Source: a virus
Lineage: Duplodnaviria > Caudoviricetes
Virus record (IMG/VR): IMGVR_UViG_3300044541_000063
Span: 1 to 64,000 of that record
Direction: 5' to 3' (one strand)
DNA: 64,000 nucleotides
Part shown: positions 1 to 64,000 of the stretch, one piece after another
Numbering within the stretch: the first letter of the stretch is position 1
How the letters are laid out: every line of letters begins with the position of its first letter
Notes under the pieces: generated by a model
What the model saw: only the letters and a program-made list of their open reading frames with translations
Databases searched by the model: none
Told to the model about the DNA's origin: nothing
Position numbers and translations under genes: made by a program

Positions 1-79
1 GATTCCTCGGCTTGTTGAACGACTTCATCAGACCCTTGGTCTGATGCTCCATCGGACTGTTTGGTGAGACGTATCGCAT
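1..79 (-). CDS. 5' end of a leftward gene, possibly an SF2/SNF2-like helicase (partial, runs off window)
   Basis: Manual translation MRYVSPNSPMEHQTKGLMKSFNKPRN with GGAG RBS. The P.xHQ..L pattern resembles phage SNF2 helicase N-termini. Only 26 codons visible. Confidence 0.4.
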   Translation of the reverse strand, partial: MRYVSPNSPMEHQTKGLMKSFNKPRN

Positions 80-108
80 GCTGACTCCATCTGTTAGCTG
101 GCCGACGC

Positions 109-137
109 AGTCGGCCACAACCGGGGGTGGAAGTAAA
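109..137 (-). promoter_or_regulatory. Putative leftward promoter (variant of recurring TTTACTTC motif)
   Basis: Minus strand TTTACT-N17-CCGACT, 30 nt upstream of the leftward start codon. Lacks the A at position 2 of the -10. Confidence 0.4.
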
Positions 138-312
138 GTGGGAGGGTCAAATACCCCGAATACCGGCTGCGAGCGCAGAAAGGTAGCAAAAAGTGCAGCG
201 GCCATAAGCACTTTACTGCAAATACTGGCTGTACCGTCGCCGCGCGCTCGCCCGCGCGTATACGCGCGCGCGTGCGCTAGGTATTCCCGGTATATCGCGC
301 ATGTCGCAGCAC

Positions 313-341
313 TTTACTTCGCCCCGGTCTTGGCGCAGCCT
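313..341 (+). promoter_or_regulatory. Putative sigma70-type phage promoter
   Basis: TTTACT-TCGCC..(N17)-CAGCCT; one of six plus-strand copies of the motif. Confidence 0.6.
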
Positions 342-368
342 TGGCGGTTCTGGACAGGAGACACCGAC

Positions 369-992
369 ATGGCGACTACGACGGCGGCAAGCGAAGACGT
401 GCGCGCGCGATTGGCAAAACGCGGTGAGCGCAAGCCTGACGAGGACGCGCTGCAGCGCATCAGGTACAAGATCGCCGAGATACGCGAGCTCGACGGTGAG
501 ATCGCAGACTTGAGTGCGCGGCTGGCCGAGAAGCAGGCCGCACGCACCGCGATAACCGGCACCGAACTCCCCGACCTGATGAAGCAGCACAAGGTGACGA
601 GCATAACGCTCGCCGCGGCCGGCAACCTTCCGGCGTACGACGCCACTCTGGAGACGGTGTACTACGCCGGACTTCCGAAGTCTGCGTCCCCGGAGCAGCG
701 CGAGGCTGGCTTCAAGTTCCTCGTCGATGTCTGGAAGGTTCCGGACATCATCAAGAACGCCGTGACCCTGACGTTCGGGGCGGGAGAGAGCAAGCAGGCT
801 AAGAAACTCTTTGGCCTGCTGAAGAAGAACAAGTTCGAGTACGGAAACGAGGTGAGCGTGCACAGCGGCACGCTCACCGCAGAACTCCGGCGCCGCGTGC
901 GCGCGGGGAACATCCCTTCGCCTGCCGACTTGGCGAAGATCGGTGGACACGTTCGCGAAGTCGTTAACACAGAACCAGTGAAGAAGGACTAA
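369..992 (+). CDS. Conserved phage replication-region protein (coiled-coil N-terminus)
   Basis: AGGAG RBS before ATG 369 (ORF track start 78 is too far upstream). ELPDLM, IIKNAVTLTFG and VHSGTL..ELRRR motifs are typical of the gene preceding phage SSB. Confidence 0.8.
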   Translation: MATTTAASEDVRARLAKRGERKPDEDALQRIRYKIAEIRELDGEIADLSARLAEKQAARTAITGTELPDLMKQHKVTSITLAAAGNLPAYDATLETVYYAGLPKSASPEQREAGFKFLVDVWKVPDIIKNAVTLTFGAGESKQAKKLFGLLKKNKFEYGNEVSVHSGTLTAELRRRVRAGNIPSPADLAKIGGHVREVVNTEPVKKD

Positions 993-998
993 GAACAC

Positions 999-1862
999 AT
1001 GGCATTCAAGCAGACTCAGAAACCAGCTGCGAAGAAGACGCAGCAGCCGGCGGCCAGAACCAGTACGAAGCCGCCGCAGGAGAAGCAGAAGAATCCAATT
1101 CAGCGCATGAGCACCAGCACTGCGCCAGCTCGCGTGCGACAGCGCGAGGACAAGTCCGAGTCGGTCAGCAAGGACGCGGCCGACAATCAAGTGCCGTTCA
1201 TCTATCTGCTGCAGTCTAACTCGCCGCAGTGCATGAAGGGCCACGAGAAGAACATACCCGGTGCCGAGGCGAGCGACATCTGGTTGCGCAACGATCCAGA
1301 GCCGATTATCAAGGGCGACGACGGCATGGACTTTCAGTGCTGCTTCTTCTCGAAGGACTGGGTCGAGTGGCTGCCGGAGCGTGCGGGCTTGGCTGGCAGG
1401 CATCCCGAGCGTCCAGAGGACGCTGAGCAGGTCGAGGAGGAGGGTGAGGACGGTGGCACCAGGACGGTGTGGAAGCGACCGAACGGCAACTATGTCGTCG
1501 AGACGCGGTATCACGTCGGACTCGTGCATCGCTCAGGCAAGCCTCCGGAGCCGTACACTCTGCCGCTTAGCAGCACGGGGCACACGGTCTCGAAGCAGTG
1601 GACCACCGCCCAGAACAAGCTCGAGGGCGGCCGCGCCGAGTGGTACGACGTGATCTGGACTCTGCATCCAGTACTGAAGCGCAAGGGAACGCACGCTTGG
1701 TATCAGTACGAGGTGTCGTTCAATCGCTGGGCGTCAGACGACGAGGCCAACGAGGGCAGGAATCTGCACGAGGCCTTCGTGTCTGGAACCAAGCGCATGG
1801 CCGACGACGAGGTCGCCGACACCGGGGGAACCGGCGAGGGCGAGCGCTCCGACGTGATGTAG
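999..1862 (+). CDS. Putative single-stranded DNA-binding protein
   Basis: P.I.LLQSNSPQ, WVEW, ETRYH and aromatic-rich core with an acidic C-terminal tail; located in the replication module. Confidence 0.65.
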   Translation: MAFKQTQKPAAKKTQQPAARTSTKPPQEKQKNPIQRMSTSTAPARVRQREDKSESVSKDAADNQVPFIYLLQSNSPQCMKGHEKNIPGAEASDIWLRNDPEPIIKGDDGMDFQCCFFSKDWVEWLPERAGLAGRHPERPEDAEQVEEEGEDGGTRTVWKRPNGNYVVETRYHVGLVHRSGKPPEPYTLPLSSTGHTVSKQWTTAQNKLEGGRAEWYDVIWTLHPVLKRKGTHAWYQYEVSFNRWASDDEANEGRNLHEAFVSGTKRMADDEVADTGGTGEGERSDVM

Positions 1863-2034
1863 GACTGCCTCGCGGGCTGCGCTGCCTGGATAGCCGGTCG
1901 GACCCTTAAGACCGGATGGACAATCTCTCCTGTCCAACCTCCCAGGAATTCAGGCACAGCAGGGAAACTCCCAGGGCGGGATCCCGCGAGTCGTCTACCC
2001 GATAAGACCATGCAAACGCGACGGGGGACAGTTA

Positions 2035-3639
2035 GTGGCGAAAGTAGCGACGGCACTCGAGAAGCTGGCGGCACTGTTCGCGGGGTCAGAGAAGGCGCAC
2101 GGGACTCACGGCGCACCGGAGAGGGACCCAGATGGATTGAAGTGGAGCATCAAGCGCACGGCGCGTACCTTGCCGGGCGAGGCGACGCTTGAGATGTGGA
2201 GTGACCACGTCAAGGGTGACACGGCACTGGGCGTGATTCCCATACGAGGGGACTCTAAGGTGCGATGGGGCAGCATCGACTTCGACCAGTACGACGTGAA
2301 CCTTCTAGCACTCGTCGAGAAGGTGGAGAAGGCGAAGTTCCCGCTGGTGCCGTGCCGCAGCAAGTCTGGCGGGCTGCATCTGTTCGTGTTTCTCGAGGAC
2401 TGGGAGCCAGCCGGCGACCTGATCGTGGTGCTCAAGGAGATGGCGGCCTCGCTGGGAATGGCGCAGTGCGAGATATTCCCGAAGCAGGTTGAGCTCCACA
2501 AGGACCGCAAGGATGTCGGCAACTGGATGGTCATGCCGTACTTCGGAGACACGTTCGAAGGCAAGCTGAAGACGCAGGTCGGTCTCAAGCGCAGCGGTGC
2601 CGAGATGATGCTGAGCGAGTTCGTCGGCAAGTGCGAGGCCAGCATCACGACGACGCAGAAGCTCGTGGAGACTGCGGTCAAGCGACGCGAGCCGCCGAAG
2701 AAGACCAGCAAGAAGGCCAACGGAAACCACGGTGTCGAGTTCCGCGGCGACTTCACGGACGGCCCGGTGTGCCTGGAGCACCTCGGACAGGAGAAGCAGT
2801 CAGACGGTCGCAAGCGCATGCTGTTCCACGCGGCCGTGTACTACAAGAAGGGCGACTCCAAGGACTGGAAGACGCGGGTCGAGCAGTACAATCAGAACGC
2901 GTTCGTCACGCCGTTGCCGGCCGACGAGGTTACCAGCGTGCAGAAGTCGCTCGAGAAGAAGGACTACGAGTACACGTGCAAGGCCGAGCCCATGTGCAGT
3001 CACTGCAACGTGGGGCTCTGCAGAACCAGGAAGTTCGGAGTCGGCAGGGTAGGGGACTATCCGGAGATAGGCGGCATTCGCAAGATCATGCAGGTGCCGC
3101 CGAAGTGGTTCGTTGACGTGAACGGCTACAGCGTCGAGGTCACGACCGAGCAGCTGCAGCAGTTCGGAAGATTTCACGCCGCGTGCATGGCCAGCCGCGG
3201 CAATCTGGTCTTCTCGCTGATGAAGCAGGAGGCGTGGATCGGAATTCTGCAGGACGCGATGCAGAAGGTACAGGAGGTTGAAGTGCCAGACAACGAGTTG
3301 CCAATCAACGTGTTCAGGGACGGGTTGCGCGAGTTCTTGACCAACAGGCGCAAGGCGCAGCGTCGCGAGGACCTCCTCGACGGCAAGCCGTGGCTCGACG
3401 AGGAGGGAGGAGTCTACGTCTTCAGTACCAAGGACCTGCTGACGTTCTTCAGAAAGAACGGCTACAAGCAGTTCTCCGATACCGACACCGTGTCGACGTT
3501 CTTGGAGGAGATCGGAGCCGGCAGGAAGGAGGTCAACTTCAACAACAAGCACAAGCGAAACTGCCGCACGGTGCGCGAGATGGAGATCGAGCCGCAGCAC
3601 GTGTCGCTGCTACCGGCACCGAAGCAGGAGCCCATGTGA
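2035..3639 (+). CDS. AEP-type primase(-polymerase) with PriCT/Cys-rich C-terminal region
   Basis: IDFD catalytic motif, RSKSGGLHLFVF, EIFPKQ, GNW..MPYFG, Cys cluster CK.EPMCSHCN..LC. No Walker A in the C-terminal part. Confidence 0.85.
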   Translation: MAKVATALEKLAALFAGSEKAHGTHGAPERDPDGLKWSIKRTARTLPGEATLEMWSDHVKGDTALGVIPIRGDSKVRWGSIDFDQYDVNLLALVEKVEKAKFPLVPCRSKSGGLHLFVFLEDWEPAGDLIVVLKEMAASLGMAQCEIFPKQVELHKDRKDVGNWMVMPYFGDTFEGKLKTQVGLKRSGAEMMLSEFVGKCEASITTTQKLVETAVKRREPPKKTSKKANGNHGVEFRGDFTDGPVCLEHLGQEKQSDGRKRMLFHAAVYYKKGDSKDWKTRVEQYNQNAFVTPLPADEVTSVQKSLEKKDYEYTCKAEPMCSHCNVGLCRTRKFGVGRVGDYPEIGGIRKIMQVPPKWFVDVNGYSVEVTTEQLQQFGRFHAACMASRGNLVFSLMKQEAWIGILQDAMQKVQEVEVPDNELPINVFRDGLREFLTNRRKAQRREDLLDGKPWLDEEGGVYVFSTKDLLTFFRKNGYKQFSDTDTVSTFLEEIGAGRKEVNFNNKHKRNCRTVREMEIEPQHVSLLPAPKQEPM

Positions 3640-3887
3640 TGGCTGGAAGTATCAGGCACTGTCTGAAGGAAGACGGGACCTATCGTGGCACCCGACTTCT
3701 GGAGAACATGAAGGACATGACCGAGGGCGCTGAGGAGATGATGTTCGTCATCCTCGCTCTCACCGAGAACGACCCGGAGATGCTCAAGGCCGCGTCGGAC
3801 TGGTACTACAGGTGTCTGCGCAAGGAGCAGCCGTGGCCGAAGTGGTTCAACGAGCGCGGCTATCCGTGCAACGAGGAGCGGTCATGA
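3639..3887 (+). CDS. Hypothetical protein
   Basis: ATG overlaps primase stop; 82 aa. Confidence 0.6.
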   Translation: MAGSIRHCLKEDGTYRGTRLLENMKDMTEGAEEMMFVILALTENDPEMLKAASDWYYRCLRKEQPWPKWFNERGYPCNEERS

Positions 3888-4024
3888 GACTGAGCCTGTT
3901 CGAGTGGGTGCAGCTGGTGGCCGTCGCCCTGGTGCTGACGGTGGTGGTCACGGCCGCGCGCGAGAGGCTGCGCACCGAGCGACACTGCCGCATGGTGGCC
4001 ACGCTCGTGGTGGACTGCCGATGA
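3884..4024 (+). CDS. Small membrane protein
   Basis: ATGA overlap; one hydrophobic segment. Confidence 0.5.
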   Translation: MRLSLFEWVQLVAVALVLTVVVTAARERLRTERHCRMVATLVVDCR

Positions 4025-4443
4025 GCTTCAAGCTGGTGTGGACGGCGCACCTCGGCACGTATCACACGCGTGCGGCGGCCGTCAAGGCGATGGACAACGT
4101 GCGGCCGATGCGGCCGGGCGAGAAGCTGGTGATAGTGGAGCATGAAGATGCCGAGAAGCGGGTACCGCGGGTTCTCGAGCAAGAAGGCGTACGAGGATCA
4201 CTACGGCGACCCGAGAAATTGGGCGGACGAGATACCGGCGATGGAGCAGTACGCGCTGGAGAACAGAGAGGAGCGAGAGATGCCGAGCAGAGCAGACGTG
4301 ATACCAGGAGTTCAGGTTCCGCAGGACCAGCCGGTGACAGTGAGATACGTGGCGGGATTCGCGTTCGAGCAGCAAAGAGTCCTGCTCGTAAGAAAGAAGC
4401 AGCCAAGTTGGCAGGCCGGACTTCTAAACGGCGTGGGAGGTAA
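4021..4443 (+). CDS. Hypothetical protein (3' part overlaps Nudix gene)
   Basis: ATGA overlap with upstream gene; long overlap downstream lowers confidence. Confidence 0.3.
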   Translation: MSFKLVWTAHLGTYHTRAAAVKAMDNVRPMRPGEKLVIVEHEDAEKRVPRVLEQEGVRGSLRRPEKLGGRDTGDGAVRAGEQRGARDAEQSRRDTRSSGSAGPAGDSEIRGGIRVRAAKSPARKKEAAKLAGRTSKRRGR

Positions 4444-4810
4444 GATCGAGTCTGGCGAGACGCCGGGGCAGGCGATGGAGCGCGAGTTCTTCGAGGAGAC
4501 TGGCGCGCGCGTGCCGGAGACGACGTGGAGATGCTTCTGCGTTGAGAGCGGGCCGGGGTACGAGGTCCACTTCTTCAAGACGTTTCTGTCGATGCACGAC
4601 GCAGAGCTCACGATGGCGAAGGGCTACAACGACGCGATGGAGCAGCTGATCTGGCACGACACGCGTCACCTGGAGGACGAAGCCTGGAGCGTGATGATCG
4701 GAAACTTGCACTGGCTGATTCCGATGGCGCAGGACTGGCGCCACTATCAGTGTCGCGTTACCACGCGCGACAGCATCAAGTCCAGACCAGTGTGGGGAGT
4801 CGTTCAGTGA
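4142..4810 (+). CDS. Nudix hydrolase (alternative start 4280)
   Basis: Nudix box GGKIESGETPGQAMEREFFEETG. Confidence 0.9.
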   Translation: MKMPRSGYRGFSSKKAYEDHYGDPRNWADEIPAMEQYALENREEREMPSRADVIPGVQVPQDQPVTVRYVAGFAFEQQRVLLVRKKQPSWQAGLLNGVGGKIESGETPGQAMEREFFEETGARVPETTWRCFCVESGPGYEVHFFKTFLSMHDAELTMAKGYNDAMEQLIWHDTRHLEDEAWSVMIGNLHWLIPMAQDWRHYQCRVTTRDSIKSRPVWGVVQ

Positions 4811-5097
4811 CGTGGTTCGTCACCGACGTGCTGCCGTGGATCATGTCCGTCGTCAGCATCACGCAGGTGTGGGCCAGTGGTCACAAGAAGTGGTGGGCGT
4901 GGCGGCTGGCCAGCTGGAACCAGCTGCTGTGGACGGTGTGGATCGTCTACACTGGTACGTGGGGCTTCCTTTTGCTCAACGCAGTCTTGTGGTACCTTAG
5001 CTTCCGCAACCACCGTCTCTGGAACGTGCCGGCACCACCGACCGAGGACGAGATATCCAGGGTCTTTGAGTACGTGTACAGAAAGGGAGCAGCATGA
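4807..5097 (+). CDS. Small Trp-rich membrane protein, PnuC-like fragment
   Basis: GTGA overlap; 3 hydrophobic segments with KKWWAW..NQLLW..YTGTWG pattern. Confidence 0.55.
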   Translation: MTWFVTDVLPWIMSVVSITQVWASGHKKWWAWRLASWNQLLWTVWIVYTGTWGFLLLNAVLWYLSFRNHRLWNVPAPPTEDEISRVFEYVYRKGAA

Positions 5098-5435
5098 GTC
5101 TGAAACCTATAGAGATCGACGTGAGGCCGGCCGTGTGTGTCACGGTCTGCGAGGCGGGCACCGTCATCGCCGTGGTGGTGCTCAAGGGCGAGGAGATCGC
5201 CAAGCTGCCGCAGATAACCGGCATACAGATGCACGCTCCGGGCAGGTGGTACGTCGCCAGCCTGAGCGTCATGGGCAAGCAGATGATGAAGTTCAGCCAT
5301 GCCGAGGGTGAGTTCCTCAGCATAACCGAGGCGGAGAAGCACGCGCAGAAGATCGCGAGGGAACTCGCGCAGCGCATTCAGGAGAAGTCGCTGCAGGCGC
5401 AGCTGATTCGCGCGAACGCCGGGCCTAGACAGTGA
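5094..5435 (+). CDS. Hypothetical protein
   Basis: GGAG RBS, overlapping start/stop. Confidence 0.6.
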   Translation: MSLKPIEIDVRPAVCVTVCEAGTVIAVVVLKGEEIAKLPQITGIQMHAPGRWYVASLSVMGKQMMKFSHAEGEFLSITEAEKHAQKIARELAQRIQEKSLQAQLIRANAGPRQ

Positions 5436-5599
5436 AAGCGTATCGCATAGTCGCCGTCATGAGTTCTAGTACTCCTCCAGAGTGCAAGGCCGACAACGGC
5501 AAACTGTACATGGATGAGGCGAACGCAGTCGCCGCCTTGCGCAAGCATCCGGTGCGCGAGTGCTACTGCATCGTTGAAGAACAGGAGAATTTCGGATGA
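5432..5599 (+). CDS. Hypothetical protein (55 aa, not in ORF track)
   Basis: Manual translation MKAYRIVAVM...EEQENFG; GTGA and ATGA overlaps at both ends. Confidence 0.5.
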   Translation: MKAYRIVAVMSSSTPPECKADNGKLYMDEANAVAALRKHPVRECYCIVEEQENFG

Positions 5600-5916
5600 G
5601 CATGAAGGACCTCTGGAGACCGATCGCAGAGCTGACCGTCGAGGAGCGATACGACACCGACTTTCTGCTGCGCGCGCCCGAGCTCGTAGACGGTGACTGC
5701 AACCTGCACGGCGTCGCGCCCGGCTACTTCCAGGACGACCGCGACAGGCCGGCGCTCGGCGGTGACGACAAGAAGGACTACGGCGGCTGGATGGCCGCCA
5801 AGTGGAACATGACCAACGACGAGTGGTACGACACGCCGGTGACACCGACCCACTACTGCAGAATCGAGGGACCGCAGCTGTTCACGGCCAAGGAGCTGGA
5901 GGCCGTTCGTGACTGA
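5596..5916 (+). CDS. Hypothetical protein (WRPI...PTH. DUF551-like pattern)
   Basis: N-terminal WRPI and C-terminal PTHY typical of small phage proteins. Confidence 0.65.
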   Translation: MSMKDLWRPIAELTVEERYDTDFLLRAPELVDGDCNLHGVAPGYFQDDRDRPALGGDDKKDYGGWMAAKWNMTNDEWYDTPVTPTHYCRIEGPQLFTAKELEAVRD

Positions 5917-7411
5917 GATCGTACTCGGGCCGCCCGGCACCGGCAAGACGACCACGCTCGTTGGCGTGGTGCGCGACGAGCTGGAGCGTGGCGTGGCGAT
6001 GGACAAGATCGGCTACGTCAGCTTCACGCGCCGGGCGGCGCACGAGGCGATCGAGCGCGCCACTGGCGTGCTCAAGAAGAGCAAGAAAGACTTTCCGTAC
6101 TTCAGCACGCTGCACTCGCTGTGCTTTCGTCAGCTGGGACTGAGCAGGTCAGACGTGCTCGAGGGCAGCCGTCTGCGAGCCTTCGCAGACTGGGCGGAAG
6201 TGTCGCTGTCTGGCCGCGTCAGCGAGGACGGAAACTGGACCGGCTACGACGAGGGCGACCGAATTCTGTTCATGGAGAACGTGGCGCGCGTGCGCGGCGA
6301 CTCGCTCGCCAGAGCGTACCACGAGTTCGACGACGACAACCTGCCGTGGACGGAGGTCGACCGAGTCTCCAGGTCGCTGGCGAAGTTCAAGGCCGACAAC
6401 GGCCTGTACGACTTCACCGACATGCTGCACGAGTTCACCTGCAACAGTGCCACGGTGCCGCTTGAGGTGCTGCTGGTGGACGAGGCGCAGGACCTCAGCT
6501 GGCTGCAGTGGCGGGTCGTACGCAAGCTCGCGGAGGGCTGCCGCCGCGTGGTGGTAGCGGGCGACGACGATCAGGCCATCTACCGCTGGGCGGGCGCCGA
6601 GGCCGACCACCTCATCGACATGACCGGCGACGCTCGCGTGCTGGGCCAGTCGTACCGCGTCCCCCCGGCCGTGGCGACGCTGGCCAACGCGCTGATCGGT
6701 CGGATAGCGCACCGCCGCCCCAAGATCTGGGAGCCGAAGCCGGGGGAGTCTGGCGAGGTGCAGCACGCCGGCGACTTCCGACACGTGAGTGTGGACGACG
6801 GGCAGACTCTCATCCTCACGCGAAACAACTACGCGGCCGACGAGTACGTGTGCCCCGAGCTGCGCGGGCGAGGCATCATCTATGAGCGGCACGGCCGCAC
6901 CAGTATCAACGAGAAGCTCTACAACTCGGCGCGCGCCTGGACTCGACTGATGGCCGGCGAGAAGATATTCGCCACTGAGGCGGCGCACGTGTACGACCAG
7001 ATGTCTGGTCTGTCGCAGGACGCGAAGGCCGCGGTGCAGCGGGCGGCTAGCGACGTTCAGTACTCCTACGAGGAGCTGGTCAGTTACGGCGGTCTGCTGA
7101 CGCAGCGTCAGCCGTGGTTCGACGCTCTCGATCGCGCCAAGATCGAGGACCGCGAGTACATTCGCGCGGCGCTGGCGCGCGGCGACAAGCCGAGCGAGCG
7201 CCCGCGCGTGGTGGTGTCGACGGTGCACGGGTCGAAGGGCGCCGAGGCCGACCACGTGGTCGTGCTGAAGGACATGGCCAAGAGAACGCACTTGGAGATG
7301 CAGAAGAATCCAGACGACGAGGTCAGAGTCTGGTATGTCGCGGTCACGAGGGCCAAGCGGCGATTGACCATCGTGGAGTCGCAGACGCCGCAGGAGTGTC
7401 CATGGATATGA
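5909..7411 (+). CDS. SF1 (UvrD/Rep-like) DNA helicase
   Basis: GPPGTGKTT, DEAQD, GDDDQAIY, STVHGSKGAE, YVAVTRA. Confidence 0.95.
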   Translation: MTEIVLGPPGTGKTTTLVGVVRDELERGVAMDKIGYVSFTRRAAHEAIERATGVLKKSKKDFPYFSTLHSLCFRQLGLSRSDVLEGSRLRAFADWAEVSLSGRVSEDGNWTGYDEGDRILFMENVARVRGDSLARAYHEFDDDNLPWTEVDRVSRSLAKFKADNGLYDFTDMLHEFTCNSATVPLEVLLVDEAQDLSWLQWRVVRKLAEGCRRVVVAGDDDQAIYRWAGAEADHLIDMTGDARVLGQSYRVPPAVATLANALIGRIAHRRPKIWEPKPGESGEVQHAGDFRHVSVDDGQTLILTRNNYAADEYVCPELRGRGIIYERHGRTSINEKLYNSARAWTRLMAGEKIFATEAAHVYDQMSGLSQDAKAAVQRAASDVQYSYEELVSYGGLLTQRQPWFDALDRAKIEDREYIRAALARGDKPSERPRVVVSTVHGSKGAEADHVVVLKDMAKRTHLEMQKNPDDEVRVWYVAVTRAKRRLTIVESQTPQECPWI

Positions 7412-7599
7412 CAAGAGCATTGGTGCTGGTAGATCCTGGTGTCGATGTCCTGAGAGACGTGCTGCAGTCGTTCACTCACGGCGGTCTGCCGAGGGTGACG
7501 ATCGTGGTGATGCTCACGGACGGTGAGTGCGCGGTGTGGAAGACGGACGGCAGCGTCTCCACCTGGAAGAAGAGCGACTGGCTGAAGGGAGAGTTCTGA
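7402..7599 (+). CDS. Hypothetical protein
   Basis: AGGAG RBS; overlaps helicase stop. Confidence 0.5.
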   Translation: MDMTRALVLVDPGVDVLRDVLQSFTHGGLPRVTIVVMLTDGECAVWKTDGSVSTWKKSDWLKGEF

Positions 7600-7747
7600 G
7601 CACGTGCGCGACGAGACTCCCATACACTTCGAGGAGTTGATTCTGTGCGCGTGCACGGGTCCGATGCGAGGCGAGCGATACTGCCCGTGCAGGCTGCGCA
7701 TCCGCGCGAAGCTGACGCTGATATCGCTGATCAAGTGGAGAGGAGCA

Positions 7748-8020
7748 ATGACAAAGGAGCAGGTAGTGATGGCGCAGGGAAGACACAGACAGCACGTGTG
7801 CGACGACGAGAACTGCTCGGTGTGCAAAGGCGGACTGTTGCTGTGCACGATCTGCGGCGGCGCCGAGGCCAGCATGCCGACGAACTGTCCGGGCTTCAAG
7901 ATGACTGAGAGCGAGCAGAGTCTGGTGCAGTCTGGTGAGTTAGACTTCAAGGAAGATCAGTGGGTTCGCAAGCATCCAGATGGAGGAGAAGTGAAATGGC
8001 GACCAAGAAAGAGACTCTAG
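7748..8020 (+). CDS. Cys-rich hypothetical protein (may start at 7604)
   Basis: AGGAG RBS before 7748; CxxC..CxxC..CPG pattern. Confidence 0.6.
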   Translation: MTKEQVVMAQGRHRQHVCDDENCSVCKGGLLLCTICGGAEASMPTNCPGFKMTESEQSLVQSGELDFKEDQWVRKHPDGGEVKWRPRKRL

Positions 8021-8244
8021 AGGCGGCGCTCCGTGGCGAGGGCTGTCTCGGCAAGGCCAAGGACGACGAGCCGGTATTCGTGCTCGTCGGAGACGACGCG
8101 CTGGCGGCCGGTACCATAGGGTTCTGGGCCACCAGACTGACGAACCTGAAGGGCGGCAACTACGCGAAGGTCCTGCAGGCTAACCAGGACATTCAGCAGT
8201 TTCAGCTCTGGGCAACCAAGCACGGAACGAAGATACCAGACTGA
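7996..8244 (+). CDS. Conserved small phage protein
   Basis: GGAGG RBS; CLGKAKDDEPVFVL motif. Confidence 0.7.
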   Translation: MATKKETLEAALRGEGCLGKAKDDEPVFVLVGDDALAAGTIGFWATRLTNLKGGNYAKVLQANQDIQQFQLWATKHGTKIPD

Positions 8245-8693
8245 TGGACGAGCTGCTCAAGAAGAAGCTGGCCGAGTGGCGCAAGGTTGCCGGCCTGCTC
8301 TACGCAGAAATCGCCGCCGTCATCGATGGCGGCGAGCCTCTGACGAGGCGACGAATGGCCACGTGGCAGAACGCGCACATCGTGGCCGCCCTCAACATCG
8401 GACTGACACTGGAGAAGACCTATGAGGATCGCGGTAGTGGACACGGAGACGACGGGAATGAGCGACCAGGACCAGGTCGTGGAGGTGGGGATCGTGAGCT
8501 GGCGGTGGCCGGCGGAGTTCGAGCCGGACGACGCGTGGTCGAGTCTGGTCAGGCCGACCTGCCCGGTCTCGATGGGAGCCAGGGCCGTGCACCACATAAG
8601 CGACAGCGAGTTGAACGACAGCCTGACGATGCAGGCGCTGCTCCAGCAAAGAGGCCTGCCGGAGCTGGGCGTGGGATCCGGAGACATCGCTGA
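8244..8693 (+). CDS. Hypothetical protein (3' part overlaps exonuclease)
   Basis: Start overlaps upstream stop; first ~60 aa look coding. Confidence 0.35.
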   Translation: MDELLKKKLAEWRKVAGLLYAEIAAVIDGGEPLTRRRMATWQNAHIVAALNIGLTLEKTYEDRGSGHGDDGNERPGPGRGGGDRELAVAGGVRAGRRVVESGQADLPGLDGSQGRAPHKRQRVERQPDDAGAAPAKRPAGAGRGIRRHR

Positions 8694-9198
8694 GGAGGAC
8701 AACGACTACCTCGACGAGGAGGTCGTGATGGTCGCGCACAACTTGGCCTTCGACCGAAAGATGCTGGTGCAGTCCGGCCTCCTCGAGCACCGACTTCCCA
8801 AGAAGCAGGTCTGCACGTGGCAGTGCGCCAAGCACCTGTATCCAGACTCCGAGGACGGCTACTCCAATCAGGTGCTGCGCTACTATCTGGGACTCGTGGT
8901 GCCGCAGCTCACCACGCTGCCGCCGCACCGCGCTCTCCCGGACGCTCTGGTGACGGCCGCTCTGGTGCAGCACATGCTGATGTCCAAGACGCCCGACGAG
9001 CTCGTGAGACTGACCACGACGCCGGTCAATCTCGCTCTCAAGAAGGTGAAGTTCGGCAAGTACAAGGGCATGCTCTGGAAGGACCTGCCGAGCGACTACC
9101 TCGACTGGATCATTCGGCAGGTCGACTTCGACGAGGACGGGAGGCACACGGCGCGCGTCGTGCGGTCCGGGCGTCGTCAACCTTTACTTCAACCGTAA
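8422..9198 (+). CDS. DEDDh 3'-5' exonuclease (ExoX/DnaQ-like)
   Basis: VVDTETTG, AHNLAFD, HRALPDA, C-terminal FGKYKG..W.DLPSDYL.W. Confidence 0.93.
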   Translation: MRIAVVDTETTGMSDQDQVVEVGIVSWRWPAEFEPDDAWSSLVRPTCPVSMGARAVHHISDSELNDSLTMQALLQQRGLPELGVGSGDIAEEDNDYLDEEVVMVAHNLAFDRKMLVQSGLLEHRLPKKQVCTWQCAKHLYPDSEDGYSNQVLRYYLGLVVPQLTTLPPHRALPDALVTAALVQHMLMSKTPDELVRLTTTPVNLALKKVKFGKYKGMLWKDLPSDYLDWIIRQVDFDEDGRHTARVVRSGRRQPLLQP

Positions 9199-9211
9199 GA
9201 GGGCGCAAGAT
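9183..9211 (+). promoter_or_regulatory. Putative promoter upstream of DNA-modification genes
   Basis: TTTACT-N17-CAAGAT. Confidence 0.5.
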
Positions 9212-9326
9212 GCAGCCGTACCACTGGTTCCTGCTCGGCATGATGACGGCGCTGACACCGTCGCTGCTCGTGCTGGCGCTGCTGCTGCGGAGGAGCAACA
9301 CCGATGATCAACATGGCCGGGACTAA
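9210..9326 (+). CDS. Small hydrophobic peptide (doubtful)
   Basis: 38 aa with one TM-like segment; overlaps the putative -10 element. Confidence 0.3.
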   Translation: MQPYHWFLLGMMTALTPSLLVLALLLRRSNTDDQHGRD

Positions 9327-10305
9327 GAGGTTCTTCAAGTTCTGCCGCGAGCGTCACAGCATCTTCCTCCGCCGCGAGGCCGGGCTGCCGCGCGAGCAGT
9401 GGACGAAGGACCCGATCCTCTCGCGGTACAAGTTCACCAACGTGTACCGCGAGCTGGACCGCACGACGGCGTGGTTTCGGCACTTCGTGCGCGGGCCGCT
9501 GCGCGACAAGCCCGAGGTGATGCTGGCCACCGTACTCTTCCGAATGTTCAACAGGATCGAGGTCGGCGAGGCCATCTTCCTTCAGCCGTGCCTGCCGGGC
9601 GGGCCGGGCGAGCCGTCCATGACTGCGTTCGAGGAGTACGCGGCCGGGGCCGGCGTCAAGGCGCTCAAGCACTCTATTCTAAAGTACGTCGGGAAGACGG
9701 GACCGTACGCTACCGGAGCGTACATCATCAGCTCGCCGCCCGGTTTCAAGAAGATAGACGGCATCTTGAAGGTCGTCGACGACTTCCACAAGCGCAAGTG
9801 CGAGAACGAGCACTGCGGATACGAGGACTGGCACTGCGTCGCCAAGCACCTGATCGCAGAGCCAGAGAGACACAGCATGGAGCGCGTCTGGAACTGGCTA
9901 CGCGAGTTCGACTACCTCGGGAATTTCCACTCGTACGAGATAGCCTGCGACCTGCGCTACACGAAACTCCTGGAGGACGCGCCCGACAAGCTCACGTGGT
10001 GCTCCCCCGGTCCCGGCGCGCGCCGGGGGATGAACCGGATAGATGGTGCCGACGTGGACCGACGAGTACCCGTGGACGATCTGGTCAAGTCCATCGAGGG
10101 TCTGCTCGTTGCGTCGAGCTCACCTGGTCACTGGCCGCAACCGCGCGGCAGCGACTGGGGCGACTACTATCGACACTGGCTGCGTCCAGTCGAGGAGCAG
10201 TGGCCGGCGTGGGAGATGCGCGAGGTAGAGCACTCGCTGTGCGAGTTCGACAAGTACGAGCGCGTGCGCCACGGCGAGGGACGGCCGCGAGGAGTCTATC
10301 GATGA
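9304..10305 (+). CDS. aGPT-PPlase clade 1 / 5-hmdU DNA kinase-like helical protein
   Basis: ERHSIFLRR..G..W T.DPIL..YKFTNVYRELDRTT, GNFHSYEIACDL, GPGARRG; next to a dUMP hydroxymethylase pathway. Confidence 0.85.
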   Translation: MINMAGTKRFFKFCRERHSIFLRREAGLPREQWTKDPILSRYKFTNVYRELDRTTAWFRHFVRGPLRDKPEVMLATVLFRMFNRIEVGEAIFLQPCLPGGPGEPSMTAFEEYAAGAGVKALKHSILKYVGKTGPYATGAYIISSPPGFKKIDGILKVVDDFHKRKCENEHCGYEDWHCVAKHLIAEPERHSMERVWNWLREFDYLGNFHSYEIACDLRYTKLLEDAPDKLTWCSPGPGARRGMNRIDGADVDRRVPVDDLVKSIEGLLVASSSPGHWPQPRGSDWGDYYRHWLRPVEEQWPAWEMREVEHSLCEFDKYERVRHGEGRPRGVYR

Positions 10306-10451
10306 TTCGCCCGATTAAGGCACTGTCGAGCGTTTTCAAGTGGATCGACTGCAAGCTCACCCATCGCAGATGGTGGACGCGCACGCCGGTCTACCACAGC
10401 TACGACTATCGGTGCGGCATGTGCGGCCGCAAGTGGACAGTGGAGGACTGA
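10302..10451 (+). CDS. Small Cys-containing protein
   Basis: ATGA overlap; CxLxH...CxxCG pattern. Confidence 0.45.
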   Translation: MIRPIKALSSVFKWIDCKLTHRRWWTRTPVYHSYDYRCGMCGRKWTVED

Positions 10452-10452
10452 C

Positions 10453-11298
10453 ATGAAAGAGACTCTCATATGCGTGCCGTCGTCTGGGCGCGAGTGCCGT
10501 CAGATCACGCTGCGGCATCTGCGCAAGTTCAAGCTTCTCAGCAGGACCGCAGTCTGCGTGCCGGCAGCGCAGGCACGGCGCTACGTCGTCGAGCTCGGCG
10601 AGGACCTCGTCGTCGCCGTACCAGACGACGTGATCGGCATCGCGGCCACGCGCGTCTGGATACTGACCAAGTACGCGCGCGAGGAGGGCGCCAAGCGAGT
10701 TCTCATGATCGACGACGACATGGACTTCTGCTATCGCCCAGACGTAAAGCAACAGAAACTCGAGATCGTCGAGACCCAGGACCGGATGCTGAACATGCTG
10801 GGCTGGCTCGACCGGTGGATGGACGACGGCTTCATTCACGTCGGCGTCTCGGCTCGGCAGGGGAACAACAACAAGTACATCGGCGACAACGGCGAGTACG
10901 GACTGCACGCCTATCGCGACGCCACGCGAATGATGAATATGTACCAGTACGACGTCGAGGCGCTGCGAAAGCTGCCGATCGAGTGGGGCCGGCTGCCCGT
11001 GATGGAGGACTTCGACCTGACGCTGCAGCTGCTGCGGATGGGCAAGCCGAATCGCGTGTTCTTCGAGTACTGCTGGAATCAGCGCGACTCTGGCGCCACG
11101 GGCGGGTGCAGCAAGTATCGCACCGCCGAGATGCAGGAGCAGGCGGCGCGCACGCTGGCTCAGCTGCATCCCGGCTTCGTCAAGCTCGTCGATAAGGAGA
11201 GCAAGAGCACGTCGACCAGCTGGAAGGACATGAAGAAGAGGGTCGACGTGATCGTGTCCTGGCGCAAGGCACTCGACAGCGCGAAGGTGGCGTCATGA
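10453..11298 (+). CDS. GT-A fold glycosyltransferase, TAGT/GREB1-like (DNA base glycosyltransferase candidate)
   Basis: ICVPSSGR, LMIDDD (DxD), EDFDLTLQLL..G, GGCS.YR, WRKAL. Confidence 0.85.
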   Translation: MKETLICVPSSGRECRQITLRHLRKFKLLSRTAVCVPAAQARRYVVELGEDLVVAVPDDVIGIAATRVWILTKYAREEGAKRVLMIDDDMDFCYRPDVKQQKLEIVETQDRMLNMLGWLDRWMDDGFIHVGVSARQGNNNKYIGDNGEYGLHAYRDATRMMNMYQYDVEALRKLPIEWGRLPVMEDFDLTLQLLRMGKPNRVFFEYCWNQRDSGATGGCSKYRTAEMQEQAARTLAQLHPGFVKLVDKESKSTSTSWKDMKKRVDVIVSWRKALDSAKVAS

Positions 11299-12305
11299 GC
11301 GTCGCACTGTTCTTCATGTATCGCAGCTTCGGCGGCGGGACCACCAGCTACACGGTGCATCTGTTCGAGGGGATGCGCCGCGCCGGCCTGAACCCCAAGA
11401 TATACCGGGTCAAGGAGCGCGGTGAGGAGGTGGAGCGGCCGTTCTCCAAGTACGACGGCGTGACGTACCGCAACGTGGACCCGGCAGAGGCCCTGAAGAT
11501 CGTCCGGCGCACGCCGTCGCTGATGACCGCGCCGTGCAACTCGAAGTTTTTGCCGTTCGACCCTGACATCATCGGCAAGATGATGAGGGCCGGCATGCGC
11601 GTGACCGTGCACGACCCGAACGAGTTCGAGATCTACGACCACCTGGAGTGGGACAAGAAGTCCTTCGTGCCGTTCTGCATCAGGCCGTCGATGAAGCAGT
11701 TCTTCCCGAAGGCCATCTTCGTGCCTCACCCGTATGTGCGCGAGTACCAGACCGAGGAGTATGCCTACAACGAGCGGCCGCACTTGGCAGTCAGCGTGGC
11801 GCGGGTCACGTTCGTGAAGCGCACGCACCTGATCCTCGAGGCGAACGCGAAACTACCCGAGAAGTCTCGGGTCGTGCTTCGCGGCGCAGAGAATCGCCTG
11901 TACACGAGGTTCAAGGTTCAGAAGCTGTTTCCCAAGTTCAAGCAGGGACGCAGCGGCTTTCCGATGGTCTGGGGTGCCAGCGCGCGCGAGTGCGCGAAGG
12001 GTCACTACGCCGTCGACTTCACGTGGTTTCCGGACGACGGTGGCGGGTCGCAGTACTCTTCGCTCGAGGCGTGGGACGCCGGCGCCGTCAACGTCATTCA
12101 CGAGGACTGGCTGCGGTACAAGGGCGAGATGGTCGCCGGCAAGAACTGCCTCGCGGTGAACGGTGCCGATGGTCTAGCGAAACTTCTGAGTCGCCCAGAC
12201 ACGGCGTCGACTCGCCACGAGATAGTCGACGCCGGCTACGCGGCCCTGAAGGCGCACGACCCGGTGAGAGTGGCGAGGGCGTATCACAGGGAGTTGACCA
12301 AGTGA
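11295..12305 (+). CDS. GT-B fold glycosyltransferase
   Basis: N-terminal GGGTTSYT.HL, SVARV..VKR, GGGSQYSSLEAWDAG, GKNCLAV. Confidence 0.75.
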   Translation: MSVALFFMYRSFGGGTTSYTVHLFEGMRRAGLNPKIYRVKERGEEVERPFSKYDGVTYRNVDPAEALKIVRRTPSLMTAPCNSKFLPFDPDIIGKMMRAGMRVTVHDPNEFEIYDHLEWDKKSFVPFCIRPSMKQFFPKAIFVPHPYVREYQTEEYAYNERPHLAVSVARVTFVKRTHLILEANAKLPEKSRVVLRGAENRLYTRFKVQKLFPKFKQGRSGFPMVWGASARECAKGHYAVDFTWFPDDGGGSQYSSLEAWDAGAVNVIHEDWLRYKGEMVAGKNCLAVNGADGLAKLLSRPDTASTRHEIVDAGYAALKAHDPVRVARAYHRELTK

Positions 12306-12475
12306 GCAGGGAGCGCGTCATCACGTTTCGCGGCGAGGATCACACTCTGTGCATCACCGACGCGGAGGGAAACTGGGTCGTCTACCGTGGCGGAGACAGA
12401 CACGAGGTCTCGGACCTCACCGAAGAAGAAATCGACTGGATCAACAACTACGTCCACGACTGGAGAACAGACTAA
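12302..12475 (+). CDS. Small acidic hypothetical protein
   Basis: GTGA overlap upstream, TAATG overlap downstream. Confidence 0.5.
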   Translation: MSRERVITFRGEDHTLCITDAEGNWVVYRGGDRHEVSDLTEEEIDWINNYVHDWRTD

Positions 12476-13509
12476 TGAAGAAGGGAACACTCGAACCGGT
12501 CGTTGGCCGCAAGCACAAGACGAAGGGCAACTATCGCGTCCAGGAGCAGCCGTACGCGGTGCAGATCGAGCTCGTCGAGGGCTGCAATCTGCGATGCACG
12601 TTCTGCGGCCTGAGCGGCATACGCGGCAAGGACAACGACTACAAGTACATGGACGTCGCCACGCTGTCGGTGCTGTGCGACGAGATGATTCGCGCCGGCT
12701 GGAATCCTCGCATCGAGTTCGCCATGCACGGCGAGCCGTCGATGCATCCAGATCCGGCGAAGATGGTCGGCGTGGTTCGCGCGGCGTCCCCCGGCTGGTC
12801 CATCATGATGACCAGTAACGGGGGAGGGCTGCTGCGGAAGCCCGGACCCGCTCATCACGTCAACGCGCTGTTCGCGGCCGGCCTCAACGTGCTGGCTCTC
12901 GACGACTACGAGGGCGCGAACATCGTCGGAAAGATTAGGACGGCGCTGGAGCAAGACAGGGCGGGCGGCGAGCCGTTCTGTAACGTCTACGAGTATCCGC
13001 GCGATCCGAGTGGCAATCCTCACACGCGCCGGCGTCCAGGTGTTCACGATCTGGTGTTCATCCAGGACATCGGCAAGGCCAAGCAGGGCACGCACAGTCA
13101 CCTGAACAATCACGCCGGCAGCGGTGCGCCGCCGCTCGAGGAGCCTCTCGTGGCGCGGTGCGCCAAACCGTTCCGCGAGCTCTCGGTGCGCTACGACGGC
13201 AAGGTGGCAGTGTGCTGCAACGACTGGCGCGGCCTGTACTACTGCGGAAGCGTGGTGGACGACGGCCTCGAGGCGGTGTGGAACGGACCGGCCATGGGCG
13301 CGGCGCGGCAGATGCTGTATCACAGCAACAGAAACTTCGGGCCGTGCACCGGCTGCGACGCCAGGAGCGATCGCGTCGGGCTGCTGCCGGACAAGCACGG
13401 GCGAGAGAAGCTGCCGCACCCGAACGCGCGCACTGCGGTGGACGTCGCGGCGGCGCTGACGAGCCGTCCTCCGCTGGCGACGCCGGTTCTGAGACCGTGG
13501 GAGACGTAG
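12475..13509 (+). CDS. Radical SAM protein with SPASM/twitch domain
   Basis: CNLRCTFC; GEPSMHP; C-terminal CAKPF..DGKVAVCCNDW..CTGC. Confidence 0.93.
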   Translation: MKKGTLEPVVGRKHKTKGNYRVQEQPYAVQIELVEGCNLRCTFCGLSGIRGKDNDYKYMDVATLSVLCDEMIRAGWNPRIEFAMHGEPSMHPDPAKMVGVVRAASPGWSIMMTSNGGGLLRKPGPAHHVNALFAAGLNVLALDDYEGANIVGKIRTALEQDRAGGEPFCNVYEYPRDPSGNPHTRRRPGVHDLVFIQDIGKAKQGTHSHLNNHAGSGAPPLEEPLVARCAKPFRELSVRYDGKVAVCCNDWRGLYYCGSVVDDGLEAVWNGPAMGAARQMLYHSNRNFGPCTGCDARSDRVGLLPDKHGREKLPHPNARTAVDVAAALTSRPPLATPVLRPWET

Positions 13510-13512
13510 TGC

Positions 13513-13541
13513 TTTACTTCGCCGCGACGTTGAGCGAGAAT
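13513..13541 (+). promoter_or_regulatory. Putative promoter
   Basis: TTTACT-TCGCC..(N17)-GAGAAT in an intergenic gap. Confidence 0.6.
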
Positions 13542-13669
13542 GCGCACTAACCGGCACTGCGTACCGTCTGTCGGCTAGGACGGGATACGTTGTGGCCGGG
13601 CGAGGCCGGGCACCGAGCCGGGTGGCCGGCCTCGCGCTTATATGGTCGTCGGAGAACCGCGAGGACATC

Positions 13670-14284
13670 GTGAGAGCAGTACTCCTGGCAATGAACAATC
13701 CGTTGTCGCCGGACCCGCGACACGCTCTGTACCCGTATCCTCCGGGCTGCACCGGGTACAGACTCCTGAAGCTGCTGCAGCGGCGGCGCCCAGACGTCAC
13801 GAGGTCGCTCTATCTGCGGGCGTTCGAGCGCATGAATATCCTAAGCACAAGAAACTGGGACAAGAAAGAGGCTAAGCGTGCCGGCGTCACGATGCGCGAC
13901 CTGCTGGTGCACCAGTATCGCGGTCGCACCGTGCTGGTGCTGGGCAACGAGCCGCGCAACGCGCTGAGGCTGCCGCCGCTGCTGGTGTATCCGCAGGAGA
14001 TCGACGGCGTCACGTGGCGCCAGCTGCCTCACCCGTCGGGGCGGTGCCACTGGTACAACGACCCGATGAATGCCGAACTGGCGGCTCTGCTGCTCGAGTC
14101 ACTCTATCAACAGGGAGCTGAGACACATGATACTGTCAGCGCAGACGATACGAAAGGCAGCGCGCCTGGGACTGGTGCTGCCGTTCAGGGAGCGGTTCAA
14201 GGACAAGCTGGGAAACAGCGGCGGTCTGGGACCGTGCGGGTACGACGTGACGCTGGACAAGGAGCTCAGGATCAAGCCCGGTGA
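13670..14284 (+). CDS. Uracil-DNA-glycosylase-superfamily-like protein
   Basis: GAGGA RBS before GTG; LAMNNP, TVLVLG and LPHPSGR..WYNDP resemble UDG-fold motifs. The 3' end overlaps dcd. Confidence 0.55.
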   Translation: MRAVLLAMNNPLSPDPRHALYPYPPGCTGYRLLKLLQRRRPDVTRSLYLRAFERMNILSTRNWDKKEAKRAGVTMRDLLVHQYRGRTVLVLGNEPRNALRLPPLLVYPQEIDGVTWRQLPHPSGRCHWYNDPMNAELAALLLESLYQQGAETHDTVSADDTKGSAPGTGAAVQGAVQGQAGKQRRSGTVRVRRDAGQGAQDQAR

Positions 14285-14642
14285 CTTCGTGCTGGCGGCG
14301 ACCAACGAACATTTTGTAGTTCCGGTGGACGTGATGTTCGTGGTGCACGACAAGAGCACCTGGATCCGTCAGGGCGTTGCCGTGCACAACACCGTCGCCG
14401 AGCCGGGCTGGCGCGGCTTCCTTACGCTGGAGATTTCGCACCACGGCACGAAGGAGATCGTCATACCGGCCGGCTGCTCGATCGCTCAGGTAGTGTTTCA
14501 CCTGCTCGACAGCAACACCGAGGAGCCGTACGACGGAAAGTACCAGGACCAGCCGGCCGGGCCGCAGCCGGCCAAGTTCTACGGCGACGACGAAGACGAG
14601 AAGGGCGGCGACAACGACGAGAAGATAGAGGGCACCGCGTGA
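14127..14642 (+). CDS. dcd: dCTP deaminase
   Basis: MILSAQTI, GYDVTL, HDKSTWIRQG, AEPGWRGFLTLE, IAQVVF, YDGKYQDQ. Confidence 0.92.
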   Translation: MILSAQTIRKAARLGLVLPFRERFKDKLGNSGGLGPCGYDVTLDKELRIKPGDFVLAATNEHFVVPVDVMFVVHDKSTWIRQGVAVHNTVAEPGWRGFLTLEISHHGTKEIVIPAGCSIAQVVFHLLDSNTEEPYDGKYQDQPAGPQPAKFYGDDEDEKGGDNDEKIEGTA

Positions 14643-14917
14643 GCACCGGCAACTCGCCGCTGCGAGTCCTCAAGATGCAGGCCGACGGCATGGCCAAGCT
14701 GCTCAAGGCGATAAGCCGCGGCGAGAGAGTGATGGACGATCGAGGCGGCAAGATCGCCGCCTCGCGTGCGAGCGGCATGTTCAGGTTCGGCATCGCGATG
14801 GACGACAAGCTCGTCATGGTGGAGATCACCTGGAAGACGATCGAGGCGACCTCCGAGGTAGCACTGGCAGAGTACATACTGAAGCAGACCAAGAACGCAA
14901 GAGACACTCACCACTAG
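14639..14917 (+). CDS. Hypothetical protein
   Basis: GTGA overlap; 92 aa. Confidence 0.55.
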   Translation: MSTGNSPLRVLKMQADGMAKLLKAISRGERVMDDRGGKIAASRASGMFRFGIAMDDKLVMVEITWKTIEATSEVALAEYILKQTKNARDTHH

Positions 14918-14929
14918 AAGGAGGCCACT

Positions 14930-16183
14930 ATGCTGAAGGGAATGACGGTGCGAAACGCGTGCGAGGCCCTGCCGCAGGGACTCAGGCTGCTGCTGGAGTT
15001 CGGTCGCAAGGAGCGCAGCCGGGCCGGCGACGTCCTGGTTCTCCCCGGCCCGCTGGTCACTGAGACCACGCACCCGACGGAGCGCGTGCTGTTCAGCGCG
15101 GTGCGCGACGCGAACCCGTTTTTCCACCTGTGCGAGGCGATGTGGATGCTGGCAGGGCAGCAGGACGCGCGACCGCTCGACGCGTTCGTCGGCGACTTCT
15201 CGAAACGGTTCGCCGAGCCTGACGGCAACATGCACGGAGCATACGGCTTCAGGTGGCGTCACCATTTCATGTTCGATCAGCTGCACAAGATCGTGGAGAT
15301 GCTGGTCGCAGAGCCCACGACGCGGCAGGCGGTGCTCGCCATGTGGGACCCGCACGAGCTGACGGCTCCGGTGGACTTTGGTAACGGCAACGTGGGGGAG
15401 GAGTTGATCGGTGGAGCAGACCTGACAGGAGTCTGGAAGGACCGACCGTGCAACACTCACGTGTATTTTCGCGTGCGGTACGAGAAGGGACCGCAGCACT
15501 ACAACTCGTCGACCGCGGACCCGGAGTGGACGAGGCACCTCGACATGACGGTGTGCTGCCGCAGCAACGACTTGATCTGGGGTGCGCACGGTGCCAACGC
15601 GGTGCACTTCAGCGTGCTCCAGGAGTACGTCGCGGCGCGTACTGGCTGCGAGGTCGGAGTGATGTATCAGTTGTCGAACAACTATCACGCGTACACGGCG
15701 TTCCTGGACGTGCTGAAGCAGAGGGCGGCGGCAACCGGCAAGTATTTCTCTCTGAACGTGATGCTCATGGACAATCGGTACGAGGAGAGGGACAGTATCC
15801 GCTCGCTGCCGAAGGTGTCGTCCGAGCCGATGTTCAATCGTCCGGACTACATCGACGAGGACGTGAAGATGTTCTGGCGGTGGTTCATCGAGTACAATCA
15901 GGAGACCGAGTCGCCGCACTACAAGAACGACTGGTTCGCCACCACTCTCGAGATGATGATGATGGCGCACTACTTTCACAAGAAGGGCGCGAGGGCCGAG
16001 GCCATGCACTGCGCCCGAGAGGTCGACGCGCAGGACTGGAGCGTGGCCGCCGTCGAGTGGCTCCAGAGGCGCAACAAGGAGAAGGCAAGTGAGAAGAGAC
16101 CAGATGATGCAGTCCAGAGCGCTGGCGCTGCGAGTGAAGAGGTACCACACGTGGCCGATGCTGCATCCACAGACGGTGGGTGA
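14930..16183 (+). CDS. Thymidylate-synthase-family protein, probable dUMP hydroxymethylase
   Basis: ANPFFHL.EA.WMLAG, GAYG.RW, TRQAVL.MWDP, DRPCN, RSND..WGAHGAN..HFS, NNYHAY. Asn at the base-specificity position indicates dUMP. Confidence 0.9.
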   Translation: MLKGMTVRNACEALPQGLRLLLEFGRKERSRAGDVLVLPGPLVTETTHPTERVLFSAVRDANPFFHLCEAMWMLAGQQDARPLDAFVGDFSKRFAEPDGNMHGAYGFRWRHHFMFDQLHKIVEMLVAEPTTRQAVLAMWDPHELTAPVDFGNGNVGEELIGGADLTGVWKDRPCNTHVYFRVRYEKGPQHYNSSTADPEWTRHLDMTVCCRSNDLIWGAHGANAVHFSVLQEYVAARTGCEVGVMYQLSNNYHAYTAFLDVLKQRAAATGKYFSLNVMLMDNRYEERDSIRSLPKVSSEPMFNRPDYIDEDVKMFWRWFIEYNQETESPHYKNDWFATTLEMMMMAHYFHKKGARAEAMHCAREVDAQDWSVAAVEWLQRRNKEKASEKRPDDAVQSAGAASEEVPHVADAASTDGG

Positions 16184-16586
16184 GCACAGCGCGCGCGTCG
16201 CTACGCTGTACGTGGAGATCTTCGGCTTGCCGCGCGCCGAGGTTCTCTACTACATTCTGCACCACGACAGCGGCGAGCTGACGGCCGGCGACACACCGTT
16301 TCCGGCGAAGCAGCTGTCTCCTGGTTTCAAGAAGGAGTACGAGAAGGTCGAAGCGCTTGGCTACGAGCGACTCGGCGTGGTGCTTCCGGACCTGGCCGAC
16401 TGGGAGTTTCGGCGAGTCAAGGTCGCCGACCTCATGGAGATGTGGGAGACCGGCTGGCACGAGATGCGACTGGGAAACGGTTACGCGCGGCCCATCGTAG
16501 ACGACACCGCAGAGGCGGCCTTCAACGTAGTCTCTGCGGAAGACGCACCAAAGTTGAACGAGTGGTTTCAGATAAATGGAGTATAG
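16104..16586 (+). CDS. HD-domain 5'-deoxynucleotide phosphohydrolase (YfbR-like)
   Basis: VKRYHT..QTVGEHS..LHHD..E..GDTPFP..VK.AD..E. Confidence 0.85.
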   Translation: MMQSRALALRVKRYHTWPMLHPQTVGEHSARVATLYVEIFGLPRAEVLYYILHHDSGELTAGDTPFPAKQLSPGFKKEYEKVEALGYERLGVVLPDLADWEFRRVKVADLMEMWETGWHEMRLGNGYARPIVDDTAEAAFNVVSAEDAPKLNEWFQINGV

Positions 16587-17727
16587 TGTCATGAGGCCGC
16601 ACGACATGAAGCACTTGGAGCAGCTGTATCCAGTCGCTATCGGCGACGTGATGCACCTGAAGATGAAGGAGGCCACGTACCAGGGCAGCTGGAAGCGCAG
16701 CGGCGGGCGCAGCGCGTGGTTCATGCTTCGCCGCAAGATCGACAGGCTGCTGGAGATGATGAAGAGACCCGAAGCTCCAGACGGGTTCAATCCAGACGAT
16801 CACCGCGACTCAAAGGTCAACTTGAACAGCAGCGAGGTGAACTTCCTTCTTGACTCGTACGCGGCTGAGAACGTCTTCGCCATGATCCGAAAGGACCCGA
16901 CTGGCAAGGACGGCAGCGTGCTCGCCGAGGTGCGAGACCTCAGGCGATACTTGCTGCTCGTCGAGGCCGAGATGGTCTCGCGCGGCGTCGTCGACGAGCC
17001 TGACACGCGACAGGGCCACGACCTCTACTCGCGCGTGGCGCACGCCACGGGTGTGCACCGCAACACCGTGAAAGAGATTCTGCTGTGCGCGGCGTACAGC
17101 GGGCAGGACACGTTCAACGCAACTACGGGCAACCCACCGCAGCCAGACTCCGGAGACATCGGCGACGCGATGAGCGATCGTTGCGTACCTCGCTTCGCTT
17201 CTCGCTTCGATCCGATGCCAGACCCGACGCCGCCGACCGCCGCGCAGCGCTTCACTTCGTCTCCGACGCAGGTCGGCAGCGACACGCATCCGTTCGGCGA
17301 GAACGCGCCGTGGCTGGTCGGCAAGAGCTGCCTGAGCACCGCGGCTGAGACCGACTCGGAGAGAGCAGCACTCGACGGCCTGTACGCCGACCACGGCGCC
17401 GGCTGGATGAAGCTGGTCGAGCACCTGACGGAGTCGGAGCGATACACGCTGACGATGGTCGTCATGCAGAACACGTCGGTGGCGTCGACGCTCGTCGCCG
17501 AGGCACTGAAGTGCTACGTGCCGGTGACCGGCGCCAAGATGCACGTGATCGACCTCACGCGCGCGCCGAGGGACTACCGCAGCGCTTGGCCGACTCTGCA
17601 CATGGAGTACAACGGCAAGGAGCGCAGCCTCTCGCCGTCGTGGACGCACGACCTGTACGCGTGGGACGAGGCGCAGACCAAGTGGCGAATCAAGCCGGGC
17701 TTCGAGTACTTCACCAACAAGGAGTAG
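16576..17727 (+). CDS. MazG/Nmad1-like all-alpha nucleotide pyrophosphatase with unknown C-terminal extension
   Basis: K..TYQGSWKR.G..L.RKIDRL ... EVRDLRRYLLL. Confidence 0.65.
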   Translation: MEYSVMRPHDMKHLEQLYPVAIGDVMHLKMKEATYQGSWKRSGGRSAWFMLRRKIDRLLEMMKRPEAPDGFNPDDHRDSKVNLNSSEVNFLLDSYAAENVFAMIRKDPTGKDGSVLAEVRDLRRYLLLVEAEMVSRGVVDEPDTRQGHDLYSRVAHATGVHRNTVKEILLCAAYSGQDTFNATTGNPPQPDSGDIGDAMSDRCVPRFASRFDPMPDPTPPTAAQRFTSSPTQVGSDTHPFGENAPWLVGKSCLSTAAETDSERAALDGLYADHGAGWMKLVEHLTESERYTLTMVVMQNTSVASTLVAEALKCYVPVTGAKMHVIDLTRAPRDYRSAWPTLHMEYNGKERSLSPSWTHDLYAWDEAQTKWRIKPGFEYFTNKE

Positions 17728-17731
17728 CGCG

Positions 17732-19795
17732 GTGGCGCGGCAGTCCACGAAGTACACGTACAAGAGTAAGTCTGAGAACAAGACTTACTACAACGTCGGC
17801 GGCAGCCAGCTGCCGATGTTCCTCCCCGACTCGACATGGGCGATGCCGACGGAGCTGCCAGACCTCCGTCGCGTCAAGCGCGTGGCACTCGACCGCGAGT
17901 GCAAGGACGACGGTCTCGCGATGAAGAAGGGACCGGGCTGGGCGACCGGTGCCGGTCACGTGTGCGGCTCGTCCTACGCGTGGCGCGAGGGCGGCGCGCT
18001 GCGAAGCATCTACGTCCCGCTGACGCATCCAGACAGCGAGAACTTCGACGCGGCGCAGCTGGCGCAGTGGGAGCGGGACCTCGACGCGGCCGGCGTCGAG
18101 TTCGTCATGCAGAACGCGCCCTACGACGTGGGATGGGGCAACAGGGACCTCAAGGTACCGTGCCCCAAGAAGGTGCACGACACCACGTGCATGGCGTACA
18201 TGGTCGACGAGAACAGGCTCTCGTACCAGCTGGACCAGCTGTGCCGGTGGAAAGGGCTGCCCGGCAAGGACGAGGACCTCCTGCGCGAGGCTGCGGCTTG
18301 CTACGGCTGGCAAGGCGACGAGGTAAAGGCGCACGTCCACCAGCTGCCGGCGCGCTACGTGGGGCAGTACGCCGAGACTGACGCGGTGCGCACGCTGCAG
18401 CTGGCCGAGCTCATCGAGCCTGACCTGCACGCCCAGGAGGTCTACGAGGCGTACCAGCTGGAGATGGACCTGCTCCCGGTGGTCCACGAGATGCGACGGC
18501 GCGGCATACGCGTGAACGTCGACCGAGCCGTCCAGGTTCAGGCGATGTTCTACGCCAGGGCGGAGGCCGCGTTCAAGGAGCTTCGCGAGAAACTGTGCAC
18601 CACCGCCATCGGCATCGACGAGCTGCGCGACAACCAGTGGCTCGACGACATGTTCACGGCCCAGAAGGTGAGAATACCGCGCGACCACAAGGGCAAGGGC
18701 TCGTTCGAGAAGACGTGGATGCAAGTCTACGATCACTGGCTCCCCCGGCTGTGTGTCAAGGCCAAGTCGTACTACGAGGCGGCCGACAAGTTCATCGGCA
18801 ACTACATGCTGGGATACGCGCACAACGGTCGCATTCACGCGTCGGTGAATCAGTTCAAGTCCGAGGACGGGTACGGCACCAAGACGTATCGGTTCTCGTA
18901 CTCCGACCCGCCGCTGCAGCAGTGGCCGTCGCGCGACGAGCTGGCCAGTACGGAGATAAGAGGCTGCCTCGAGGCGGAGCCGGGGGATAAGTGGGGCAAG
19001 AATGACTACAGCCAGCAGGAGTATCGGCTGATCGTGAGCTACGCCGTGATGAACGGCCTCGACCGCGCGCAGGAGGCGGCCGACCAGTACATCAACGACC
19101 CGAAGACCGACTTTCACAGCATGGTCGCCGAGATGACTGGCCTCGACCGCAAGCCTGCCAAGGACACGAACTTCGCCAAGTCGTACGGCGCCGGCATACC
19201 GAAGTTTGCGACCATGATCAACAAGCCGCTGGCCGAGGCCGAGGCGATCATGAAGCAGTACGATGAGAAGATGCCGTTCAACGCTCAGCTGAACCAGAAG
19301 TGCCAGAAGCTCGCCGAGCAGCGCGGATACATGGTGCTGCTCGACAAGGCGCGTATTCACTTCGACAACTGGGAGCCGACGTGGTTGTCAAAGGACGAGC
19401 GCTCTGCAGGCTACGCACCGGGTAGTCCATATAAGATGAATCCCTGCGGTCTCGAGGAGGCGCGCGCCCGGCTGCAGCAGCAGGGCCATCCGTGGTTTCA
19501 CAAGCGTCTGCGGCGCGCCGACTGCCGCAAGGCGATGAACTCGCTCATTCAGGGCGGCGCGGCGCGACAGACGAAGCTGGCCATGCGCGCCATCTACCGC
19601 GAGGGGCAGGTTCCTCTTCTTCAGATGCACGACGAGCTGAACTTCAGCTTCGCACGCGAGAAGGACGCCAAGATGGTGGCCACCGTCATGCGCGACGTCG
19701 TCAAGCTGAAGGTTCCGATGATGGTCGACGCCGGCTACGGTCCCTCGTGGGGCGCGGCGAAGAAGTCGTGGAGGGAGGCGAAGGCCGCCAAGTAG
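17732..19795 (+). CDS. Family A DNA polymerase with 3'-5' exonuclease
   Basis: ExoI ALDRE, ExoII NAPYD, ExoIII YAETD; motif A DYSQQEYR, motif B RKPAKDTNFAKSYG, motif C QMHDEL. Confidence 0.97.
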   Translation: MARQSTKYTYKSKSENKTYYNVGGSQLPMFLPDSTWAMPTELPDLRRVKRVALDRECKDDGLAMKKGPGWATGAGHVCGSSYAWREGGALRSIYVPLTHPDSENFDAAQLAQWERDLDAAGVEFVMQNAPYDVGWGNRDLKVPCPKKVHDTTCMAYMVDENRLSYQLDQLCRWKGLPGKDEDLLREAAACYGWQGDEVKAHVHQLPARYVGQYAETDAVRTLQLAELIEPDLHAQEVYEAYQLEMDLLPVVHEMRRRGIRVNVDRAVQVQAMFYARAEAAFKELREKLCTTAIGIDELRDNQWLDDMFTAQKVRIPRDHKGKGSFEKTWMQVYDHWLPRLCVKAKSYYEAADKFIGNYMLGYAHNGRIHASVNQFKSEDGYGTKTYRFSYSDPPLQQWPSRDELASTEIRGCLEAEPGDKWGKNDYSQQEYRLIVSYAVMNGLDRAQEAADQYINDPKTDFHSMVAEMTGLDRKPAKDTNFAKSYGAGIPKFATMINKPLAEAEAIMKQYDEKMPFNAQLNQKCQKLAEQRGYMVLLDKARIHFDNWEPTWLSKDERSAGYAPGSPYKMNPCGLEEARARLQQQGHPWFHKRLRRADCRKAMNSLIQGGAARQTKLAMRAIYREGQVPLLQMHDELNFSFAREKDAKMVATVMRDVVKLKVPMMVDAGYGPSWGAAKKSWREAKAAK

Positions 19796-20248
19796 AAATT
19801 CTATTTTACTGCCAGCATATTACACCCGCGTTAAAAACGCGAGCCCGCGCATGGCTGACATGCGTTACCCTGAATACCCTCAATATAATGATTGCGTGCC
19901 TCCTACCGGTAGGGTAGTCTATATATGGAAAGGCAGGGTTTGGTTAGGCAAAAAGGCGGGTTTAGTTAGTTAAGTTAAAGAGCTGGCGGGTCTGGGAAGA
20001 AACCCAAGGGGAGGCCTGGATATTACAGGCGAGTGGTGGGGGCAAAGGCTCACAGTTCGTTGGTGGTCCGCCCGGCAGGAAGAAGCCGGGCCGGGAGGCG
20101 CTGAGGCAATGCGGTTGTTAAGGCACACCGGATCTCAACCGTTCCTAAGATCGCTGGCGGGATGGCCCGTGGGCAGGAGATTTCAAGCGGCACGCGTTGC
20201 GGTAAGCAGCGCGCGCCGTTTTAGTTTGTTTTTCAAGAGGAGCACGCG
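19796..20248. promoter_or_regulatory. AT-rich non-coding region preceding small accessory genes
   Basis: No ORF over 60 aa; TATAAT at 19884-19889; direct repeat GGGTTT(G/A)GTTAG at 19936 and 19958. Confidence 0.5.
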
Positions 20249-20434
20249 ATGCTTACACCTACAATGCTAGAGCGCGCCTCGAGCGGTTACCGCCGAGGCT
20301 ACAACGACGCAGCGCGCGGCAAGCCGGCCGTCGACGAGAGGGAGCTGGCTTATCCGTGGGAGGTCTTCGACTACCGAGAGGGCTACCGGGCAGCTGCAAA
20401 CGACAAGAGTTGGTCCGAGAAGAGGAGGGCCTGA
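20249..20434 (+). CDS. Hypothetical protein
   Basis: GAGGAG RBS; GY.RGY.DA...Y.EGY pattern. Confidence 0.65.
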   Translation: MLTPTMLERASSGYRRGYNDAARGKPAVDERELAYPWEVFDYREGYRAAANDKSWSEKRRA

Positions 20435-20649
20435 TGGCACTGGTCAAGAGAGACCCGTTCGCGCGCACCGAGTTGCACCGCGAGCTTGTTCGCACCGATC
20501 TGACTTGCTACTGGTGCGGTGGCACGCGGGGCGAGGGCAAGGTGCGCAAGCTCTACGAGTACCACACCGAGCACGACGGTGGCCGCAAGGAGACGCACAG
20601 CGGCGCGTTCTGCTGCCGCTCGTGCTTCGACAGCTACCACTGCTTGTGA
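20434..20649 (+). CDS. Small Zn-binding protein
   Basis: CYWCG ... FCCRSC; GAGGAGG RBS. Confidence 0.7.
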   Translation: MALVKRDPFARTELHRELVRTDLTCYWCGGTRGEGKVRKLYEYHTEHDGGRKETHSGAFCCRSCFDSYHCL

Positions 20650-20660
20650 AGGAGAAAAAC

Positions 20661-20915
20661 ATGCACGTCAAGGTCGAGATGAACAGCACGCTGCGGACGT
20701 TCGCCAGCGTGGACATGGCCGTGGCCAAGGTCGAGGACTTCCTCGGCCCTCGGCTCGACGAGATGGCGCACCAGCTGCACTGGCTGATTCTGCCGGTGCC
20801 GGTCGCGCCCGACAGCAAGGAGGTCAGGTACACGCCGGTGTTCTTCGCGATAAGCGACGAGGCGCGGCAGCTCGGCTTCACGCTGGCGCGGCACGGCTGG
20901 AAGACATACGGCTAG
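20661..20915 (+). CDS. Hypothetical protein
   Basis: AAGGAG RBS. Confidence 0.7.
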   Translation: MHVKVEMNSTLRTFASVDMAVAKVEDFLGPRLDEMAHQLHWLILPVPVAPDSKEVRYTPVFFAISDEARQLGFTLARHGWKTYG

Positions 20916-21036
20916 AGCGCGGCGGCAATTACGCCGCTCAGCACGGCGCCACGCACTACGGGCGCCGGGACGCGGCGGGCGGGCCGCTGGAATTGGCCTC
21001 GCTCGTCGCGTTGCATTCAACATCAAGGAGAGAGCC

Positions 21037-21279
21037 ATGTTGGTCAGAGAACTCATCGAGGAACTGAAGAGCGTCAACCCAGAAGCCGAGGTGCATCACA
21101 CCTACAACTACGGCGACCACGGGCGCACGACGGTGGCGCCGGCCATTCACCGGGTCGAAGAGGGTCACGTGGTGCACTCAGGCTACCACGACATGGACAA
21201 GGTCGTGGACGAAGACAGCGAGGACGACTTGCGCTACAGCAAGAGATCAGAGTGGCGCGAAGTCGTACTCCTGAGCTAG
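21037..21279 (+). CDS. Hypothetical protein
   Basis: AAGGAG RBS; MLVRELIEEL...PEAEV start common in small phage proteins. Confidence 0.7.
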   Translation: MLVRELIEELKSVNPEAEVHHTYNYGDHGRTTVAPAIHRVEEGHVVHSGYHDMDKVVDEDSEDDLRYSKRSEWREVVLLS

Positions 21280-21288
21280 TGCGCTGCA

Positions 21289-21309
21289 GGGCAGCTGGTG
21301 CAGCTGCCC
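21289..21309. other. Perfect 9-bp intergenic hairpin
   Basis: GGGCAGCTG-GTG-CAGCTGCCC; no U-tract. Confidence 0.45.
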
Positions 21310-21338
21310 GACAGTGTACTCAAGAGAAGGAGAGAGTC

Positions 21339-21956
21339 ATGGAACGCATGGAACGCAAGTGGGTCGACTACGAGCGCGTGACGGTCGTGAAGGGCGCCGT
21401 CGAGTGGATGGACAACGCGGTGGCCACGTTCGAGCGCGCCGCGCGCGAGGCCGCCAACTACAAGGCCAGATTCCTGGAGTCGGTCGAGGAGACCATCGCC
21501 GGCAAGGCGAACGCCACGAAGCCCGAAGAGGTGCTGTCGTGGCTGGTCAACAGCACGTGCAATCCTGCCGCCAACTTGCGACTGGACATGGCCGTGACCC
21601 ACGGCGCGCGCCTCACCGAGGCGTTTCGCAAGGTCAAGGCACTGGCCGAGGCAGAGCGCGACGCGGCCGTCGCCGAGAAGAACGCGGCGGCGCGGTACAT
21701 GCTCACCGGCGCGCGCACCATACTTCAGTCGCTCAAGTCTGCGCGAGAGGTGGCTGCGGCCGGCTTGCGGCCGACCCTCATCTTTCTCGGCTCGTTCGAG
21801 GACTGCTACGCGCGCGCCGAGCAGCTGAAGGGCGGCGTCATGAACGCCTCGAAGGAGCTGGTGCTCAACAGTGGCGGCCGGCTGCCCGTGGTGGTCACCG
21901 ACGTGTGGACCTACCACATCACCGAGATCGCCGCGTCTGACGACGCGAAGATGTGA
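21339..21956 (+). CDS. Hypothetical protein
   Basis: AAGGAG RBS before ATG 21339. Confidence 0.7.
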   Translation: MERMERKWVDYERVTVVKGAVEWMDNAVATFERAAREAANYKARFLESVEETIAGKANATKPEEVLSWLVNSTCNPAANLRLDMAVTHGARLTEAFRKVKALAEAERDAAVAEKNAAARYMLTGARTILQSLKSAREVAAAGLRPTLIFLGSFEDCYARAEQLKGGVMNASKELVLNSGGRLPVVVTDVWTYHITEIAASDDAKM

Positions 21957-21967
21957 GGGAGACGACA

Positions 21968-22168
21968 ATGAGAGTCGACGACGTACTGGCACTCCGGGAG
22001 CACTTCCCGGAGGCGCCGGCGTGGGTGGTCGAGCGCGACTGGTCGCTCGCCGCCGCGCGCAACGCCATGGTCAAGCTGCGGCTCACGGACGTTGCCAGCG
22101 TGGGGCTGGCGACGTCCGAGCGTGGCAGGGCCGCCGAGCTGCACCGCATACTCAAGCATGGAGGGTGA
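21968..22168 (+). CDS. Hypothetical protein
   Basis: GGGAG RBS. Confidence 0.55.
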   Translation: MRVDDVLALREHFPEAPAWVVERDWSLAAARNAMVKLRLTDVASVGLATSERGRAAELHRILKHGG

Positions 22169-22169
22169 C

Positions 22170-22364
22170 GTGACGATCCAGACCATCGAGACGTTGGCCG
22201 CGCATTTTCAGGAGAATGCCGCGTACCACGCGGCCGAGGCGGTGCGCGCGCGGGAGCAGGGTAACCCGGCACTCGCCCGTCACATGCAGCGGCTCGCGCG
22301 ACTGGACTACGCTGCCGGCTGGCAGCACTTGGTCGCGCTGCTGATCCGAGAGCCCATCTTATGA
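22170..22364 (+). CDS. Hypothetical protein
   Basis: GGAGGG RBS before GTG. Confidence 0.55.
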   Translation: MTIQTIETLAAHFQENAAYHAAEAVRAREQGNPALARHMQRLARLDYAAGWQHLVALLIREPIL

Positions 22365-22375
22365 AGGAGAACGAC

Positions 22376-22594
22376 ATGAACAGGGAAGCCGCAATGCGCG
22401 CTCTGCACGCCATAGCCGACAGCGTCGTGGACGCCGTCAAGGTGGCAGGAGACCACGGCGCGCCCGGTGGCGTGCTGTACGCCGCTCTCATGCAGTACGG
22501 CTGCAGGCTCGACCAGTTCGAGCAGATCATGGGCGCCTTGGTGGCCGCCAAGAAGGTGGTCAAGCGCGGGCAGCTGTACTTCGCCGTCAAGTAG
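22376..22594 (+). CDS. Small winged-helix-like hypothetical protein
   Basis: AAGGAG RBS; helical then beta-hairpin pattern. Confidence 0.6.
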   Translation: MNREAAMRALHAIADSVVDAVKVAGDHGAPGGVLYAALMQYGCRLDQFEQIMGALVAAKKVVKRGQLYFAVK

Positions 22595-22603
22595 CGGCAA
22601 GCT
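22575..22603 (+). promoter_or_regulatory. Putative promoter
   Basis: TGTACT-TCGCC..(N17)-CAAGCT. Confidence 0.5.
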
Positions 22604-22609
22604 GCTTCG

Positions 22610-22713
22610 GCAAAGGCGTCAACGTTCAACGACAGGAGGTCGTCATGAGCAGCCGGGGCTAATGCCCGGCGATTGCCGACGGTGGGTCTGCACCGTCGGC
22701 GTTTGTCAATTTT
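22610..22713 (+). ncRNA. Candidate structured small RNA / attenuator leader with a 5-codon mini-ORF
   Basis: Promoter upstream; three consecutive hairpins; AGGAGG-ATG-AGC-AGC-CGG-GGC-TAA at 22645-22662. Confidence 0.35.
22675..22713 (+). terminator. Putative intrinsic terminator
   Basis: 10-bp stem GCCGACGGTG/CACCGTCGGC followed by GTTTGTCAATTTT. Confidence 0.5.
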
Positions 22714-22727
22714 CAGAGGAGGCGCAG

Positions 22728-22940
22728 TTGACCAAGATCAAGACCATCACGGTGTCGTACCCGCACTACGACAACTCGAAGAGCATGCCGCTCGAGCGCA
22801 CCGAGGCGCCGCGCGTGTACCGCGTCGAGAAGGTGACTGACAGCACGGCGTTCGCGCCGTACGCGCAGCTGTCCAAGATGCAGGTCGACGATCTGTGTAT
22901 CGACGACCTCTGGAAGGTCATCGTCGTTCCAGTCAAGTAG
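22728..22940 (+). CDS. Hypothetical protein
   Basis: GAGGAGG RBS before TTG. Confidence 0.6.
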   Translation: MTKIKTITVSYPHYDNSKSMPLERTEAPRVYRVEKVTDSTAFAPYAQLSKMQVDDLCIDDLWKVIVVPVK

Positions 22941-23010
22941 AAGAGACTCACAGTCGGCCGGATAAGTAAGCGCGGCTCCCCCGGCACCGCGCCAACGTAG
23001 GAGTTCAGCG

Positions 23011-24579
23011 ATGTCCGTAGTGATCAGAGACGAAGAGCAGGACGGTGCGACCGGCACGTGGTCGAGGCCGAAGCCAATCGCGTGGGGCCCTCAGCAGACG
23101 TCGGTGTTCAACTGGGTCCGCCGGGGCCGGGGGAGCACCTTCATGAGAGCGCGCGCCGGCACCGGCAAGACCACCACGCTCGTGGGCGTGTGCCACGTGC
23201 TGCGCGAGATCAACGAGCTCGGCAGCGTGGCCATGGCCGCGTTCAATACCAAGATCGTCAAGGATGTCAAGCTCAAGCTGGCCGAGGAGGAGTTCAGCTG
23301 GAAGGACGTGAATGTCCGCACGTTTCACGGTCACGGCTACGCGCCGTTGCGCAAGGTGTACGACAGGGCGTTCCTGGACGAGGACGGTCGAGCCAAGCTC
23401 GAGGAGATCTGCCGGCTGGCTGGCACGCCGCAGCACCTCGAGAGCTTCTGCGCGCAGCTGGTCTCGCTGGCCAAGAACGCGGCGGTGGGCATCTTCAGCA
23501 ACGTCGACGACGATAAGGTGTGGCTGGGTCTCGTGGACCACCACGACATGGCCGACGACTTGGAGCGGCTCGAGGACCTCAGGCTGGCAGTCGACAAGGC
23601 TAAGCTGATGCTGCACCACTCGAACGAGATCTGTCACAGGCTGCTCAACTTCGACGACATGATCTACGTGCCGGTGCTCAAGCGCATGAGGTTCTGGCAG
23701 AATCGGTGGGTGCTCATCGACGAGGCGCAGGACACGAACGCCATACGGCGCGCCATGGCGCGCATGATGCTGCGCGGAGACGGTCGCAGCATATGGGTAG
23801 GAGACGACCGTCAGGCCATCTACGGCTTCACGGGCGCCGACGCGGACAGCGTCGAGAAGATTCAGCGAGAGTTCGGATGCGACGTGCACCCGCTCACGCT
23901 GACATACCGCTGCGGCAAGAGCATCGTCGCCGAGGCGCAGCAGTTCGTTCCGGACATCGAGGCTCACGAGAGCAACGAGGCAGGGACGGTGCGGCGCATT
24001 CACGAGCGCGAGCTCGTCTCCCAGGAGCTTCGTGCGGATGACGCCATTCTGTGTCGCAAGACGGCGCCGCTCATCACGACGGCGTTCGCACTCATCAAGC
24101 GCGGCATAGCCTGCCACGTCGAGGGACGCGAGATTGGCGCCGGCCTGCTCAAGCTGGCAAAGCGGTGGAAGACGGTGAAGACCGTCGACGCGCTGCGGAC
24201 CAAGCTCGAGGACTTCTGCGAGAAGCAGGTGAAGAAGTTCATGGACAAGAAGAAAGAAGTCAAGGCCGAGCAGGTTCGCGACCGCGTCGACACGCTGCTC
24301 GCGCTCATGCAGGGCTGCCCAGACCTAGCGTGCGTCGAGAAGAAGATCGAGGACATGTTCAAGGACGACGACCTCGAGGTCAAGAAGACCCTGACGCTCA
24401 GCACGGTGCATCGGGCGAAGGGCCGCGAGTGGCCGCGCGTGTTCGTGCTCGGTCGCTTTCAGTTCATGCCGTCGAACTTCGCGCGTCAGCAGTGGCAGCT
24501 GGTGCAGGAGGATAACCTGATCTACGTCGCGTGCACGCGCGCCAAGAGCGAGCTCGTGTATGTCGACGTGGACATGTGA
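23011..24579 (+). CDS. Second SF1 (UvrD/Rep-like) helicase
   Basis: ARAGTGKTT, IDEAQD, GDDRQAIYGF.GA, STVHRAKGREW, YVACTRA. Confidence 0.95.
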   Translation: MSVVIRDEEQDGATGTWSRPKPIAWGPQQTSVFNWVRRGRGSTFMRARAGTGKTTTLVGVCHVLREINELGSVAMAAFNTKIVKDVKLKLAEEEFSWKDVNVRTFHGHGYAPLRKVYDRAFLDEDGRAKLEEICRLAGTPQHLESFCAQLVSLAKNAAVGIFSNVDDDKVWLGLVDHHDMADDLERLEDLRLAVDKAKLMLHHSNEICHRLLNFDDMIYVPVLKRMRFWQNRWVLIDEAQDTNAIRRAMARMMLRGDGRSIWVGDDRQAIYGFTGADADSVEKIQREFGCDVHPLTLTYRCGKSIVAEAQQFVPDIEAHESNEAGTVRRIHERELVSQELRADDAILCRKTAPLITTAFALIKRGIACHVEGREIGAGLLKLAKRWKTVKTVDALRTKLEDFCEKQVKKFMDKKKEVKAEQVRDRVDTLLALMQGCPDLACVEKKIEDMFKDDDLEVKKTLTLSTVHRAKGREWPRVFVLGRFQFMPSNFARQQWQLVQEDNLIYVACTRAKSELVYVDVDM

Positions 24580-24588
24580 GGAGAGAAG

Positions 24589-24825
24589 ATGAACACGAAG
24601 ACCAAGATACTCGAGTGGCAGCCGGTGCCGGGACGCAAGCCGAAGTCGCACGACAGCTTCGCGGTGCGCGGCACGAACACGTGGACGGTCAAGAAGTCCT
24701 CGGCTAGCCACTACTCGTTCTACGTGGTGCGGCTCAACGGCGGCGTCGTCTCCCGTCAGGAGACCCTCAAGGAGGCCAAGTCAAAAGCCGAGCAGCTGTG
24801 CCTGGACAGGGAGAGCGTGCGATGA
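24589..24825 (+). CDS. Hypothetical protein
   Basis: GAGGAG RBS. Confidence 0.65.
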   Translation: MNTKTKILEWQPVPGRKPKSHDSFAVRGTNTWTVKKSSASHYSFYVVRLNGGVVSRQETLKEAKSKAEQLCLDRESVR

Positions 24826-25304
24826 GATGGGAGACCGGCAGGCAGGGCAAGGGAACGATCGCCTACGTCGACGTCGCCGGTGTCGGGCGATATCTGGTGA
24901 AGTGGTCGTCCGTCGACGAGCGATACGTCGCGCTGCTGAACAACGAGACGACGACGTACAAGGCGCGCACGATGGAGGCGGTGCAGCGACAGGTAGAGCG
25001 CGCGGTGCTGGCGATCGAGAACATGGACCGCGAGCAGGAGGCGACGGTGGCGCTGCCAGACTACGAGAACATCGAGAGACGCATCTTAGCGTCAGAGAAG
25101 AGTGGCCGGCTGCCGCTCGAGGACATGGAGGCGTTCGCCGACGAGGTCTGCAGGCAGGCGCGGCACTACGCGCAGAATAGGCGGCACATCGTGCTGACTG
25201 ACATCTACCTCGCGCTAGAGACGGTGGCGCGCAAGTGCGCGCAGCTGCAGAACAGGGTGAAGGAGCTGGAGGACAGGTATGAACGGGACGATCACAGGAG
25301 TTGA
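24822..25304 (+). CDS. Hypothetical protein (coiled-coil C-terminus)
   Basis: ATGA overlap. Confidence 0.65.
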   Translation: MRWETGRQGKGTIAYVDVAGVGRYLVKWSSVDERYVALLNNETTTYKARTMEAVQRQVERAVLAIENMDREQEATVALPDYENIERRILASEKSGRLPLEDMEAFADEVCRQARHYAQNRRHIVLTDIYLALETVARKCAQLQNRVKELEDRYERDDHRS

Positions 25305-26316
25305 CGAGAGGGTACTCGAGAAGGTTCGCAAGCTGCTGCGGCTGGCCAACGACGCGCGCGGCAACGAGAGCGAGGCCTCGAATGCTGCCGAGGCCGCAGC
25401 GCGCATCATGCGGCAGCACGGTATCAGCACGGCGACCATCGAGGCCGGCGGCGGCGAGGGCGAGAGGCGCACTCAGGAGACTGAGGGCGGCGTCGCCCGA
25501 GGGCGCGCGCCGTGGATGCCCGAGCTGATGCGCACCGTGGCGCAGAGCTGCTTCTGCCTCTGCGAGGTAGAGTTCAGCACGCCGGAGGGCGACAGACAGC
25601 TTCGCATGTCGTTCCGCCTGTACGGCCGCGAGTCGGCGGTGGCGAGCGCCTTCGCGCTGGCCGACTACCTCAAGGACGTCATCTGGCGCCTGAGCAAGAA
25701 CGCCGAGCGACCGCACTACTTTCGCATGGGATGCGCCGAGCGTCTCGGCGAGCGCGTGCGCGAGAACCACGAGATGGCGCTGGCTAACCAGCGGGCCGAG
25801 GCAGAGCGGCAGTCCCGCGAGGCCGCGGCGCGCGCCAAGCATCCAGGTGCGTGGCACACCGGCACCAGTCTCGTCGTGATCCTCGAGGACTACGCCGAGA
25901 AGGAGCACGAGGCGAACGAGGAGCTTCGTCTCGGCCTGAAGCCGGGTACGCTGGCGCGGCGGCGAGCAGAGGCAGAGTCCGACCGCGCCGCGCGCGAGGC
26001 GCGGTATCAGCAGCTGCTGAGAGACGGCGTCGAGAAGGGCGTGGCGTGGAACATGACTCAGATGAACATGACCATGGAGCGCGCCACCGAGTACGAGGCT
26101 GAATGGAATGCGCGCGAGGCCGCGCGTCAAGCTGAGCCAGAGAAGCCGCGCAAGAAGACCAAGGCCGACGAGTCGCGCGAGCAGGCTCGCCATCGCCGCT
26201 ACATGCGCGAGATGGAGCGGCGCTGCGACCCGTCTTGGGTAGCGGGCCGCGAGAGAGGCGACGAGGTGTCGCTGGCGCGGCAGCTGTCCGACCGCAAGGA
26301 CGGGAGGCTGAAATGA
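25279..26316 (+). CDS. DUF2786-domain protein
   Basis: VLEKVRKLLRLA.....E.EA..A...A..IM.QHGI at the N-terminus. Confidence 0.8.
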   Translation: MNGTITGVDERVLEKVRKLLRLANDARGNESEASNAAEAAARIMRQHGISTATIEAGGGEGERRTQETEGGVARGRAPWMPELMRTVAQSCFCLCEVEFSTPEGDRQLRMSFRLYGRESAVASAFALADYLKDVIWRLSKNAERPHYFRMGCAERLGERVRENHEMALANQRAEAERQSREAAARAKHPGAWHTGTSLVVILEDYAEKEHEANEELRLGLKPGTLARRRAEAESDRAAREARYQQLLRDGVEKGVAWNMTQMNMTMERATEYEAEWNAREAARQAEPEKPRKKTKADESREQARHRRYMREMERRCDPSWVAGRERGDEVSLARQLSDRKDGRLK

Positions 26317-26414
26317 GCCCCGACGACACGATCTACGGGCTGGCGCTGTTCAGCGCTGCCCTCTGCGCCGGCTACTACCTAGCGTCGTGGTTCAGAGACT
26401 GGAGGAGAAAGTGA
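26313..26414 (+). CDS. Small membrane peptide (33 aa)
   Basis: Manual translation; ATGA overlap; one TM segment. Confidence 0.4.
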   Translation: MSPDDTIYGLALFSAALCAGYYLASWFRDWRRK

Positions 26415-26627
26415 ATGCGCATCTCTCTGAAGAAGGGAGTCGCCTACGTGGCGCCTCTGCACGTGAAGTACATCTTGCCATATACTACGGAGGACTATCC
26501 AGAAGTCCGCTGCAAGGTGTACGTGGACAAGGACGAGTTCTTCGAGTCGGTCGAGAACCCGGAGGATCTGCACCGACGATGCAACGTGGCGATTCGAAAC
26601 ATCTACTCGCTCGCCAGGAACGAGTGA
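26415..26627 (+). CDS. Hypothetical protein
   Basis: GGAGG RBS. Confidence 0.55.
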   Translation: MRISLKKGVAYVAPLHVKYILPYTTEDYPEVRCKVYVDKDEFFESVENPEDLHRRCNVAIRNIYSLARNE

Positions 26628-26776
26628 GCTTCGGCGCGTACTTTACCGAGACTTGGCACGAGGGCGTCACCGTCGCCTCCGGCTACGCGGTGGCGGCAGC
26701 CTGGAAGGCCGTCGGCCTTCCGAGCGTCTGGCAGCTGGTGCACAAGTTCGCGTTGCTGATTTACTTCGCCGGCTAG
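26624..26776 (+). CDS. Small hypothetical protein
   Basis: GTGA overlap. Confidence 0.35.
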   Translation: MSFGAYFTETWHEGVTVASGYAVAAAWKAVGLPSVWQLVHKFALLIYFAG

Positions 26777-26788
26777 TCGGCGCACAGT
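26760..26788 (+). promoter_or_regulatory. Putative promoter
   Basis: TTTACT-TCGCC..(N17)-CACAGT. Confidence 0.6.
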
Positions 26789-26809
26789 TAGTGGTGACAG
26801 GAGGGCAAT

Positions 26810-27775
26810 ATGCAGATGGCAGCAAGAACCAAGGCAAAGACAAGAGGCACGTACGCACCGCAGCCGAAGGCTGCGCCGGTCGAGGACAAGAAGCCGGCAC
26901 CAAAGCCCGCGCCGCCGCTGAACTCCATCCAGGTCAAGGACGACGAGGGCGACAAGCTCAACGCGGGGCTGACGCAGTACGGACTTCGCGTTCCGAAGTT
27001 CGGAGAGCACGGTGAGGCTGGCTTTCACCTGGACGAGGGCGTCATTCCGCGCCGCTGGGCGCGCGAGAGCTCGACGGTGATGGCGCTGGCGCGGCGCTTG
27101 GCCGCCAAGAACGAGAGCTTCGAGCGGGTCGCGGCGAGCACCGACGAGGCGCGCGCCAAGGCGAAAGAGGAGAGGGCCGAGGCGAAGGCGGCGGTGTACC
27201 GAGGGATGATTCACCTCAGGGCACTGCTGCAGGAGCTGGGCGAGAAGGCACCTAGCGAGGGCCGCGCCAAGAAGGCCATCGAGCGCGCCCACATGATTCA
27301 CCGCAAGTTTCACTTCGGGCCGAAGGAGGTGGAGCAGGCGCGCAAGATCTTGCGCGAGATGCCGGCTGCCGTGAATCCCTTCGCCCGCGCGGCGGGTGCT
27401 GGGGGCACGGCTCGCCAAGCCGCACCGGCACCCGCTGGCATCGTCGCGGTCCTGGTCAAGGAGAATCCGCACAGGGCGGGCAGCGTTCAGTACGACCGCA
27501 TGGCCGCGCTCATGGCGCACGCTAACAAGCCGGTCGCCGACTACCTGGGGGCGGGCGGCTGCCGGCTGAAACTGAAGAACGCCCTGGAGAAGGGCTGGGT
27601 GAGGCTGGACCAGGAGGCCCCGGCCACCGTAGCACCCGCCAAGTCCGCGAGCTCCGGCGCGACCCGGGACGCCAAGAAAGCGCCACCGGTCAAGGTATCT
27701 GAGACAGTCAAGCCGACTGGCACTGCTAAGAAAGCAGTGCCACCTGCGAAGGCCAAGAAGTCCAAGCGCAAGTAA
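26810..27775 (+). CDS. Lys/Ala/Pro-rich putative DNA-binding protein with NP.R.GS..YDR domain
   Basis: AGGAGG RBS; basic low-complexity termini; domain shared with 27827 and 34013 genes. Confidence 0.75.
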   Translation: MQMAARTKAKTRGTYAPQPKAAPVEDKKPAPKPAPPLNSIQVKDDEGDKLNAGLTQYGLRVPKFGEHGEAGFHLDEGVIPRRWARESSTVMALARRLAAKNESFERVAASTDEARAKAKEERAEAKAAVYRGMIHLRALLQELGEKAPSEGRAKKAIERAHMIHRKFHFGPKEVEQARKILREMPAAVNPFARAAGAGGTARQAAPAPAGIVAVLVKENPHRAGSVQYDRMAALMAHANKPVADYLGAGGCRLKLKNALEKGWVRLDQEAPATVAPAKSASSGATRDAKKAPPVKVSETVKPTGTAKKAVPPAKAKKSKRK

Positions 27776-27826
27776 GCCGCATTGCGACCACAACCGAGAC
27801 GTAACAGAAACAGGTAGGAGTCTAGT

Positions 27827-28456
27827 ATGAAAGTAGTAGAAGCGAACGGCGCTGCAGTGACCATCAAGTTCGGCGAGCTGTCTCTCGAGGATCTGGTGGC
27901 CCACCACAACGAGATGTGTCTCACCGCGATCGACCTCGGTCTGTCGGGCGTGACGGTAGAGACGTTCGCATCAGTACAGGAGGGCGTCGCGGCCTGCGAG
28001 CGGCTGCACGGCGCCATACTCAAGGCTCGCGAGCGCGCGGCAGCTCCGCCTAAGAAGCAGCGCGCCAGTGTCAAGGCTAAGGCGAAGAGGGCAGCGACCG
28101 AGACCGAGAAGGTCAAGAGTGCGGCTGCCAGCACGCCCGGCATCGTAGCCGGGTACACCGAACCAACGAAGGAGAAGACCGTGGCTAAGAAAGCGAAGAA
28201 GGCAGCTGGTAAGAAGACCGCGAAGAAGGTGGCGGCGAAGAAGTCGAGCGGCAACGGCACGCGCACGCGGCTGTCGGGAGACACGAAGATCACGTGGCTC
28301 GCCGAGGGCAATCCCGCACGCAAGGGCAGCATCTTCTACGACCGCGTGGAGAAGGTGCGCAAGGCCAAGACCGTCGAGGGCATCACCAAGGCGGGCGGCA
28401 TCGCGGCCGACGCCACCGAGTGTGCGAAGCGCGGCTGGGCCAAGCTCAGCGCCTGA
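27827..28456 (+). CDS. Histone-H1-like Lys/Ala-rich protein with C-terminal NP.R.GS..YDR domain
   Basis: AGGAG RBS; KKAKKAAGKKTAKKVAAKK. Confidence 0.75.
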   Translation: MKVVEANGAAVTIKFGELSLEDLVAHHNEMCLTAIDLGLSGVTVETFASVQEGVAACERLHGAILKARERAAAPPKKQRASVKAKAKRAATETEKVKSAAASTPGIVAGYTEPTKEKTVAKKAKKAAGKKTAKKVAAKKSSGNGTRTRLSGDTKITWLAEGNPARKGSIFYDRVEKVRKAKTVEGITKAGGIAADATECAKRGWAKLSA

Positions 28457-28470
28457 GCGCGCGTCCACCT

Positions 28471-28503
28471 CAGCTCCCCCGGCTGCCGCAGCCGGGGGAG
28501 TTG
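28471..28503. terminator. GC-rich hairpin, possible terminator or processing site
   Basis: 15-bp stem CAGCTCCCCCGGCTG/CAGCCGGGGGAGTTG with one G-U pair; no U-tract. Confidence 0.45.
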
Positions 28504-28520
28504 AACGAAGGGAGGGTGCG

Positions 28521-28856
28521 ATGAAGAACTGGCGGTGTGACTGGTGCTACGAGGTGTGCTCGGCGAAGGAGAGACCGAGCAAGTGCCCGCACTGCAGTCG
28601 TCCTAGAGAACTCACTCGAGTGACGACTCAACTTGAACTTAAAGAGACTGCGGCGGCAAGCTGCAACGTGGAGAGCAGCGCGCTCGAGGAGATCGGAGGG
28701 ATCAACGATCCCAGACAGAATGTCGGCCTCAAGGTAGACGGTCGTGGCAGAGGCGGCGGCAGAAAGTACTTCAACAGTCGGGCGCCACTCTGGAAGAGGC
28801 AGCTGTCCGGCGTGCGCGCCGCTGCAGCCGTGAAGCGAAAGAGGGAGAAGGAGTGA
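28521..28856 (+). CDS. Zn-ribbon protein
   Basis: WRCDWC...PSKCPHC; GGAGG RBS. Confidence 0.65.
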   Translation: MKNWRCDWCYEVCSAKERPSKCPHCSRPRELTRVTTQLELKETAAASCNVESSALEEIGGINDPRQNVGLKVDGRGRGGGRKYFNSRAPLWKRQLSGVRAAAAVKRKREKE

Positions 28857-29086
28857 TGAGCGGCAGCAACAGGTTCAAGCGTCACGTGGTGGCGCTACTG
28901 GTGAGCTCACCAGTGGCCGGCACCAGGGCCGAGGTGCAGAACTCGGTGAAGAGGTGGGCCGAGCACCACGGCCACACGTCGTTGGACTTCGGGTTCGAGA
29001 TACTCGACGCTGGACGCGTGACGGTCAGGTTCAGCAGCGCGGCCAAGCCGGCACTCGGCGAGGTCGCAGACGAGGAGGAGTCGTGA
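28853..29086 (+). CDS. Hypothetical protein
   Basis: Overlapping start/stop, AAGGAG. Confidence 0.55.
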   Translation: MMSGSNRFKRHVVALLVSSPVAGTRAEVQNSVKRWAEHHGHTSLDFGFEILDAGRVTVRFSSAAKPALGEVADEEES

Positions 29087-29571
29087 AGAGTCACTTTCCA
29101 GACGCGAGGGCGTGCACCGTGGTCACGGTGGTGGACCTCGACACGTGCGAGCCGGCCTTCGACGTGATGCTCTACGGCGTGACGATGGAGGACGTCTGCG
29201 TCGTAGCGGTCCCAAAGGCCGGCAACGAGCGAGACTGGATCGCGGCCGGGCGCGACGGGCGGCGCCAGCTGTGCGGCGCCGAGTACGTGCGACAGGCGCT
29301 GCGGCGGCGGGGACTAGACCCAGATCGCTTCACGTCTTCGGTCTTCATGGTTCGCAGCGAGAACCGCGGCTACGCCGTCAAGAGGGAGAGAGTCGATGAG
29401 CCGGTACGTCAACGCGACAGTGTTCTTCAGGGACGGCAACCTGCAGCCTCAGATCCGCACGAAGGTGCGAGTGTCGTTCGAGAGCGGCTGGGTCCAATTC
29501 ACCGACGAGTACGACGAGTCAACCACGTTCCCGTCCGAGGTCGTCTTCAAGGTGGAGACGAAGCACAATAG
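29083..29571 (+). CDS. Hypothetical protein (3' part overlaps next gene)
   Basis: GAGGAG RBS, GTGA overlap. Confidence 0.45.
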   Translation: MKSHFPDARACTVVTVVDLDTCEPAFDVMLYGVTMEDVCVVAVPKAGNERDWIAAGRDGRRQLCGAEYVRQALRRRGLDPDRFTSSVFMVRSENRGYAVKRERVDEPVRQRDSVLQGRQPAASDPHEGASVVRERLGPIHRRVRRVNHVPVRGRLQGGDEAQ

Positions 29572-29581
29572 TGGATGGTGA
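29396..29581 (+). CDS. Small beta-rich hypothetical protein
   Basis: GGGAG RBS. Confidence 0.5.
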   Translation: MSRYVNATVFFRDGNLQPQIRTKVRVSFESGWVQFTDEYDESTTFPSEVVFKVETKHNSGW

Positions 29582-30558
29582 CACCGATGAAGCAGCGAGA
29601 GACACTGGCAGAGCTGTATCTGCGCGCGGGCCGCGTTCACCGCGACTCGCAGGAGTACCATCAGGGACTGAAGGTGCACGAGATCGTGCGTCTGTGCCTG
29701 CGGCCACCCGACCCGCGCGCGTACTCGGCGATCGAGCGGATGCCGTCGCCGGCCGAGCGGTTCGTGTTCGACGAGGACGCCATGGACATGGTCCGCGACA
29801 TGATCAAGGCCGGAGCGCTGTCGATGCGAACGATGGGCGAGACGGCGCGCATGCCGACCGAGAGCGTGTGGATGGAGTACCTCGACACGAAGGAGCAGTG
29901 CCGCAACGGCATTCTCGTCACGCGGCGAGTCGGCGACGGAAAGCTGCTGATCGTCGTCGTGATGGAGTTCGAGGGACTCGCCCTTCCTGGCATGATGATA
30001 GAGACGAACAACTTTCCGTGGAACTTCGCGGAGGAGTACGACGACAGCAAGGAGGGCGGGCCGGAGCTGCCGCCCGGCGAGAAGCCGGAGGGCGGCGAGG
30101 GCTGTCTACTGCTGTGGGAGGTCACCAAGGTGAGCAGGCGACGCACGTGGCAGCGCGCCGCGCAACTCATGCACGACGCCCTCGCCATGCTGTTTCTCCT
30201 CACGGTGCCGCGCGTGTGCGAGGTGCGCACGGCAGTCTCGCGCGCGGAGAGGATGCGCGCGAGGGAGCCGCGCCAGCACCCGGCCGTGGAGTACAAGCAC
30301 GTCAAGCTGACCATCGGCTCGGGCGGCGCGCGCTACAAGCACGTCAAGCGGGAGGACGGCGAGACGGCGGAGGACTACGCGAAGCGGTTCCACCGCGTGA
30401 TGGGACACTTCAGGACCTACCGCCACGAGTACGGTAGCGGCGGCAGCAGGACGCGAGCAGAGCCGCTGGTGCGGTGGATCCCGGTGCACTGGCGCGGCGA
30501 CCCGACCAAGGGCATTCTGCTGCACACGCGAGACGTCGGAACCAAGAAGGAGACTTGA
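29575..30558 (+). CDS. Conserved phage protein with C-terminal H.V.GH.R...WI..HWRGD motif
   Basis: RFHRVMGHFR, WIPVHWRGDPTKG. Confidence 0.75.
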   Translation: MVTPMKQRETLAELYLRAGRVHRDSQEYHQGLKVHEIVRLCLRPPDPRAYSAIERMPSPAERFVFDEDAMDMVRDMIKAGALSMRTMGETARMPTESVWMEYLDTKEQCRNGILVTRRVGDGKLLIVVVMEFEGLALPGMMIETNNFPWNFAEEYDDSKEGGPELPPGEKPEGGEGCLLLWEVTKVSRRRTWQRAAQLMHDALAMLFLLTVPRVCEVRTAVSRAERMRAREPRQHPAVEYKHVKLTIGSGGARYKHVKREDGETAEDYAKRFHRVMGHFRTYRHEYGSGGSRTRAEPLVRWIPVHWRGDPTKGILLHTRDVGTKKET

Positions 30559-30559
30559 C

Positions 30560-30871
30560 ATGGAACTCTGGAAGATCGGCGCGCGTCTGCGCTATCTGCA
30601 CGGCCGCACTCCAAGCTGTCAGCCGGGCGACATCGAGACTCTCATCAAGGAGCTCGACCCGATCGGCAGCGGAACCAGCTATCCGTACCTCAGGCTCGCT
30701 CGGCACGTCGGCGCGGCCTACGGCGACGTTCTGTGGTTCGCAGACTTTCTGCAGGGCGGCGGCAACCTGAGAATCAGCGACGTGCGCGTGCACGGCGCGC
30801 TCGAGCGACTGAACAACGAGCAGCGCGAGGCGATCATGCGCGTCGTGCACGACAGGAGGGCCAAGTCATGA
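30560..30871 (+). CDS. Hypothetical protein
   Basis: AAGGAG RBS. Confidence 0.65.
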   Translation: MELWKIGARLRYLHGRTPSCQPGDIETLIKELDPIGSGTSYPYLRLARHVGAAYGDVLWFADFLQGGGNLRISDVRVHGALERLNNEQREAIMRVVHDRRAKS

Positions 30872-31041
30872 GAATGTCGTCTCCAGAACTTGAGATACTG
30901 CGCAACCCGCAAGTCATCCTCACAGCTCTGTCGCTGCTCGTGCCGAGAGAGGAGGCTGCGACGCGTATCGAGATAACGAAGCGCATCTGCCGAATCCAGG
31001 AGATCTCGAAGGGTGCCACGACGTGGCCGGAGGACAGCTGA
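30868..31041 (+). CDS. Hypothetical protein
   Basis: AGGAGG RBS, ATGA overlap. Confidence 0.5.
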   Translation: MRMSSPELEILRNPQVILTALSLLVPREEAATRIEITKRICRIQEISKGATTWPEDS

Positions 31042-31442
31042 TGAAGGAGGACGAGGTCAGGGCACTGCACGAGCTCGAGCGTCTGTGGGGGCTGCCGGCC
31101 GCGCCGAGCATCGCCTGCCCGTCGTGCGGCAAGCGCAGCTACAACGCCAACGACGTCAACTATCGGTACTGCGGCTACTGTCACCAGTTTCACGACGACA
31201 TGCTGCCGAAGGACGTCAATCCGAAGACCGGCACCACACCGGAGGACGGTGCCGCGCCTCCGAACTTTCTGATGAGAGAGCAGAGTCAGCGCGAGGAGTA
31301 CGGCATGAGCCCCGAGTTTCAGTGGCCAACGTGGCCGGGCTGGCGCGCCTTCGTGTCGCTGGACGACTGGAGGCTGACCTTGGCCGTGATGGCCGGTGCC
31401 AGCGCGCTGACGCTCATCGTCATGCTCGCAGCGCTGCTGTGA
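31041..31442 (+). CDS. Zn-ribbon protein with C-terminal membrane anchor
   Basis: CPSCG..SYN.ND...RYCG.CH; hydrophobic C-terminus. Confidence 0.65.
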   Translation: MKEDEVRALHELERLWGLPAAPSIACPSCGKRSYNANDVNYRYCGYCHQFHDDMLPKDVNPKTGTTPEDGAAPPNFLMREQSQREEYGMSPEFQWPTWPGWRAFVSLDDWRLTLAVMAGASALTLIVMLAALL

Positions 31443-31491
31443 GCATAACGGAGCGTAACATTGCTTGATAATTTGGCTCCCTACGGGTAGG

Positions 31492-31520
31492 TTTACTTCG
31501 CCAGACAGGCGTGGCAGACT
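31492..31520 (+). promoter_or_regulatory. Putative promoter
   Basis: TTTACT-TCGCC..(N17)-CAGACT in an intergenic gap. Confidence 0.65.
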
Positions 31521-31553
31521 TTATTGTCGTTGAACCAAAAGGAGATTTAGCAA

Positions 31554-32120
31554 ATGGCTGCGAAGAGAGGACCCAGGAGAACTACACGAATTTACTACGG
31601 AACAGGAGACGCGCCACTATTCTGGATAGTTCGTGTCTCAGACGCAAAGGAGTCGGTGGCCATTGACGGTAACGTCTGGGACGCATTAACAGGGACACCG
31701 GGTCAGACTGTCGGATGTCAACTCTCTAACTGCGTCATGCGAAATCGTACGGTGTTCCCGCACGATGTCTTCTTTGCCTCATTCACGAAGCGTACCTGCT
31801 GGCTGGTTGACAAGATAACGAATGGTCAACCTTCACACGCCGTGCGATACGAGCACTGGTACGGATCACTGGTTGACTTGAACGATACTGATATCAAGAA
31901 AGCTGCAGTGAAGATGCGTCCAGAGCTTGCTGAACGCCAGTTTGTTCTTAGAAAACCCTACAAGAAAAATAACAAGTACGGCGGCAGTGTTCCACAAGGG
32001 CGAACCACGAATGAGAGAGTGGCAATCGTTCCCAAGGGGGCACTGGCACGAGCTCGCAAGACAGGACTCATCACCGCTGATCTGGCGAGTCAGATCTCTA
32101 GCTGGTCAAGTGATAAATAG
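31554..32120 (+). CDS. Basic hypothetical protein, lower GC than neighbours
   Basis: AAGGAG RBS; many A/T-ending codons. Confidence 0.8.
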   Translation: MAAKRGPRRTTRIYYGTGDAPLFWIVRVSDAKESVAIDGNVWDALTGTPGQTVGCQLSNCVMRNRTVFPHDVFFASFTKRTCWLVDKITNGQPSHAVRYEHWYGSLVDLNDTDIKKAAVKMRPELAERQFVLRKPYKKNNKYGGSVPQGRTTNERVAIVPKGALARARKTGLITADLASQISSWSSDK

Positions 32121-32133
32121 GAAAGAAATAAAC

Positions 32134-32664
32134 ATGGGAAGTCAGAAGGGCAGACACTACCACTCGTGGACCGGTCCGGTGCGCGCCTACATGCGGTGTC
32201 TCGCGACCAGGTTCTTCGACCGAGGGTACACGACGGAGAAGGAACTCGCGGCCATCTTCGCGCACCGCATTCCAAACTGGAAGGACCAGTTCGGAGGAAC
32301 GATCACCGACAAGGCTCTTCGAGAACGTGCCGACAAGGCGCGGCGCAACGCGAGCGAGAATCCCGAGACGCATCCAGAGATGCGTCTGTACTGGGAGCAG
32401 GCCGGCAAGGACATGAAGTCCGGCAAGAAGTGGGACAGCTGGCAGCAGCTTCAGCATGAGCTTCTGGGGGAGTCTCTCAGTGAGAAGCCGCCGCTGGCTG
32501 AGGTCAAGCAGCTAGACCCGCTCACCGAGCTCGTCGCGTCCAGGGACGAGGAGCAGCAGTACGCGTGTCGCTCGTTCGTCGTCAGCGTGCGCCTCGTCGC
32601 CGAGATAACGCGCGTGCTGAAGCAGCACGGCATAAGCGCGATATTCGATCCGGTGACTAGCTGA
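32134..32664 (+). CDS. Hypothetical protein
   Basis: AGGA RBS before ATG 32134. Confidence 0.7.
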   Translation: MGSQKGRHYHSWTGPVRAYMRCLATRFFDRGYTTEKELAAIFAHRIPNWKDQFGGTITDKALRERADKARRNASENPETHPEMRLYWEQAGKDMKSGKKWDSWQQLQHELLGESLSEKPPLAEVKQLDPLTELVASRDEEQQYACRSFVVSVRLVAEITRVLKQHGISAIFDPVTS

Positions 32665-33094
32665 GCAGCATGTCGGAGACGGCGGCCCAGTCCCAGCCGG
32701 CAGGGCCACCGTCCCACCAGTTCAGCACCGTGCCCGCGGGCAGCCTCTGGTGGTCCGACATGCCCATCTGCTTGAGCTCCCTGGCACTGCTGCCGGCCAG
32801 AAGCCACAGGCGGTCCCGCGCCTCGCGCTGAGGGCCGGGGGAGGCGCGCTGCCGCAACCCCACGAGCACTCTGCCGCCGTGGCGAGTTCGGCGCAGTATC
32901 CACCCGACCTGCACCGGGCGCAGCGGCACCGTCCATCCTGTCGTCTGCTTGAACTCGATCCATCCCTCCACTCCGCCGCAACAGTAGTTGCTGTCAGGCA
33001 CTCCCCCGCCCGTGGCGCCGGTCTCGACGCTGTTCCAGTCGAAGTGCGGCAAGTGCGCCCTGAACAGGGGGCGAAGGTCGCCGTCGTCGCTCAT
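32657..33094 (-). CDS. PD-(D/E)xK nuclease, VRR-NUC/Holliday-junction-resolvase-like
   Basis: VET...GVPD....G...WIEFK ... Q.GW; AGGAG RBS. Confidence 0.8.
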   Translation of the reverse strand: MSDDGDLRPLFRAHLPHFDWNSVETGATGGGVPDSNYCCGGVEGWIEFKQTTGWTVPLRPVQVGWILRRTRHGGRVLVGLRQRASPGPQREARDRLWLLAGSSARELKQMGMSDHQRLPAGTVLNWWDGGPAGWDWAAVSDMLLS

Positions 33095-33114
33095 CGTGGT
33101 CTCCTGCTCTCGGG

Positions 33115-33222
33115 TCAGTCCCATCCGGCGAACATGGCGCACAGCAAGATTATCGCTACGAGCGTGACCGCGCCCACGGCGTTGCCGTCCAGCTGCATTC
33201 TCAGTAGCTCTATCGGGTCCAT
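33115..33222 (-). CDS. Small membrane peptide (35 aa)
   Basis: Start overlaps upstream stop; TM segment. Confidence 0.4.
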   Translation of the reverse strand: MDPIELLRMQLDGNAVGAVTLVAIILLCAMFAGWD

Positions 33223-33386
33223 CAGTCTTCCCTCAGTACGCACGGCCCGTCGTGGCCGGGCGGCAGCACGCACGTCCAGCTGCGGCGGTGCCAGCTGCGG
33301 CGGCGCAGCCAGTGCGCCAGTGCGGCCGTGAGCAGGCCGGCTAGGTACGCCGCCAGGGCCACTCCAGCGAGCTCCAGGGCTCTCAC
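33222..33386 (-). CDS. Small membrane protein with C.L..GH.G.C motif (not in ORF track)
   Basis: Manual translation MRALELAGVALAAYLAG...WTCVLPPGHDGPCVLRED; overlapping start/stop on both sides. Confidence 0.45.
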   Translation of the reverse strand: MRALELAGVALAAYLAGLLTAALAHWLRRRSWHRRSWTCVLPPGHDGPCVLRED

Positions 33387-33589
33387 CGGACGCTCCACTT
33401 GCCGGGCCGGCGCACGCGCACGGCCGTGTGAGGCTGACGCGGCGCTGCGAGGGCCGGAGGGTCCGGCTCGTCCAGGTGCGGCGGCAGGTCGTAGACCGGC
33501 AGCGAGGGCGTCGGCCGCTTGACGCCGGTGCCGCCGCGGCTGAAGACGTCCTGGTGACGGGCTGTCGTCTGCACCACAAGTTTCTTCAT
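33383..33589 (-). CDS. Hypothetical protein
   Basis: GAGG RBS; ATGA-type overlap. Confidence 0.45.
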   Translation of the reverse strand: MKKLVVQTTARHQDVFSRGGTGVKRPTPSLPVYDLPPHLDEPDPPALAAPRQPHTAVRVRRPGKWSVR

Positions 33590-33816
33590 CTTCGTCCCCT
33601 CTTCATGGCCTTCTCGACCGTCTCGAACTTGTGCAGACACTGTCGGTTCGTGCACAGACGGAAGCGACGAACTCCGAGTCCGTCCTCCTGCCTTCGGGTG
33701 TCCACCACCTCCGTTCGTGAGGAGCACTTCGGGCAGGCGTGGCTCGCGCCGCCGCGCGGCTTGCCCTTCACGTCCTGCTGTCGCATCATTAGTGCGACTG
33801 CGCGCTTTCTTCCCAT
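33586..33816 (-). CDS. NrdR-N-terminal-like zinc ribbon protein
   Basis: CPKC..TEVVDTR....GVRR.R.C....C.HKFETVE. Confidence 0.75.
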   Translation of the reverse strand: MGRKRAVALMMRQQDVKGKPRGGASHACPKCSSRTEVVDTRRQEDGLGVRRFRLCTNRQCLHKFETVEKAMKRGRR

Positions 33817-33817
33817 C

Positions 33818-34009
33818 TTACTGCTTCCTCTTCTTTCTGCCCGGCACGCCGGCCCTCGCCGCTATCTTGCACACCGCCGACTCGGTGCAATTCAGCTGTG
33901 CAGCTATCGCCAAGACCTTGACGCCCGACACGTAGCAGTTCAGCGCGAAGAGACGCTCCATCTTCGTGAGCGGTCGTCCGTGAACCTTCAGGTGCCTTCC
34001 AGCCTTCAT
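33818..34009 (-). CDS. Small HTH DNA-binding protein
   Basis: G.KV.AIAAQLNCTESAV..IA helix-turn-helix pattern. Confidence 0.65.
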   Translation of the reverse strand: MKAGRHLKVHGRPLTKMERLFALNCYVSGVKVLAIAAQLNCTESAVCKIAARAGVPGRKKRKQ

Positions 34010-34012
34010 GTC

Positions 34013-34486
34013 TCAGTGTCTCCTGCTCTCGGGCAACTCCTCGAGGACGCAGTACCCTCGCTTCACCGCGAGGGTCACGTCCTTGCGCCGCACGCCCCGA
34101 GCGATGGCGCGACGCAGCGGCTGTCCGTGCTTGAGAAGCGCGGCCATCCTCACGTAGATCGCGGTGTTGAGCTGGCGCTTGGCGCCCTCGAACTCGGACG
34201 GACGCGACAGCACCAGCACGCGGCGGTCGTCGGGTCCGAGTTTGGGCGGGGGAAGCCCGCGATACTGTGCGGGCCTCCCCCTAGTGATCTTCCTGCCTAT
34301 CAGGTGCTCGGCCGCTTGAAGTTCTCCGGCCTCAAGAAGTCGGAGAACTAGATCCGCTTGGCACAAGCCGGCCATCTCGGCGGCGTCGTGCAGCGAGCCG
34401 TCGCGCTTGAGATAGAACCATCGACGCAGCTCGTGCGCTGCAGTCGCGCTTAGAGTCTCCACGAGTGGTCTGTATCGCTCTTGCAT
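34013..34486 (-). CDS. Putative DNA-binding protein; C-terminal domain paralogous to 26810/27827 genes
   Basis: GGGAGG RBS; YVRMAALLKH...KRGY..L. Confidence 0.7.
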   Translation of the reverse strand: MQERYRPLVETLSATAAHELRRWFYLKRDGSLHDAAEMAGLCQADLVLRLLEAGELQAAEHLIGRKITRGRPAQYRGLPPPKLGPDDRRVLVLSRPSEFEGAKRQLNTAIYVRMAALLKHGQPLRRAIARGVRRKDVTLAVKRGYCVLEELPESRRH

Positions 34487-34697
34487 GCACCCTCCCAGGT
34501 GAGCCCGCAGTCACTACGGGTAGCGACACCGTTGCACGCTGCACCAGCGATTGCAAGCTGCAAATTACCGCGAATCTGGTTACAAGCGCAATCAGTTGCG
34601 GTTGCTTTGCATCGCAAACACACTTTCGCGCGCGATCGCAAAATTCACCGTAATGACCACGATTTGAGTAGTACCACTGCACCGGGAGACCTCGCCG

Positions 34698-35010
34698 CCG
34701 GTATTAGACTTTGTCCGGTATATCCGGTATACCCGGTAATGTACTTGAGATTGCTTGAGTTTATTTTTGCGCACCGCAGCGGGGTCGCAGGTAAACGCGA
34801 ATCCATGGAGTGCGCGATTCGCGCTAATAACGCGAGCAGAAACAATGGGTTTACCGGGTATACCGGGGACAACTAACAATCGGTAGGGAAAACTCAAGCA
34901 GTAACAGTGTCTTTACCGGGTATACCGGGTATACTGCCTTGCCGCGCGCCCGCGCGTGTACATGCGTGCGCGCGCGCAAGTAGGTCCGGTATATCCGGTA
35001 TATTCGGCAT
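34698..35010. repeat. Cluster of 9-bp (T/C)CCGGTATA iterons in both orientations; origin/packaging-site candidate
   Basis: Forward at 34714-34740 and 34985-35002, reverse at 34851-34868 and 34913-34934; 45-bp imperfect inverted repeat 34718-34762 / 34890-34934. Confidence 0.75.
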
Positions 35011-35096
35011 CCCCCGGTTATCTCCTTGCCAGGGCATTGCGGCCGTGCTAGCGACGATGCCGGGTTGAGTGGTAATTTGGGCAAAGGGGCCGGGCG

Positions 35097-35585
35097 GTGC
35101 GCGCTGTCAAAACCTACTGGGCGTTGGCGATTACAAGATTTCAGCAGGAGGAGCGAGCGGCGTCTCACGTCGAGAAGCAGGGTTTCACGTATTGGCTGCC
35201 GCGAATGGCAATGTTTACCCTGAGGGGCGCTGAAAGGCGCTCCTTGATGTTTCCGGGATATCTGTTCTTTCAAGTTCGCGCTGGCTGGGAGGCAGTGTGC
35301 AGCACGAAGGGAATCGCGTCGGTGTTTCTGTGCGACGGGCTTCCGTCTCGTGTGCGGCAGGACGAATTCGAGTATCTGCGAGGACTCGAGGATGACCGCG
35401 GTCTGGTCGTGCTCCCTCCCAGGTTCAACGACGGCGACAGTGTTCGAGTGGTCAAGGGATCGTACAGCGGTGTCGTCGGTATGGTGCAGGGCATGTCGGT
35501 GGCCGGTCGCCTCAGCGTGCTCTGGTCAATGTTCGGCAAGGAAGTTTCGCTTCAGGTGAGCGAGAGCTCGCTTGAACTCGCGTAG
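35097..35585 (+). CDS. RfaH-like NusG paralogue (antiterminator)
   Basis: NGN W.......E..A..H..QG..LP..MFPGYLF..ST.G; KOW F.DGDSVRV..GSY.G..G. Confidence 0.88.
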   Translation: MRAVKTYWALAITRFQQEERAASHVEKQGFTYWLPRMAMFTLRGAERRSLMFPGYLFFQVRAGWEAVCSTKGIASVFLCDGLPSRVRQDEFEYLRGLEDDRGLVVLPPRFNDGDSVRVVKGSYSGVVGMVQGMSVAGRLSVLWSMFGKEVSLQVSESSLELA

Positions 35586-35617
35586 TTAGTCGCGTCGGGC
35601 GCGCACCCGAAACGGCC

Positions 35618-35673
35618 AATCCCTGCGGCTGCTGCATTACAGCGAATGCTGGTGCAGCAGCCGTGGAGGGATT
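35618..35673 (+). promoter_or_regulatory. Long hairpin between antiterminator and terS
   Basis: AATCCCT/AGGGATT plus GCGGCTGCTGCA/TGCAGCAGCCGT plus CAGC-GAAT-GCTG. Confidence 0.5.
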
Positions 35674-35690
35674 CACAACAGGAACATCAA

Positions 35691-36107
35691 ATGCTTAGAG
35701 ATGAGCACTCTGGTCCACAGCCTTCCAAGCAGGTCACGCGGAACGGCGCTCCTCCGCCTGCTCCTAAGGGGAATCTGTATGCGGCCGGCAATAAGGGTGC
35801 TCACAAGGACTTTCTCACAAAGACTCTGATCTCGCAGCTGCACGAGGTGGTGAAGCGCGACGTGCCCCGCAAGGAGATCTACTTGTACAAGGGCAAGCCG
35901 AAGACGCGCTGGATCATCTCGAAGGAGTCTCACGAGCGCATTCACTTTCTCGTCGAGGCCCTGCTCGAGAACGCCATGAACGGCGAGACGGACGCCATAA
36001 AGTACGTGTTCGATCGCATCGAGGGGCGACCCATGTCCATAATGCCTGACGACGGCAGCGGGCAGGGAGTCACTATCAACTTCCTCCAGGTGGACCAACG
36101 CATATGA
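35691..36107 (+). CDS. terS: Terminase small subunit
   Basis: APKGN.YAAGN and AIKYVFDRIEGRP; position before terL. Confidence 0.75.
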   Translation: MLRDEHSGPQPSKQVTRNGAPPPAPKGNLYAAGNKGAHKDFLTKTLISQLHEVVKRDVPRKEIYLYKGKPKTRWIISKESHERIHFLVEALLENAMNGETDAIKYVFDRIEGRPMSIMPDDGSGQGVTINFLQVDQRI

Positions 36108-36397
36108 GCAGCACCGAGGGAACAGCGAACATGGGCAGAAGCCACGAGGAGGCGTCGCGCCGGCGCGCCATGCTGGCGGCTCCTATTCCAGAGCGCGTGG
36201 AGCGCATCGTCGAGCTCTGGCGCTACCTCGAGGGCACAAACATTCCTGAGCAGCAGGAGGAGGCGCATCGCGCCGAGATCGCTGTTCTCAGCGCCAGCGT
36301 GCTCGGCGAGGTGCTCTGTGCCGTGGTGCGCGGCGCCGACGCCCTCGAGGCCATCTCGATGAGCGTCGGGCGCACCAAGGAACCGGGCGGAGTCTGA
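36104..36397 (+). CDS. Hypothetical protein
   Basis: ATGA overlap. Confidence 0.55.
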   Translation: MSSTEGTANMGRSHEEASRRRAMLAAPIPERVERIVELWRYLEGTNIPEQQEEAHRAEIAVLSASVLGEVLCAVVRGADALEAISMSVGRTKEPGGV

Positions 36398-36400
36398 TGG

Positions 36401-37774
36401 GTGCTGGACTACGCGACAGTCGACGCGACAGCCGAGCAGGCGCAGGAGGCGGCGCGAGCAGCGCTGCCGGTGCAGCTGACAGAGAAACAGCTGGCGGCGC
36501 TGGACGTGATGGCCGGGCCGCAGACACACACGTGCGGCGTCGGTGGTTCTCGCTCTGGAAAGACGTTCCTGTTTACCCGCTCGATGATCATGCGTGGACT
36601 CCGGGCCGCCCACTCCCGTCACCTGTTCGTCAGGCACCACGCGAATGCGCTTCGGGCCTCGGTGTGGCTGGACACGTTCCCCAAGGTCATGAGACTGTGC
36701 TTCCCGGGAGTCAAGTGCATTCCGCACAGAATGGACGGCTTCGAGGAGTTGCCCAATGGGTCGCAGCTGTGGTTCGGTGGACTGGACGAGGGAGACCGCA
36801 CCGAGAAGATTCTGGGCCAGGAGTACGCGACGATCTACGCGGGCGAGTGCAGTCAGATCCCGTATGGTTCGATCGTAGTTCTCCGTACGCGCTTAGCGCA
36901 GCCGGACACTGGGCTGACCTTGAGAGGATTCTACGATCTAAATCCCACCTCCAAGAAACACTGGACCAATCTCGAGTTCGGCGAGAAGCTCGACCCGATC
37001 GCGCTCAAGCCACTGCCCAATCCAGAGGACTTCGAGCGGTTCTTCATTCAGCCGAAGGACAACGCGCGCAACCTGGACCCGAAGTACCTCAAGGGTCTCG
37101 AGAACCTGCCCGAGATGTACAAGATACGTTTCTGGAGGGGCGAGTACAGCGTCGACATCGAGGGAGCTCTGTGGACCAGTGACGTCATCGAACTCAATCG
37201 CATCGAGCCGATCGATCCACTCGCGAATCCAGGTGCGCTGGCGCAGTTTCAGCGCATCGAGATCGGCGTGGACCCGAGTGGCGCCATGTCGAAGTTCGAC
37301 ATGAAGTCCGACGCGATCGGCATCGTAGTCATGGGACGCACTCACGGCGTGCGCGGCAAGCGTAACGCAGTCGTGCTCGAGGACGGTACGCTGCGCGGTA
37401 GTCCAGAGGAGTGGGGCAAGCGCGTGGCCGCGCTGTACAAGAAGTGGAAGGCCGATCGCGTGGTGGCAGAGATCAACTTCGGCGGAGCCATGGTAGTGTC
37501 GACGATCAAGCTCGTCGAGCCGGCCATCAAGGTCGAGGTGGTCACTGCCTCGCGCGGCAAGGTGCAGCGTGCAGAACCCATCAGCGCACTGCAGGACCAG
37601 AACATGGTGAAGTACGCCGGCTACTTCCCGGAGCTGGAGTCGGAGCTCTGCAACTTCTCGAAGTTCGGCTATCAGGGCGACAGGTCGCCGGACAGGGCAG
37701 ACGCCAAGATCTGGGTCGCGTCGTCGCTCATGGTCGAGGAGACCAGCACCTACACGCTGATGCACGTGTCATGA
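36401..37774 (+). CDS. terL: Terminase large subunit
   Basis: Walker A GGSRSGKT, YAGECSQ, DLNP, nuclease GVDPS..DAIG..DRADA. Confidence 0.95.
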   Translation: MLDYATVDATAEQAQEAARAALPVQLTEKQLAALDVMAGPQTHTCGVGGSRSGKTFLFTRSMIMRGLRAAHSRHLFVRHHANALRASVWLDTFPKVMRLCFPGVKCIPHRMDGFEELPNGSQLWFGGLDEGDRTEKILGQEYATIYAGECSQIPYGSIVVLRTRLAQPDTGLTLRGFYDLNPTSKKHWTNLEFGEKLDPIALKPLPNPEDFERFFIQPKDNARNLDPKYLKGLENLPEMYKIRFWRGEYSVDIEGALWTSDVIELNRIEPIDPLANPGALAQFQRIEIGVDPSGAMSKFDMKSDAIGIVVMGRTHGVRGKRNAVVLEDGTLRGSPEEWGKRVAALYKKWKADRVVAEINFGGAMVVSTIKLVEPAIKVEVVTASRGKVQRAEPISALQDQNMVKYAGYFPELESELCNFSKFGYQGDRSPDRADAKIWVASSLMVEETSTYTLMHVS

Positions 37775-37947
37775 TGACGCTGTGCTACTTCATCGTCGGA
37801 GAGGTGGTCCTTCTCTGGGGGCTGTTTCACCCAGGAGTTCAGGTCGTGAGAGTAGTGTCGATGCACGCGGCCATCCTCGGTTCGGTGATGACTGTCATTC
37901 TGTGGCCAGTCGTCATCTTAGCCAAGCTCAGGGACAGGTTCAGATGA
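37771..37947 (+). CDS. Small membrane protein
   Basis: ATGA overlap; two hydrophobic segments. Confidence 0.5.
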   Translation: MMTLCYFIVGEVVLLWGLFHPGVQVVRVVSMHAAILGSVMTVILWPVVILAKLRDRFR

Positions 37948-38126
37948 CAGGTGGCGTGCAGACCTTCGTTCTCATAGTGGCGCTGAACAGCTACGGCTTC
38001 ACGGCCGGGCCGTACTTCAGCGAAGCCGAGTGCGAGGTTGCGCGCGGCGTGGTGGTGCGCGCACTCGACAAGCGGATGCAGTTCAACACGTTCTGTCTGC
38101 CGGGCGCAGTGGTGGAGAAGCAGTGA
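37944..38126 (+). CDS. Small hypothetical protein
   Basis: ATGA overlap; F.S.AECE.A...C.P pattern. Confidence 0.5.
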   Translation: MTGGVQTFVLIVALNSYGFTAGPYFSEAECEVARGVVVRALDKRMQFNTFCLPGAVVEKQ

Positions 38127-38247
38127 GTTCGCGCCGAACCAAGGCGGCGCGAATGGTGCGGCAGTGGCCTCAGCGTGATAGCCGCGCCGACTGGCCGCTC
38201 GCCTCGGGTTCCCGACGACCTAGGGGCGGGCGGCTCGTAACAGGAGT

Positions 38248-41200
38248 ATGTCTGTGAGCAACGTTCACCCGCTTCCGGGCCGCGTCGACAGTCCTATCCT
38301 GGACACGCTCGTCAACTTGCTGTCGGGTCTCGGCACGGCCAAGGACAAGAGCACGTCGACGCAGTTCACGCTGCAGATACTCGATCCTGGACAGCTGCTA
38401 GCCGCGTATCGCGGCGACTGGGTAGCGCGCAAGATCATCGACTGTCCAGCGCAGGACTCCACTCGCGAGTGGCGCTCGTGGCAGGCCGACAAGAAGGACA
38501 TCACCGAGATCGAGAAGACCGAGAAGGACCTCAAGCTCCAGTCGAAGGTCAAGGTCGCCATGCAGCGCGCCCGTCTGTGGGGCGGCGCGGCTCTCATCCT
38601 CGGCGTGGACCAGGGCTCGCATGACAAGGAGCTCAAGGTCGATCGCGTCAGGCAGGGTCAGCTGAAGTACGTTCACGTGGTGAACAAGCAGGACATTCAA
38701 GTAGACGGCGGCCTCGACCTCGACGTCACGTCCGAGTTCTACGGCGAGCCTGTGTCGTACACCGTCAACAGTCCGAAGACCGGCATAGTCAAGATCCATC
38801 CGTCGCGCGTCATCAGGTTCCTGGGCAACGAGATCCCCGACATAAACCTGTCGCAGGACGGATGGGGCGACAGCACGCTGCAGAGTATCTACGACGCGGT
38901 GATACAGGCCGGGCAGACCGCCGCCAACGTGGCCAGCCTAGTGAACGAGGCCAAGATCGACGTCGTTCAGATACCGGGCCTCATGCAGATGATGGGGACG
39001 CAGGAGTACCGCGCGAAGCTCATCGAGAGGTTCACGCTTGCGAACTCTATGAAGTCCCTCACCAACACTCTGATCCTCGACGGCGAGGAGGAGTGGAACA
39101 GGCTCAACGCGTCGTTCGCAGGTCTGCCAGACATCATCCGCATGTATCTGCTCATGGCCAGTGGTGCCGCTGACATTCCCGCCACGCGTCTACTCGGTCA
39201 GTCCTCTTCGGGCCTCAACGCCACTGGCCAAGAAGATACTCGCAACTACTACGACAGGCTGGCGAGTGAGCAGACCAACGACCTCACGCCTCGCCTGGAC
39301 AGGCTCGACGAGGTGCTGGTACGCAGCACCTTCGGCGACAAGCCCGAGGAGATGACGTACGACTGGAACTCGCTGTGGCAGCTGTCCAAGACCGAGGCCG
39401 CAGACGTGGCGGTGAAGAAGGCCACGGTGTACACGGCAGACGTCAACGCCGGGCTGCTCCCACCGGAGGTCATGCGCGAGGGTCGCGAGAACCAGCTCAT
39501 CGAGGATCAGGTGTATCCCGGCCTCGAGCAGGCCATCGACGAGTATGGCCAGCAGAACCTCGACGAGTACAATCAGGCCGTCGTCGCGCAGATGGGCGCG
39601 CGCGCCGCTCTCATGGCGCCGGACGATCCCAACGACCCGAACGGCGGCAAGAAGAAAGCAGCTGCGGCCAAAGCAGAGCTCACTCGCCGCAAGGCTCTAC
39701 CTCCGCCGCGTCCCCCGGCTGCGCGCTCGCAGGACTCGCGAGAGAGGGTTGTCTACACGTCCAATCCTAGAGGCGATGGTAGTGACTGGCTCTTCGCGTT
39801 CGACAAGGCCAACGCGGCCATCTGGAAGGACGGAGGTCCTTACCCAGAGCCGAGGTTCGCAGAGGACGAGACCACGCCTCGCAGCCTGTACGTGCGCCGC
39901 GACGTGCTCAACGGCGAGGAGATACTCGCGCACTTCGCAGAGCAGGGCGTCGACGTGAGCGGTGTCGAGCCGGAAGACCTTCACGTCACCGTGTTGTACT
40001 CCAGGCAGCCCGTCGACTGGATCAAGATGGGCGAGTCCAGCTACGGTCAGATCGGGCGCGGCGAGGACATGCCTGAGGGCTGCGACATGTGCGTGCGCGC
40101 CGGCGGACCGCGCGTGATGGAGGCGTACGGCGTTCCTCCCGACACGCTCGTCATGTGCTTCGCGTCGAGCGCGCTGTGCTGGCGTCACCAGGACATGGTC
40201 TATAAGGGCGCGAGCGAGGACTACGAGTTTAGTCCGCACCTGAGCATCGCTCCGTGGGACGGCACCGACCCGCGCACGTACGAGGCGTTTCAGGGAGAGA
40301 TCGAACTCGGCCCGGAGATCTTCGAGCCGTGCAAGTCGGGCGGCGCCGGGGGCGAGGCGTACGACTACGACCCCTCCGAGCCGCGCGCGCAGGCCGGTAC
40401 GGCGTTCGGCGGACAGTGGACACGCGAGGGTGCCGCGGCGGCGCGGCAGTCTCGAATCGACAAGACCCTGGCGACGCGGAGCGAGAGAGCTAAAGGCGAC
40501 GTTGGCGCGCGTCTCAAGCGCACGCGCGAGGCCGCAGTGGCCAAGTCCAAGCGCGTCACGGCAGCTGCCGTGCACAAGGCAGTCGCGTTCCTGAAGAACA
40601 ACGAGAGGCGCTCGAAGAGCATCGGCGCGCTGGCTGCGTCGCTGTCTGGCATGCTCGCAGGCGTCGACCACGTCACAGAGGCCATGATTCATCAGGCGGT
40701 GTCGGACTTCTCGTCTACGCTGGGCGTCACTGTCGCGGTGGGACGCACCAAGATGCGCGAGGCCCTCAACAAGGCCATCAAGATACGTCGCGGTCTCACG
40801 GGCGACGCGGAGGAGCCTGAGGCCGAGGACGAGGTTCTCCAGACGCTGCTCGCGCTGCTGAAGATGCTCGACGCCACTGCCGCAGACGCCCTCATCAAGG
40901 ACTGGCGCGGCACTGTCGGCGACTACAGTCCAGATCAGCCGCGCGTGCCGAGAGGCAGCGAGGGAGGCGGTCGCTTCGCGACCAGCGGCGGTGCGTACAC
41001 GGGCGTTCTCGAGAAGGCCGGCATGTTCGTGAGGTTCGTCAAGGCCAGGCGACTGGAGTCTGGTCGCGGCTACAACGCGTTCTACAAGAAGAACGACTTG
41101 AACCCGTCGGGCAATCCGCAGACCGTAGAGGTCGGTCAGCAGGTGCGCGGCGTGAAGGGCAAGTGGAACAAGAACACCGACCACGCCGGCGACTACGCGG

Positions 41201-41532
41201 CCGGCTCGGGCTGGCTGCTGCTGCAGGAGTTCTCGGAGATGGGTCGGTTCGCCGATCAGTTCTGGAGGGACGCCGCTCAGTTCATGACTCCCGGCGAGTA
41301 CGAGCGCGCCAAGCCGTACTTCAGCACGCGCACCAGGGCATTCGTAGAGGGCTTCCGCGCCACGTACTCTCCGAACGGCAAGGCGTTCGGCCTGAGCAGG
41401 GCGCGCACGTCCGAGGTGTTCGGCAGGGCCACGTCGAACATGTCGTCGGGCATCGACCAGATATTCGCGCCTCCCAAGCCGGGTCTCATCGAGCGCACCG
41501 GCGAGCGCATCGCCAAGTTCTTCGGAGTGTAG
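38248..41532 (+). CDS. Portal protein (DUF1073 family) fused to an Acb1-like 2H phosphoesterase and two further tagged cargo domains
   Basis: Y...WVARKIID.PAQD.TREW, IHPSRVIRF, GWGDS.LQ, SGLNATG..D..NYYD; HVT (39982) and HLS (40237) 2H motifs; PR tags at 40363 and 40921. Confidence 0.92.
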   Translation: MSVSNVHPLPGRVDSPILDTLVNLLSGLGTAKDKSTSTQFTLQILDPGQLLAAYRGDWVARKIIDCPAQDSTREWRSWQADKKDITEIEKTEKDLKLQSKVKVAMQRARLWGGAALILGVDQGSHDKELKVDRVRQGQLKYVHVVNKQDIQVDGGLDLDVTSEFYGEPVSYTVNSPKTGIVKIHPSRVIRFLGNEIPDINLSQDGWGDSTLQSIYDAVIQAGQTAANVASLVNEAKIDVVQIPGLMQMMGTQEYRAKLIERFTLANSMKSLTNTLILDGEEEWNRLNASFAGLPDIIRMYLLMASGAADIPATRLLGQSSSGLNATGQEDTRNYYDRLASEQTNDLTPRLDRLDEVLVRSTFGDKPEEMTYDWNSLWQLSKTEAADVAVKKATVYTADVNAGLLPPEVMREGRENQLIEDQVYPGLEQAIDEYGQQNLDEYNQAVVAQMGARAALMAPDDPNDPNGGKKKAAAAKAELTRRKALPPPRPPAARSQDSRERVVYTSNPRGDGSDWLFAFDKANAAIWKDGGPYPEPRFAEDETTPRSLYVRRDVLNGEEILAHFAEQGVDVSGVEPEDLHVTVLYSRQPVDWIKMGESSYGQIGRGEDMPEGCDMCVRAGGPRVMEAYGVPPDTLVMCFASSALCWRHQDMVYKGASEDYEFSPHLSIAPWDGTDPRTYEAFQGEIELGPEIFEPCKSGGAGGEAYDYDPSEPRAQAGTAFGGQWTREGAAAARQSRIDKTLATRSERAKGDVGARLKRTREAAVAKSKRVTAAAVHKAVAFLKNNERRSKSIGALAASLSGMLAGVDHVTEAMIHQAVSDFSSTLGVTVAVGRTKMREALNKAIKIRRGLTGDAEEPEAEDEVLQTLLALLKMLDATAADALIKDWRGTVGDYSPDQPRVPRGSEGGGRFATSGGAYTGVLEKAGMFVRFVKARRLESGRGYNAFYKKNDLNPSGNPQTVEVGQQVRGVKGKWNKNTDHAGDYAAGSGWLLLQEFSEMGRFADQFWRDAAQFMTPGEYERAKPYFSTRTRAFVEGFRATYSPNGKAFGLSRARTSEVFGRATSNMSSGIDQIFAPPKPGLIERTGERIAKFFGV

Positions 41533-41533
41533 C

Positions 41534-41875
41534 ATGCTGATGTATCGCGTGTCGCCTCTGTCAGACGGCAAGATGGGCGTGCAGCTCATAGACGGGGACT
41601 TCGTCACCGAGGTGGTCGGCGACGACGCCGAGGGGCTCAGGCCCGGCTACTACAACGACCACGGAGTGCTCATTCGCTCCCTGAGTGACGAACCAGTGGT
41701 GTTCGAGAAAGGTGGACAGCGTGCACACTCTCAGATGGAACCCGTCGATCATGCGGTGGATCGTGGAGTTCGTCGCGCAGGGCAGGCAGACGACTATCGG
41801 CTTCCTCGAAAAGGGGCAAGACGCCGTCGATCTGGTAAACTGTCTAAACGGCGGACAGCCGGCGGCGGTTACTGA
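41534..41875 (+). CDS. Hypothetical protein (3' part overlaps next gene)
   Basis: GGAG RBS. Confidence 0.45.
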   Translation: MLMYRVSPLSDGKMGVQLIDGDFVTEVVGDDAEGLRPGYYNDHGVLIRSLSDEPVVFEKGGQRAHSQMEPVDHAVDRGVRRAGQADDYRLPRKGARRRRSGKLSKRRTAGGGY

Positions 41876-41969
41876 GGATCCGCGCGGCGGCAAGCTCGGC
41901 GTGACGCCGGGCGTCAGCGACGCCGACCTGATGAAGCAGCTGGAGACCGAAGAGGCTGCTACGAAATAA
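41721..41969 (+). CDS. Hypothetical protein
   Basis: AAAGGTGG RBS before GTG. Confidence 0.5.
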   Translation: MHTLRWNPSIMRWIVEFVAQGRQTTIGFLEKGQDAVDLVNCLNGGQPAAVTEDPRGGKLGVTPGVSDADLMKQLETEEAATK

Positions 41970-42044
41970 CAGAGGGACTCCAGCGAGAGTCTCCGGTACG
42001 GAAGGGGCGAGGAAACTAATCCTCACAACATGGGAGTTAGGACA

Positions 42045-42809
42045 ATGCGATTTCTTCTTGCTATCGTTCTCGGCGCCTTCGGCACTGCCGCGTTCGCGGC
42101 CGACATGCCGCTCAAGGCGCCGCGCGCAGCACCAGTCGTCGTCGACGGCTGGCAGGGACTCTACGTCGGCATCCAGGGCGGCGAGAACCTCGGCTCGTAC
42201 AATCCGCTGTTCGGCGTCGGCGACGTGGCCACGAAGGTCAACCTCGACGACAACGCGCCGTTCGTCGGTGCTCACATCGGCTACCTGTTCGGCGACACCA
42301 TCTACTTCGGCCCAGAGCTCGGCGTTCAGTACTGGAACTTCAAGAAGAAAGGCGATCTGGTGGCCGGCACGCCAGAGATTCCTCCGAGCGAGGAGCTTCC
42401 GGCCATCGCCGCGACGCCGGCCGTGCAGCTGCAGCAGACCATCGACTGGATGGTCTACGCCAACGTTCGTGTCGGCGCCTCGCTGATCCCGAACACTCTG
42501 ATCTACGTCACGGGCGGCGCCGCGTGGGCGCACGTGCGCGGCGAGATTCTCAACGGCGGCACGCTGGGCGCGCTGTCGGCGTTCGACCAGGGCGTTCTCG
42601 GGTGGAACGTGGGTGCCGGCCTCGAGTTCAAGCTCGGACCTAACCTCGTGCTCGGCGCCGAGTATCGGCACATGGACTTCGGCAAGGTGTCGCCGGCTAA
42701 TCCAGCGCTGGCTCTCATCGGGCTGGCACCGGCCGCACTCACGGTCGATCAGGCCATGGGGCGTCTGTCGTGGCGCTTCGCTCCTGGCGGCGGCTACGCT
42801 CAGTACTGA
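42045..42809 (+). CDS. Omp25/RopB-like 8-stranded outer-membrane beta-barrel
   Basis: Signal peptide ending AFA-ADMPLKAP, WQGLYVG..GG, GWNVGAGLEF, AEYRH.DFG, C-terminal aromatic. Confidence 0.9.
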   Translation: MRFLLAIVLGAFGTAAFAADMPLKAPRAAPVVVDGWQGLYVGIQGGENLGSYNPLFGVGDVATKVNLDDNAPFVGAHIGYLFGDTIYFGPELGVQYWNFKKKGDLVAGTPEIPPSEELPAIAATPAVQLQQTIDWMVYANVRVGASLIPNTLIYVTGGAAWAHVRGEILNGGTLGALSAFDQGVLGWNVGAGLEFKLGPNLVLGAEYRHMDFGKVSPANPALALIGLAPAALTVDQAMGRLSWRFAPGGGYAQY

Positions 42810-42810
42810 C

Positions 42811-44310
42811 GTGCTACTGACTTCGCACCACCGCTGCGTCCGGCCGCGCCTTGGGGTCGCGGTCTCAGACGCGGCGCGCGCGCGAACCGACCCGACGGGC
42901 ACTGCTCCTATCGCCTCCCGATGGGACGCAGAGTTCGCCAGGAGGTTCGCGCGCGTCAAGCGCGTGCTGCACGAGGTGATCGTGACACGCGACACGCTCG
43001 GAATAAGCGACGATCTCAAGAAGAGGGTAGACGCATCAGTCGGGGGAGCGACCAGGGCGCAGCGCGCGGCGCGCGCCCTGGACCTCGTTCGCTCGGCGGT
43101 GCACTCCGAGATTCTGGGCTCCCCCGGCTACGCCGACTCGTGGCAGAACAAGTTCGTCGCGATGGCCGTGACCAAGGGCGTCACCGACGCGTACCGGCGC
43201 ATGAAGCAGGCCGGCATGGACGTGACCCTGGAGCTCACGGTGGACGTCGGCATAGGCCAGTCGGCGCAGCGGCGCGCGGACTTCATCGCTCAGCAGAGCT
43301 ACGATCTGCTCGAGGGCATCGACGCCGACATGGCGGCGCAGATGCAGGACATCATTCAGCAGGGTCTCCTGGACGGCAAGAGTCCGCAGCAGATAGCGCG
43401 CGAGCTTGACCAGGAGCTGGACATCGGTCGCACGCGCGCGCGCACCATAGCGCGCACCGAGACCATCGGCGCTCACGCCGACGCAACGCTCGACTCGTAC
43501 GAGGAGGGCGGCATCGAGGGCGTTCAGGCCGAGGTGGAGTTCGCCACGGCCGGTGACGACAACGTCTGTCCGCAGTGTCAAGCGCTGGAGGGCAGTACCT
43601 ACACCATCGAGGACGCGCGCGACGTCATTCCAGTGCACCCGAACTGTCGGTGCGCTTGGTTGCCGGTGATCGCCAGCACCGCGGACGCAGTCACCATAGA
43701 CTACGACCCGAGCGAGCCGCGCGTGCCGGCCGGCAGTGCCGAGGGCGGCGAGTGGACCAGCGAGGGCGGTGCTGGCAGCGCGCCGGGAGTCGAGGGCAGC
43801 GGCGGCGACGCGTCTAAGCAGAGAGCGCTCGACGTGGCCAAGGAGCTCAAGTTCTCTCCCAAGAAGATGGAGTTCTCCGACGAGAACAAAAAGTTCTCAG
43901 TGGCCGGCAAGCGCATGACGAAGGGCGGCGAGTACGACCCGGCTACCGGGAAGGTGACGTTCTTCTCGCACAACGTGAGTCCGGAGGACGCCGAGCTGAT
44001 AGCGGCGCACGAGATCACCCACTCGATGTATCACGACTACTTCGGCTCCGAGGGATACCAGGAGCCGCTGATACATCTGTTCGGCAGCTACGCCACGTTC
44101 GCCAGGGAGGGCGGCGTCGACGAGTACAGCAATCAGTGGTGGAAGGCTGTCGGCGAGGGAAGGGCCAGACCTGAGCAGGCCATAAACGAGACGCTCGCGT
44201 CCATGGCCTCCATTCAGTACACCACCGGGAAGGTGGTCGGCGGCCCCGAGCATCAGGCGCTGCTCAAGAGAATACAGCGCTATCGCGGCGTGAGCGGGAC
44301 CAAGAAGTGA
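42811..44310 (+). CDS. MuF/SPP1-gp7-like minor head protein with C-terminal HExxH zincin domain
   Basis: DPTGT, RARTIARTET..AH, VCPQC, IPVHPNCRCAW; tag DYDPSEPR at 43699; AHEITH at 44008. Start uncertain. Confidence 0.88.
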   Translation: MLLTSHHRCVRPRLGVAVSDAARARTDPTGTAPIASRWDAEFARRFARVKRVLHEVIVTRDTLGISDDLKKRVDASVGGATRAQRAARALDLVRSAVHSEILGSPGYADSWQNKFVAMAVTKGVTDAYRRMKQAGMDVTLELTVDVGIGQSAQRRADFIAQQSYDLLEGIDADMAAQMQDIIQQGLLDGKSPQQIARELDQELDIGRTRARTIARTETIGAHADATLDSYEEGGIEGVQAEVEFATAGDDNVCPQCQALEGSTYTIEDARDVIPVHPNCRCAWLPVIASTADAVTIDYDPSEPRVPAGSAEGGEWTSEGGAGSAPGVEGSGGDASKQRALDVAKELKFSPKKMEFSDENKKFSVAGKRMTKGGEYDPATGKVTFFSHNVSPEDAELIAAHEITHSMYHDYFGSEGYQEPLIHLFGSYATFAREGGVDEYSNQWWKAVGEGRARPEQAINETLASMASIQYTTGKVVGGPEHQALLKRIQRYRGVSGTKK

Positions 44311-52066: not shown

Positions 52067-53869
52067 ATGAATAAGACCAAGCGCGCCAAGGCAGGCGACA
52101 ACTGGGACGAGAGCGCTCACCCGCGCGCGCCGAAGGGCGGCGCCGGGGGAGGGCAGTTCGCAGGAGGCCAGACTGCGGGCGGCATCGACCAGGGCGAGGT
52201 CGGCTCCGGCTGGCATCCAGAGAAGGACAACACCTACGCCGGCCGCAAGCCGGACGAGGCGAAGTTCGGGCGCAGCAACGAAGACTTCAGCCTGACCGAC
52301 GAGGACGAGCAGTTCGTCGAGGACCACGGCGAGGCGTTCGTGCCGGTGCTCAACGAGCTGTTCCAGGAGTACGATGCCGCGCCTGCAGACGTCGAGAATT
52401 TCATGGAAGAGATGAACCTCAGCGACAGCACCGACACGGCGGCAGCCGACGTCCTCACGGCGTTTCACAACAGCTACGTCGGCACGTTCGAGGACACCGA
52501 TGCGGCGGCGGAGAACTTCATTCACGAGACGTACCCGCGCCTACCGAAGGCGTTCACCGACGCCATCAGCAGAAGCGACCTCAGCGACAGTCTGTTCTAC
52601 AACAAGGGCTCGCCGTACGCTGCTGTCGAGTCTGACAGTGGCGAGTACATGGTCTTCAAGAAGCCGGCGTCGATGGTCTCGCGAACCAAGGACGCGAAGC
52701 CGCTGGCGTTCGAGGTCGACAGCGTGAACCTGGAGAACACTCTGCAGCTGATCGGAGTCAACGACGACGGCGCCGCGCTGGTGCTCGACGAGGGCGCGAA
52801 CATCCACCGCACGGCTGACGGCTATCTGGCGGCCTTCCCCCGGATAGCCAGAACCGGAATTCAGGTCTATCGCGGCTACGAGATGGGCGCTCCCGACAAG
52901 GACAAGGTGCGCATCTACAGGCCGGAGAGCGAGGTCTTCGCGCCCGACAGCCTGCGGTCGTACGCGCACAAGCCCGTGACCAACGACCATCCGAAGGAGG
53001 CGGTCACCAAGGACAATTGGCGCAAGTACGCCGTCGGCAACATGGCAGACGAGATCATGCGCGACGGCGGGTTCGTTCGCATTCCTATGATGATCTCTGA
53101 CGGCGACGCCATCCAGGACGTCGAGGACGGCAAGCGTGAACTCTCGCTTGGCTACACGATGGACCTCGACATGACGCCGGGCAAGACGGAGGACGGCGAG
53201 TCCTACGACGGGGTCATGAGAAACATACGAGCCAATCATCTGGCGCTGGTCACCGCCGCCAGAGGTGGAAAGGAACTCAGGGTCGGTGACTCAGGAGAAG
53301 GAGCTATCATGAAGAAGATCGTAGTTGACGGCAACACCATCGAGGTCGACGACGTTGCGGCCGTCATCGTTCCGAAGCACATCGCGATGCTGGAGAAGAG
53401 CACCGCCGACGCAGCCACCGCCCTCAAGGTCGCGCAGGACAAGACGGCTGCCGACACGGCTACCATCGCCACCCTGACGGCCGAGAACGCGACCCTGGTG
53501 AAGAAGGTCGCCGACGCGAAGCTCTCGCCGCAGCAGATCGAGCAGCTGGTGCGCGACCGCGCCGTGGTCGTCACTCAGGCGCGCGCCGTGCTGCCGACCG
53601 TCGTCACCGACAGCCGCGAGCTCTGCGACATTCGTCGTCAGGTCGTGGACGCTGCCATGGGTGCCGCGGCCAAGGGCTGGAACGACGAGCAGGTCGCGTC
53701 GTCCTTCGCCGTTCTCACCAAGGACGTCGACACCAGGGCGAACGAGACTCAGGACAGTCTCAGGACTGCTCTCAGCCAGCCTGGTCCTCGAGTCGACGCG
53801 CGCGACGCGGCGTACGGCGAGTACGAGAACAAGCTGACCAACGCCTGGAAGAAGCCGGTCGCCGCCTAG
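52067..53869 (+). CDS. DUF2213 prohead protease/scaffold with N-terminal tag and acidic ArdA-like domain
   Basis: T.DGYL...IARTG.Q.Y, Y.HKP.T.DHP, ELSLGY, IR.NHLALV..AR.G; HPR tag at 52097; acidic domain 52290-52663. Confidence 0.88.
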   Translation: MNKTKRAKAGDNWDESAHPRAPKGGAGGGQFAGGQTAGGIDQGEVGSGWHPEKDNTYAGRKPDEAKFGRSNEDFSLTDEDEQFVEDHGEAFVPVLNELFQEYDAAPADVENFMEEMNLSDSTDTAAADVLTAFHNSYVGTFEDTDAAAENFIHETYPRLPKAFTDAISRSDLSDSLFYNKGSPYAAVESDSGEYMVFKKPASMVSRTKDAKPLAFEVDSVNLENTLQLIGVNDDGAALVLDEGANIHRTADGYLAAFPRIARTGIQVYRGYEMGAPDKDKVRIYRPESEVFAPDSLRSYAHKPVTNDHPKEAVTKDNWRKYAVGNMADEIMRDGGFVRIPMMISDGDAIQDVEDGKRELSLGYTMDLDMTPGKTEDGESYDGVMRNIRANHLALVTAARGGKELRVGDSGEGAIMKKIVVDGNTIEVDDVAAVIVPKHIAMLEKSTADAATALKVAQDKTAADTATIATLTAENATLVKKVADAKLSPQQIEQLVRDRAVVVTQARAVLPTVVTDSRELCDIRRQVVDAAMGAAAKGWNDEQVASSFAVLTKDVDTRANETQDSLRTALSQPGPRVDARDAAYGEYENKLTNAWKKPVAA

Positions 53870-53929
53870 GCGCTCGGCACCAGCACCACTCAACGGGAGT
53901 CTTAGGACTCTAGCAACAGGAGTTATGAT

Positions 53930-54412
53930 ATGGGAGTTCTGCAGACTACCTACGTCGAGCGCATCTCGCAGGCGGTTGCCGGCATGATCGCCGACATGTC
54001 GAAGTCGAACGTCGACACGCGGTCTGTCGAGACCGTGGCCGGCATCGGCTTCGGCCTCGCGTGCGGCAAGGCCGTGGACGACAAGGGCGTCGTTCTCGGA
54101 GCCACGCTCACGACCGACTTCGTGGGCATCTCGGTTCGCGACATCACGTTGCCGCCGATCATCGGTGCTACCGTGGACGTCTATCCTCGGTACTCGAGCG
54201 CCGGCATCCTCACCGAGGGCGATATCTGGGTTATCGTGGGCGGCAACGTCGTCGATGGCGGCATCGTCACCTACAACAACGTGACGGGAGTCCTCTCGTC
54301 CATCGCACCGGCCGCCGGTCAGTTTCTGGTGATCGGTGGCCGCTGGATGACCACGGCTCTCAGCGGCGCACTCGCCGTCGTTCGCCTCACCGGTCCACTC
54401 GGGGCGGTGTAG
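53930..54412 (+). CDS. Capsid cement/decoration protein
   Basis: AVAGMIAD, IGFG.A, GISVR, G.IWV; position between protease and capsid genes. Confidence 0.75.
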   Translation: MGVLQTTYVERISQAVAGMIADMSKSNVDTRSVETVAGIGFGLACGKAVDDKGVVLGATLTTDFVGISVRDITLPPIIGATVDVYPRYSSAGILTEGDIWVIVGGNVVDGGIVTYNNVTGVLSSIAPAAGQFLVIGGRWMTTALSGALAVVRLTGPLGAV

Positions 54413-54454
54413 TCCTAGTCCTGCTTCACGTACTGTCAAACAGAGGAAGGTTCA

Positions 54455-55408
54455 ATGCGCAATTTCGTACGAGACGCTCAGCAGGCTCTGGGATTTCTCA
54501 CGTCCCAGGTCAGCTCGATCGAGGCTACCGTGGTCAAGGTGCTTTACCCTGACATTCAGTACCCTCAGCTCATTCCGGTCGACACCAGTGCCAACGAGTG
54601 GGCCAAGTCGGTTACTTGGTTCTCGATGGACAAGCTCGGCCGCGCGCAGTGGTTTCAGCACCTCGCGAACGACATGCCGCTGGCAGACGTCCAGCGCACG
54701 AAGTTCGAGCAGGGTATCGAGATGGCCGGCATCGGATATCGCTACGATCTCGAGGAGATCGGGCAGGCCATGATGATTCCCGGGATGAACCTCACGACCG
54801 ACAAGGCCGAGGCGGCCCGCCGGGCGGCCGAGGAGTTCATCGACGACATTGCGCTTCGCGGAAGCACGGTGCGCAACTGGACTGGTCTGTTCAACGACGC
54901 GAACGTGGTCAACACGACTGCTCCAGCTGACGGTGTCGGTGCTCTAACAACCTGGGCATCGAAGGTGACGACGCCAGATCTCATTATCAGAGACATCAAC
55001 TTGGCCATCACTGGTGTCTACACTGGGTCTTTGACGGTCGAGATGGCAGACACGGTGCTCCTGCCAGTGGCAGAGCTGGCAAGGATCGCGACTCTACCAC
55101 GCTCGACTGCGTCTGACATGTCAGTCTTGGACTGGGTGACCAAGTACAATGTCTACACTGCGCAGACTGGGATACCCATCATGATGCGCGGTGTGCGAGG
55201 TCTAGAAGTCGCAGGACCTGGTCCCTCGCAGCGTATCATCGCGTACAAGCGGGATCCTCAGATTCTCAAGCTGCATCTGCCGATGCCTCACCGTTTCCTG
55301 CCGATCTGGCAGACCGGTCCCATGACGTTCGACATTCCCGGCATTCTCCGTCTGGGCGGCGTCGAGGTCAGGCGCCCTGGTGGTATTCGGTACATCAGCG
55401 GCATCTAG
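54455..55408 (+). CDS. Major capsid protein (DUF2184 family)
   Basis: Y.DIQYPQLIPVDT, GY.YDLEEI, GLFN, R.GGVE.R.P. Confidence 0.9.
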   Translation: MRNFVRDAQQALGFLTSQVSSIEATVVKVLYPDIQYPQLIPVDTSANEWAKSVTWFSMDKLGRAQWFQHLANDMPLADVQRTKFEQGIEMAGIGYRYDLEEIGQAMMIPGMNLTTDKAEAARRAAEEFIDDIALRGSTVRNWTGLFNDANVVNTTAPADGVGALTTWASKVTTPDLIIRDINLAITGVYTGSLTVEMADTVLLPVAELARIATLPRSTASDMSVLDWVTKYNVYTAQTGIPIMMRGVRGLEVAGPGPSQRIIAYKRDPQILKLHLPMPHRFLPIWQTGPMTFDIPGILRLGGVEVRRPGGIRYISGI

Positions 55409-55446
55409 TCAGAAGCCCTGACGCGTTAATAAAGAAAGGACGTGAG

Positions 55447-55753
55447 ATGCTTCACGGAACTACACTAGGACCATGTCACTGCAGCCGGCCCTGGAGTTCC
55501 TATTATTCCAGACAAACCGATGCAGCTGGCAACTATGCACGTCCTGAGTGAGGGCGGGGCAACAATCTCGATAGCTCTCGAGGGCACCATAGACATGGTC
55601 AACTGGTTCACTGTCTCTGGACCGAATCCATTCACAGAGCGCATGTCAACGGGTGCAGGAGGTCCTGTCTGCGTAGCGTATCGAGGAAACATCTTGTCAA
55701 TGACCGGTGGAACCGATCCAAAGGTCACTGCTCACATCGCCATCAAGGAGTGA
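55447..55753 (+). pseudogene. ~100-aa beta-rich structural gene interrupted by a +1 frameshift near 55474
   Basis: AAAGGA RBS-ATG reads MLHGTTLGP; one extra T; next frame reads VTAAGPG...LEGTIDMVNW...IKE. Confidence 0.5.
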
Positions 55754-55816
55754 CGACGTTTCAGGGTGAGTAGACACTGAAGTTTAAAACTGAACATCCT
55801 CAGGAGAAACAGTCCG

Positions 55817-56434
55817 ATGACTATCAAGTGCAAGATCCACAATCGGGGACCCAGCCGACAGCTGTTCTTCGATGCTCAAGGTAGAGAGACACTGGTCAAC
55901 GTCGGAGAGACCGTTGACACTGAACTGAACGAGGGAACGTTCAAGGCACTGAAGACTGCTCACTTCGATGATCAGAATCAAGGCCTCGATCTCGTCTCTG
56001 CTGAAGTCGTCGACGACGACAAGAAGAGCGACGGAGAGAACGCGACCGAACTCGTCAGCAAGACGAAGACACACGAAGTGGTACTGAATCCGGATCCCAA
56101 CAAGCCACTGAATCCGGATCCCACTAAGCCGCTCAACCCAGACCCGAACGCTCCGCTCGTCAATCCGCAGGCTCCGCCAGTCACCGGTGCGGTCAACGAT
56201 GGTGCGGGCGGGGGAGCCGGAGAGGGTGGTGCCATTCCGGCCGGTGACTCCATCGACAAGCTGCTCGCAGAGGCCGACGCCAAGGCCATCACCTTCGCGC
56301 AGCTGCGCTCGCGCGCCAAGGCTCTCCTCGGCAGAGACTTCCCGCTTGGGACCAGCCCGAAGATGGACGAGATCGTCGACCTTCTCCGCGCTGCTCAGAA
56401 GAAGCAGAAGGCAGCTGAGAAGGCGGCCATCTGA
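55817..56434 (+). CDS. Post-capsid protein with Pro-rich linker and C-terminal HeH/Rho-N-like helical domain
   Basis: AGGAG RBS; LNPDP.KP x3; QLRSRAKALLG...K..EIV.LL. Confidence 0.7.
   Translation: MTIKCKIHNRGPSRQLFFDAQGRETLVNVGETVDTELNEGTFKALKTAHFDDQNQGLDLVSAEVVDDDKKSDGENATELVSKTKTHEVVLNPDPNKPLNPDPTKPLNPDPNAPLVNPQAPPVTGAVNDGAGGGAGEGGAIPAGDSIDKLLAEADAKAITFAQLRSRAKALLGRDFPLGTSPKMDEIVDLLRAAQKKQKAAEKAAI
56084..56155 (+). repeat. 24-bp in-frame tandem repeat x3
   Basis: LNPDPNKP LNPDPTKP LNPDPNAP. Confidence 0.8.
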
Positions 56435-56829
56435 TGACGGTCGACGTCCCGACGCCGGCAGACCTCAAGGCGAAGCTGCCGTACTTCGCCGGCGTCGACG
56501 ACACCGTGATGGCTGACACCATCACGGAGGCCGGCCGCAGCGTCGACGACTCGTGGATCGTCGGGGACCAGAAGAACGCGATCATGTACTTGGCCGCGCA
56601 TCTGCTGTTCGTCCTCGGCGCCACTAGCACGGGCGGCGCTCCCCCCGGTGGCGTGGGTGGGAGCGGTGTGGTGCAGAGCCAGAGTATCGGCGACGCCAGC
56701 GTGAGCTTCGCCGTCAACTCGTACATGAAGGGCAGCGGCGACCTTCAGGACGACTACCGCTCCACGATCTGGGGTCGGCAGTATCTCAGGCTTCTGAGAC
56801 TCAACCAGCCAGCGGTGGGAATCGTCTGA
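56434..56829 (+). CDS. Head-tail adaptor (DUF4054-like)
   Basis: P.F..VDD, YLAAHLL, S.GD.SVSF, ST.WGRQY.RL. Confidence 0.85.
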   Translation: MTVDVPTPADLKAKLPYFAGVDDTVMADTITEAGRSVDDSWIVGDQKNAIMYLAAHLLFVLGATSTGGAPPGGVGGSGVVQSQSIGDASVSFAVNSYMKGSGDLQDDYRSTIWGRQYLRLLRLNQPAVGIV

Positions 56830-57179
56830 TGGCGCTTCCCCTCGCCTTTCCCTGGCTCCTGAACCAGACGCTGACGTACTGGGCACCGGGCAGCAGCCCG
56901 AACGGTTTCGGTGGCGTGTCGTTCGCCGCGCCGGTTCTCGTCAGGTGCCGCTGGCAGAACAAGCATCAGTTGATGCGGCGTCCTGACGGCGAGGAGTTCT
57001 CGTCCATCGCGATCGTCTATCCAGCCATCGAGCTGAGGGAGAAAGGCTACGTCGCGCTCGGTAGTTTCCTGGCGACGGTTAATCCAAAGACTCTGACGGA
57101 CGTGGCGTTCGAGGTGCGGCAGGCTGACACGTCGCCGTCGGTGGCCGGCGACATGCAGATGAACAAGGTATTCGTCTGA
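56829..57179 (+). CDS. Head closure/stopper protein
   Basis: QTLTYW...GFGG..F.AP..V.CRW; synteny. Confidence 0.75.
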   Translation: MALPLAFPWLLNQTLTYWAPGSSPNGFGGVSFAAPVLVRCRWQNKHQLMRRPDGEEFSSIAIVYPAIELREKGYVALGSFLATVNPKTLTDVAFEVRQADTSPSVAGDMQMNKVFV

Positions 57180-57650
57180 ATGTTTCCGCTCATAGTCGTA
57201 CGCTACACTCTACGCACGGCGTTCGCTCTGGTGCGCCCGGTCATGATCGGGTCGACGCATCTGATGAGCGACAACGCCGAGGAGGAGGTCGTCGGCTCGC
57301 TGCGCGAGTTGTGCCAGAAGATTCAGAGAAACTCCGATCAGCGCGTTCCGGTCGAGTACGGCAACCTGCGAGCCTCGTCGTTCCTGGAGCAGGACATCAA
57401 GCCTGGGCACGGCGGCGCGTTCGAGGTGGGATACACGTCCAGCTACGCCGTCTACGTGCACGAGAACCTCGAGATGAAGTGGGAGGGCATGCCGCGCCGC
57501 AGCGGCATCGGCGTGTACTGGGGACCGCACGGCGAGAACAAGTTCCTCGAGAAGGCGTTCCACGAGGAGACCGAGAAGCTGCACATGGAGGAGATCTTGC
57601 GCAAGTTCTTCAAGAGTGGCGGCGTCGAGTTCAAGTTTGGTGGCAGATGA
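57180..57650 (+). CDS. Neck/tail completion protein (HK97 gp10-like)
   Basis: VPVEYGNLRAS, YAVYVHE, KFLEKA. Confidence 0.8.
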   Translation: MFPLIVVRYTLRTAFALVRPVMIGSTHLMSDNAEEEVVGSLRELCQKIQRNSDQRVPVEYGNLRASSFLEQDIKPGHGGAFEVGYTSSYAVYVHENLEMKWEGMPRRSGIGVYWGPHGENKFLEKAFHEETEKLHMEEILRKFFKSGGVEFKFGGR

Positions 57651-58033
57651 AGTCGCCCGCGCACGACCTCGCCATCTACCTCGCCGCGCACGGTGTCGGA
57701 ACGTTCCCAGGAACGATCTCGGTGCACGCCGAGCCGGCTGCGCCCGACAACGTCGTCACGCTGTACGACACGGGCGGGCTAGAGCCGGACACCGATCAGC
57801 TCGACCTCATGCGACCCACGTTTCAGGTTCGCGTGCGAAACATGGATCCAGCGGCCGGCTACGTCAAGCAGGAGCAGATTCGTGATCTACTGATGCTGCC
57901 GGGCCGCGTGGTGACGGCAGACTCCACGTTCGTGATGATCACTCCGTCGTCCGACATCGCGAGTCTCGGCAGAGACGACAACGACAGGTTTCTCACCACG
58001 CTCAACTACAGTGCAATTCGAGAGAGGAGCTAG
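57647..58033 (+). CDS. Tail terminator protein
   Basis: YDTGG..P..PTFQVRVR, LGRDDN.R...LN; synteny. Confidence 0.75.
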   Translation: MKSPAHDLAIYLAAHGVGTFPGTISVHAEPAAPDNVVTLYDTGGLEPDTDQLDLMRPTFQVRVRNMDPAAGYVKQEQIRDLLMLPGRVVTADSTFVMITPSSDIASLGRDDNDRFLTTLNYSAIRERS

Positions 58034-58036
58034 AAC

Positions 58037-58426
58037 ATGCCAGCCGCAGCAGGCCGACAAGTATTGCTCACCTGGGGCGGCACGCCGCTCCTCGGAGTTC
58101 GCGAGAAGGGCGTCACCCTGAATGGTGAGCCGATCAATGTCACCTCGGACGAGGACAGTGGGTGGCGCACCCTGATTCCCGACGTGCCGAACGAGGACGC
58201 GGTGGAGGTCAAGCTGTCTGGCGTCTCCAAGGACGATCGCCTGAAGACAGACTGGTTCGCGCGCACGCGCACGCGCGCGGCCGTGTTCACCTATCCGAAC
58301 GGTGCCACTATCAGCGGAACGTTCATGATCGGCTCGTTTTCGGAGGGAATTCCGTACAATAACGCGTTGACCTTCGAGACGACGCTGCTGTCGCACGGAG
58401 TCGTGACCTTCACGCCGGGCTCGTAA
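58037..58426 (+). CDS. Major tail tube protein (TP901-1/GTA-like)
   Basis: AGR.VLL, INVTS.E..GWR.L, SG.F.I, TFE.TL.S.G.VTF. Confidence 0.85.
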   Translation: MPAAAGRQVLLTWGGTPLLGVREKGVTLNGEPINVTSDEDSGWRTLIPDVPNEDAVEVKLSGVSKDDRLKTDWFARTRTRAAVFTYPNGATISGTFMIGSFSEGIPYNNALTFETTLLSHGVVTFTPGS

Positions 58427-58467
58427 GAGTTCGGTATCTTCAACCCAGTCCTCACAGGAGATTCATC

Positions 58468-58887
58468 GTGGTAGACCTCGCAGTAACCGCCAACAACGTC
58501 AAGCCGGGGACGACCGGGGCAAGAACGACAGAGACACTGGTCGCCAAGGAGATCATCACGGCAGGACAGTACGTGGCGAAGGACCCGTCGGACGGCAAGG
58601 TCGGACTCGCCGACGCCAACTCGCCGACCGGCTGGAAGAAGGACCCGATCGGAGTCGCGCTCAACGGCGCTCAGGTCGATCAACCGGTTCAGGTGCACAA
58701 GTCCGGGAAGTACGTGTGCGGCGGCGCCGTCACGGCCGGCAGCGTGTGGATGCTCAGCGCCACGCCGGGCGCCATCTGTCCGGTGGCCGACATCACGACC
58801 GGCATCGACGCGGTCTTCATCGGTATCGGCACGTCGGTCACCGAGATCGTGGTCAACATCGTCGACGTTGGAGCCACGGTGCCGTAA
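58468..58887 (+). CDS. Decoration/fibre-like structural protein
   Basis: A.E.ITAGQ.V..D..G..LADA..IGVALNGA..QPV..LS.TPG.I.P. Confidence 0.7.
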   Translation: MVDLAVTANNVKPGTTGARTTETLVAKEIITAGQYVAKDPSDGKVGLADANSPTGWKKDPIGVALNGAQVDQPVQVHKSGKYVCGGAVTAGSVWMLSATPGAICPVADITTGIDAVFIGIGTSVTEIVVNIVDVGATVP

Positions 58888-59339
58888 TGGCAAAGCGCGT
58901 CTTCGAAGACATCACGCTGACTTGGAAAGGGGCGAAGTACGTCGTTCCAAGTCAGCACGTGATGAGGGCCATCGCGCGTATCGAGGACCACATCACTCTC
59001 CAGGAGTTGATGGAGGGCATGTCGCAAAGGCGTCCGAAGTTCTCGAAGATCGCCAGCGCGTTCGCCTCCGTGCTCAGGTTCGCCGGCTGCGCGGTCGAGG
59101 ACGAGGAGGTCTACGACGGCCTCTTGTCGGGAGCCGACGAGGAGAGTCCAGAGGGAATCAGCGTGATAGCGCAGGCTCTCACTGGACTGCTGAACATGAT
59201 GATGCCCCCTAAGTCGATGCAGAAGCTGTCGGCCGTGGAGGTCGGCAAGAAGGGGGAATCAAGGAGACGGTCGCCGTCCCCAAAGGCCGCGGCGAATTCG
59301 TCTCTGAAGCCTACAAAGTTAGCCACAGCTGGGGACTGA
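58887..59339 (+). CDS. Tail assembly chaperone (gpG-like)
   Basis: Position before tape measure; TAATG overlap. Confidence 0.75.
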   Translation: MAKRVFEDITLTWKGAKYVVPSQHVMRAIARIEDHITLQELMEGMSQRRPKFSKIASAFASVLRFAGCAVEDEEVYDGLLSGADEESPEGISVIAQALTGLLNMMMPPKSMQKLSAVEVGKKGESRRRSPSPKAAANSSLKPTKLATAGD

Positions 59340-59509
59340 GGCCCGGAGAGTTCTGGAACCTGCACCCGAAGGAGTTCTGGTGGCTAGCCGACTTCCACCG
59401 CAAGAAGAACTCCGCGGAGCGCAACGACTACGCGGGAATGACTGAGGACGAGGTAGAGAAGATCTACCGAGAGGCATACGGACCGGAGCCATTCGAAGAT
59501 GCCGACTAA
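59279..59509 (+). CDS. gpT-like extension reached by -1 frameshift at C CCA AAG
   Basis: -1 frame open 59213-59509 with no start codon; encodes WGLRPGEFWNLHPKEFW. Confidence 0.75.
   Translation, partial: PKGRGEFVSEAYKVSHSWGLRPGEFWNLHPKEFWWLADFHRKKNSAERNDYAGMTEDEVEKIYREAYGPEPFEDAD

Positions 59510-64000: not shown

Follow-up and report, generated by a model that had tools for sequence, protein, structure and literature searches.

Which base modification would be made by a phage that has neither the kinase nor the transferase of the known thymine-hypermodifying phages? The thymidine hypermodification pathways of M6/YuA, PaMx11, ViI, PhiW-14, SP10 and SH-Ab 15599 have been described (Lee et al. 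2018, 2021; PMC5889632, PMC8989533; PMC13458397), of which M6/YuA and PaMx11 are Pseudomonas phages and ViI is a Salmonella phage. The characterised phages of this type all use DNA kinase or AADT (amino-acid:DNA transferase) genes, whereas neither is present in the phage analysed here. The window, a stretch of 64,000 nucleotides, comes from an uncultured phage whose complete genome is 75.8 kb (about 76 kb) with terminal repeats.

Gene block

Significant profile matches, and for the GT-B its fold, showed that the predicted modification genes form one real block, all on the + strand, containing HMUDK_hel, a TAGT GT-A, a GT-B, a radical SAM enzyme (rSAM), dCTP deaminase, a thymidylate synthase (TS) homolog and an HD 5'-nucleotidase. 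Downstream of the block lie a protein with a MazG-like N-domain and then PolA. The features are:

8422..9198, +, RNase T-type 3'-5' exonuclease (PF00929, E 6e-13)
9304..10305, +, HMUDK_hel / aGPT-Pplase clade 1 (PF18723, E 4e-44, profile positions 5-278 of 281)
10453..11298, +, predicted TAGT-type GT-A DNA glycosyltransferase (PF20691, E 5e-19; phrog_842, E 5e-46)
11295..12305, +, GT-B, GT4-like (AF2 model, pLDDT 92.7, pTM 0.91)
12475..13509, +, radical SAM enzyme with truncated SPASM ('twitch'-like) C-terminal domain (PF04055 and PF13186)
13691..14284, +, conserved protein (phrog_12275, unknown function, E 9e-22)
14127..14642, +, dCTP deaminase, Dcd / dUTPase superfamily (PF22769, E 3e-20; phrog_1663, E 3e-46)
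14639..14917, +, small ORF, 92 aa (GC3 0.86)
14930..16183, +, thymidylate-synthase homolog (phrog_5131, E 7e-86)
16104..16586, +, HD-domain 5'-deoxynucleotidase, YfbR-like (PF12917, E 2e-8; phrog_6047, E 7e-24)
16576..17727, +, two-domain protein with MazG-like N-domain (AF2 model, pLDDT 83.7)
17732..19795, +, family A DNA polymerase, PolA (PF00476, E 7e-36)

The exonuclease is a conserved neighbour upstream of the cluster, with an equivalent position in locus L004, and no role in the modification chemistry is claimed for it. Pfam and PHROG profile searches with the 92-aa ORF were empty. The protein of 13691..14284 had been called UDG-like, which the searches did not confirm: it matched phrog_12275 and carries an HPSG motif, while PDB and Pfam searches gave no match. 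The last 158 nt of its gene overlap dcd in a different frame, and it shares full-length identity of 67-70% with the versions in loci L004, L006 and L007. Many ORFs of the genome carry no annotation.

Enzymes of nucleotide metabolism

The dcd, TS-family and HD hydrolase genes of the original prediction were all confirmed by profile matches. The dCTP deaminase scored 85 bits against TIGR02274, just below the cut-off of 92.8. The TS homolog and PaMx11 gp51 share 43% identity and the KDxPCN catalytic-Cys motif. According to the specificity rules by residue position (PMC13326640), the Asn at the ThyA N177 position indicates uracil and not cytosine, and the Asp at the D169 position indicates that it is not a 5hoC synthase. 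The enzyme is therefore predicted to be a dUMP hydroxymethylase, a class that cannot be separated with certainty from true thymidylate synthase by sequence alone. Since no TET/JBP or C5-methyltransferase was found in the complete genome, the TS homolog is the sole visible source of a hydroxymethyl-pyrimidine.

The HD nucleotidase is a homolog of PaMx11 gp52 (tblastn, E 2e-8). The MazG-like call for 16576..17727 stood at the level of fold, as neither Foldseek nor sequence searches against Pfam and the PDB gave a match. Residues of about 11-141 form an N-domain with the all-alpha fold of MazG-like NTP pyrophosphohydrolases (VIA, Z 7.5-5.7; all of the top 11 matches of the MazG, HisE or DCTPP1 type), followed by a disordered linker and an alpha/beta C-domain (247-372). 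The protein has at least 274 homolog clusters.

HMUDK_hel and the absent kinase

The product of 9304..10305, 42% identical to PaMx11 gp50, had been labelled 5-hmdU kinase-like, and this label was wrong. It matched the helical, HhH-glycosylase-like domain family only, without a kinase domain. In M6, PaMx11 and YuA a separate P-loop protein, encoded beside aGPT-Pplase1, acts as the kinase (PMC8989533; also our sequence searches). As to the role of HMUDK_hel itself, M6 gp55 was dispensable in vitro (PMC8989533). Six-frame Pfam, tblastn and Walker-A scans of the complete 75.8-kb genome found no P-loop 5-hmdU kinase, and its P-loop proteins were helicases and terminase only (Walker-A scan). Since the aGPT-Pplase1 is not a kinase and none is encoded elsewhere in the genome, the pathway is kinase-less and not one of kinase plus sugars.

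AADT, PLP enzyme and acetyltransferase genes, earlier noted as missing from the window, are missing from the whole genome as well. An AADT outside the window had been named beforehand as evidence against the original prediction; six-frame Pfam and tblastn searches of the complete genome found no AADT (Pplase2). Likewise, neither a FAD-lyase nor an SPL-type rSAM partner is present, and the phage encodes no sugar-nucleotide genes.

Glycosyltransferases and radical SAM enzyme

Both glycosyltransferase calls were upheld, the GT-A (TAGT-like) by PF20691, phrog_842 and an invariant DxD motif (DDD, D87-D89), and the GT-B by its fold. The TAGT stop codon overlaps the start of the GT-B (ATGA). The GT-B had no Pfam or PHROG match, and Foldseek with the AF2 model gave GT4/GT-B enzymes in the PDB (up to E 3e-11), with the best TM of 0.72 (TMq) to T4 alpha-glucosyltransferase (AGT, 1y6f). 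An Atlas feature search with the GT-B led to PF11440 AGT clusters, although there is no sequence-level PF11440 membership. The about 110 homolog clusters of the GT-B are all metagenomic. In L072 and L079, its family members are most likely two neighbouring ORFs matching PF00534, which the tally does not name. According to PDB titles, T4 AGT was crystallised on HMU-containing DNA; the substrate on which relatives of TAGT and AGT have been characterised is 5hmC, not 5-hmdU.

The rSAM-SPASM assignment was also correct (longest ORF from 12349; likely start Met at 12475). Its conserved cysteines are C37, C41 and C44 together with C229, C247, C248, C257, C291 and C294; the C-terminal part has only 5-6. 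The NCBIfam matches were to twitch and SPASM subfamilies, every one below its cut-off. The best PDB match was BtrN (E 1e-4, over about 90 residues), a similarity at superfamily level. BtrN, a twitch-domain rSAM dehydrogenase of butirosin biosynthesis, is a carbohydrate-type alcohol dehydrogenase with one auxiliary cluster (PMC9012708). Both enzymes have CxxxCxxC, and their C-terminal domains are short and poor in Cys, as would suit a single auxiliary cluster. The BtrN substrate is a carbohydrate-like secondary alcohol, and the substrate proposed here is a sugar on DNA. The likeness is weak, and it does not discriminate between oxidation, epimerisation and C-C chemistry.

Locus surveys

Two surveys were performed, one of 80 HMUDK_hel-centred loci and one of 80 rSAM-centred loci. 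In the former, TAGT was found in 16 loci and kinase in 30, never together (0 among 46 informative loci; Fisher p 3e-4). AADT was accompanied by kinase in 17/17 and never occurred without it. The TS homolog was beside HMUDK_hel in 74/80. In the HMUDK_hel tree, the partner type changes at least 4 times on well-supported branches, and the window's HMUDK_hel groups with four kinase-type loci at 99% support. The constant pairing with a hydroxymethylase and the interchangeable partners (kinase, TAGT, methyltransferase) suggest that HMUDK_hel, whatever its partner, is an enzyme acting on 5-hmdU in DNA or a factor recognising it.

Among the 80 rSAM loci, TS was present in 72, HMUDK_hel in 66 and AADT in 0; a GT or GT candidate was present in 72 (48/51 where both flanks were at least 6 kb). 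Since only 3/16 TAGT loci have rSAM, whereas 72/80 rSAM loci have a GT or candidate, the rSAM looks like an optional tailoring step after the predicted glycosylation. In L015, L017 and L095 this rSAM family is accompanied by a P-loop kinase and a putative 331-aa protein, and in L092 and L093 it has no GT within 7 kb, so its substrate need not be a sugar.

HMUDK_hel, TAGT, GT-B, rSAM and TS are kept together across phages with differing structural modules. The set had been described as unusual, which does not hold among uncultured phages, where TS, HMUDK_hel, TAGT and rSAM are a frequent module. Part of the set (TS, aGPT-Pplase1, nucleotidase and putative glucosyltransferase) has been noted in print in pelagiphages (PMC9599517). 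The literature search found no chemistry or measured product for any phage with the module.

Predicted pathway and alternatives

With somewhat better than even confidence, the whole block is read as a pre- and post-replicative, sugar-type thymine hypermodification pathway. By homology, Dcd would supply dUTP/dUMP and the uracil-specific, PaMx11-gp51-like TS homolog would form 5-hydroxymethyl-dUMP, which host kinases would convert to the triphosphate, while the HD nucleotidase and the MazG-like protein would lower competing dT/dU nucleotides. PolA would place 5-hmdU instead of T and so would need to incorporate 5-hmdUTP. The TAGT GT-A may then transfer a hexose from a host NDP-sugar to the 5-hydroxymethyl oxygen on DNA, giving a base-J-like O-glycoside, and the translationally coupled AGT-like GT-B may add a second sugar or glycosylate the remaining sites. 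In the weakest step, the BtrN-like rSAM might abstract hydrogen from the attached sugar, followed by oxidation or epimerisation. The product is best read as 5-hmdU carrying an O-linked, rSAM-modified sugar, possibly as a disaccharide. The original idea of a sugar-based, possibly disaccharide or rSAM-tailored hyper-T unlike the known amine modifications is thus the best-supported one, with no AADT in the whole genome, except that its clade 1 protein is not a kinase.

An unlikely alternative is that the final base is no simple O-glycoside and that the glycosyl group would only activate or pre-position the 5-methylene carbon, as the phosphate does in M6-type phages, for rSAM, with or without HMUDK_hel, to rearrange into a C-C-linked, C-glycoside-like or radical-remodelled adduct. 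Parallels would be the N-C to C-C isomerisation catalysed by M6 gp53 and the SP-15-type carbon linker. The mutual exclusion of kinase and TAGT, interchangeable beside closely related HMUDK_hel, and the kinase-associated rSAM of L015, L017 and L095 fit this, as do the charged residues of HMUDK_hel invariant in 50 homologs (R17, D36, R49, E50, D52, R80, E212, D228, R241, E309, E314 and K317), a numerous set that resembles an active site. An rSAM isomerase acting on a thymine adduct has precedent (PMC8989533), and sugar-bearing carbon-linked thymines occur in SP-15, YerA41 and Carin-5, with unsolved biosynthesis (PMC13697223, PMC12686479). However, the rSAM showed no relationship to the isomerase of M6/YuA, a sugar alkoxide leaves poorly, 13/16 TAGT and HMUDK_hel loci lack rSAM so that the glycoside can be an end product, and the SP-15-type phages are unrelated large myoviruses with other gene sets.

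Rather less probable is plain or partial 5-hmdU in DNA, with the GTs and rSAM acting on the host envelope, a phage protein or a small molecule. Most enzymes with GT-A or GT4-type GT-B folds do not act on DNA, JGI names some GT-B homologs 'glycosyltransferase involved in cell wall biosynthesis', and the DNA-glycosylating role of the GTs is a predicted function. Against this, the GT/rSAM genes lie inside a nucleotide-metabolism/replication operon, between HMUDK_hel and TS, an arrangement kept across unrelated phages, and by family and by fold alike the GTs match DNA glycosyltransferases best, namely TAGT and T4 AGT.

A kinase-dependent amine-type modification, using a non-homologous or host kinase with HMUDK_hel as group transferase, is very improbable. 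HMUDK_hel is a paralog of AADTs (PMC5889632), its G-x-F-x-x-Y-E-I-x-x-D-L motif aligned weakly with AADT GPWIGFKIADM (hhalign), and the unannotated ORFs leave room for such an enzyme, but the P-loop inventory, the missing PLP, FAD-lyase, acetyltransferase and SPL-type rSAM partners and the separation of TAGT from kinase in all informative loci argue against it. Least credible is an ordinary thymidylate synthase with canonical T in a nucleotide-supply operon with unrelated neighbours. The uracil-specific Asn and catalytic Cys do also occur in true TS, but the nearest characterised relatives are the PaMx11/YuA dUMP hydroxymethylase clade, three positions ahead of the catalytic Cys the enzyme shares Asp with PaMx11 gp51 where ThyA has Leu143 (rule of PMC13326640), and HMUDK_hel, known only from 5-hmdU systems, accompanies the rSAM and adjoins TS at the frequencies given above.

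Comparison with known systems

The favoured sugar-type pathway shares with M6/YuA/PaMx11-type phages a dUMP hydroxymethylase, HD nucleotidase, PolA and aGPT-Pplase1 in a replication-linked operon, and the predicted order of post-replicative 5-hmdU decoration and then optional tailoring. It differs in having two glycosyltransferases instead of P-loop 5-HMUDK, AADT and PLP/FAD/acetyltransferase tailoring, in an rSAM of a different family from M6 gp53, and in a substituent predicted to be a sugar and not an amino-acid or polyamine derivative.

As in T-even phages (T4 alpha-/beta-GT on 5-hydroxymethylcytosine), a TS-family enzyme would make the hydroxymethyl pyrimidine before replication, and a GT-B with AGT-like fold and a GT-A (phrog_842) would then act on DNA; a disaccharide is possible, as with the beta-glucosyl-HMC alpha-glucosyltransferase of T2/T6. 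Unlike in T-even phages, the specificity position holds Asn in place of Asp, which predicts a base derived from uracil, the GT-B is outside PF11440 by sequence, and rSAM and HMUDK_hel are additional.

The GT-A belongs, above cut-off, to the same Pfam family (PF20691) as the TET/5mYOX-associated TAGT. The survey of those enzymes also reported metagenomic GT-A and GT-B genes in the neighbourhood of thymidylate-synthase homologs (Burke et al. 2021, PMC8256090; Pyle et al., bioRxiv 10.1101/2023.12.21.572611). Those systems have characterised products of 5hmC only, whereas here TET and methyltransferase are lacking and the hydroxymethyl base would be pre-replicative, predicted 5-hmdU. The predicted core product, a hexose O-linked to 5-hydroxymethyluracil in DNA, is that of kinetoplastid base J (beta-D-glucosyl-hydroxymethyluracil). 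Base J is rare and regulatory and is made from T within DNA, by JBP oxidation and an unrelated JGT, whereas the replacement here would be pre-replicative and is likely to be extensive, and a second GT and rSAM are added. SP-15, YerA41 and Carin-5 (PMC13697223, PMC12686479) also have T-derived bases with sugars and encode dCTP deaminase and a TS homolog, but their thymines bear oligosaccharides on a phosphorylated carbon linker, and these large myoviruses have UDG-fused polymerases and their own sugar-nucleotide genes, none of which is found here.

In conclusion, the block most likely serves to convert thymine to 5-hydroxymethyluracil, to add one or two sugars and to remodel the product by a radical enzyme. 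The module is not a singleton but common, as yet uncharacterised, in uncultured phages. In this phage HMUDK_hel would work without a kinase, and a glycosyltransferase would fill the slot held by the kinase in M6-type phages.

Genome setting and content of the gene block

The IMG/VR record, of which the window covers bases 1-64000, totals 75,818 bp, carries terminal repeats and is rated 100% complete, and the genome ends overlap by 30 bp. The GC content is 63% and the + strand carries almost all genes. The DNA of the block was compared with GenBank phages by megablast and gave no match. PolA, encoded downstream of the block (17732-19795), is at most 36% identical to that of any deposited phage, the nearest being HTVC023P-type pelagiphages, Pseudanabaena phage Pan1 and Dinoroseobacter phage R5C; judged from sequence, no cultured phage is close to this one. 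A scan for promoters and terminators found nothing above chance.

Genes of the block, in window coordinates
9304-10305, + strand: HMUDK_hel (aGPT-Pplase1), PF18723, E 4e-44, 151 bits vs a cut-off of 25
10453-11298, + strand: TAGT, a GT-A glycosyltransferase, PF20691, E 5e-19, 69.6 bits vs a cut-off of 27.5; phrog_842, E 5e-46
11295-12305, + strand: GT-B glycosyltransferase, 336 aa, its start overlapping the TAGT stop
12349-13509, + strand, likely start 12475: radical SAM enzyme (rSAM) with SPASM domain, PF04055 and PF13186
13691-14284, + strand: ORF predicted as UDG-like
about 14127-14642, + strand: dCTP deaminase (Dcd), profile match
14930-16183, + strand: thymidylate synthase (TS) homolog, predicted dUMP hydroxymethylase, phrog_5131, E 7e-86
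about 16104-16586, + strand: HD/YfbR-like 5'-nucleotidase, profile match
16576-17727, + strand: 383-aa ORF, two-domain model with pLDDT 83.7

The original prediction described this block as a thymidine hypermodification cluster with an unusual enzyme set. The gene content was largely right, since profiles recovered HMUDK_hel, TAGT, rSAM/SPASM, dcd, TS and HD and a structural model recovered the GT-B, while the gene taken for a kinase was misassigned. The set is also not rare: with more than 1,300 homolog clusters in the rSAM family, the block is a frequent module with an extra GT-B.

Further genes were observed around the block. Its 5' side (window 78-1862, 2035-3639 and 4142-4810) encodes Pam3 gp33-like and gp34-like proteins, AEP-TOTE (an AEP-type primase domain) and a NUDIX hydrolase, which could take part in nucleotide-pool clearing. 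Two UvrD-type helicases lie in the early region (window 5909-7411 and 23011-24579) and an SNF2-family helicase at the far end of the genome (L008:12372-13817, - strand); L009, L010 and a 75.7-kb relative likewise have SNF2 helicases beside the cluster. A tail fibre protein of 1,161 aa (L008:870-4355, genome 62869-66354) combines a Laminin_G_3 lectin domain with a GP38 adhesin domain at its C-terminus. In a related phage (L092:3326-6940), a PolA of 1,204 aa with an intein and HNH endonuclease adjoins rSAM and dcd.

The TS homolog and the base predicted

The TS homolog is 43% identical to PaMx11 gp51, and both have KDxPCN around the catalytic Cys. Alignment to solved TS and CMP-hydroxymethylase structures placed an Asn at the ThyA N177 position. 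Asn at this position characterizes uracil-specific enzymes of the TS family, and Asp the cytosine-specific ones. At the ThyA D169 position the homolog has Asp, in an RSND motif. Since D169N marks the 5-hydroxycytosine synthases of the TS family (RB69/DLP3) (PMC13326640), the retained Asp indicates that the homolog is not such a synthase. Where ThyA has Leu143 it has Asp, and the residue here is reported to follow whether an enzyme methylates or hydroxymethylates (PMC13326640). These features, combined with the Dcd and nucleotidase genes, point by homology to 5-hmdU in place of T. No TET/JBP dioxygenase (PF12851), C5-methyltransferase (PF00145) or sugar-nucleotidyltransferase was detected in the genome.

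HMUDK_hel and the missing kinase and amino acid transferase

HMUDK_hel, earlier called aGPT-Pplase clade 1, is a helical protein that resembles HhH glycosylases and is paralogous to the amino acid:DNA transferases (AADT) (PMC5889632); it is not the kinase. In PaMx11 (gp49) and YuA (gp13), a separate 190-aa P-loop protein is encoded directly upstream of HMUDK_hel, and the AADT (PaMx11 gp46, YuA gp10) lies a few genes away. The M6 kinase and AADT are sufficient in vitro, the clade 1 protein gp55 being dispensable (PMC8989533).

Both missing enzymes were searched for in the complete genome. Neither the P-loop 5-hmdU DNA kinase (5-HMUDK, PF18748/AAA_33-like) nor the AADT (aGPT-Pplase2, PF18724) had a match at E<=10 in six frames, and tblastn with PaMx11 gp46 to gp49, including the gp49 kinase and the gp46 AADT, found nothing. 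Our kinase HMM, which detected 30 kinases in other surveyed loci, found none in this genome, and neither did an AADT HMM built from YuA gp10 and PaMx11 gp46. Walker A motifs in credible genes belonged to helicases and the terminase only; one further motif, at 7762, was discarded as non-genic, its reading frame having low GC3. For the larger ORFs that remained, those of the 11.8 kb outside the window among them, Pfam gave nothing relevant. The kinase premise of the original prediction was thus wrong, as HMUDK_hel is a helical AADT paralog and the separate P-loop kinase gene is missing from the complete genome. Its statement that AADT is missing, made for the window, was borne out genome-wide, and its sugar-based hyper-T reading was right in direction once freed of the kinase.

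Compared by hhalign with AADT profiles, HMUDK_hel gave only a 27-column, low-probability match, and sequence and profile searches against PDB were empty or spurious. The protein has 14 invariant residues, mostly charged, which look catalytic from the alignment. A predicted complex of TAGT and HMUDK_hel scored 0.00, a value that counts neither for nor against an interaction. The family comprises 3,821 representative clusters at E<=0.001, all partner types together. In the closest long relative (L004:1665-2719), HMUDK_hel is interrupted at residue 242 and continues in another frame, owing to either a frameshift or an assembly error.

Glycosyltransferases and the radical SAM enzyme

The TAGT assignment is based on a profile match above the gathering score of PF20691 and on the GT-A DxD motif, present as DDD at residues 87-89 and invariant in five homologs; unlike other settings of the family, it has no associated TET/JBP dioxygenase or 5mC methyltransferase here. 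The GT-B sequence matched nothing in Pfam, PHROG or NCBIfam, and PDB searches by sequence and profile were empty or spurious. Its AlphaFold2 model (35 homologs; pLDDT 92.7, pTM 0.91) has a GT-B fold, and Foldseek against PDB retrieved GT4-type enzymes with E down to 3e-11. The highest TM among the listed matches was to T4 alpha-glucosyltransferase (AGT; 1y6f, 1xv5 and 1y8z, TMq 0.69-0.72), and AGT clusters were likewise indicated by Atlas language-model features, in agreement with Foldseek. The fold is alike, but identity to AGT (PF11440) is only 12-13%, without family membership at the sequence level. The GT-B family has about 110 homolog clusters. Searching for related loci with a single GT-B or TAGT protein returned almost nothing, and alignment queries were needed.

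The conserved cysteines of rSAM are C37, C41 and C44 (CxxxCxxC) and, in the C-terminal part, C229-x17-C247, C248, C257 and C291-x2-C294. Five or six C-terminal cysteines are kept, vs seven in a two-cluster SPASM domain, a pattern consistent with a predicted single-cluster twitch domain. The best solved relative was BtrN (E 1e-4), a twitch-domain enzyme oxidising a carbohydrate-type secondary alcohol (PMC9012708). The glycinyl-thymine isomerase of the M6 gp53 type, an SPL-like rSAM, is unrelated to the enzyme of the block (BLASTP vs YuA gp12/M6 gp53, E 2.0), and a YuA gp12 HMM had no match in the genome.

The 383-aa and UDG-like ORFs

The 383-aa ORF, with at least 274 homolog clusters, had no Pfam or PDB sequence match, and Foldseek on the model and Atlas gave nothing usable. 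With VIA-align, the top 11 rows for the modelled N-domain were all MazG, HisE and DCTPP1 pyrophosphohydrolases, at Z 7.5-5.7, where Z below about 13 is common for helical bundles; a MazG-like all-alpha NTP pyrophosphohydrolase fold may be taken as a lead, not as proof. The ORF predicted as UDG-like matched only phrog_12275 (unknown function) and contains an LPHPSG (HPSG) motif; it had no match in Pfam, nor in PDB when searched by sequence or profile. It overlaps dcd by 158 nt in a different frame. L004, L006 and L007 share this overlap and also the protein's low-complexity tail, with 67-70% protein identity over the full length.

Conservation and co-occurrence

The whole block, including the 383-aa and UDG-like genes, is kept in the same three close relatives. 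More distant phages, among them L009 (whose tail genes resemble those of phiJL001), L010 (on a contig of 103 kb) and a contig of 75.7 kb, keep HMUDK_hel, TAGT, GT-B, rSAM and the TS homolog; some of them encode two TAGT or two GT-B proteins.

For the first survey, partners within 10 kb of HMUDK_hel homologs were identified in 80 IMG/VR loci with our own HMMs on six-frame ORFs. The TS homolog was found in 74/80 loci, the P-loop kinase in 30/80, AADT in 17/80 (with the kinase present in 17/17) and TAGT in 16/80. TAGT occurred with a kinase or AADT in 0/80 loci, and the non-overlap of TAGT and kinase gave Fisher p = 3e-4, relatedness of the loci being ignored. A quick ML tree of HMUDK_hel shows at least 4 changes of partner label on well-supported branches, and parsimony counts 9; the HMUDK_hel of the window falls in a 99%-supported clade of six, four of them kinase-type loci. 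From the counts and the tree, TS and HMUDK_hel therefore form a constant pair, and the first transferase is interchangeable, one type excluding the other. None of kinase, AADT and TAGT was present in 34/80 loci (e.g. L036, L049, L073, L080 and L089), whose common neighbours are class I SAM methyltransferases (13 ORFs) and AlkB-like 2OG-Fe(II) oxygenases (9 ORFs); HMUDK_hel may thus have a further, methyl-type class of partner, the third.

The second survey covered 80 loci around the rSAM family, again with partners within 10 kb. The TS homolog was present in 72/80, HMUDK_hel in 66/80, TAGT in 63/80, a GT-B of the window's type in 15/80 and a 331-aa candidate glycosyltransferase in 7/80. At least one of these three glycosyltransferase types occurred in 72/80 loci, and in 48/51 where both flanks reached 6 kb or more; the P-loop kinase was found in 3/80 and AADT in 0/80. 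Conversely, rSAM was present in only 3 of the 16 TAGT loci of the first survey. The asymmetry agrees with rSAM being an optional tailoring enzyme dependent on a glycosylated product.

The 331-aa protein (L015:9090-10088, L017:11156-12151; also L095, L099, L103, L104, L139, L140 and L171) is conserved, lies just upstream of rSAM and has no Pfam match. Its C-terminal PANRFYEMLSAGLPMVF resembles a GT-B nucleotide-sugar site, and hhalign of the L015/L017 protein with the GT-B family of the window gave nothing. Several of its loci also hold a P-loop 5-hmdU-type kinase, and they could represent a kinase, sugar and rSAM variant of the pathway.

Proposed pathway and comparison with known systems

The block shares with the M6/PaMx11/ViI pathway the uracil-specific TS homolog (predicted dUMP hydroxymethylase) and HMUDK_hel, but lacks the P-loop 5-hmdU kinase and AADT. 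Related gene sets have been reported: in pelagiphages, genes for TS, aGPT-Pplase1, a 5'-nucleotidase and a putative glucosyltransferase were noted close to PolA (PMC9599517), and a metagenome survey of DNA glycosyltransferases found GT-A and GT-B genes near TS homologs (10.1101/2023.12.21.572611). The sugar-bearing thymines of SP-15, YerA41 and Carin-5, phages unrelated to this one, carry the sugar on a carbon-phosphate linker (PMC13697223, PMC12686479). In the literature we found no paper identifying the product of a module of TS, HMUDK_hel, glycosyltransferase and rSAM.

We propose that T is replaced by 5-hmdU, which would be O-glycosylated without a DNA kinase. TAGT would move a hexose from a host NDP-sugar onto the hydroxymethyl oxygen, and GT-B would put on a second sugar or cover the remaining sites. 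HMUDK_hel would serve as a 5-hmdU-directed factor or enzyme. Oxidation or epimerisation of the sugar by rSAM would be the weakest step. Alternatively, rSAM would make a rearranged, non-O-glycosidic base. We regard this as quite improbable and keep it in consideration because rSAM occurs together with the kinase and the 331-aa protein in L015, L017 and L095, and no glycosyltransferase is seen within 7 kb of it in two metagenome loci (L092 and L093).

A bolder proposal is that HMUDK_hel is a partner-agnostic enzyme of 5-hmdU DNA, working with a kinase, a glycosyltransferase or a methyltransferase, and that rSAM converts the sugar adduct into a glycosyl-thymine, keto, epimerised or C-C-linked, built on a disaccharide. 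We consider it unlikely on balance, though worth stating; if true, it would be a class of DNA hypermodification without a described example, and the first rSAM acting on a DNA-bound sugar.

To our knowledge, all thymine hypermodifications with solved biosynthesis depend on a DNA kinase together with a transferase for amino acids or polyamines. The module would be a second, kinase-free route to sugar-decorated thymine in bacterial viruses, and it is abundant, with the rSAM clusters counted here and more than 3,800 HMUDK_hel clusters over all partner types. For 5hmU labelling, DNA glycosyltransferases specific for 5-hmdU would make useful tools, as would an rSAM that modifies DNA-bound sugar. 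The either-or of kinase and glycosyltransferase beside HMUDK_hel gives a handle on the role of aGPT-Pplase1, a puzzle since 2013. DNA modified in this way ought to be refractory to restriction enzymes and probably also to CRISPR nucleases. Type IV systems and glycosylases could act against it, and it may bias metagenomic sequencing.

Follow-up and report, generated by a model that had tools for sequence, protein, structure and literature searches.

A repeated peptide tag at the edges of cargo modules in phage head genes, a candidate docking-and-processing leader

A peptide tag of about 20 residues occurs in eight copies across four head-module genes of a tailed phage (complete genome 75,818 bp; the window is the whole stretch of 64,000 nucleotides that was analysed). 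The tag is real and non-random, and in this phage it is confined to head-associated genes. Proteins bearing it are probably delivered to the host from within the capsid. We consider that the tag may be a docking-and-processing leader for each single module, read in the assembling head, and give this reading a probability of roughly 0.5. We infer packaging, cleavage and injection of the modules along the following lines. The tag would be a short disordered peptide signal which acts at the protein level and delimits every cargo module on its N-terminal side in the head of a tailed phage or a gene-transfer-agent-like (GTA-like) particle. Cargo would ride here on procapsid-internal proteins, i.e., the portal C-terminus, MuF and the prohead protease, with a four-ART polyprotein as the fourth carrier; stand-alone tagged proteins would be taken in when the tag is read. 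The head protease would cut the strings of modules apart just before or after the tag, and the modules so released (one Acb1-like, four ARTs, an acidic ArdA-like one, a zincin-like one and two unknowns) could exit with the DNA and act ahead of phage gene expression.

The first-pass annotation had listed eight such peptides, carried by the portal, MuF, a stand-alone polyprotein and the prohead protease. Translation of the four ORFs recovered all eight at their positions and in precisely these carriers (Table 1). An HMM built from the eight copies and applied to the entire genome in six-frame translation found no ninth copy, the next best score being below 5 bits. A second model, made from 489 tags of other genomes, recognised seven of the eight copies at 22.9–41.2 bits (E 3.5e-6 to 6.7e-12), while the best of 20 shuffles reached 11 bits. 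Six copies are internal to their proteins, and one protein holds four. The eighth, copy 4, is a short HPR form. This form aligns in register with long tags in a protease ortholog (P0210), and the cultured Pseudomonas phage Orisa03 has a short HPR tag between portal and ART.

Table 1. Head-module genes, tag copies and cargo modules, with coordinates counted from the first nucleotide of the window
Feature	Coordinates	Strand	Details
Terminase large subunit, start of head module	36401..37774	+	phrog_979 1.4e-51; Pfam Terminase_6C, Terminase_3
Portal fusion gene, 1094 aa: portal, Acb1, tag + module 1, tag + module 2	38248..41532	+	PF06381 residues 49-396, 1.1e-104
Untagged Acb1-like 2H phosphodiesterase on portal	39883..40335	+	PF23474 residues 546-696, 3.2e-19, 69.5 bits vs cut-off 27
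Tag copy 1, long form	40363..40419	+	portal residues 706-724; 47.7 bits, foreign model 22.9 bits
Portal cargo module 1: long basic, Ala-rich helices	40420..40920	+	AF2 model of low confidence, long helices
Tag copy 2, long form	40921..40977	+	portal residues 892-910; 45.0 bits, foreign model 35.8 bits
Portal cargo module 2	40978..41529	+	kept only in portal fusions of relatives
MuF gene, 499 aa: MuF, tag, zincin-like module	42811..44310	+	PF04233, TIGR01641
Tag copy 3, long form	43699..43755	+	MuF ORF residue 363; 51.1 bits, foreign model 41.2 bits
Zincin-like module	43756..44307	+	HExxH motif (HEITH)
Free-standing ART polyprotein, 801 aa	44307..46712	+	PF03496, 4 stretches, E 1.1e-84
Tag copy 4, short HPR form	44433..44486	+	polyprotein residue 43; 21.9 bits; five residues shorter
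Tag copy 5, long form	44991..45047	+	polyprotein residue 229; 51.0 bits, foreign model 34.3 bits
Tag copy 6, long form	45561..45617	+	polyprotein residue 419; 50.5 bits, foreign model 33.0 bits
Tag copy 7, long form	46119..46175	+	polyprotein residue 605; 47.6 bits, foreign model 35.2 bits
Prohead protease-scaffold gene, 600 aa	52067..53869	+	PF09979 (DUF2213) residues 248-409, 1.9e-53; phrog_530
Tag copy 8, long form with HPR core	52097..52159	+	protease residue 11; 36.1 bits, foreign model 28.1 bits
Acidic module, possible ArdA-like fold	52244..52681	+	AF2 core pLDDT 80-88
Capsid cement protein (context)	53930..54412	+	PF22758 Phage_cement 6.5e-29
Major capsid protein (context)	54455..55408	+	PF09950 1.6e-76

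The tagged genes are part of a head module with the gene order TerL, portal, MuF, ART polyprotein, further ORFs, protease, cement protein and MCP. The untagged Acb1-like domain that the first-pass annotation had placed in the portal is present; it matches the profile of the anti-CBASS 2H phosphodiesterase Acb1 and has both HxT/S motifs (H579-V-T and H664-L-S). In the cultured Rhizobium phage RHEph04, whose head chassis is the same but lacks add-ons and tags, the portal-Acb1 protein ends where the first tag of our phage begins. Neither of the two portal modules that follow found a partner in the databases (module 1: no Pfam or PDB match; module 2: no Pfam, NCBIfam or PDB match).

The most likely start of the MuF gene is GTG at 42811 rather than 42613, judging from the alignment to P0005 and P0010 and from the lack of any other start codon. 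Its cargo carries the HExxH motif, and all further matches are below threshold (M78, E 0.17; minigluzincin 4qhj, E 0.64; Atlas neighbours ATLF and M90 at 0.87–0.88), which weakly suggests a zincin; PF18818 (MPTase-PolyVal) gave no match to this module at E ≤ 10. The next gene is the ART polyprotein, which overlaps by 4 nt with no small ORF in between, and no immunity gene follows MuF. The polyprotein consists of a 42-aa N-terminal piece, the short tag and ART1, followed by ART2, ART3 and ART4, each of them behind a long tag. All four (ADPrib_exo_Tox) have an intact R / S-T-S / E-x-E catalytic set; together with the Acb1-like domain they look catalytically intact from their residues.

In the protease gene, the tag is followed by the acidic module, the DUF2213 protease and a helical C-terminus, and orthologs retain tag and acidic module upstream of the protease. 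The acidic module has 32 acidic and 10 basic residues among 146 (net charge about −22). A fold search of its model against 48,161 chains returned ArdA as the best hit (2w82_A, Z 6.0, rmsd 3.1, 107 residues; next hit Z 4.5) and Foldseek ranked ArdA third (E 0.92), but the ArdA profile PF07275 matched nothing at E ≤ 10 in the six-frame genome or by hmmscan at E ≤ 5. The model thus points weakly to an ArdA-like nature, and a role against type I restriction, which depends on this assignment, is equally weak. Of the distinct domains which the first-pass annotation saw behind each tag, four ARTs and two portal modules lacking database matches stand as described; the zincin and the ArdA-like protein are only faintly indicated.

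The same tag was found far beyond this phage. Its core reads [YWF]-x-P-x-[QEH]-P-R-x-P-x-G-x3-G-G-x-[WF] and leads into a linker rich in Gly, Ser and Ala; P, R, P, G and GG hardly ever vary, and 504 of 515 tags have a spacing of exactly 11 from R to W/F. Of 1.84 billion protein clusters, 2,370 matched a profile of the tag at E ≤ 0.001 and 139 still did so at E ≤ 1e-10; single proteins contain up to 10 tags. No Pfam or NCBIfam model spans the tag, and a literature search found no description of the tag itself; it is widespread and apparently undescribed. The short form occurs in cultured Pseudomonas and Xanthomonas phages and in a Streptomyces phage-plasmid, and weaker matches are found in a Helicobacter-associated phage record and a Gordonia phage.

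Tabulating the domains downstream of HMM hits, as proposed in the first-pass annotation, placed the tag between portal, MuF or prohead protease and effectors with strict polarity: in hundreds of other elements the head-internal carrier is 5′ and the effector or toxin domain 3′ of the tag. Upstream pieces in IMG/VR loci are the portal in 26 of 59 cases and otherwise MuF, S78 protease or a 2H domain. Downstream pieces in these loci are RNase A-like, ART, Zeta, CdiA_C, AHH and deaminases; two are MuF, and none in the loci examined is a portal. The globular modules behind the tag in the wider family comprise ADP-ribosyltransferase, RNase, nuclease, deaminase, Zeta toxin, Acb1, topoisomerase IB, Nudix and GNAT. 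Successive tags are spaced by a median of 229 aa, i.e., there is one domain per tag.

Does the tag have a function as a peptide at all? It could be a mere joint for recombination, providing homology for the swapping of cassettes without any task at the protein level, a role also ascribed to the conserved pre-toxin motifs of CDI and Rhs loci. Indeed, close relatives differ in module architecture exactly at the tags, the copies in this genome share 79–86% DNA identity, and some loci (such as L099) have, after a complete portal-tag-toxin gene, orphan pieces in which the C-terminal part of a portal is joined to a tag and another cargo. However, the codons differ in 53% of the same-residue pairs between tags, and at the invariant P, R, V, A and G positions all four codons are found. 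Residues and spacing are thus fixed, but the choice of synonymous codons is free, so that selection is on the peptide and not on DNA homology. Twenty residues of invariant spacing also far exceed what a joint needs, and the recombination reading is already disfavoured on sequence grounds, to the point of being improbable. Still less credit is due to an inert flexible linker whose copies would resemble each other because they arose by duplication not long ago in a small gene pool. In its favour, the tag is rich in Pro and Gly and disorder is predicted for it, but a peptide under selection, with fixed spacing of its invariant residues, spread over 2,370 clusters and carried in its short form to phages of Pseudomonas and Xanthomonas and a Streptomyces phage-plasmid, makes this already very unlikely. 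Moreover, the long tags between the ARTs are far more alike than the ART modules themselves (27–45% identical pairwise). The tag is disordered in the AF2 model, which is usually the case for docking and cleavage motifs.

The first-pass annotation took the tag for a loading and ejection signal. On this plausible reading of the sequence, the tag would bind to some part of the procapsid or of the ejection path and, like the T4 capsid-targeting sequence, would be enough to load and eject any protein behind it, with no cutting involved. It fits the many tagged proteins that lack a carrier domain, in which the tag lies near the start (67 of 205 proteins have their first tag among residues 1–40). It also fits the ART polyprotein, which stands alone here and in P0006 and P0009, while other relatives encode MuF-tag-ART-tag-ART as a single protein. 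Further, tagged toxin genes occur within GTA-like head clusters and in some cases elsewhere on the chromosome, and the latter would need loading in trans. On the other hand, seven of the eight tags, as counted, are in proteins which already have an address in the capsid and reach its interior unaided; a pure label would be needed once per protein, not once per module. In addition, no conserved receptor family co-occurs with the tag: portals of at least three families and proteases of two are combined with the identical core, which is awkward for any reader that belongs to a single phage protein family, also under the docking-and-processing reading. The protease tag is a further difficulty, being 10 residues from the N-terminus and not at a joint of carrier and cargo. 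Of six stand-alone tagged proteins sampled, two are encoded on the chromosome with no phage gene closer than 10 kb, an observation that counts against a capsid label and likewise against the docking-and-processing leader. We regard a label without processing as unlikely.

Ranked next below is the possibility that the tag is read in the recipient cell, where, for example, a recruited host chaperone or protease could refold, pull in, release or time-limit each module after its unfolded passage with the DNA. A constant core in phages with unrelated head-gene families would be explained in this way, and the QPRVPAG variant follows host class and not head type (9 of 9 true matches of a genome scan are in Alphaproteobacteria or unclassified Pseudomonadota). 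Y, W and F at an N-terminus are bacterial N-degron residues read by ClpS. A cut just before the aromatic residue of the tag would expose one of these three, from which we infer a conceivable link to ClpS. However, gene flow among phages that share hosts explains the restriction to a host class equally well, and the one tagged plasmid examined is a phage-plasmid in which portal and MuF adjoin the tagged giant protein. We therefore consider this reading doubtful as well.

The docking-and-processing leader is favoured because seven of eight tags, by this count, mark modules within proteins that need no further capsid address. A hint of a cut by the head protease comes from the residue preceding the tag aromatic (position −7), which is K in 29 of 39 tags of HK97-portal loci and D in 22 of 25 tags of the portal_3/DUF2213 lineage to which this phage belongs, the core being unchanged. 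This would fit a lineage-specific reader such as the head protease, but could instead reflect shared ancestry, and the flanks of the tag show no conserved cleavage motif across the wider family. The simple form of the model, in which a cut at every tag frees the cargo, does not fit the protease gene, since its tag is N-terminal and no second tag separates cargo and protease.

Short peptides that mark head cargo have precedents. The capsid-targeting sequence of T4 (IPI-III, Alt; cf. PMC9503650) is a short peptide shared by proteins which are loaded into the head and injected, and it is removed by the prohead protease. The likeness lies in a common peptide ahead of unrelated head proteins, with eight copies and eight modules in our case. 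The T4 signal, however, has about 10 residues, is strictly N-terminal, is confined to T4-like phages and is unrelated in sequence, whereas our tag is twice as long, often internal and repeated, and crosses portal families. The Dar proteins of P1 (DarA/Hdf, DarB, DdrB) are anti-restriction proteins in the head, bound to capsid and DNA, partly processed and lost on ejection (PMC12810830; PMC5512222). They are separate gene products with a loading hierarchy of their own and no such shared tag described, and no sequence relation to the present system was found.

Injected effectors on head proteins are a published concept; only the tag is new. For effectors fused to portal, MuF or head protease, packaging and early injection have been predicted in two papers (Iyer 2017, PMC5512222; Iyer 2022, PMC9503650), and the first-pass annotation drew just this inference. 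The polyvalent proteins treated there resemble our case in that unrelated effectors (ART, 2H/Acb1-like, zincin-like) are attached to head-internal proteins or are encoded among late head genes, here fused to or adjoining the MuF, portal and head protease genes. They have two or more effector domains per polypeptide, as do the portal (Acb1 and two modules) and the polyprotein here. Term searches of PMC5512222 and PMC9503650 turned up no shared leader or linker motif, whereas every module of our phage except Acb1 opens with the same rigid peptide. The MPTase-PolyVal profile does not match our zincin-like module, which does carry the HEITH motif. MuF polymorphic toxins (Jamet 2017, PMC5576092) combine an N-terminal MuF with a variable C-terminal toxin; a term search of that paper found nothing on a linker, junction, cleavage, conserved motif or pre-toxin. 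The same logic is seen here, with ARTs in relatives, and in many tagged loci with the portal as carrier. Unlike what is expected of MuF toxins, our MuF gene has no cognate immunity gene directly downstream. The cargo of our phage looks like enzymes for host takeover or anti-defence rather than growth-arrest toxins.

Pre-toxin motifs such as VENN of CdiA and DPxGL of Rhs stand directly before a variable toxin, and the Rhs motif is also a cleavage site. Here, too, a short conserved motif precedes a variable domain and is shared by orphan cassettes, as at L099. Sequence and delivery machine differ, and our tag is repeated before many modules, among them enzymes that are not toxins.

All eight tag peptides claimed by the first-pass annotation were found at their positions in the ORF translations. 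An HMM built from them and searched against the six-frame translation of the whole genome (an IMG/VR phage, complete at 75,818 bp with direct terminal repeats, of which the window is the first 64 kb, with a G+C content of approx. 63%) matched those eight and nothing else. A second model, derived from 489 tags found in other genomes, gave seven of the copies scores of 23–41 bits; the maximum over 20 shuffles was 11 bits. The eighth copy (nt 44433) is five residues shorter; in P0210, an ortholog of the protease, this short form lines up in register with the long versions carried by the other orthologs. The window is a clean example of the motif: its eight tags cover all three classical head-internal carriers as well as a free polyprotein.

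Head genes and neighboring features of the phage, with nucleotide positions in the window
Feature	Position	Strand	Remarks
Terminase large subunit (TerL)	36401-37774		start of the head module
Portal gene	38248-41532		head module
Small ORF			between portal and beta-barrel genes
Outer-membrane beta-barrel protein gene	42030-42809	+	PF13505, 1.4e-12; OmpA-like; between portal and MuF
MuF gene	42811-44310		head module
Four-ART polyprotein gene	44307-46712		head module
ORFs without family match, approx. 5 kb	46886-51968		between ART polyprotein and protease
557-aa ORF	48879-50552		GC3 0.78; inside the 46886-51968 stretch
Prohead protease-scaffold gene	52067-53869		head module
Cement protein	53930-54412		head module
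Major capsid protein (MCP)	54455-55408		head module
491-aa protein with Laminin_G_3 / concanavalin-like domain	61397-62872	+	1.1e-13

The beta-barrel gene looks like a moron placed among the head genes and points to a Gram-negative host, and the 491-aa Laminin_G_3 protein probably serves as tail fibre or for receptor binding. A megablast search with the 8.5-kb region detected no near-identical phage among GenBank phages. According to portal and protease, the closest cultured relatives are Rhizobium phages (RHEph04 group), Pseudanabaena phage Pam3 and some Pseudomonas phages, at approx. 40% amino acid identity. RHEph04 matches the chassis of the head module, namely TerL, portal-Acb1 (615 aa), MuF (274 aa), DUF2213 protease (373 aa) and MCP. 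Its chassis contains neither the tag nor further add-ons, and therefore everything beyond those lengths in the phage studied here was regarded as extra cargo. The tag is absent from all ORFs of the 5-kb stretch upstream of the protease; at the same position, RHEph04 encodes a 548-aa lysophospholipase-like esterase.

The cargo domains proposed from sequence alone fared differently. The Acb1-like domain on the portal was confirmed by a 69.5-bit match with both HxT/S motifs present, and each of the four ARTs keeps the R / S-T-S / E-x-E set, at a mutual identity of only 27–45%. The module following the MuF tag had been called a zincin and indeed has an HEITH motif, but all zincin matches were sub-threshold and the MPTase-PolyVal profile was unmatched. 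For the module preceding the protease domain, ArdA was the best match of 48,161 chains, as the label “ArdA-like” would predict, but with a Z-score of only 6.0 and the ArdA profile unmatched; the label is therefore a lead and not a finding. This module is strongly acidic (32 acidic vs. 10 basic residues of 146) and its AF2 core has a pLDDT of 80–88. For the two C-terminal portal modules, nothing usable was obtained from a PDB sequence search, permissive Pfam/NCBIfam scans or the ESM Atlas, and the AF2 model of portal residues 698–1094 (pLDDT 51) was too poor for a structure search.

Databases were searched for the tag in other genomes. A word-indexed search with the tag alignment found 67 proteins, comprising three portal families (PF06381, PF04860, PF06074) as well as MuF and DUF2213 proteins (Pfam), with ART, Acb1, Nudix, GNAT, ChaB, RNase A-like, Tox-REase-5, CdiA_C, PBECR3 and other domains as partners. 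When 1.84 billion cluster representatives were searched exhaustively with a tag profile, 2,370 matched at E ≤ 0.001, of which 139 also at E ≤ 1e-10, and single proteins were found to hold as many as ten tags. The core is rigid over 515 tags, with near-invariant P-R, P, G and G-G; R and W/F are exactly 11 apart in 504 of them, and a Gly/Ser/Ala-rich stretch follows. The median spacing between tags is 229 residues, which indicates one domain per tag, and the first tag lies within the initial 40 residues in 67 of 205 proteins. Further, loci were scanned with a degenerate DNA pattern for Q-P-R-V-P-A-G. In IMG/VR, the pattern matched at least 119 loci, with true tags in 62 among the matches listed, vs. 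9 true tags among the matches listed for prokaryote genomes (at least 120 loci), a crude comparison since both sides rest on lower-bound counts among the matches listed. The named hosts of these nine, among the matches listed, are Alphaproteobacteria, and in an Alphaproteobacteria sample the tag was present in 4 of 150 genomes.

The first-pass annotation had linked the tag to effector domains downstream, and a tabulation of IMG/VR loci bears this out: effector or toxin domains, in two cases MuF, and never a portal, follow the tag among the matches listed. For this polarity test, tag-bearing ORFs of the IMG/VR loci were split at the tag, giving 59 upstream and 72 downstream pieces among the matches listed. 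Upstream pieces among these matches contain an HK97-type portal (24/59), a Mu-type portal (2/59), MuF, S78 protease or a 2H domain. Downstream, again among the matches listed, RNase A-like (10/72) and ART (5/72) domains were found, besides Zeta toxin, MuF (two cases), CdiA_C, AHH nuclease and deaminases, but no portal in any of the 72 pieces. A domain survey of 30 shorter multi-tag representatives adds ART-PolyVal, Acb1, topoisomerase IB, Nudix, GNAT, ChaB and one SAM-lyase match. Fusions of a portal to topoisomerase IB were recovered in this census, as were fusions involving the protease.

The architecture of close relatives differs exactly at the tags. MuF-tag-ART-tag-ART is found in one protein in three of them (P0005, P0007, P0010), whereas MuF-tag-zincin and the ART string of the phage studied here are two genes with a 4-nt overlap; in P0006 and P0009, the ART string stands alone, too. 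Tagged modules are therefore portable units. In the IMG/VR locus L099 (also L011, L013, L040, L084 and L103), a complete portal-tag-toxin gene precedes ORFs made of a C-terminal portal fragment, a tag and a different cargo; the portal fragments of these orphan-like ORFs are 70–83% identical. This layout is like the orphan cassettes of polymorphic toxin loci (CDI, Rhs). L011 itself has the appearance of either a 3.4-kb tandem duplication or a wrapped assembly. The data also suggest that portals, and not MuF alone, act as carriers of exchangeable toxins in alphaproteobacterial prophages and in GTA-like elements.

Contig positions were obtained for six tagged proteins that stand alone, and five of them have a clear context. 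Two lie inside RcGTA-like structural clusters; another has a portal and an S78 protease as neighbors and is followed by an Imm1-like gene; for the last two, the surroundings are chromosomal and free of phage genes, with a small ORF downstream of each. The two clusters, on the bacterial contigs L124 and L127, hold GTA_TIM, Rcc01698_C, S78 protease and an HK97-type portal, and one of the tagged cargos is RNase A-like. Judged by this gene content, gene-transfer-agent-like particles may carry toxins or enzymes. In the chromosomal cases (L125, L126), the tag is carried by a Tox-REase-5 protein and by a glucosaminidase, in the ordinary surroundings ftsZ-lpxC-bamD-recN-ligA and argF-hslO, with no phage genes within 10 kb of the tagged genes.

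Fixed spacing and invariant residues make it very unlikely that the tag is a plain linker. Among 74 distinct tag sequences, 53% of same-residue codon pairs differ in the codon, and all four codons were seen at the invariant P, R, V, A and G positions. This variation excludes that the tag is kept merely as DNA homology, and a recombination joint, though a live rival, is much less likely than a pure address or a function after entry. The tag is predicted to be disordered (AF2); short docking or cleavage motifs are usually disordered.

The residue just before the tag aromatic differs between lineages: it is Lys in 29 of 39 tags of HK97-portal loci among the matches listed (L004–L122), and Asp in 22 of 25 tags of the portal_3/DUF2213 lineage (P0001–P0016), with an unchanged core. 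This would fit a lineage-specific reader of that position, the simplest candidate being the head protease with a cut there; common descent is another possible cause of the difference. Beyond the tags, no D-[YW]-x-P sites occur in MCP, protease or portal of this phage, and its tags are not preceded by Tyr-Ala or [LV]-x-E-A sites. A complex prediction of the tag peptide with the DUF2213 protease domain (residues 240–420) scored 0.02, which is evidence neither way. The tag had been proposed to be a capsid-loading and ejection signal for an injected anti-defence cocktail, and this interpretation is partly supported. A pure address label is a live explanation, but seven of the eight tags here are in proteins which already reside in the procapsid. 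A pure cutting site at module joints, on the other hand, is hard to reconcile with the protease, whose tag lies 10 residues from the N-terminus and is the only one ahead of the protease domain. Due to these objections and the Lys/Asp hint, we favor a per-module docking-and-processing leader, which would be read inside the head, with a probability of about 0.5. A function of the tag after entry into the host is a live alternative as well.

The favored docking-and-processing leader might, in an unlikely extension, consist of two parts. The pre-aromatic residue would be the cut site of the phage’s own head protease, Lys in HK97-portal/S78-type heads and Asp in the DUF2213-type head found here, and the invariant core would be kept on the freed modules for a universal job, either guiding the exit with the DNA or recruiting a conserved factor in the host. 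Since the freed N-terminus would be Tyr, Trp or Phe, it might act as a ClpS N-degron, which could limit the lifetime of injected enzymes and toxins. If this were true, the sequence alone could reveal which cargo phages and GTAs inject, where it is processed and perhaps how long it lives.

Enzymes such as ART, 2H and Nudix, attached to MuF, to the portal or to the capsid-processing peptidase, have already been predicted in print to be packaged and injected (PMC5512222; PMC9503650), and MuF-anchored polymorphic toxins have been published, too (PMC5576092); term searches of these three papers found no shared leader or junction motif. The delivery concept is already known, and it is the tag that would be new. 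Motif strings of the tag occur in no relevant paper in a search mostly outside subscription journals, neither the tag nor a processing of portal extensions is described in the literature found on portal-toxin fusions, packaged anti-defence proteins and the Pam3 structure, and no Pfam/NCBIfam model covers the tag. Provisionally, we consider it undescribed. The literature search also returned nothing on the cleavage specificity of the HK97 protease. The closest functional precedents are the capsid-targeting sequence of T4 and the Dar loading system of P1, but the tag differs from each of them in sequence, length, repetition and range. Injected head proteins decide the first minutes against restriction, CBASS and other defences; to our knowledge, the set of proteins carried in the head and injected before gene expression has been worked out only in a handful of model phages (T4, P1, N4, T7). 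If the tag marks cargo, such “first-strike” sets could be listed from genomes alone for thousands of uncultured phages, prophages and GTA-like clusters. Modules without assignment, e.g., the two on this portal, would become candidate anti-defence or takeover factors, and the tag would provide a portable handle to load chosen proteins into capsids.

The ART polyprotein begins with a 42-residue piece before its first tag (window 44307-44432), which is conserved in the stand-alone P0006 and P0009 and missing from proteins that join ARTs to MuF; this piece may serve as a small carrier or pro-piece in its own right. Using tblastn with the long-form consensus, no long-form tag was detected in cultured phages, and plasmids gave only two chromid- or prophage-like matches plus noise. 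Weaker tag matches were found in portals of Xanthomonas phages and of a Helicobacter-associated phage record. On a linear Streptomyces plasmid (L258, NZ_CP122459.1 65835-83891), a gene for an 813-aa portal-MuF fusion is followed by that of an approx. 6,290-aa protein, annotated as a DEAD/DEAH helicase, with a short-form tag at residues 22–37; this “plasmid” looks like a phage-plasmid. In the cultured Pseudomonas phage Orisa03 (L257, 2270-4381), portal, short-form tag and ART follow each other in one protein. Its annotation says no more than hypothetical, and it would be a convenient model for experiments on the tag.

What the first reader, a model, noticed from the sequence alone, without database searches (positions are those of the whole stretch)
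52067..52700. Acidic ArdA-like DNA-mimic domain fused in front of the prohead protease
Seen: after the HPR tag, a 124-aa stretch (52290-52663) has 28 Asp/Glu against 6 Lys/Arg. It contains F..SYVGTFEDTD.AAENFIHE.Y..LP..F...I....L...LF......GEYMVF, which resembles the C-terminal part of ArdA. The DUF2213 protease starts only at about 52800. Known: ArdA inhibits type I restriction enzymes by DNA mimicry. Inference: an anti-restriction protein is co-assembled with the protease and delivered with the DNA. I do not know this fusion as described.
Basis: partly seen in the sequence, partly recalled or inferred. Interest (0 to 1): 0.75.

Follow-up and report, generated by a model that had tools for sequence, protein, structure and literature searches.

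The report
ArdA-like DNA mimic on head scaffold
An uncultured 76-kb phage carries, fused to the front of its head-scaffolding protein, a very acidic domain that is a trimmed-down relative of the ArdA anti-restriction DNA mimic, which suggests (but does not prove) that the phage loads a ready-made restriction inhibitor into its capsid.

Summary
ORF 52067-53869 (600 aa) has a 124-aa stretch with 28 Asp/Glu and 6 Lys/Arg, in front of a DUF2213 domain (aa 248-409).

The ArdA resemblance is real remote homology:
- A 10-member family profile matches an ArdA profile at 96% probability (P 1.6e-9). The best of 200 column shuffles scored 21.9 against 60.3.
- Pfam's ArdA model is the only extra, sub-threshold hit on three relatives.
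- An AlphaFold model built without any ArdA sequence (pLDDT 85) has ArdA 2W82 as its top match among 48,161 chains (Z 6.5).
- 12 of the 18 best viral-structure matches are named antirestriction or ArdA.

The domain lacks ArdA domain 1. It keeps the four-helix bundle, domain 3, the essential VF motif and a net charge of -22. Published work says domain 1 is dispensable.

The domain is accessory. 78 of 120 DUF2213 homologues have no N-terminal extension, and a free-standing tagged copy lies between portal and protease in an unrelated phage.

"Protease" is doubtful: the body matches the Pa193 gp24 scaffolding protein, and the genome has no S78-type (HK97-like) protease.

Packaging, cleavage, delivery and anti-restriction activity are all inferred. 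The cargo tag was noted earlier in this scan on other DNA.

Verdict: a new variant of a known kind.

The parts
52053..52057 (+). Shine-Dalgarno GGAGG, 9 nt upstream of the ATG
   Evidence: sequence read
52067..53869 (+). 600-aa ORF (P0001): tag, linker, ArdA-like domain, linker, DUF2213, coiled-coil scaffold tail
52097..52159 (+). cargo tag, aa 11-31 (W-D-E..H-P-R...G-G-G-Q-F type); 8 copies at module borders in the portal, MuF, the 4xART protein and here
52160..52261 (+). Gly-rich linker, aa 32-65, conserved within the close clade; low confidence in the model
52298..52474 (+). four-helix part of the acidic domain (aa 78-136; model helices 19-28, 30-43, 47-56, 66-77), the structural counterpart of ArdA domain 2
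   Evidence: domain definition from PMC2731889
52475..52660 (+). ArdA domain-3-like part (aa 137-198): strand, three helices, two strands; holds the Y-V-G, L-P and V-F positions that align with the conserved ArdA G112, P135 and F164 (R64 numbering)
52376..52663 (+). stretch aligned to ArdA by hhalign (aa 104-199, matching R64 ArdA 86-166)
   Evidence: control
52652..52657 (+). V196-F197, counterpart of the essential ArdA VF motif; F is invariant in all 10 family members
   Evidence: PMC2731889
52667..52807 (+). linker aa 201-247 between the acidic domain and DUF2213 (net charge -5); possible processing region, untested
52808..53293 (+). DUF2213 / PF09979 (Pa193 gp24 family), aa 248-409
   Evidence: 181 bits; 9b40_G, E 2.2e-7
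53294..53866 (+). C-terminal helical scaffold-like tail, aa 410-600
   Evidence: phrog_530 spans aa 245-597; Pa193 gp24 helix-turn-helix, aa 286-326 of gp24, at capsid vertices (PMC11456595)
53930..54412 (+). cement/decoration protein (PF22758), context
54455..55408 (+). major capsid protein (PF09950), context

Best explanation
The first 200 residues of this phage's head-scaffolding protein form an accessory cargo module. It consists of a short conserved tag and a Gly-rich linker, followed by a roughly 135-aa domain that descends from ArdA. The domain lacks ArdA's N-terminal domain 1. It keeps a four-helix bundle and the C-terminal strand-helix domain with the VF motif, and its net charge is -22.

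Shown: the homology and fold, the accessory and modular nature of the domain, and its position in a head-assembly protein behind a tag that also heads other effector-like modules.

Inferred: the scaffold body carries the domain into the procapsid. The domain is separated there or on ejection. [quoted passage not shown]

My odds: ArdA homology about 0.9; accessory cargo rather than core scaffold part about 0.75; actually delivered and anti-restriction about 0.45.
For: Homology:
- hhalign of the 10-member family against 74 ArdA sequences gives Prob 96.3%, P 1.6e-9, over 80 columns that reach the ArdA C-terminus.
- Controls score far lower: 200 column shuffles reach at most 21.9 and the reversed alignment 16.0, against 60.3 for the real one.
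- Pfam ArdA is the only extra hit on P0133 (24.4 bits, E 5e-5), P0132 (18.8 bits) and P0004 (16.3 bits).
- My own ArdA HMM scores all members at 14-18 bits, empirical p about 2e-4.

Fold:
- The AF2 model was built from family sequences only: pLDDT 84.9, four helices then b-a-a-a-b-b.
- ArdA 2w82_A is rank 1 of 48,161 chains, Z 6.5, rmsd 3.2 A, 109 residues aligned, and the only hit that spans the whole model.
- 12 of the 18 best BFVD matches are named antirestriction or ArdA.
- Charge is -17 to -24 across full-length members, against an ArdA median of -28.
- Literature: domain 1 can be deleted and domains 2+3 bind the methyltransferase core; the VF motif is essential (PMC2731889).

Cargo context:
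- 78 of 120 DUF2213 homologues have no N-terminal extension.
- The close relative P0126 lacks the domain.
- Other relatives carry ChaB, DUF6582 or Peptidase_S78 in the same slot.
- A free-standing tagged copy, P0004, lies between the portal and an S78 protease in an HK97-type head module.
- The same tag heads four ART domains and modules on the portal and MuF. The portal also carries an Acb1 domain, upstream of its first tag.
- Pa193 gp24, a homologue of the body, is found in mature virions by mass spectrometry (PMC11456595).
Against: - There is no experimental or proteomic evidence for packaging, cleavage, ejection or anti-restriction activity. The phage is uncultured.
- The window protein itself gets no Pfam ArdA hit, and all Pfam hits on relatives are below the 27-bit cut-off.
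- Foldseek E-values are weak (0.46 against PDB, 0.008 at best in BFVD), and Z 6.5 alone is middling.
- No S78-type (HK97-like) protease was found in the genome (other protease families were not searched), so the release step has no identified enzyme.
- A scaffold is made in about 100 or more copies. Keeping that many -22-charged domains next to packed DNA is electrostatically awkward, so most copies may leave with the scaffold.
- In the close clade the domain nearly always sits directly next to DUF2213, and the one member without it keeps a poly-Asp/Glu stretch. That would also fit an assembly role for negative charge.
Confidence: 0.5

Rival explanations
1. An ArdA-derived domain that now serves capsid assembly. 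As a negatively charged N-terminal part of the scaffold, it might keep the scaffold off DNA, contact the basic inner capsid surface, or drive the scaffold's exit by charge repulsion when DNA enters. It would never act in the next host.
For: In the close clade it always lies directly next to DUF2213. P0126, which lacks it, keeps a long Asp/Glu run at the same place. Pa193 gp24 contacts the capsid interior through an acidic turn (PMC11456595). No protease for release was identified.
Against: 78 of 120 homologous scaffolds work without any N-terminal extension. The same domain exists free-standing in a phage with a different capsid, portal and protease family. It sits behind the tag that heads enzyme modules such as ARTs. 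The ArdA-specific fold and VF motif are conserved, not just the charge.
Confidence: 0.22
2. A delivered DNA mimic whose target is not a type I R-M enzyme. The target could be another DNA-binding defence (for example BREX-type or other nucleases) or a host nucleoid or transcription protein.
For: Loss of domain 1, which in ArdA is modelled to face the HsdR subunits (PMC2731889), and only about 13% identity to ArdA leave room for a changed target. The phage carries several other counter-defence modules (Acb1, ARTs).
Against: Domains 2+3 are precisely the part reported to bind the type I methyltransferase core. No evidence here points to any other target.
Confidence: 0.15
3. The domain acts in the producing cell late in infection, as part of the abundant scaffold protein in the cytoplasm, and is not carried over to the next host.
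For: It would be expressed at high level with the head genes. No release mechanism is known.
Against: Late expression is the wrong time to protect incoming DNA. The tag and head-module position shared with a free-standing copy point to the capsid.
Confidence: 0.08
4. Chance resemblance: a generic acidic helical segment without ArdA ancestry.
For: Composition inflates HMM scores; 1 of 5000 shuffles of the window sequence reached its score. Foldseek E-values are above 0.001.
Against: Column-shuffle control: 60.3 against at most 21.9. ArdA is the top structural match for a model made without ArdA sequences. BFVD hits are enriched for antirestriction proteins. The three most conserved ArdA positions in domains 2-3 (G112, D143, F164) align with conserved family residues.
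Confidence: 0.05

Closest known systems
ArdA (Tn916 Orf18, PDB 2W82; ColIb-P9/R64 ArdA; Pfam PF07275)
   Same: Homologous C-terminal region with the VF motif and the G and D positions. Four-helix bundle plus b-a-a-a-b-b domain. Strong net negative charge. ArdA is the top structural match.
   Different: It has no domain 1, which is the best-conserved part of classical ArdA. It scores below the Pfam threshold. It is not a stand-alone early or leading-region gene: it is fused behind a cargo tag to a head-scaffolding protein. Only 10 members were found, all in uncultured phages.
T4 internal protein IPI* and Alt (capsid-targeting sequence, cut by the gp21 prohead protease)
   Same: The logic is the same: a ready-made counter-defence protein loaded into the head through the assembly core and injected with the DNA (own knowledge; summarised in PMC5512222).
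   Different: IPI* is unrelated in sequence and fold, is not a DNA mimic and targets GmrSD. T4 uses a short N-terminal CTS on separate proteins, not a fusion to the scaffold. Cleavage here is unproven.
Phage P1 DarA/Hdf/DarB/DdrB defence-against-restriction head proteins
   Same: Anti-restriction proteins built into the head during morphogenesis and effective against type I restriction (PMC5512222; PMC12810830, listed).
   Different: Unrelated folds. By the account in PMC5512222, P1 DarA and DarB bind and protect the transferred DNA rather than mimic DNA. They are separate genes.
T7 Ocr
   Same: An acidic DNA mimic of a phage that blocks type I R-M (PMC3439906 and PMC4872106, listed).
   Different: A different fold; made as the first early protein after entry, not carried in the virion.
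Phage-type polyvalent proteins (Iyer et al. 2017, PMC5512222)
   Same: Effector domains strung onto head proteins (portal, MuF) for delivery. An ArdA domain is listed among polyvalent-protein domains.
   Different: In that paper ArdA is found mainly in Firmicutes conjugative-element proteins together with ArdC-N. A scaffold (DUF2213) carrier and a domain-1-less ArdA are not described in what I read.
Pa193 gp24 scaffolding protein (PDB 9B40, Pfam PF09979)
   Same: The body of the protein (aa 248-409 and the helical tail) is homologous. gp24 persists in virions.
   Different: Pa193 gp24 has no N-terminal extension; its DUF2213 starts near residue 21.

Membership tests
ArdA (Pfam PF07275) | Scores above the Pfam gathering threshold (27 bits) | tested here: not met
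   No hit for the window protein or its N-terminus at E <= 1. Relatives score 24.4, 18.8 and 16.3 bits.
ArdA (Pfam PF07275) | Detectable homology to the ArdA C-terminal region (end of domain 2 plus domain 3) | tested here: met
   hhalign Prob 96.3%, P 1.6e-9, R64 ArdA 86-166. Shuffle control.
ArdA (Pfam PF07275) | N-terminal domain 1 with its conserved motifs | tested here: not met
   HMM and hhalign alignments start at ArdA position 75-103. None of the 30 positions that are >=80% conserved in R64 residues 9-68 is covered.
ArdA (Pfam PF07275) | Four-helix bundle followed by a three-stranded sheet / three-helix domain | tested here: met
   AF2 model pLDDT 84.9 with exactly this order. 2w82_A rank 1, Z 6.5, 109 residues aligned. 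BFVD antirestriction hits. Domain definitions from PMC2731889.
ArdA (Pfam PF07275) | Essential VF motif in the middle strand near the C-terminus | tested here: met
   V196-F197 aligns with ArdA V163-F164. F is invariant in all 10 members.
ArdA (Pfam PF07275) | Large net negative charge (DNA-like surface) | tested here: met
   aa 66-200: 30 D/E, 8 K/R, net -22, pI 4.05. ArdA set median -28. A helical pattern of charge on the surface was not examined.
ArdA (Pfam PF07275) | Dimer through domain 3; binds and inhibits type I R-M enzymes | not testable with these tools
   Needs SEC-MALS, ITC and restriction-alleviation assays.
Capsid-loaded counter-defence cargo (T4 IP/Alt type, phage polyvalent proteins) | Encoded in the head module, attached to or targeted by a head-assembly protein | tested here: met
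   Fused to the DUF2213 scaffold next to the cement and capsid genes. The free-standing copy lies between portal and protease.
Capsid-loaded counter-defence cargo (T4 IP/Alt type, phage polyvalent proteins) | Present in virions, processed, and ejected into the host | not testable with these tools
   No proteomics for this uncultured phage. Only the Pa193 gp24 homologue is known to be in virions.
DUF2213 / Pa193 gp24 scaffolding family (PF09979) | Pfam hit over threshold and similarity to the solved member | tested here: met
   181.3 bits against a cut-off of 22. 9b40_G E 2.2e-7.
Prohead protease (as labelled by PHROGs) | Recognisable protease fold or catalytic residues | tested here: inconclusive
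   Only the PHROG label 'head maturation protease' supports it. No S78 or S78_2 match in the genome. Some homologues carry a separate S78 domain N-terminal to DUF2213. DUF2213 itself was not folded here.

The most novel reading that the evidence does not exclude
ArdA-type DNA mimics can be virion cargo. A domain-1-less ArdA, headed by a portable cargo tag, is loaded into the procapsid either as an N-terminal fusion to the scaffolding protein or as a free tagged protein. It is injected ready-made, so that type I restriction is blocked before any phage gene is expressed. The N-terminus of DUF2213 scaffolds would then be a general, exchangeable slot for capsid cargo (ArdA-like, ChaB, DUF6582, protease).
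Probability: 0.4. Interest if true: 0.75.

Novelty: new variant of a known kind. Interest (0 to 1): 0.62.

Why it matters
ArdA and Ocr are the textbook DNA mimics, and both are made after the DNA has entered the cell. If a phage instead ships an ArdA-type mimic inside the capsid, that closes the window in which unprotected DNA meets type I enzymes. It would add a DNA mimic to the short list of packaged anti-restriction proteins (T4 IPI*, P1 Dar).

The family is also a natural minimal ArdA (domains 2+3 only). That matches the deletion data for ColIb-P9 ArdA and could help define the smallest working mimic.

Finally, it shows that the N-terminus of Pa193 gp24-type scaffolds is an exchangeable slot. 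This is of practical interest for loading proteins into phage heads, and it is a way to find further counter-defence cargo in metagenomes.

Tried and rejected
**Direct searches with the window's N-terminus that gave nothing**
- Pfam, PHROGs, NCBIfam and PDB sequence searches found nothing useful.
- The 3-sequence profile against PDB sequences did not find ArdA.
- The ESM Atlas gave only sub-threshold 'Kinase-PolyVal' fragments at 0.84, which I disregarded.

**Searches for further family members**
- phmmer over 1.84 billion representatives gave three hits. One of them, P0003, is a repeat artefact.
- Pattern scans of viral, genome and metagenome contigs added nothing.
- tblastn against 50,697 GenBank phages found no member.
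- The extra members came only from listing homologues of the scaffold body.

**First attempts that were too weak**
- The first AF2 model, from 3 sequences, was poor (pLDDT 59) and its fold hits were not usable: ArdA was rank 5-6.
- The first hhalign against a narrow enterobacterial ArdA alignment gave only 5% probability.

**Leads checked and dropped**
- P0125 (398 aa) looked like a relative without the domain, but it is cut by the contig end.
- I looked for an internal start at Met203 that would give a short scaffold. There is no convincing ribosome-binding site.
- Classical viral ArdA genes (63 loci) show no tag and no head fusion.
- The own genome has no PF07275 match at E <= 10.

Full report
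**What is there**

The window is the first 64 kb of a 75.8-kb virus record with direct terminal repeats. Its GC content is about 63% and nearly all genes lie on the + strand.

ORF 52067-53869 encodes 600 aa (P0001). A GGAGG lies 9 nt before the ATG. Pfam places DUF2213 (PF09979) at aa 248-409 with 181 bits. PHROG 530, 'head maturation protease', covers aa 245-597. Downstream lie a cement protein (PF22758) and a PF09950 major capsid protein.

It has exactly 28 Asp/Glu and 6 Lys/Arg, and the quoted motif is at aa 133-197. The stated start, 52290, is two bases out of frame.

**Is it ArdA-like?**

Direct searches with the window's N-terminus found nothing. A full HMMER pass over 1.84 billion representatives found only two real relatives:
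- P0002, a fused form.
- P0004, a free-standing 174-aa protein.

Listing homologues of the scaffold body showed seven more fused members that had been hidden by 50% clustering. That makes ten in all.

Pfam's own ArdA model is the only additional hit on three of them, always below the 27-bit cut-off and always on profile positions of about 60-150 of 155:

| Member | Bits | E-value |
|---|---|---|
| P0133 | 24.4 | 5e-5 |
| P0132 | 18.8 | 0.0027 |
| P0004 | 16.3 | 0.016 |

I built an ArdA alignment of 74 sequences from R64 ArdA relatives and 63 IMG/VR loci. Results against it:
- Its HMM scores every family member at 14-18 bits over the same region. Residue shuffles put the empirical p near 2e-4 for the acidic window sequence, so composition does inflate the nominal values.
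- The profile-profile comparison is clearer. With three sequences it gives 85%.
- With ten sequences it gives Prob 96.3%, P 1.6e-9, over 80 columns from R64 ArdA residue 86 to the C-terminus.
- 200 column-shuffled versions of the family alignment score at most 21.9, and the reversed alignment scores 16.0, against 60.3 for the real one.
- The only three positions that are >=80% conserved in ArdA domains 2-3 (G112, D143, F164) align with conserved family residues. G112 and F164 face the invariant Gly and Phe. D143 faces an Asp in most members, though the window protein has Ser there.

**Fold**

A model from three sequences was poor (pLDDT 59). A model from the ten family sequences alone, with no ArdA rows and no templates, reached pLDDT 84.9 and pTM 0.76. 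It shows four helices followed by strand, three helices and two strands.

That is the order McMahon et al. describe for ArdA domain 2 (a four-helix bundle) and domain 3 (a three-stranded sheet with three helices) (PMC2731889).

Fold searches with this model:
- Against 48,161 PDB representatives, ArdA 2w82_A is rank 1: Z 6.5, rmsd 3.2 A, 109 residues aligned. It is the only match that spans the whole model; the next hits cover just the helical bundle.
- Foldseek ranks 2w82_A second, with the highest probability in the list (0.69) but E 0.46.
- In BFVD, 12 of the 18 best matches are named antirestriction or ArdA. The best has prob 1.00, TMq 0.51 and rmsd 3.1. Several are only 95-120 aa long.

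Each structural score is modest alone. Together with the profile match they make homology very likely, which I put at about 0.9.

**How it differs from ArdA**

Domain 1 is absent. In my ArdA set, domain 1 holds 30 of the 33 positions that are >=80% conserved, which explains why Pfam misses the family.

[quoted passage not shown] The key step there is binding of domains 2 and 3 to the methyltransferase core, and the VF motif is essential. The family keeps that motif: V196-F197 here, with F invariant.

Net charge is -22 over aa 66-200 and -17 to -24 in the full-length members, against a median of -28 for ArdA.

A 2013 paper reports, in its title, that ArdA dimer-interface mutations affect dimerisation and antimodification but not antirestriction (PMC3906837, listed). 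I did not read it.

**Carrier and context**

The body of the protein matches the Pa193 gp24 'scaffolding protein' (9b40_G, E 2.2e-7). That protein is found in mature virions by LC-MS and forms a helix-turn-helix pentamer under the capsid vertices (PMC11456595).

Calling it a protease rests only on the PHROG label:
- The genome has no S78 or S78_2 match.
- In about a dozen homologues a real Peptidase_S78 domain sits N-terminal to DUF2213.

Among the 120 best homologues:
- 78 have no N-terminal extension.
- 39 have an extension of more than 60 aa, carrying S78, ChaB, DUF6582 or this domain.
- Zinc ribbons also occur; where I checked the position (P0135) the ribbon lies C-terminal to DUF2213.
- One close relative, P0126 (73% identical in the body), lacks the ArdA-like domain but keeps a poly-Asp/Glu run.

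So the domain is an accessory occupant of an exchangeable slot.

The free-standing P0004 lies between a PF04860 portal and a Peptidase_S78 gene, next to an HK97-type capsid gene. Its start overlaps the portal stop. That phage has a different head lineage, but the gene occupies the same kind of position, and it also begins with a tag-like peptide.

In the window the tag occurs eight times, at module borders: twice in the portal C-terminus, once in MuF, four times in an 801-aa protein with four ART domains, and once here. The portal also carries an Acb1 domain at aa 546-696, upstream of its first tag. Earlier notes of this scan describe similar tags on head cargo in other genomes. These are unchecked leads that agree with what I see here.

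**Mechanism**

The best reading is as follows. The scaffold body takes the tagged ArdA-like module into the procapsid. The module is separated at the tag or in the aa 201-247 linker. It leaves with the DNA and blocks type I R-M enzymes by DNA mimicry.

The homology, the fold, the charge, the accessory status and the head-module context are shown. Packaging, cutting, ejection and the target are inferred.

Points against this reading:
- No protease has been identified.
- Many -22-charged domains would have to sit beside packed DNA.
- The domain's constant adjacency to DUF2213 in the clade would also fit an assembly role.

**Novelty**

No GenBank phage has the domain. The 63 classical viral ArdA genes are stand-alone and untagged.

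The polyvalent-protein survey lists ArdA mainly in Firmicutes conjugative elements with ArdC-N, not on head scaffolds. A full-text search found no paper that links ArdA to capsid packaging.

I class this as a new variant of a known kind.

Noticed in passing
window 38248-41532 (+): 1094-aa portal (Phage_portal_3, aa 49-396) fused to an Acb1 anti-CBASS 2H phosphoesterase domain (aa 546-696, E 3e-19), followed by two further tagged modules of unknown family.
   Followed up: partly
window 44307-46712 (+): 801-aa protein with four ADP-ribosyltransferase stretches (ADPrib_exo_Tox, E 1e-84; plus ART), each preceded by the same tag. It lies downstream of a MuF-like gene (42613-44310) that also ends in a tagged module.
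   Followed up: partly
window 40363, 40921, 43699, 44433, 44991, 45561, 46119, 52097: Eight copies of a roughly 20-aa tag (D-[YW]-x-P-x-x-P-R...G-G-x-[WF] type, usually right after an Asp) at module borders in four head-module proteins. A tag-like peptide also heads free-standing P0004 in L001 at nt 10076.
   Followed up: partly
proteins P0138, P0145, P0174, P0179 and others (homologues): DUF2213 scaffold homologues with a Peptidase_S78 domain, a ChaB domain or DUF6582 in the N-terminal slot. P0174 has S78, ChaB and DUF2213 in one chain. This suggests DUF2213 is a scaffold part rather than the protease.
   Followed up: partly
window 47332-52060 (+): Seven ORFs between the ART gene and the scaffold gene have no Pfam hit. 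One (47332-48009) weakly matches a PHROG minor tail protein. 48879-50552 is a 557-aa Pro/Ala-rich repetitive protein.
   Followed up: no
P0003: 415-aa protein made of about seven near-identical 58-aa repeats. It hit the query only through a short P-R-A-F-T-D word and is an unrelated repeat artefact.
   Followed up: no
BFVD hits A0A6J7WX36, A0A6J5MKX1, A0A6J5MD41, A0A8S5ML75: Short (95-120 aa) phage proteins named 'Antirestriction' match the model with TMt 0.57-0.62. They may be further natural ArdA forms without domain 1.
   Followed up: no
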